A DNA stretch of 20,635 nucleotides from contig JAYOTF010000046.1 of assembly GCA_038150265.1 (NCBI GenBank), positions 1 through 20,635 on the forward strand. The letters are read 5' to 3'. The position numbers and the translations under genes were made by a program. Under the pieces are notes generated by a model. The model saw only the letters and a program-made list of their open reading frames with translations. It was not told the origin of the DNA and did no database searches. Shown here in pieces: positions 1 through 20,635 of this stretch (the first letter of the stretch is position 1; each line of letters opens with the position of its first letter). The DNA comes from Deltaproteobacteria bacterium (lineage in GTDB: Bacteria; SAR324; NAC60-12).

Positions 1-132
1 GTGGACTATTGGCTATTTATTTTTTATTTTAATATTATGTAAATTTAAAAACAACCTTCCCAAGCCCCAACCTTCCTCAAAGCATCCCTCAAACCAAATC
101 CGGAGAAGGTGAAAGCTCAAGAGGGAAGGAGA

Positions 133-229
133 GTTGTCCGGCACTCAAGGGAAAATTTGGCCGGCACTCCAGAAGGGAAAATTTGGCCGGAACTCAAGGG
201 GGGAAGTTGTCCGGCACTCCAGAAGGGAA
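133..229. repeat. Imperfect intergenic tandem repeat, 4 units of 23-26 bp, core CCGG(C/A)ACTC...AAGGG
   Basis: CCGG(C/A)ACTC starts at 138, 161, 187 and 211. Units are gttgt-ccggcactc-aagggaaaa / tttgg-ccggcactcc-agaagggaaaa / tttgg-ccggaactc-aaggggggaa / gttgt-ccggcactcc-agaagggaa. Confidence 0.85.
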
Positions 230-262
230 CAGGAAGCCTGGCCGGGCGGTCGCCTGAAGGGA

Positions 263-589
263 TCAGGGAGGTGAGGAGGAGCCTCGCAGGCGCTGCAGGT
301 AGGCCTCCCACTCAACGGGGAGGAGGTAGCTCTTTTGGGTGTTGCACTCCTTGCAGCAGGGAACCACGTTGGACTTGGTGGTCCGTCCGCCTCGGGCAAT
401 GGGAATGATGTGATCCATCGTCAGCTCGCGGGCTGGAAATTCCTTCTGACAGTAGTAGCAGTGGTTGCTGGCCCGTCGGTTCTTCCACCACTGAGACTGC
501 CGCAGGTCCCGGGCCTTCTGCTTCTCCCGTCGAATGTGGTCGGGATCCGCGCTCTCAAACCAGCCGGGCTCAAATCCGGAATCAGACAT
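263..589 (-). CDS. Small HNH endonuclease family protein (108 aa)
   Basis: CxxC (CYYC) ... DHIIPIARGG ... N ... CxxCN (CKECN) is the zinc-bound HNH signature. The start lies 2 bp after the tolB stop. Confidence 0.9.
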   Translation of the reverse strand: MSDSGFEPGWFESADPDHIRREKQKARDLRQSQWWKNRRASNHCYYCQKEFPARELTMDHIIPIARGGRTTKSNVVPCCKECNTQKSYLLPVEWEAYLQRLRGSSSPP

Positions 590-591
590 GT

Positions 592-1872
592 TCAGAAGCT
601 CCGGAGGGTCCAGTTGGGGCCGGTTTCCTCAAAGTCCCGTGGCGTCCGGGTCAGCCGCCGCATGCCGGTGCCATCAATGAACATCGCATAAAGCTTGTAG
701 ACCCCACTGGGGTTGGCAGAGAAGATGATCTGCTTGCCATCCGGAGACCAGGTGGGCTGCTCGGAATTGTAGCTGTAGCGGGTCAGGGCGCGCTGCTCGC
801 CGGTGAAGGGGTCCATCAGGTAGATCTGGCTTTCGCCTCCGAGGACCTTGGAGAACAGGAGCATGGTGCCGTCTGGCGACCACGCCGGATCGGAGTTGCT
901 GGAGCCGCTGAAGGTCAGCTGAAAGGTGACCCGGGTGGCGAGTTCGTAGTAATAGATCTGCTCCCGTCCGGTCCGGTCCGAGACGAACACGAGCCGCTCG
1001 TTGTCCGGGGCGAGGTACGGCAGGGTCTCAATGGCCTTGTTTTGAGTCAGGCGCTGGAGCTGCCGGCTCCGCAGGTTGAGGGAGTAGAGGTCGACGTTGC
1101 GGTTTTGACTGAGGGTGAGGATCAGGTTCTGCTTATCGGAAAACCACGTTCCGCCGCTGGTCACGCCCATGCCAGATCCGGGGCGGCCCATCAGCAGGGG
1201 CGTGGGCTCTTGATTGTCCAAGCGGTCTAACCAAATGGCGGTTCCCTGCCGTCCCAGAGTCGTGTAGATGATCTCCTGCCCATCTGGAGACCAGCGGGGG
1301 AAGAGGCTGATGTTTTGGTTCCGGGAGATCCCGAACAGCTTCTGACCATGCGTGTTGACGCGGGCAATGATCTTGCGGCGTCCGGGCTGCTTGAGGCTGA
1401 AGGCAATGGTGCTGCCGAGAATGCCGGGCGTGCCCGTCAGCTGCTCCGTCATGCGGTTGACCAGCGCCATCAGTTCCTCTTCCTGGAACTGCTCATTTTC
1501 CAGGACCAGGTCCTGGGGAAAGAGGGGGTTCCCCAGCGTGTCTGCGACCACAAGCCGCAGCACGCGCTGATTCTCAGCGTTCTGAGCGACCTTGAGCAGG
1601 ACCTGCATGTCCGGTTGCGTCGTCTGGGTCCGGCAGGCGTTGTAACGGGATTCCTTGATCTGAAAGACGCCGCTCCAGCAGAGGTTCCGGTCAATCAGGC
1701 GGCTCCACCGGGGGGACTGCGGGTGACGGGTGTAGCTGGGATCGGGAACCAGGACAACGGAGTAGCGCGCAAAGCCAAGGCCACTGATGACCACCTCTTC
1801 GCTGGAGTACGTCTGAGCAAGAGCTGAAGACGAGCCGAACAGCAGCGCCAGCAGGAGGAAGAGGCTACTCAA
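592..1872 (-). CDS. tolB: TolB family periplasmic beta-propeller protein (PD40 repeats)
   Basis: Repeated PxWSPDG motifs (PRWSPDG, PAWSPDG, PTWSPDG). Signal peptide LFLLLALLFGSSSALA|Q. It follows a tolA-like gene. The start is moved from 2001 to the in-frame TTG at 1872, giving about 426 aa and a short overlap with the tolA stop. Confidence 0.85.
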   Translation of the reverse strand: MSSLFLLLALLFGSSSALAQTYSSEEVVISGLGFARYSVVLVPDPSYTRHPQSPRWSRLIDRNLCWSGVFQIKESRYNACRTQTTQPDMQVLLKVAQNAENQRVLRLVVADTLGNPLFPQDLVLENEQFQEEELMALVNRMTEQLTGTPGILGSTIAFSLKQPGRRKIIARVNTHGQKLFGISRNQNISLFPRWSPDGQEIIYTTLGRQGTAIWLDRLDNQEPTPLLMGRPGSGMGVTSGGTWFSDKQNLILTLSQNRNVDLYSLNLRSRQLQRLTQNKAIETLPYLAPDNERLVFVSDRTGREQIYYYELATRVTFQLTFSGSSNSDPAWSPDGTMLLFSKVLGGESQIYLMDPFTGEQRALTRYSYNSEQPTWSPDGKQIIFSANPSGVYKLYAMFIDGTGMRRLTRTPRDFEETGPNWTLRSF

Positions 1873-3181
1873 CCCGGACGAGAACGACGTACGGCGGGTT
1901 GGCCGCCAGCTCCGGAGGAAGCGGGTCCAGCTGAGCGTTACGGATGGCCAATTCAACGGCAAGGACAAAGGATTCCGAGGCATTTTTTTCTGTGATCTCA
2001 TGCTTCAAGATCGTTCCGTTAGGGGAGATGCTTAATTCGACCCGAACAAATTCTCCAGTCTGCGAGGCCGTCCGGGGCTTCAGTTTCTTCTGAAGTTGCA
2101 CGTTGTATTCCCGCTCTGCATTCCGGAGCTTCAAACGCTGCTGAACCCCCTGGAGGACGTCGCCTCCGCCTCCTTCAGAAACCGCAGGACCCTCAGGCGT
2201 GTCGACCCCAGAGAGCAGGGGCGCGGCGGGAACCGGTGGCTGAGCCGGCGCTGTGGAAGGAGCGGGATCGTTAAAAAGCGGTGCCGAGGGCGTCTCTGCT
2301 GCAGCCGTGTTGGCTGTGGACGCTTCCGGAACGGGAATGCGGGGCACCGGAGCCTCCAGTGCCGGAGGCTCCGTGGAAGGCGTTAGCACCGGAACCGGTA
2401 GGGTCGGGTCGTCAAGGGTTGGAATCACGGGCGTGGGCAGCGACGGTGGCTTCACCGAGGTGGCAGGCACAGCGGGTGTTGGTGTGGCCTGCGTGGGGGG
2501 CGCCGGAGGCGCAGGCAGTCCGGAGGAGGCGGTTCCCAACTGCTGACTGGCAGGAAGCACCGGGTCTGCCTTGGGAAGCTTGATGGGCGAATTGGAAGCC
2601 TTGGGCGCCGTTGGTGGCGTCAGCGGACCCTGAACTCGGCCTGCAGAAGGAAGGGCGCTGGGACGCATGCCGGCTCCGCCCACGCGAGTCGAAGGCGGAG
2701 TCGCGCCGGGCGTGACACCTGGGGGTGAAGCCGGAGGCGTTGCCCCCGGGAGCGTGGGCAGCGCCAACGGTGCCGTCAGGGTCGGTTTGGCCGGAGCCTG
2801 TGGCGTTGAGGGGGGAGGCGGGGTCGCTTCCGGTTGCGGCGCAGGAGCCGGTTTCGGAGGTGGCGTTTCCTGGAGCTTGGGCGCTGCTGGAGCCGGCTTG
2901 GGGGGCGCTGCTTCCGGAGCGGGCTTCGGTGGTTTGGGCTGGGGGGCCGGTTGGGGACGTGTCGGAGTCGGTTGCGTGGCCGCTGGTTGGGCCGGAGTGC
3001 GGGGAGGCGGCTTGGGAGCGGTCGCATACTTGACTCCCACGCTGGCACGCATCGGCTCCACCGGCTGAGGCGTCCACTGACTGACGGCCAAGGCGACTCC
3101 AATCAGGAGTCCATGCACCAGTACGGAAATTCCCAAAAAGAGGGAAGACGATTCGGAGGAAGGAGCGGTTGCAATCAACAT
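1865..3181 (-). CDS. tolA: TolA/TonB-like energy-transducing protein with long proline-rich linker
   Basis: The N-terminal TM helix has an S-x3-H motif (ISVLVHGLLIGVALAVS). A Pro/Ala/Thr-rich linker of about 300 aa follows, then a TonB/TolA C-terminal-like domain (VRVELSISPNGTI...). It lies directly upstream of tolB. Confidence 0.75.
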   Translation of the reverse strand: MLIATAPSSESSSLFLGISVLVHGLLIGVALAVSQWTPQPVEPMRASVGVKYATAPKPPPRTPAQPAATQPTPTRPQPAPQPKPPKPAPEAAPPKPAPAAPKLQETPPPKPAPAPQPEATPPPPSTPQAPAKPTLTAPLALPTLPGATPPASPPGVTPGATPPSTRVGGAGMRPSALPSAGRVQGPLTPPTAPKASNSPIKLPKADPVLPASQQLGTASSGLPAPPAPPTQATPTPAVPATSVKPPSLPTPVIPTLDDPTLPVPVLTPSTEPPALEAPVPRIPVPEASTANTAAAETPSAPLFNDPAPSTAPAQPPVPAAPLLSGVDTPEGPAVSEGGGGDVLQGVQQRLKLRNAEREYNVQLQKKLKPRTASQTGEFVRVELSISPNGTILKHEITEKNASESFVLAVELAIRNAQLDPLPPELAANPPYVVLVRVE

Positions 3182-3263
3182 CAGTTGAATCAGAATTCAG
3201 AAGGAAAAAAGGTCCGAATGGGGGCTAACCCCTGATGATCAGCGGATTTCCGGAGGTCCAGGC

Positions 3264-3295
3264 TTGACATCTAACGGTAAGGCGGATAGCTATAT
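3264..3295 (+). promoter_or_regulatory. Possible sigma70 promoter for hup
   Basis: Perfect TTGACA at 3264-3269 in the divergent intergenic region. The -10 region (TAGCTATAT, 3287-3295) is only a partial match. Confidence 0.35.
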
Positions 3296-3448
3296 CAGCA
3301 GAAACTTCGTCAATCCAATCGGCTTTGAGACGCCGAGCGGGGTTTCACGGACTCCGCGGAGTGCGGATTCGTTGACGTTATCCAAGGAAGGATTCCAGCA
3401 ACGCTGCCTTTCTCGAATTCATTTTCATCCTCTAAGGAAAACCCGAAC

Positions 3449-3721
3449 ATGACCAAAGCAGAACTGATTGATGCCATGGCGGCTAGCGCAAATCTGACGA
3501 AGGCAGACGCTGAGCGTGCCCTGAAGGCCTTCCAGGACGCCGTTGAAGGCGCAATGAGAGAAGGAGACTCGGTGACGCTCGTGGGCTTTGGAACCTTCTC
3601 TGTGTCCGAGCGCCCGGCTCGAACCGGCCGCAACCCGCAGACCAAGGAGCCGATGGACATCCCGGCTTCCAAGGTGGTGAAGTTCAAGGTCGGCTCCAAG
3701 CTGAAGGAGGCGGCGAAGTAA
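3449..3721 (+). CDS. hup: Histone-like DNA-binding protein HU
   Basis: MTKAELIDAMA...VTLVGFGTF...ARTGRNPQT...KFKVGSKLK is the canonical HU signature, 90 aa, with an AAGGA RBS upstream. Confidence 0.97.
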   Translation: MTKAELIDAMAASANLTKADAERALKAFQDAVEGAMREGDSVTLVGFGTFSVSERPARTGRNPQTKEPMDIPASKVVKFKVGSKLKEAAK

Positions 3722-3752
3722 GCGGCCCTCCGAACCCTGACCAATCGGTTCC

Positions 3753-6158
3753 CTAAAGCTCAGGCTCTGCTTCTGTCAGGGCCTGAGTGCTCCCCGATTC
3801 CTCCCCTCCTCCTGCCAGATTGCTTCCGCCACAGCCCAGCAATGCCGCCTCCAGCGGAGGTTCGGTTCCGAGCTTGTAGTGCTCCTCGTGTACCTCTGAT
3901 GGTGGATCACAGGGGCTGGCCCGACGTCCGGAGTCATGAACCTTGATGGTGACCACGCCCGGAGGCTGAGAGAATTGCTCGGTCGGCAAACTCGAGATGG
4001 CAGACTTCATGAAATCGATCCAGATCGGTGCTGCAGCCCGGGAGCCTGTTTCGTTGGGCCCCATCGGGCGAGGCTGGTCGTACCCCACATAAACCCCCGT
4101 CAGCAGCTGAGGAATGTACCCAATGTACCACGCGTCCACGTAGTCGTTGGTGGTCCCGGTCTTGCCGGCAGAAGGGCGGCCAATGGCCTTGGCGCGGCGG
4201 CCGGTTCCGTGTTCCACCACGTCCTTGAGGATGTCGGTGACCAGAAACGCGGTCTCTGCTGAAATGACCGGTTGCTCCTGCACCTCGGCCTGCTCCAGCA
4301 CGTCTCCATTCTGATCCTGGACCTCGAGGATGTAGATGGGCTCCTTCTTGAGGCCCCGGTCGGCAAACACCATGTAGGCGTTGGTCATCTCCTGCAGGGT
4401 CATGGAGAAGGCGCCCAGGCCAACCGTCAGGTTCGGACGCATCGGCGACGCGATCCCGAAGCGCCGGGCGTAGTCAATGACCGTCTGGGGGCCCAGGTCT
4501 TCCACCAGGCCGACAGTGGGCAGGTTGAGGCTCTTGACGAGTGCGGTCCGGAGTGACACGTTTCCGAGCAGCTTGTTTCCGTAGTTCTGAGGCATCCACA
4601 CTTCAGCATCTCCCACCGTCAGGCTCCCGGTTTTGTAGGCTCGGGGGCTGTCGACGAGGGTGCTGGAAGGCGTGTAACCCGCATCCAGCGCCGCGGCATA
4701 CACAAGAGGCTTGAAGGACGAGCCCGGCTGACGGCGAGCCTGAATGGCCCGGTTGAACTCGCTGTTCTCAAAACGGTAGCCGCCGATCATGGCGGTGACG
4801 TGTCCGCTCCTGGGCTCCATGGCGAGCAGCGCACCGTTGACGGAGGGCTTCTGATAAAGGTCGGCCCGGAACAGCTGGGCTTCCGCGTCATAGTCGGTCA
4901 GGCGAACCGAGACGATGTCTCCGACGGCCACCGCGTCCTTGAGGTTCCGGAAGGGGAGCGGGTACTCCTCTCCCTGGCGCGCCTTGCGCCACGTCTTCAC
5001 GCTTTCCCACGGCAACTCCGCCTGCTGCCCCTGCCCCAGGTTGAGGGTGGCATGCTGGTCTCCCACCTCGGTCACCACCGCCTGGACGATGCTGTTGAGG
5101 AGGATGCGGTTGTCCTGGAGCCGCTCCTCAAGGACCGCCTCTGAAAAACCGCCGGTGGCTTCGTCTCGGGGCGCCTGCGACTGAGCCCCCTGGTAGCCCT
5201 GCCGCTTGGTCAGCTCGAGCAGCCCGTTTTGCATCGCCTCATGGGCGGCAATCTGCTGGTCGAGGTCCATGGCGAGTCGCACCTTCAGGCCTCCCTGGTA
5301 GAGCTTCTCCAACCCATACTTCTGGAGCAGGTAGCGCCGGACGTGCTCCACGTAATAGGCGGTGGCCTCAGAGGTGGGGTCATCCGCCCGCATCAGCTTC
5401 AGGGGCTCGCGGAGGGCCTTCTGCATCTCGGCCGTGCTGATGAAGCCCTCTTCGTGCATGCGGCGCAGAACGAGGTTGCGGCGTCCCAGCGCCAGGTCCG
5501 GATTCACATGAGGAGCATACCGCGAAGGCGCAGGGAGCATGCCCACGAGCAAGGCACTTTCAGCGAGAGAGAGGTCGTGGGCGTGCTTGCCAAAGTAGCC
5601 CTGCGAGGCGGCTTCCACGCCTTCAGCGTTGCCCAGGAAGTACTTGTTCAGGTACAACTCCAGGATCTGGCTCTTGCTGTACTCCAGCTCCATCCGGAAG
5701 GAAAGCAGCATCTCCCGGAGCTTGCGGTCGAGGTTCTTTTGCTGGTTGAGGAGGAACATCCGGGCGGTCTGTTGCGTGACCGTGCTGGCGCCCTGAACGA
5801 TGCGCCCCGCCTGCACATTGGCCCCCAGGGCCAGCAGGATCCGGAAGGGGTCGATGCCGAAGTGAGAGAAGTAGCGCGTGTCCTCGCTGGCGAGCAACGC
5901 CTGGATGAGGTGCGGAGGGAATTCGTCGTAACGGACAGGGATGCGACGCTGAATGAAGAACTCCTCCACCTGGTTGCCGTCGTGGTCGTACAGCACGGTG
6001 GGCAGCAGGTCGTTGCGCTTGTGCAACTCCTCTGCAAGGTTTTGCGGGAGGTCCTTGCTGAGTTCATAGAGGTGATACCCAATGCCTCCTGCGACGATGA
6101 AGCCGAGCAGGAGCCCCGTCCAGAACATCCATTTAATGGTACGGAGGAGGAGTCTCAT
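3753..6158 (-). CDS. mrcA: Penicillin-binding protein 1A (bifunctional transglycosylase/transpeptidase)
   Basis: N-terminal TM helix. GT51 motifs EDTRYFSHFG, GASTVTQQ, RKLRE and ILELYLN. Transpeptidase motifs SxxK (PGSSFKP), SxN (SLN) and KTGT. Confidence 0.95.
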   Translation of the reverse strand: MRLLLRTIKWMFWTGLLLGFIVAGGIGYHLYELSKDLPQNLAEELHKRNDLLPTVLYDHDGNQVEEFFIQRRIPVRYDEFPPHLIQALLASEDTRYFSHFGIDPFRILLALGANVQAGRIVQGASTVTQQTARMFLLNQQKNLDRKLREMLLSFRMELEYSKSQILELYLNKYFLGNAEGVEAASQGYFGKHAHDLSLAESALLVGMLPAPSRYAPHVNPDLALGRRNLVLRRMHEEGFISTAEMQKALREPLKLMRADDPTSEATAYYVEHVRRYLLQKYGLEKLYQGGLKVRLAMDLDQQIAAHEAMQNGLLELTKRQGYQGAQSQAPRDEATGGFSEAVLEERLQDNRILLNSIVQAVVTEVGDQHATLNLGQGQQAELPWESVKTWRKARQGEEYPLPFRNLKDAVAVGDIVSVRLTDYDAEAQLFRADLYQKPSVNGALLAMEPRSGHVTAMIGGYRFENSEFNRAIQARRQPGSSFKPLVYAAALDAGYTPSSTLVDSPRAYKTGSLTVGDAEVWMPQNYGNKLLGNVSLRTALVKSLNLPTVGLVEDLGPQTVIDYARRFGIASPMRPNLTVGLGAFSMTLQEMTNAYMVFADRGLKKEPIYILEVQDQNGDVLEQAEVQEQPVISAETAFLVTDILKDVVEHGTGRRAKAIGRPSAGKTGTTNDYVDAWYIGYIPQLLTGVYVGYDQPRPMGPNETGSRAAAPIWIDFMKSAISSLPTEQFSQPPGVVTIKVHDSGRRASPCDPPSEVHEEHYKLGTEPPLEAALLGCGGSNLAGGGEESGSTQALTEAEPEL

Positions 6159-6709
6159 GAAGCAGGTGGAGCCGAAGTCACAGGGGTGGATTCAGAAGGA
6201 GGTGGAAGCAGACGGTGGGTCCAGGCGTGCTGCAGCAGCGCCTGAACCGGTTCCTGACGAGGAGGGGCAAAGCGGTCCAGCGGATGCTCGGCCACAAAGT
6301 CGGCCCAGCTGTGCCAGACCTCGGTTTTGAGGGAAAGCAGGGCGCGTTTCAGGGCCGTTGCCTCCAGGCCCTCCAGCTCGCCCAACTCGGTTTTCCGGGG
6401 GGTGCTTTCGGAAGCTCCTTGAAAAACATCGGCGGACGTATAGAATAACGACACCCTCTCGCACCGGCATTCTGAACCGTGTGGAAGGTCCGGAGGGGTC
6501 TTGCTCTGAAAGGCTTCCCCGTGACGCGATCCGTCGCTCTCCAGGCACTCCTGGGGCGTGTCGGCGGCGAGGAAGGCCCGGATTTCCACGGCCTCCAGGG
6601 TGGTCACCACGGGGGTGGGCCGCGGGCGTCGATTGAAGATGTGCCGCCGCTGACGATACAGCCAGTACAGGAGCGCAACGGCGACAATGGCAATGAGGAG
6701 TTTGAGCAT
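6155..6709 (-). CDS. Hypothetical membrane-anchored protein (184 aa) with C...H-x3-CRC motif
   Basis: The likely start is ATG 6709 (MLKLLIAIVAVALLYWLYRQRR: TM helix followed by basic residues). Its stop overlaps the mrcA start (ATGA at 6155-6158). The upstream extension to 6952 overlaps a plus-strand gene and is rejected. Confidence 0.7.
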   Translation of the reverse strand: MLKLLIAIVAVALLYWLYRQRRHIFNRRPRPTPVVTTLEAVEIRAFLAADTPQECLESDGSRHGEAFQSKTPPDLPHGSECRCERVSLFYTSADVFQGASESTPRKTELGELEGLEATALKRALLSLKTEVWHSWADFVAEHPLDRFAPPRQEPVQALLQHAWTHRLLPPPSESTPVTSAPPAS

Positions 6710-6728
6710 CAGGCAAGGAGCGTGAATC

Positions 6729-7118
6729 TTGTTGAAGCAGCTACAGGCTAGAAAAATCTCGTTGAATTTACAAGCAATCCTCAGAAAGCTCCAGCCTTCT
6801 CTGAGGAAGGGGGGGCGATCGTTCCTTTTCAGCCTGACAGGACTCCTCCTGCTGGGAGGCTCCGTGGTCCAGGCCCAGGACATGCCGTCCCTGTCGGCGT
6901 GCAAGGAGCTGGCAAATGGCGAGACGACCCAGGAGCTCAACGAGTTCCGCAAGTGCCTCCGGAACTATCAGGAATCGCTCCAAACCGCCCGGAAGCAAGC
7001 GCTCATCAAGCGGCGCTACGAAGGCTCCATGCGGGTGGTGGAGGGCTCAACGGCTCCTCCTGCGCCAGGAGGCAACGCTCCGCCGGCGACGCCCAACGCT
7101 TCGGCCAACGGACGTTAA
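6729..7118 (+). CDS. Hypothetical secreted protein (two Cys, helical, Pro-rich tail)
   Basis: TTG start preceded by AAGGAG (6715-6720). Signal-peptide-like segment RKGGRSFLFSLTGLLLLGGSVVQA|Q. It ends 9 bp before the next gene. The exact start is uncertain. Confidence 0.6.
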   Translation: MLKQLQARKISLNLQAILRKLQPSLRKGGRSFLFSLTGLLLLGGSVVQAQDMPSLSACKELANGETTQELNEFRKCLRNYQESLQTARKQALIKRRYEGSMRVVEGSTAPPAPGGNAPPATPNASANGR

Positions 7119-7127
7119 GCAGAGGGT

Positions 7128-7877
7128 ATGGACCGATCCTGGCGATTCATCGCAGAGGAACTCGTATTTGGCCCCTTTCTGTTTCTGGCCCTTACGGTGT
7201 GCCTCCTCGCCTTCTTCCTCGTCCGTCGTCCTCCAGCGTCCACCCAGCTCCGTTGGCTGGGGGGGCTGTGGCTGGGACTGCTGGTGGGGTGCAGCCAACC
7301 GTTTTATCACGCCTTTGCCTACCCCCTGAAGCTCCTGACGCCCGAGAGCGTCAAGGTGCAAACGGATGCGATCGTTGTGGCATCGGCCGGGGTTCATGAG
7401 TCGGGCGCGCCCACGCCAGGCTCCACCCTGAGGGCCTACACGGCAGGACGCCTCTACCTGGAAGGCTGGGCGCCGAAGGTGATCATTGCCGGCGGGGTGA
7501 CAGAGCCCTATCAGCCACCCGTGGAAACCAAGGGCATGCACATCATCCTCAAGGGCATGGGCGTTCCGGAAGACGCCATCATCATTGAGGACCGATCGGT
7601 GGACTCCTATCAGAATGGAATTGAAACCGTCCGCATTCTACGCGAACATGAGGCCCAGCGGATTTTGCTGGTCTCCCATGACTACCACCTCTACCGCCTC
7701 AGCGCCGTCTTCCAGAAACTGGGGGTCACCACCTATCCCTATGCCGCCAACCTCGGCTACCCTCGGCGACCCGAACCCTGGTGGCTGTTCTTCGACTGGG
7801 AAAACTACGCTCGCTTACGCACCGTTGCGCACGAATACCTGGGCCTCATCGGCTACCGCATCTTCGGACGCATCTAA
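7128..7877 (+). CDS. YdcF/ElyC family protein (DUF218)
   Basis: Two N-terminal hydrophobic segments. DUF218 motifs DAIVV, VIIAGG, GVPEDAIIIEDRSVDSYQN, LLVSHDYHLYR and HEYLGLIGYR. Confidence 0.88.
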   Translation: MDRSWRFIAEELVFGPFLFLALTVCLLAFFLVRRPPASTQLRWLGGLWLGLLVGCSQPFYHAFAYPLKLLTPESVKVQTDAIVVASAGVHESGAPTPGSTLRAYTAGRLYLEGWAPKVIIAGGVTEPYQPPVETKGMHIILKGMGVPEDAIIIEDRSVDSYQNGIETVRILREHEAQRILLVSHDYHLYRLSAVFQKLGVTTYPYAANLGYPRRPEPWWLFFDWENYARLRTVAHEYLGLIGYRIFGRI

Positions 7878-7911
7878 ACTTCACTAACCTCCTAACTCTG
7901 CCTCCACCTCC

Positions 7912-10900
7912 ATGCCCAAGCGCACTGACATCTCCTCCATTCTGCTCATTGGCTCCGGACCCATTGTGATTGGTCAGGCGTGCGAATTCGACTACAGCGG
8001 AACCCAGGCCTGCAAGGCCCTGAAGGAGGAAGGGTACCGGGTCATTCTGGTGAACAGCAACCCCGCCACGATCATGACCGATCCCGGACTGGTGGATGCC
8101 ACCTACATTGAACCCATCACGGTGGGAGCCCTCCGGTCCATCATCGAAAAGGAGCGCCCCGACGCCGTGCTCCCCACGATGGGCGGACAAACCGCCCTCA
8201 ATGCTGCGATTGCTCTGGATGAAGCCGGGGTGCTGGAGGAGTTTGGTGTGGAGCTCATTGGGGCCACCATTGAGGCGATCAACAAGGCCGAGAATCGGGA
8301 GCTCTTCCGGTCAGCCATGGAAAAAATCGGCATTGCCATGCCGGCCAGCCGCATCATCCACCACGTCTCCGAGGCGCTGCAGATGGCGGAAGAGACCGAC
8401 TTCCCGCTCATCATCCGCCCGTCCTTTACCCTCGGAGGCTCCGGAGGAGGGATTGCCTACAACACGCCGCAGCTCAAGAGCATTGTTGAGGCCGGACTGG
8501 CCGCCTCTCCCACTCAGGAGGTGCTGGTGGAGCAGTCCATTCTGGGCTGGAAGGAGTATGAGCTCGAGGTCATGCGAGACCGCAAGGACAACGTGGTGAT
8601 CGTGTGCTCCATCGAAAACCTGGACCCCATGGGCGTTCACACCGGCGACAGCATCACGGTGGCGCCGTCTCAGACGTTGACGGATCAGGAGTATCAGCAC
8701 CTCCGGGACCTCTCGCTGGCCGTGATGCGCGAGATCGGGGTGGACACCGGCGGCTCCAACGTCCAGTTTGCCGTCAATCCGGCTGATGGTCAGGTGATGA
8801 TCATTGAAATGAACCCCCGGGTGTCACGAAGCTCGGCGCTGGCGTCCAAGGCCACGGGTTTCCCGATTGCAAAGATTGCCGCCAAGCTGGCTGTGGGCTA
8901 CACCCTGGATGAGATTCCCAACGACATCACGCGCAAGACCCCGGCGTGCTTTGAGCCCTCCATTGACTACGTGGTCACCAAGATCCCCCGCTTCACCTTC
9001 GAAAAGTTTCCGCTCACCCAGGACCTGCTGGGAACCCAGATGCAGTCGGTCGGAGAGGTGATGGCCATTGGCCGAACCTTCCGGGAGTCCTTCCAGAAGG
9101 CCCTCCGGTCATTGGAAGTCGGAAGCGCCGGACTGGATGAGCCCAAGCTCGAAGCCACCGATGACCTGGAGGCGCTCTTTCAGGAGAAGCTCCAGCAGCC
9201 CAGCAGCCAGCGCCTGTGGTATGTGGCCGAGGCGATGCGGCAGGGCTGGACCAATGAGCGGCTCTTTGAGCTGACCTTCATTGACCCCTGGTTCCTGGCG
9301 CAGCTGCGGGCCTTGATTGATGAAGAGAAGCAGATTGCTGCCCAAGCGTGGACCGATGTCAACCCCGTCCTGCTCCGGAACTGGAAGCAAGCGGGCTTCT
9401 CGGACCAGCGCCTCAGCCGCCTCCTCGGTGTCACGGAGCGTGAGGTCACCGGACACCGCCGACAGTGGGGGGTGCTCCCGGTCTTCAAGCAGGTGGACAC
9501 CTGTGCGGCGGAGTTTCCCTCTGAAACACCATATTTCTATTCAACGTACGAGGAAGAGAACGAGTCGCTGCCCACGGATGCGCCGAAGGTGATGATCCTC
9601 GGAAGCGGTCCCAATCGCATTGGGCAGGGGATTGAGTTCGACTACTGCTGCGTCCATGCTGCCTTTGCCGCCCAGGATTTGGGCTACGAGGCGATCATGG
9701 TCAACTGCAACCCGGAAACCGTCAGCACCGACTACGACACCTCCGACCGCCTTTACTTTGAGCCGATCACCTTTGAGGACGTCATGCACATCATTGAGCT
9801 GGAGCGTCCGCTGGGAGTGATTGTGCAGCTTGGCGGGCAGACCCCCTTGAAGCTGGCGAAGCCCCTGCATGAAGCCGGGGTCCGCCTGCTGGGCACCCCC
9901 TTTGACAGCATTGACCGTGCAGAAGACCGGGAGCGCTTTGCCGAACTGCTGGCCAAGCTGGGACTGAAGCAGCCTCAGAACGGCATGGCACGTTCCTTGA
10001 CCGAGGCCCGGGCCATTGGAGAGTCCATCGGCTACCCCATTCTGGTGCGTCCCTCGTACGTCCTGGGGGGGCGGGCGATGATGATTGTGCAGTCGGAGTC
10101 GCAGCTGGAGGAGTTCTTTGAAGAAGCCGCCCGCGTCTCTCCGGAACATCCGGTGCTCATTGATGACTTCCTTGAGGAAGCGGTTGAGGTCGATGTGGAC
10201 GTGCTGGCCGACGGACAGCATGCGGAAATCGGAGGCATCATGGAGCACATTGAGCGCGCAGGCATTCACTCCGGAGACAGCGCCTGCTCCCTGCCTCCTC
10301 ATGGCCTGAAGGCTGCCGTGGTGGCGGAAATCGAGAAGCAGGCCAAGGCCCTGGCACTGGAGCTAAAGGTCAAGGGGCTGATGAACGTCCAGTTTGCCGT
10401 CAAGGATGAGGACGTCTATGTCATTGAGGTGAACCCCCGGGCGTCTCGGACCGTGCCCTTTGTCAGCAAATCCGTTGGCAAGCCCCTGGCGAAGTACGCG
10501 ACGCAGCTCATGCTGGGCGCCACCATGGACACGCTCGGGTATGAGTACGAGACACCGGAGCTGTTCTCCGTCAAGGAAACCGTCTTCCCCTTTGCCCGGT
10601 TTGCCGGCTCCGACACTGAGCTGGGGCCGGAAATGAAATCAACCGGTGAGGTGATGGGACGCGGAGAAACGTTTGAGGAAGCGTTTGTGAAGGCCCAGGT
10701 GGCGGTCTACAACCCGAAGCTGCTGGAGAAGCACTACGCCTTCATTGGAGTGACCGATGCCGACAAGCCGAAGATGGTTCCGGTGGCCGAGGCGCTGGTG
10801 GAGGCCGGGTACCAGATCCTGGCAACGGAAGGGACGGCCCAGGTGCTGGAGCAAGCCGGGGTGCCTGTGGTCCGGACGAACCTGGATCCGGAGTCTTCAG

Positions 10901-11124
10901 AGAGCGTTCATGCCCGGATCCATGCGGGAGAGGTGGGGATGATCATCAACACGACGGCACCGCGCAAGCGCTCCGTGGACCCGAGCCACATCCGACGGGT
11001 GGCCCTGCTTTACAACCTGCCCTACTACACCACTGCGGAAGGCGCCCTCCAGTACGCTCGGTCCCTGGCCCAGTATGGGCGTTATGAAACCTTCCACTAC
11101 TACCCGCTGAAGGTCAACGCCTGA
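7912..11124 (+). CDS. carB: Carbamoyl-phosphate synthase large subunit
   Basis: [34 protein letters not shown] start, two ATP-grasp halves ([30 protein letters not shown]), C-terminal MGS-like domain, 1070 aa. Confidence 0.99.
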
Positions 11125-11128
11125 CGCT

Positions 11129-12322
11129 TCAGGCCGCCCGGAGCTGTCGCCCGTGCTGGACACGGGACAGCTGCCGAACCAGGCGCCGGAGGCTGTTGAG
11201 GTTGTGAGCAGAGGCAAAGATGTCAATGAAGGGCAACGCGGCCTGCATGCCTCGGGTGGAAGGCTGATACTCCGGATTGCCCATCAGCGGGTTGAGCCAG
11301 ATGACGCTTCGGGAGCGTTGCTTGATGACCCGCATGCTGTCTGCCAGCAGCTCCACCTCTCCCGTGTCCCATCCGTCACTGACGATGAGGACAATGGTCC
11401 CCGGATCCAGCAACGCCAGCCCATGCTGCTCGACAAACTCGGTCAGCGACCCTCCGATCTTTGTCCCCCCTGACCAATCGGGAACCGTGTCCTCAAGCTC
11501 CTGAAGGGCCTCCTCGAGTTCCTCCGCCTGCAGGGTCTCGGTCACCCGGTGCAGCGAGGTGCTGAAGACGAAGGTCTCAATGCGCTTGTACACGCTCTGG
11601 AAGGCATAGATGAACTGAATCAGAAACCGGCTGTAGAGGTCCATGGACTTGCTGACGTCACAGAGCAGGACGAGCTTGAGCTTCTGCCGGCGCCGTTGCC
11701 GGTGGGCGAGGTCGAGGATGTCTCCTCCGCGTCGCAGGGAGCTGCGCATGGTCCGGCGGAGGTCCAGCCGTCCTCGGCGGTTGGACTGCATGGTCCGGCG
11801 GCTGAACTTGACCGCCAGGGACTTGCCGATTTCATTGATCAACCGGGCCACCTCCTCCAGGTCCTCTCCGGCAAAGCCACTGAAGTCGCGCTCAGTGGTC
11901 ACCTCAAACGGGCTGTAGCCTGCGGCTTCTTGCTCATCCGAGGCTTCATCCTTGTGGTTGAGCCAGTCGTTGATGCTGATGTAGCGTTGCTTCCGGGGCC
12001 GCTCGTCAATGACATTCTGCGGCACCTCCGTCTCCTTTTCGTCTCGGTAGCTGAGCTGATCGGCGTGGTCCCAGACGTACCAGAACTTGCGGTAGTGCTC
12101 ATCGAAGATTTCCTGCTCGCGCTGACTCTTGGCCAGGGTGGTCCGGAGGGTCCAGTAAAAGTCTTCCTCGCTCTTCAGGTCAATGGCGTCCAGCGCCCGC
12201 AGGGCGTCCATCTGATCGCCGGGTCCGGGGCCGGCTCCATGCTTGCGCAACCAGCGGCAGAAGCCGACGACGTTGGCGCTGAACTCCCGCCGCAGCGCCA
12301 GGTCTTCAAAAAGGTACGACAT
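11129..12322 (-). CDS. coxE: CoxE-family VWA domain protein (copy 2)
   Basis: MIDAS DVSKS, ETFVFSTSL, WSGGTKIG, IVSDGWDTG, WLNPL and AHNLNSL are CoxE (VWA_CoxE) hallmarks. The start is moved to ATG 12322, 16 bp after the coxD2 stop. Confidence 0.9.
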   Translation of the reverse strand: MSYLFEDLALRREFSANVVGFCRWLRKHGAGPGPGDQMDALRALDAIDLKSEEDFYWTLRTTLAKSQREQEIFDEHYRKFWYVWDHADQLSYRDEKETEVPQNVIDERPRKQRYISINDWLNHKDEASDEQEAAGYSPFEVTTERDFSGFAGEDLEEVARLINEIGKSLAVKFSRRTMQSNRRGRLDLRRTMRSSLRRGGDILDLAHRQRRRQKLKLVLLCDVSKSMDLYSRFLIQFIYAFQSVYKRIETFVFSTSLHRVTETLQAEELEEALQELEDTVPDWSGGTKIGGSLTEFVEQHGLALLDPGTIVLIVSDGWDTGEVELLADSMRVIKQRSRSVIWLNPLMGNPEYQPSTRGMQAALPFIDIFASAHNLNSLRRLVRQLSRVQHGRQLRAA

Positions 12323-12338
12323 AGACGAATGTGGAGGC

Positions 12339-13250
12339 TCAGTCTTCAACCGTGGGGATTTCCTTGGCGTGGACGCCCACGCGTTCGAGGAAGCTGGCAA
12401 GGGATTCCTTCACCTGCCGGACGTCGTTGCGATCCTTGAAGACGAGGCCGAGGGTCTCTTCCACAATTTCCGGATCCAGGTGATCCTGGTGCAGAGCGGC
12501 CAGGGCCTTGGCCCAGTCCAGGGTTTCGGCCACACCTGGAGTCTTCTCCAGCTTCTGCTCCCGCATCAGCTCCATGAACTGGCACAGCTGCGATGCCAGG
12601 TTGCTGTCCACCTCCGGGACCTTGTTCTTCACAATCGCCAGCTCCTTGTCATACTCCGGGTAGTCAATCCAGAGGTAGAAGCAGCGGCGCCGGACGGCAT
12701 CAGACAGCTCCCGGGTCCGGTTGCCGGTGAGGATGACATAGGGGGGCTCCTCCGCCTTGATGCTCCCAATCTCCGGAATGGTGATCTGCCACTCGGAGAG
12801 GATTTCCAGCAGGAAGGCCTCAAACTCCTCATCAGCCCGGTCGAGCTCGTCAATCAGCAGCACCGGAGGCTGGGGGTGCGTCAGGGCCTGCAGCAGCGGA
12901 CGCTTGAGGAGGAACTGCTCGCCAAAAATCGTTGCCTCGCGCTCTTCCAGAGTCTGGGTGCTGTTTTCATCCATCTTCAGGTGCAGCAGCTGCCGCTGGT
13001 AGTTCCACTCATAGAGCGCCATGTTCGCATCCAGTCCCTCGTAGCACTGAAGTCGGATGAGGTCCGTGTCCAGCGCCCGGGCCATGACCTTGGCAATCTC
13101 GGTCTTTCCCACCCCGGCAGGGCCTTCAATGAGCAGGGGCTTGTGCAGGGTCATGGCGAGGTAAACCGACATGACGATGCTGCGGTCAGCAATGTAGTCC
13201 TGCTCTTCCAGAAGGGTTTGGACGCGTTCCAGTTGACTGTTTTGAATCAT
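12339..13250 (-). CDS. coxD: CoxD-family MoxR AAA+ ATPase (copy 2)
   Basis: Walker A GPAGVGKT, RLQCYEG, YEWNYQRQLL, Walker B LLIDELDRADEEFEAFLLE, RRRC and PGVAETLDW. Confidence 0.92.
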   Translation of the reverse strand: MIQNSQLERVQTLLEEQDYIADRSIVMSVYLAMTLHKPLLIEGPAGVGKTEIAKVMARALDTDLIRLQCYEGLDANMALYEWNYQRQLLHLKMDENSTQTLEEREATIFGEQFLLKRPLLQALTHPQPPVLLIDELDRADEEFEAFLLEILSEWQITIPEIGSIKAEEPPYVILTGNRTRELSDAVRRRCFYLWIDYPEYDKELAIVKNKVPEVDSNLASQLCQFMELMREQKLEKTPGVAETLDWAKALAALHQDHLDPEIVEETLGLVFKDRNDVRQVKESLASFLERVGVHAKEIPTVED

Positions 13251-13684
13251 GAAGACGGCTCAGAAGAAGGTGCGTGGCGGAGGCATTCGTCAAGGGCGTT
13301 CCACGCAAGCGAGGCACACTTGACACGGCTCTTGTGCTGACGAATCTGCATCAAGGGGGGCAGAAAGTCCGGAGGCGGCTCCGGGAGGTCCCCCGATTCC
13401 ATGGCCGCCCGGAAGGTGGCGCTCAGGTGGGCGGCTTCTGCCAGGCTCCGGCCCTGGAGGGCCTCGCCCATCAGAGAGGCGGAGGCGACACACACGGAGC
13501 AGCCTCGGGCCTGGGTCCGGGCTTCCGCAATCTGGTCTCCCTGCAGGGCAATGGTCAGCTCCAGCTCGTCGCCACAGAGGGGGTTGTGGGCCGAGGCCTG
13601 GAGGTCGGCAGGGTCGACCTTTCCGGTAAAGCGGGGGTGCTTCATGTGCTCCTTGAGCACATCACGGTAGAGGGTGTCACTCAT
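13247..13684 (-). CDS. sufU: SufU-type sulfur acceptor / NifU-family protein
   Basis: NPLCGD...GCSVCVASAS...RVKCASLAW gives three conserved Cys plus Asp, with the SufU-type insertion and no LPPVK motif. ATGA overlaps with sufS upstream and coxD2 downstream. Confidence 0.9.
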   Translation of the reverse strand: MSDTLYRDVLKEHMKHPRFTGKVDPADLQASAHNPLCGDELELTIALQGDQIAEARTQARGCSVCVASASLMGEALQGRSLAEAAHLSATFRAAMESGDLPEPPPDFLPPLMQIRQHKSRVKCASLAWNALDECLRHAPSSEPSS

Positions 13685-14904
13685 GCAAAAACCTTTCGGA
13701 CGGCATCCAGGGCGTCAATGGCACCGTTGACCTCGTCCGGCGTGTTGTAGGCGCCGAAGCTCATCCGGACGGTTGCCGAGACGCCCAGGCGTTGGTGGAG
13801 GATCTGGGCGCAGTGGTGTCCTGCCCGGACGGCCACGCCAGACTCATCGAGGATCTGAGCAACGTCATGGGGGTGAATGCCGTCAAGGGTAAAGGACACG
13901 AGCCCGGAGCGCTTCTCTGGGGTCAGCGGGCCCACCACTGTGACGCCGGGCTCTTCCAGCAAGCGTCCCAACGCGAGGTCCGTCAGCGCCCGCTCATGCG
14001 CCTGAATTTCCGGAACTCCCACCGTCTCCACCCAGTCCAGCGCAGCCTGGAGGCCGGCGGCTTCAGCAATGGGAGGGGTTCCGGCTTCAAACCGGGCCGG
14101 GGCCTCGGCCCACGTGGAATGGGCCCGTCCGACTTTGGCGATCATGCCGCCTCCGCCCTGCCAGGGCTGCATTTCGTCGAGACGCTCCGCCTTGGCGTAG
14201 AGGACACCGATGCCGGTGGGACCATAGAGCTTGTGTCCGGAGAAGGCGAGGAAGTCACAGTCCAGCGCGGTGACATCCAGCGGCAGGCGTCCGACGGCCT
14301 GTGCGGCATCCAGGAGCACCGGGACGTCGTACTGGTGAGCAAGCGCAATGAGCTCCGGAAGGGGGTTGATGGTCCCAAGGACATTGGAAATGGCGGTCAG
14401 GGCCAGCAGCTGGGGACGGGTCCGGAGCTGGGCCTCCGCGTCTTCGAGGAGCAACTCTCCGGTGTCGCTGATCCGGAGGTAGTCCAGCGTGGCGCCTGCC
14501 TCCTGGGTCACAAGCTGCCAGGGCACCTGGTTGGAGTGATGCTCCATTTCGGTGAGCAGGATCCGGTCCCCGGGTTGCAAGCGCGGACGGGCCCAGGCCT
14601 GAGCGGCCAGGTTGATGGACTCCGTGGTGCCTCGGGTGAAGATCACCTGCTGCGATCGAGGGGCGTTGAGGAAGCGAGCCACGCGGTCTCGGGCCTGCTC
14701 GTAGGCGTCCGAGGCCTCTTCAGACAGGAGGTACACGCCCCGATGGATGTTGGCATTCCGCCCGGTCAGGAAGTCCGTCAGCGCGTCAATCACCACCTGC
14801 GGCTTTTGGGTGGTGGAGGCATTGTCCAGGTACACCAGGGGGTGCCCGTGAATGGAGCGCTGCAGGATGGGGAACTGGGCTCGAAGCTCGGCGAGGGTCA
14901 CCAT
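13681..14904 (-). CDS. sufS: SufS-type (group II) cysteine desulfurase
   Basis: YLDNASTTQKP, ANIHRG, EMEHHSN, DAAQ, PLP lysine in FSGHKLYGPTGIG, FEAGTP, and the catalytic RAGHHCA motif of group II enzymes. Confidence 0.95.
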   Translation of the reverse strand: MVTLAELRAQFPILQRSIHGHPLVYLDNASTTQKPQVVIDALTDFLTGRNANIHRGVYLLSEEASDAYEQARDRVARFLNAPRSQQVIFTRGTTESINLAAQAWARPRLQPGDRILLTEMEHHSNQVPWQLVTQEAGATLDYLRISDTGELLLEDAEAQLRTRPQLLALTAISNVLGTINPLPELIALAHQYDVPVLLDAAQAVGRLPLDVTALDCDFLAFSGHKLYGPTGIGVLYAKAERLDEMQPWQGGGGMIAKVGRAHSTWAEAPARFEAGTPPIAEAAGLQAALDWVETVGVPEIQAHERALTDLALGRLLEEPGVTVVGPLTPEKRSGLVSFTLDGIHPHDVAQILDESGVAVRAGHHCAQILHQRLGVSATVRMSFGAYNTPDEVNGAIDALDAVRKVFA

Positions 14905-14911
14905 CCGACTC

Positions 14912-15709
14912 CTAGATCCCGCATTGCTTCAGTTCCATCAGCGGTGTGCCGGATCCACCGCGGCGGAGTTTGACGATTTCGCTGATGATGCTGAGGGCGA
15001 TTTCCTCTGGGCTGGTGCCTCCGAGGTCGAGGCCACAGGGCGCGTGGACGCGCTTCAGCTGCGGATCGGAGACGCCTTCATCCCGGAGGTACTCAAAGAC
15101 GAGCCCCGAGCGCTTGGCGCTGGCGACCAGTCCAATGTAACGTCCATTGCCCTCAAGGGCCTTCTTGATGGAGTGCTGGTCTCCCTTGTGCTGGGTGACC
15201 ACGACCACGTAGGTGTTCGGACCCACCTCCATCTGCTGGAAGTCCGGGTCCGAGGTGATCAGCTTCTCAGCATGAGGGAAGTGCTCGCGGGTTGCCCCCG
15301 GATCATTGACGGTCACCCGAAAGTGCAGGGCATGGCCCAGCTCTCCGAGCATCTCGGCGATGCGTCCGTGTCCGACAATCATCAGCTCCGGACGGGGCAG
15401 GAAGGGCTCGACGTACACCTCCATGGTTCCGCCACAGGGCATGCCCACGCCCAGGACTTCATCATCCAGGTCAAGGGGCACAATCCGGGTCTCTCCATCC
15501 TTGAGGGCCTCCAGGGCTGCCTCCCGGACCGCACTTTCAGCGCACCCGCCCCCAACCCAGCCAAACAGGGTTTCCCCCTGAGCATCGACAATCGACTTGG
15601 ACCCCGGTTTGGCCGAGACCGAGCCCGTGATCTTGATCACGGTTGCTGTGGCAAAGGGGATTTCAGCGCGGGTCAGCTCGTTGATCTTCTCAAAGTATTC
15701 AGCGGACAT
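14912..15709 (-). CDS. xdhC: XdhC/CoxF/CoxI family molybdoenzyme maturation factor (copy 2)
   Basis: ATVIKITGSVSAKPG, GWVGGGCAE, GMPCGGTMEVYVEP, YIGLVAS, and APCGLDLGGTSPEEIALSIISEI. Confidence 0.9.
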   Translation of the reverse strand: MSAEYFEKINELTRAEIPFATATVIKITGSVSAKPGSKSIVDAQGETLFGWVGGGCAESAVREAALEALKDGETRIVPLDLDDEVLGVGMPCGGTMEVYVEPFLPRPELMIVGHGRIAEMLGELGHALHFRVTVNDPGATREHFPHAEKLITSDPDFQQMEVGPNTYVVVVTQHKGDQHSIKKALEGNGRYIGLVASAKRSGLVFEYLRDEGVSDPQLKRVHAPCGLDLGGTSPEEIALSIISEIVKLRRGGSGTPLMELKQCGI

Positions 15710-15768
15710 GGGAATTCCAGAGCATTCAGGAAGGGCGGGGTGCGTTGGGTTGCTGAAGGAAGCCGTCG

Positions 15769-16368
15769 CTAGAGCTGCGACCGGTACCGTTCGTATTCGT
15801 CCGGGGTGTCAATGTCGCGGAGCGTGTGATCGTTGGGCATCGGAACCAGCCGGACCCGATCGCGGTGCTGCTTGATGAGGCCGCGGCAGCCTTCCATCTT
15901 TTCATGCGCGAGGATTTCTTCTCGGAAGAAGGAAGAAAAGAGCACCGGATTTCCGGGCTGCTGCTCGTAGACCGGCCGGACGATCACCGGGGCCTCCTGA
16001 CGGTCCATCTGCTGAAAACGCCGGATCAGCTCAGTGTAGTCCGAGGCCTCAATAAAGGGCAAATCGGAAAGGCAGATCATCAGGCCATCAGCCTTGGGGT
16101 CAGCCGCTTGAACTCCCGTCCGGATGCTGGTCGTCATGCCCTGGACGTAGTCCGGGTTGTGGACGAGTCGGACGGACTGGCCGGCAAGCGCCTGCTGGAT
16201 GGCCTCCGGCTCGTGACCGGTGACCACAAGGAGCTCTTCAATCTCTGAAGCCAGCAGCTGCGCGGTGATGTGGGCAATGAAGCTCTGCCCCCGGAACGGC
16301 AGGAGGAGCTTGTTGGACTCCCCCATGCGCCGAGACTCACCGGCTGCCAGCAGCACGGCGCTGACCAT
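15769..16368 (-). CDS. mocA: Molybdenum cofactor cytidylyltransferase (MobA/MocA-like NTP transferase)
   Basis: LLAAGESRRMG..NKLLL, GMTTSI, LSDLPF, GNPVLF and DIDTPDEY. The context is a CODH cluster, and CODH uses the MCD cofactor. Confidence 0.85.
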   Translation of the reverse strand: MVSAVLLAAGESRRMGESNKLLLPFRGQSFIAHITAQLLASEIEELLVVTGHEPEAIQQALAGQSVRLVHNPDYVQGMTTSIRTGVQAADPKADGLMICLSDLPFIEASDYTELIRRFQQMDRQEAPVIVRPVYEQQPGNPVLFSSFFREEILAHEKMEGCRGLIKQHRDRVRLVPMPNDHTLRDIDTPDEYERYRSQL

Positions 16369-16371
16369 GGT

Positions 16372-17139
16372 TCACTTCTTCCCGGTGAACAGCCCCATCA
16401 GAGCCGAGCCGACCAGCTGGAGACCGTTAACGGGCTCCGGCTCTTCTGCGGTCAGCTGCGACTGCACCACCCGGACCTGAGACTCCAGGCGCTTCACACT
16501 GGCTTCGAGGGTGGCAATCCGAGCCTCGAGGGCGCTGGTGTCGGCACCTGAAGCAGCCGGTGCGGCCGCCGAATCGGAGGCGGCAGGAGCGGCACTGGTT
16601 GGGGTGGATGCTGAGGCCGTGGCAGAAGCCGAGGCCGTGGCAGCGGCCGGAGCCGGGGTGGCAGGAGCGGCTTCTTCAGCAGCTCCTCCGGATTCTGCCA
16701 TGTTCCGGAAGCTCTTGGCAAACTGGTCGAAGATCTTGTCGTTGACGGCGACAATCATCCGGGACCCGAACTGGGCGAGCTTTCCGGTGATGGAGAGCTT
16801 CATGCTGCTGCTGACCTCGGTGCCGTCTCCCTTCGGAGACAGCCGAACGGTCATGGTCAGGTTGGCGCTGCCCTTGCCGCCGGTATCGGCTCCAGCTCCC
16901 TGGAGGACCATTTCCTTGGCTTCCGGATCGAGCTTCTCAAACTTGGCATCGCCATTGAACTTGCTGGTCACCGGGCCAATCTTGACGCTGATCTTTCCCT
17001 TGAAATTGCTGTCATCCACAATTTCGGTCAGCTGTGCGCCGGGGACACAAACGACCACCCGAGACGGATCGCTCAGGAGCCCCCAGACGTCCTCAACCGG
17101 GGCATTGACTTCAAAAACCTTATCGGCAATCACTTCCAT
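16372..17139 (-). CDS. coxG: CoxG (SRPBCC domain) with Ala-rich linker, coiled coil and C-terminal amphipathic/hydrophobic tail
   Basis: VWGLLSDP..V..CVPGAQL, VKIGPV and GKLAQFGSRMI are CoxG motifs. RBS GAGGAG at 17147-17152. Confidence 0.9.
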   Translation of the reverse strand: MEVIADKVFEVNAPVEDVWGLLSDPSRVVVCVPGAQLTEIVDDSNFKGKISVKIGPVTSKFNGDAKFEKLDPEAKEMVLQGAGADTGGKGSANLTMTVRLSPKGDGTEVSSSMKLSITGKLAQFGSRMIVAVNDKIFDQFAKSFRNMAESGGAAEEAAPATPAPAAATASASATASASTPTSAAPAASDSAAAPAASGADTSALEARIATLEASVKRLESQVRVVQSQLTAEEPEPVNGLQLVGSALMGLFTGKK

Positions 17140-17185
17140 TTATTGACTCCTCATAAAGGGGGACAGGTGTAAAAATTTTTCAGAA

Positions 17186-17240
17186 CTTTCCTCAGAATAT
17201 CACAAATTCAAAAGGGATGCTTTCCGGATAATCTCACAAA
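17186..17240 (-). promoter_or_regulatory. Putative internal promoter for coxG...coxE2 with two 21-bp direct repeats
   Basis: AT-rich 119-bp gap. On the minus strand, TTTGTGAGATTATCCGGAAAG (17240-17220) and TTTGTGATATTCTGAGGAAAG (17206-17186) match at 17/21. The second contains an extended -10, TG-A-TATTCT. Confidence 0.55.
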
Positions 17241-17258
17241 ATGCCGGAATTGTTGAGA

Positions 17259-18203
17259 TCAGGCGTTGGCCAGAACCGCCTCCGGGTTTTCCAGAAACTG
17301 GGTGCGGCAACCCGCGCAACAGAAGTAATACGCCTGTCCCTTGTACTCCGCCTGATGCCTGGCTGAGGCGATGGTCACACTCATCCCGCAGATGGGGTCG
17401 GTGGCGGTTTCCTGTTCCAGCAGCTCCGTGGCTTCTCGGGAAATCAGCAGCGGGGGCTGCGTCCGGAAGACCTGAATGATCTCAGCAAGGATGCTGACGG
17501 CAATTTCAGCAGGAGAGTGCGCCGAGATGTCGAGCCCGGCAGGCGTCCGGAGCTGCGCCAGCCGTTCGGGGGCCAGGCCCTGTCGCTCCAGGTACTCCTG
17601 AAGGGCCTGGGCCTTCTTGCGACTGCCAATGAAGGCCACATACGGAACTTCGGTCCGCAGGGCCTGCTCCAGGGACACTTCGTCGTCTTCCCCCTGTGTG
17701 GCAACAACGAGGTAGGTGGTGGCATTGACCCCGAGCTTCTCCAGCTGGGGCGCGCCGGAGCAGCAGGAGGTGGGGATCTCTTCCGGAACACTGTAACCGA
17801 TCTCCCGGGCCAGCCGCTTCAGGTGGTTGCCCACCGGGGAGTTCCCCAGCACCACCACCTGCGGTTCCGGGAGCACGGGCTCAATGTACACATCCAGGGC
17901 ACCGCCGCTGTGGCAGGTCATCTCGTACTGCGTGACGCCTTCCAGGGGCTGTGCCGAGCCAGACGGGTTGACTGCGATCATCCGGGGTTTGCCCTCCCGG
18001 AGCGCCATCAGGGCCTCCTTGACCACCAGCGGGTGCGTGCAGCCTCCGCCGATCCAGCCGTGGAGGGTGCCGTCCTGATGAATGATGGCCTTGTCTCCAG
18101 GCTTCCCGGAAATGGGCTTGCCGTGCCGGACGACAATGGCGTGGGCAAAGGGAACGCGCTGCTCCCGCAATTCCTGGGCATGCTTTAAGAATTGATCAAT
18201 CAT
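17259..18203 (-). CDS. coxF: XdhC/CoxF family maturation factor fused to C-terminal YHS (TRASH) domain (copy 1)
   Basis: XdhC motifs GWIGGGC, MTCHSGG, YVAFIGSRKK and PAGLDISAHSPAEIAVSILAEI. The C-terminal DPICGMSV...YKGQAYYFCCAGC...F..NPE is a YHS domain. ATGA overlap with coxE1. Confidence 0.88.
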   Translation of the reverse strand: MIDQFLKHAQELREQRVPFAHAIVVRHGKPISGKPGDKAIIHQDGTLHGWIGGGCTHPLVVKEALMALREGKPRMIAVNPSGSAQPLEGVTQYEMTCHSGGALDVYIEPVLPEPQVVVLGNSPVGNHLKRLAREIGYSVPEEIPTSCCSGAPQLEKLGVNATTYLVVATQGEDDEVSLEQALRTEVPYVAFIGSRKKAQALQEYLERQGLAPERLAQLRTPAGLDISAHSPAEIAVSILAEIIQVFRTQPPLLISREATELLEQETATDPICGMSVTIASARHQAEYKGQAYYFCCAGCRTQFLENPEAVLANA

Positions 18204-19342
18204 AACAGCTTCTCCAAATCAAGAAGGCTTTCCAGGTTGTGGGCGGCGACAAAGGCATCCACCCAGGGCAAGGCCGCCTGCATGCCGGCGGTCACGGGTT
18301 CGTAGCTTGCGGTGCCCAGCATGGGGTTGAGCCAGATGGTCTTGAGGACCCGTCCGTGGAAGCGCCGCATCTGCTGTCCGAGCAACTCCGGGTCTCCGGT
18401 GTCATAGCCGTCACTGAGGATCAGGACGATGGTGTTCCGGGAGAGCAGCGGCCGGGCGTGGACCTCATGGAACTGGTGGAGGCATTCGCCGATGCGGGTG
18501 CCGCTGGACCACGCCTCCTCGCGTTCCGAGAGCTTGCGGAGGGATTCCGGAAACTGACGGGTCCGGAGCTTTTCCGAGATGGCGGTGAGGCGGGTGCTGA
18601 AGAGAAAGGCGTCCATGCGCCGGAAGTTCTGCTGCAGGGCATGCAGGAAGCGCAGAAAGAAGAGGCTGTACTGGTCCATGGACCCACTGATGTCGAGCAG
18701 CACCACGAGCCCGGGCTTGCGCAGCTTGCGGGTCCGGTAGCTCAGCTGCAGGGGCTCCCCCCCATGCTGCAGGTTCTGACGAAACGTCCGACGCAGGTGC
18801 AGCTTGCCCTCCCGGACCGAGGGCTTGAGGCGCCGAGAGAGGCGGGCGCTGAGCTGCTCCGAAAGGCGTTGCGTCAGGCGCTCAAGCTCCTCCATCTGCG
18901 CCATGGGGACCTTTGAAAAATCCGTCTTGCGCAGCGCTTCCTGAAGGCTGGCTCCCGAGACCTCCTGATCCTCGCGGACGGAGTCGCTCTGGCCCTCGCT
19001 GGAGTTCATGAAGGTCAGCAGCGAGCGGCTCTCCCGGGTGACGACGCCCAGTGGGTTGACCTTCTTGTTGCGGTTGGAGCGCGGGTAGGGGACCGGCTCA
19101 GTGGACCAGTAGGCCTCAAAGAGCGGGTCAAATGCCTCCAGGTCCTGCTGCGAGGTGCAGAACAGGGCACGGAGGCTCTCCCGGACGTAGGACTTGCGGT
19201 GAAGCGGACCCATCCGGAGGGCCTCCAGGGCGGCATGCGCCTCCGAGACCCCAATCCGGAAGCCCTGCTCGCGGGCCTGCCGGCAGAACTCCAGCAGCGC
19301 CACCGGGAGGCTCTCGTGCTGCCAGAAGACGGGGGCCCGCAT
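18200..19342 (-). CDS. coxE: CoxE-family VWA domain protein (copy 1)
   Basis: MIDAS DISGS, AFLFSTRL, WSSGTRIG, LSDGYDTG, WLNPM and AHNLESL. The start is moved to ATG 19342, which gives a TGATG overlap with the coxD1 stop. Confidence 0.9.
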   Translation of the reverse strand: MRAPVFWQHESLPVALLEFCRQAREQGFRIGVSEAHAALEALRMGPLHRKSYVRESLRALFCTSQQDLEAFDPLFEAYWSTEPVPYPRSNRNKKVNPLGVVTRESRSLLTFMNSSEGQSDSVREDQEVSGASLQEALRKTDFSKVPMAQMEELERLTQRLSEQLSARLSRRLKPSVREGKLHLRRTFRQNLQHGGEPLQLSYRTRKLRKPGLVVLLDISGSMDQYSLFFLRFLHALQQNFRRMDAFLFSTRLTAISEKLRTRQFPESLRKLSEREEAWSSGTRIGECLHQFHEVHARPLLSRNTIVLILSDGYDTGDPELLGQQMRRFHGRVLKTIWLNPMLGTASYEPVTAGMQAALPWVDAFVAAHNLESLLDLEKLL

Positions 19343-20232
19343 CAGGCGGCTTCCTGCAGGAACGTCTCGAGCCCGAGGCTCCGGACGGCCTCCATGTCTT
19401 CCGTGGACTTGAGGACGCATCCCAGGGTCCGTTCAAAGGTGGCGGCGTCCAGCTCCTGCTTCTGCAGCGTCACCAACGCCTGCGCCCAGTCCAGCGTCTC
19501 GGCGACTCCGGGAGACTTGCTGAGGCGCAGCTCCCGGAGGGCCTGGATGCAGTGGACGGTTTGCTGGGCCAGTTGGGCCGCAACCTGCGGCATCCGTTTC
19601 TGCAGGATCGCCTGCTCCTTGGCCGCATCCGGGTAGGTGATCCAGTGGTAGAGGCAGCGGCGCTTGAGGGCGTCACTCAGCTCTCGGGTCCGGTTGGAGG
19701 TCAGGATGACCCGGGGCCGGTGCCGGGCGGTGAGGGTGCCCAGCTCCGGAATCGTGATCTGGAAGGCCGAGAGCAGCTCCAGCAAAAACGCCTCAAACTC
19801 CTCATCGGCCCGGTCCACTTCGTCAATCAGCAGCACCGGCGCCTGGTCCTGGGCCCGGATCGCCTGCAGCAGGGGGCGTTCCAGGAGGAAGGCCTCATTG
19901 AAGATCTCCTGCTCGCGTTGCTCCCGGGAGGTGGGCTCGGCGGAGTCCATGCGGATGGCCAGGAGCTGCTTGGGGTAATTCCACTCGTAAACGGCGCTGT
20001 TGATGTCCAGCCCCTCGTAGCACTGCAGGCGGATCAGCTGCGTGTCCAGGGCCTGCGCCAGGGTTTGGGCCAATTCGGTCTTTCCCACTCCAGAGGGGCC
20101 TTCCAGCAAAATGGGCTTGCCCATCTGCAGGAGCAGGAAGACGGAGGTGGCCAGGGCCTCATCGACAACGTATCCGGATTGGTCCAGGAGCGCTGTGACC
20201 GCGTCCGGGTCGGCAGGAAGATGGGGGTTCAT
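19342..20232 (-). CDS. coxD: CoxD-family MoxR AAA+ ATPase (copy 1)
   Basis: Walker A GPSGVGKT, RLQCYEG, LLIDEVDRADEEFEAFLLE, KRRC and PGVAETLDW. It sits in the canonical position right after coxL. Start taken at ATG 20232. Confidence 0.92.
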   Translation of the reverse strand: MNPHLPADPDAVTALLDQSGYVVDEALATSVFLLLQMGKPILLEGPSGVGKTELAQTLAQALDTQLIRLQCYEGLDINSAVYEWNYPKQLLAIRMDSAEPTSREQREQEIFNEAFLLERPLLQAIRAQDQAPVLLIDEVDRADEEFEAFLLELLSAFQITIPELGTLTARHRPRVILTSNRTRELSDALKRRCLYHWITYPDAAKEQAILQKRMPQVAAQLAQQTVHCIQALRELRLSKSPGVAETLDWAQALVTLQKQELDAATFERTLGCVLKSTEDMEAVRSLGLETFLQEAA

Positions 20233-20264
20233 GAATTCACTCCGCGGTTGAAGGGAAGACAAGG

Positions 20265-20284
20265 GGGGAGGGCGAACCCTCCCC
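20265..20284 (-). terminator. GC-rich stem-loop after coxL (partial terminator or mRNA-stabilising hairpin)
   Basis: On the minus strand GGGGAGGG-TTCG-CCCTCCCC forms a perfect 8-bp stem 12 nt after the coxL stop. It is followed by a pyrimidine-rich tract rather than a clean poly-U. Confidence 0.6.
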
Positions 20285-20296
20285 GCACTCAGGGAA

Positions 20297-20635
20297 TCAG
20301 GAGACGACGCCCTTGTCCTTGAGAATCTGCCACACCTTGTAGGGGGTGATGGGGATGTCCACGTGCTTCACACCGAGGTGTGCGAGGGCATCGACCACGG
20401 CATTGGCAATGGCCGGAGGGGCTCCCACGGTAGGAGACTCCGCCAGGCCCTTGGCCCCAATCGGGTGGTGGGGGCAGGGAGTGATCGTGTGATCCGTCTC
20501 CCAGGCCGGGGTCTCCACAGCGGTGGGCAGGAGGTAGTCCATGAAGGTGCCGTTGAGGATGTTCCCCTCCTCGTCGTAGACCAGCTCCTCAAACATGGCA
20601 GGGGCCATGCCCATGGTCAGGCCTCCGTGCACCTG
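20297..20635 (-). CDS. coxL: Aerobic CO dehydrogenase large subunit, C-terminal part (gene runs off the window)
   Basis: QVHGG...MDYLLPTAVETPAWETDHTITPCPHHPIGAKGLAES is a xanthine-oxidase-family C-terminus with the catalytic Glu, resembling form I CoxL. It is followed by coxD-E-F-G. Confidence 0.88.
   Translation of the reverse strand, partial: QVHGGLTMGMAPAMFEELVYDEEGNILNGTFMDYLLPTAVETPAWETDHTITPCPHHPIGAKGLAESPTVGAPPAIANAVVDALAHLGVKHVDIPITPYKVWQILKDKGVVS

Follow-up and report, generated by a model that had tools for sequence, protein, structure and literature searches.

Why should two complete sets of CoxD, CoxE and XdhC genes stand downstream of a single coxL? This question is raised by a locus of a SAR324 bacterium spanning positions 11129..20635 of the window (the whole stretch of DNA analyzed, 20,635 nucleotides). 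The sequence-only reading interpreted the sets as two step-specialised AAA+/VWA machines serving one enzyme, one for cofactor synthesis and sulfuration and the other for copper loading. Gene calls and profile matches confirmed that all the named genes are real, intact and located on the minus strand in the order claimed: the C-terminus of coxL, coxD1, coxE1, xdhC1 with its YHS domain, a gap, coxG, mocA, xdhC2, sufS, sufU, coxD2 and coxE2, the latter ending 4 bp from the convergent carB. The second set is indeed interleaved with mocA, sufS and sufU at short distances, but the coxG gene at its head had been overlooked. The spacings range from -4 to +16 bp, with the exceptions of coxL–coxD1 (64), xdhC1–coxG (119) and mocA–xdhC2 (59). 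The likely ATG starts are at 20232 (coxD1), 19342 (coxE1) and 12322 (coxE2); longer ORF calls were discarded, and the revised starts give lengths matching those in the related genome G002. A literature search returned no account of this architecture, nor any paper linking SufU to sulfuration on XdhC or a YHS domain to XdhC.

The two sets diverged long ago: the copies share 55% (D1/D2), 38% (E1/E2) and 31% (XdhC1/XdhC2) identity. These values, together with the rejection of E1+E2 as a single clade (AU p=0.009), rule out the second set as a recent tandem duplication of the first. For CoxD alone, a single D1+D2 clade was not rejected (AU p=0.138), so this test taken by itself is not significant on the duplication question; in a larger CoxD tree, D2 is sister to the CoxDs of form I clusters (support 85). 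Both findings weigh against the composite reading given below. All phylogenies mentioned here are quick and FastTree trees. Decay of the second set is ruled out by dN/dS. The answer that we consider fairly probable is that the locus is composite: a form I cassette abuts a maturation block shared by the molybdo-hydroxylases, and the two D/E pairs differ by origin and not by step.

The cassette part begins with coxL, whose C-terminal 112 aa are encoded at 20297..20635 (minus strand); the remainder resides, along with coxS and coxM, on contig C78, which shares an exact 42-base overlap with the coxL end of the window (55 bases at other contig links of the assembly). On C78, the genes follow the order coxM-coxS-coxL, and CoxL carries the motif AYRCSFR, conforming to the form I active-site definition (A/S)YRCS(F/L)R given in the available text of PMC13240472. 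The C78 portion alone scores 1100.9 bits with TIGR02416 (cut-off 991.15). By motif, family model and gene order, CoxL is assigned to the form I Mo-Cu CO dehydrogenases, and CO oxidation is predicted. In the tree, the family's form I CoxL sequences cluster with those of Bacteroidota (support 100). A pattern scan revealed an 8-bp GC-rich hairpin just past the coxL stop (20265..20284, minus strand), possibly a terminator or an mRNA-stabilising stem; such sites were found five times vs. 6.5 expected in shuffled sequences.

Next in the cassette come coxD1 (19342..20232, minus strand; PF07728), encoding a MoxR-type AAA+ ATPase, and coxE1 (18200..19342, minus strand; PF05762), encoding a VWA protein with the MIDAS motif DISGS. 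CoxD1 groups with the CoxDs of form I clusters (support 86–93), and CoxE1 sits with the form I sequences in the CoxE tree. In the family, represented by incomplete assemblies of kin (so that an absence means only that no match turned up, and the counts lack independence), intact D1/E1 genes occur only in form I genomes, in 10/17 vs. 0/20 of the others. Across two genera, their dN/dS is 0.05–0.22 (0.05–0.19 for coxD1 and 0.08–0.22 for coxE1).

The third gene of the cassette, xdhC1 (17259..18203, minus strand; PF02625+PF13478+PF04945), encodes an orthologue of CoxF with the motif MTCHSGG, to be compared with the suspected site MCPSHGTM (PMC4240915). As claimed earlier, set 1 ends in a YHS domain (DPIC...CCAGC), located at the C-terminus of this protein; its Asp and Cys residues are retained in homologues, and it is the only YHS match in the genome. 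XdhC1 belongs to a clade with Oligotropha CoxF (support 99) comprising 30 rows of a tree sampled by neighbourhood, 28 of which are accompanied on their stretch by form I coxL, whole or as a C-terminal fragment, the remaining two coming from genomes that encode form I coxL elsewhere. XdhC1-YHS was found in 9/17 form I and in 0/20 other family genomes. In one enzyme, according to PMC4626032, a YHS domain probably senses copper, and Oligotropha mutants in CoxE and CoxF yield an enzyme without copper (PMC4240915). XdhC1-YHS is a form I-specific candidate copper escort, and the suggestion that the cluster names its own copper carrier finds backing in the CoxF clade and in this form I-only occurrence. 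At the same time, genus g2 retains a strongly conserved form I CoxL with no CoxF or YHS match.

The cassette is separated from the shared block by a 119-bp gap (17140..17258, minus strand), the probable promoter of the latter. At a GC content of 0.37 (mean 0.63, sd 0.05), it overlaps the most GC-poor 119-bp segment within 11129–20635. A scan found no sigma-70 consensus in the gap, so its earlier description as promoter-like rests on composition and a conserved element, ATTCCG-N18-CGGAAA, which is situated at about 17221–17250 and is seen upstream of coxG in genomes G000, G001, G002 and G019; the AT-richness was borne out. The 5+5 core of this element is not rarer than chance genome-wide, and TTCCG-N18-CGGAA was rejected as a regulon signature (30 genome hits vs. 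7–31 at other spacer lengths).

The shared block opens with coxG (16372..17139, minus strand; PF06240), followed by a mocA-like molybdopterin cytidylyltransferase gene (15769..16368, minus strand). The best match of the latter, TIGR03310, scores 167.9 bits, below the cut-off of 186.45, vs. 50 bits for the MobA model. Only one MocA-like gene was found in the genome (the other strong PF12804 match resembles MobA) vs. six large subunits. Toward the end of the block lie coxD2 (12339..13250, minus strand), encoding an AAA+ ATPase, and coxE2 (11129..12322, minus strand), encoding a VWA protein with the MIDAS motif DVSKS. CoxD2 is present in 29/37 family genomes at 66–100% identity and forms a clade of its own (support 99–100) with G010/G017 at its base. 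CoxE2 groups with CoxEs from clusters other than form I, those of form II included (97–99), and CoxG with that of G010/G017 (97). In G010, the order is S-L(AYRGAGR)-M-G-D-E; its CoxD is 67% identical to D2, and it branches as sister to the family in the trees of form II CoxL (100), CoxE (with E2; 99) and CoxG (97). Moreover, form II coxS-L(-M) directly follows coxE2 in six loci fetched from genus g2, and the form II coxSLM of the genome itself, on contig C5, has no accessory genes beside it. A CoxD/CoxE/XdhC set is also present in the nicotine-degradation cluster of pAO1, the enzymes of which are not known to contain copper. The CoxE phylogeny, proposed earlier as a check, and that of CoxG linked set 2 to another molybdo-hydroxylase, the form II one of the family, which on the genomic level is an outcome named earlier as refuting the two-machine idea. 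Taken together, these findings suggest that the D1/E1 and D2/E2 pairs probably differ by client as well.

The core of the block comprises xdhC2 (14912..15709), sufS (13681..14904) and sufU (13247..13684), all on the minus strand and adjacent, with spacings of 7 and -4 bp. XdhC2, with the motif LGVGMPCGG and a dN/dS of 0.02–0.08, belongs to a separate XdhC clade (support 92) and is a candidate cofactor carrier and site of sulfuration. The anticipated split of the XdhC copies was recovered, with XdhC1 being CoxF with YHS and XdhC2 accompanied by U-type carriers (a U-type gene lies beside xdhC2 in 39/59 well-flanked loci outside the family). A C-terminal Cys of XdhC2, conserved in one alignment, was dismissed as a persulfide site, being missing from most of 43 wider rows. 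An apparent XdhC2-SufS fusion in G003 proved spurious, being produced by a scaffold gap of 100 N, which also accounts for the miss of this genome in one family-wide gene search.

SufS is a group II cysteine desulfurase (TIGR01979, 543.7 bits vs. cut-off 475.1), whose SGHK lysine and RAGHHC cysteine are kept, with minor variants, in 27/27 homologues shown. SufU is a SufU-type sulfur acceptor (TIGR01994, 120.4 vs. cut-off 92.5) matching PDB 5xt5, a Zn-dependent sulfurtransferase SufU (E 1e-23); C37, D39, C62 and C123, which we take to be zinc ligands, are invariant in 42 aligned rows. SufB and SufD were found in 0/61 SAR324 genomes (control 14/14), which rules out the pair as a piece of a housekeeping SUF system. 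Most of the 61 genomes keep a housekeeping IscU, and a complete isc operon is present on contig C14. For these reasons, SufS-SufU is probably the donor pair sulfurating the cofactor, and the claim that the cluster names its own sulfur donor gains credence from such a local pair lacking SufB/D.

Alternatively, SufS-SufU could serve the [2Fe-2S] clusters in CoxS-type subunits, or meet some other demand for sulfur, instead of Mo=S. By family, SufU and the IscU-like proteins belong to Fe-S assembly, many Acidobacteria-like loci have an IscU-like U-type neighbour of XdhC2, and the available text of PMC2997495 describes Rhodobacter NifS4 as sulfurating the XdhC-bound cofactor with no U-type carrier named there. 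We regard this alternative as rather unlikely in view of the complete isc operon, the missing SufB/D and the tight adjacency of the three genes. Furthermore, mocA-xdhC2-sufS stay joined in G004 and G007, which are form II only, although sufU has moved beside coxG or another xdhC. In the sister family f2, SufU-like genes occur in 9/9 form I genomes vs. 1/10 others; mocA-xdhC2-sufS-sufU tracks form I there and, therefore, may be CODH-dedicated, which counts against a shared block.

The distribution of the genes across relatives bears directly on the two-machine idea. Of the 17 form I family genomes, seven lack CoxD1/E1, eight lack CoxF-YHS and three have the complete first arm; the seven yield a single CoxD and a single CoxE match, both of type 2 where inspected. 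No CoxD1/E1 match was found in genera g4, g11 and g12, and G023 shows a coxM-coxF fusion scar but retains an intact shared block. Set 2 is not form I-specific: apart from mocA-xdhC2-sufS in G004 and G007, CoxD2 occurs in 12 of the 20 family genomes that give no form I match (the 12 being 67–94% complete); ten of these 12 have a match in the form II range, with the motif inspected in three. Among 24 form I loci with XdhC2 outside the family, 20 have one coxD, four have none within the fetched stretch and none has two. The architecture is therefore not conserved among form I genomes.

A division of labour on the form I enzyme, with D2/E2 performing the cofactor and sulfur step and D1/E1 the copper step, would agree with the gene order, the restriction of D1/E1 to form I genomes, purifying selection on both pairs and the copper-free Oligotropha mutants. 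Given the counts above and the assignment of the single, form I-type CoxD of Oligotropha to sulfuration and not to copper (PMC4240915), we hold it improbable, and the claim of two step-specialised machines found no support in the comparison. A weak form of this model is compatible with the data: in g1/g2, the generic pair might load the sulfurated cofactor, D1/E1 taking only the copper step. Step specialisation is plausible between the XdhC proteins, XdhC1 serving copper and XdhC2 sulfur. It is also improbable that the D/E pairs are interchangeable, D1/E1 having arrived with the cassette and been kept for reasons of gene dosage or joint regulation, neither pair preferring a client. This would accord with the loss of D1/E1 in three genera where form I CoxL is still conserved (dN/dS 0.04 in g12), and with D1/E1 evolving 1.7–4 times faster than D2/E2 in 5/5 unsaturated pairs. 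Against it, D1/E1 are under purifying selection and hence have some role in g1/g2 that is not wholly filled by D2/E2; besides, no SAR324 family genome was found with D1/E1 but without D2.

The composite reading can be set against known systems. The pHCG3 cluster of Oligotropha (Afipia) carboxidovorans, coxMSL-D-E-F-G-H-I-K, has one coxD and one coxE, as stated earlier. Unlike XdhC1, its CoxF lacks YHS, its CoxI is outside the XdhC2 clade, and mocA, sufS and sufU, all present here, are not annotated in the fetched stretch. In Rhodobacter capsulatus, a cysteine desulfurase sulfurates the XdhC-bound cofactor, as proposed for XdhC2; according to the available part of PMC2997495, NifS4 does so directly and seems indispensable to other pathways, whereas here a group II SufS and SufU are encoded beside xdhC2 and mocA. 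The pair resembles Bacillus subtilis SufS-SufU in exceeding the family cut-offs and matching 5xt5; there, SufU both stimulates SufS and takes over the sulfur from it (PMC8931425, available part). With SufB/D not found in 61 SAR324 genomes, the downstream acceptor of SufU must differ from the SufB/D scaffold. Form I Parageobacillus G301 likewise has two CoxF/XdhC genes and MocA behind coxMSL, but, in the available text of bioRxiv 10.1101/2023.01.17.524042, one coxD/E, with CtaG, MogA and MoeA in place of SufS-SufU. Form II and nicotine-cluster sets (coxSLM-D-E-XdhC; pAO1) similarly combine CoxD, CoxE, CoxG and XdhC with non-form I hydroxylases, and CoxE2 groups with them; here, in contrast, the accessory set is detached from the organism's own form II genes and has gained mocA-xdhC2-sufS-sufU.

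Thus, part A of the locus would be coxM-S-L-D1-E1-F[YHS], a Mo-Cu CO dehydrogenase cassette with CoxL nearest Bacteroidota, and part B, coxG-mocA-xdhC2-sufS-sufU-coxD2-coxE2, a family-wide maturation system for xanthine-oxidase-family enzymes, its coxG-coxD2-coxE2 frame seemingly derived from the form II operon of the family. MocA would supply MCD to every MCD enzyme in the cell. SufS would take sulfur off cysteine and hand it to SufU, the persulfide of which would provide the Mo=S ligand on the cofactor bound to XdhC2. CoxD2/E2 would remodel the apo-forms of enzymes whose genes lie at other loci (the form II one on C5, further ones on C1, C45 and C4) and could act on the form I enzyme too, which would have CoxD1/E1 as its own remodelling pair and receive copper from CoxF-YHS. 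These biochemical roles and the direction of gene transfer are deduced from gene content, conservation, trees and selection.

The study of Oligotropha (PMC4240915) left open where the Mo-S-Cu centre obtains its sulfur and what carries its copper; candidates for both can be named here: SufS-SufU with XdhC2 and CoxF-YHS, respectively. More tentatively, SufS-SufU freed from SufBCD might represent a dedicated persulfide relay sulfurating MCD on XdhC2, a subfamily accompanied by U-type carriers in several phyla, and CoxF-YHS might chaperone copper to most form I CODHs from outside the Alphaproteobacteria; if so, g2 would load copper by a CoxF-independent route. The family offers natural deletion variants, e.g., g2 without CoxF-YHS and g4/g11/g12 without CoxD1/E1. 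Since the shared block persists where no form I gene was found, cox accessory genes in SAR324 are no sign of CO oxidation, and their annotation as diagnostic of it calls for caution.

On the minus strand at 11129–20635, the last 112 codons of coxL are followed by coxD1, coxE1 and xdhC1 with its C-terminal YHS domain and, after a 119-bp gap, by coxG, mocA, xdhC2, sufS, sufU, coxD2 and coxE2, up to a convergent carB. Hence, the two CoxD/CoxE/XdhC sets described in the sequence-only reading are borne out by the gene content, and all genes it named occur in the order it gave, although it omitted coxG. Intergenic distances range from −4 to +16 bp, except for those of 64, 119 and 59 bp. The 119-bp gap (GC 0.37 vs. 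0.63 for the region) harbors an ATTCCG-N18-CGGAAA element (17221–17250), also present 5′ of coxG in G001, G002 and G019; it is accompanied by a TTGTGA repeat 34 bp apart, kept 5′ of coxG in four genomes. The gap is a likely promoter, and only likely, since the core of the element is no rarity across the genome and the gap yielded no sigma-70 consensus. At 16372–16700, an Ala/Ser/Pro-rich linker of CoxG leads into a short segment resembling a coiled coil, and the C-terminal tail is hydrophobic, an architecture that would be consistent with a membrane tether. The remainder of the cassette, coxM-coxS-coxL, resides on contig C78, overlapping the end of the window (the whole contig C46) by 42 bases; its CoxL displays the AYRCSFR motif of form I (Mo-Cu) CO dehydrogenase and scores above the form I cut-off. 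On the same contig, coxM is preceded by an inverted TTTCGGAA-T-TTCCGAAA palindrome. The housekeeping flank at 263–11124 encodes HNH, TolB-like, TonB/TolA-like, HU, penicillin-binding protein 1A-like and DUF218 proteins along with carB; ORFs 6155–6952 and 6729–7118 gave no Pfam match.

The distribution of these genes was followed in 60 relatives and the own genome (37 in the SAR324 family, 19 in the sister family f2, 5 more distant); the relatives are incomplete assemblies of kin, so absence reads as "not found" and the counts are not independent. Form I coxL was detected in 17 of the 37 family genomes (15 exceeding the cut-off, plus partial matches in G036 and G028). The CoxD2 type occurs in 29 of the 37: in all 17 form I genomes and in 12 of the 20 that gave no form I match, these 12 being 68–94% complete and 10 of them having a match in the form II range. 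CoxD1 was found in 10/17 form I genomes (genera g1 and g2) and CoxF-YHS, the product of xdhC1, in 9/17, with 0/20 for both in the other family genomes. The suggestion that the CoxD/CoxE arms are split by step, set 1 for copper and set 2 for cofactor and sulfur, is thus unsupported and very unlikely: CoxD1/E1 and CoxF-YHS occur together in 3/17 form I genomes, and CoxD2 persists where no form I match was found.

Among the fetched loci, those of g1 show the full architecture. The g2 loci read MSL-D1-E1-G-mocA-X2-S-U-D2-E2, directly followed by form II coxS-L(-M) in six loci, and those of g4 and g12 read MSL-F(YHS)-(G)-mocA-X2-S-U-D2; in g11 the block stands without any coxL, and form I, where present, lies elsewhere as MSL-F(YHS). 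Genomes of g4 and g11, and most of g12, have their single coxE2 apart from the block (15 stretches fetched, L130–L144); these orphans lie far from coxD2 among unrelated neighbors, with identity still at 58–72%. G010, with form II only, shows S-L-M-G-D-E. In G023, coxM is fused in frame with the coxF tail (L020, 4152–5003) beside an intact block, a scar left by deletion of the form I cassette. A broken coxE1 piece ends a contig of G030; there (L015) and in L194, form II coxS and coxM are retained, coxE1 is broken and coxL is replaced by a 513-aa ORF, which by eye looks like an aldehyde dehydrogenase.

The expected separation of copies 1 and 2 into distinct clades held for XdhC and CoxE and failed to emerge clearly for CoxD. 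XdhC1 shares a clade of 30 rows with Oligotropha CoxF (support 99), XdhC2 falls within a separate one (92) and CoxI belongs to neither (FastTree, first 265 residues). CoxE1 falls among the proteins of form I clusters and CoxE2 among those of form II and other clusters, their union being rejected (AU p = 0.009, 28/62 rows used). CoxD1 lies among form I CoxDs and CoxD2 forms its own clade with G010/G017 basal, yet a single CoxD clade is not rejected (AU p = 0.138, 28/66 rows) and the placement of CoxD2 differs between the two CoxD trees. CoxG follows D2/E2 (97). The family's form I CoxL clusters with Bacteroidota sequences (100), apart from f2, and the form II CoxL of G010 is sister to that of the family (100). 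In the simplest reading of these trees, the form I cassette would have been transferred. All genes are under purifying selection, weaker on D1/E1 (dN/dS 0.05–0.22) than on D2/E2 (0.02–0.08) in 5/5 unsaturated pairs; that the two D/E pairs are interchangeable appears unlikely.

YHS was recognized in 23 of the 30 CoxF-clade rows (19 by pattern, 4 Bacteroidota by Pfam); two others are cut by contig ends, four proteobacterial rows lack it and Deinococcus shows a degenerate tail. CoxE and CoxF mutants of Oligotropha lack copper (PMC4240915), and in one enzyme a YHS domain is a probable copper sensor (PMC4626032). CoxF-YHS is therefore a plausible candidate copper carrier. No CoxF orthologue was found in g2 (G014, G020, G024, G026, G003, G028, G034; L013–L018, L021, L129), nor a YHS match in 5/5 genomes searched of its seven. 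Is copper loaded there without CoxF, or via XdhC2? Selection on the g2 form I CoxL is strongly purifying (dN/dS about 0.01), and g2 XdhC2 has a longer branch.

The zinc ligands of SufU are presumably C37, D39, C62 and C123. SufU-like genes elsewhere in the family adjoin coxG, xdhC or sufS in 5/5 fetched cases (G004, G007, G008, G010, G016); that of G046 (f2) has no such neighbor. SufB/D was found in none of the 61 SAR324 genomes searched, the own genome included, and its contig C14 carries iscR-iscS-iscU-hscB-hscA-like genes, named by sequence inspection and an IscU match. Most of the 61 genomes have a high-scoring IscU. That SufS-SufU serve Fe-S supply seems rather unlikely; a local sulfur donor is plausible. 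Cysteine sulfur passes from SufS to SufU in Bacillus (PMC8931425); in the XdhC-NifS4 system, XdhC-bound cofactor is sulfurated (PMC2997495).

All nine f2 form I genomes possess one D/E pair and CoxF, with mocA-xdhC2-sufS-sufU on the same stretch in 7/9 and split over small contigs in 2/9; a SufU-like gene occurs in 1/10 other f2 genomes. In f2, the sulfur module tracks form I, which counts against a shared block. Sinimarinibacterium (L080) has the same gene order; therefore, the association of form I clusters with a local sulfur donor is genuine and extends beyond the family, where it always comes with a single D/E pair. Outside the family, 101 XdhC2-type loci were examined and 90 tallied (11 dropped by identity, length or motif filter), some metagenome loci being near-duplicates. 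Among the 59 flanked on either side by 1.5 kb or more, a U-type gene is near in 39, a mocA-like gene in 32 and sufS in 6, five of the latter being f2 loci already counted. Form I coxL occurs in 24/90, with one coxD in 20, none within the stretch in 4 and two in 0/24. XdhC2 of f2 (L113–L121) and Pyrinomonadaceae (L099, L102) is about 450 aa with an apparently duplicated Rossmann domain. A MocA-XdhC Rossmann domain fusion convergent with xdhC2 is seen in 26 loci, among them L053, L055, L061, L210 and L216; in many of these, an IscU-like gene points away from xdhC2.

Two XdhC homologues, as here, are already known in Oligotropha, and two CoxF with MocA in Parageobacillus G301 (bioRxiv). Form I in SAR324 has been published (PMC13240472, PMC13203968); these texts mention no coxD, coxF or suf. 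The literature search, limited to main texts and short of most subscription papers, turned up neither SufS-SufU within a cox cluster nor CoxF-YHS, either of which cluster maps in supplements might show.

Overall, part B (coxG to coxE2) probably represents a cofactor and sulfur supply with a general D/E pair, and part A (coxM to xdhC1) the form I enzyme with its own pair and copper side. We infer all biochemical steps: MocA would yield MCD, SufS would mobilize cysteine sulfur to SufU, the cofactor on XdhC2 would be sulfurated by analogy with XdhC-NifS4, and CoxD2/E2 would act as a general remodelling pair; part A would contribute the form I enzyme, its D/E pair and, via CoxF-YHS, copper.

Enzymes other than form I, too, have CoxD/E/XdhC alongside; those of nicotine clusters are not known to contain copper. 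Form II genes generally run in the order S-L-M. The own genome encodes six large subunits of the xanthine oxidase family: form I (C78/C46), form II (coxS-L-M on C5, AYRGAGR, no adjoining accessory genes) and those on C1, C45, C17 (XdhB) and C4. Its only coxG, its only MocA-like gene and both of its CoxE-like genes lie inside the window, the second strong nucleotidyltransferase match being MobA-like. Six large subunits, a single coxG and a single MocA-like gene in the window, and isc on C14 therefore suggest that set 2 would serve the whole cell, providing functions needed beyond CO dehydrogenase alone.
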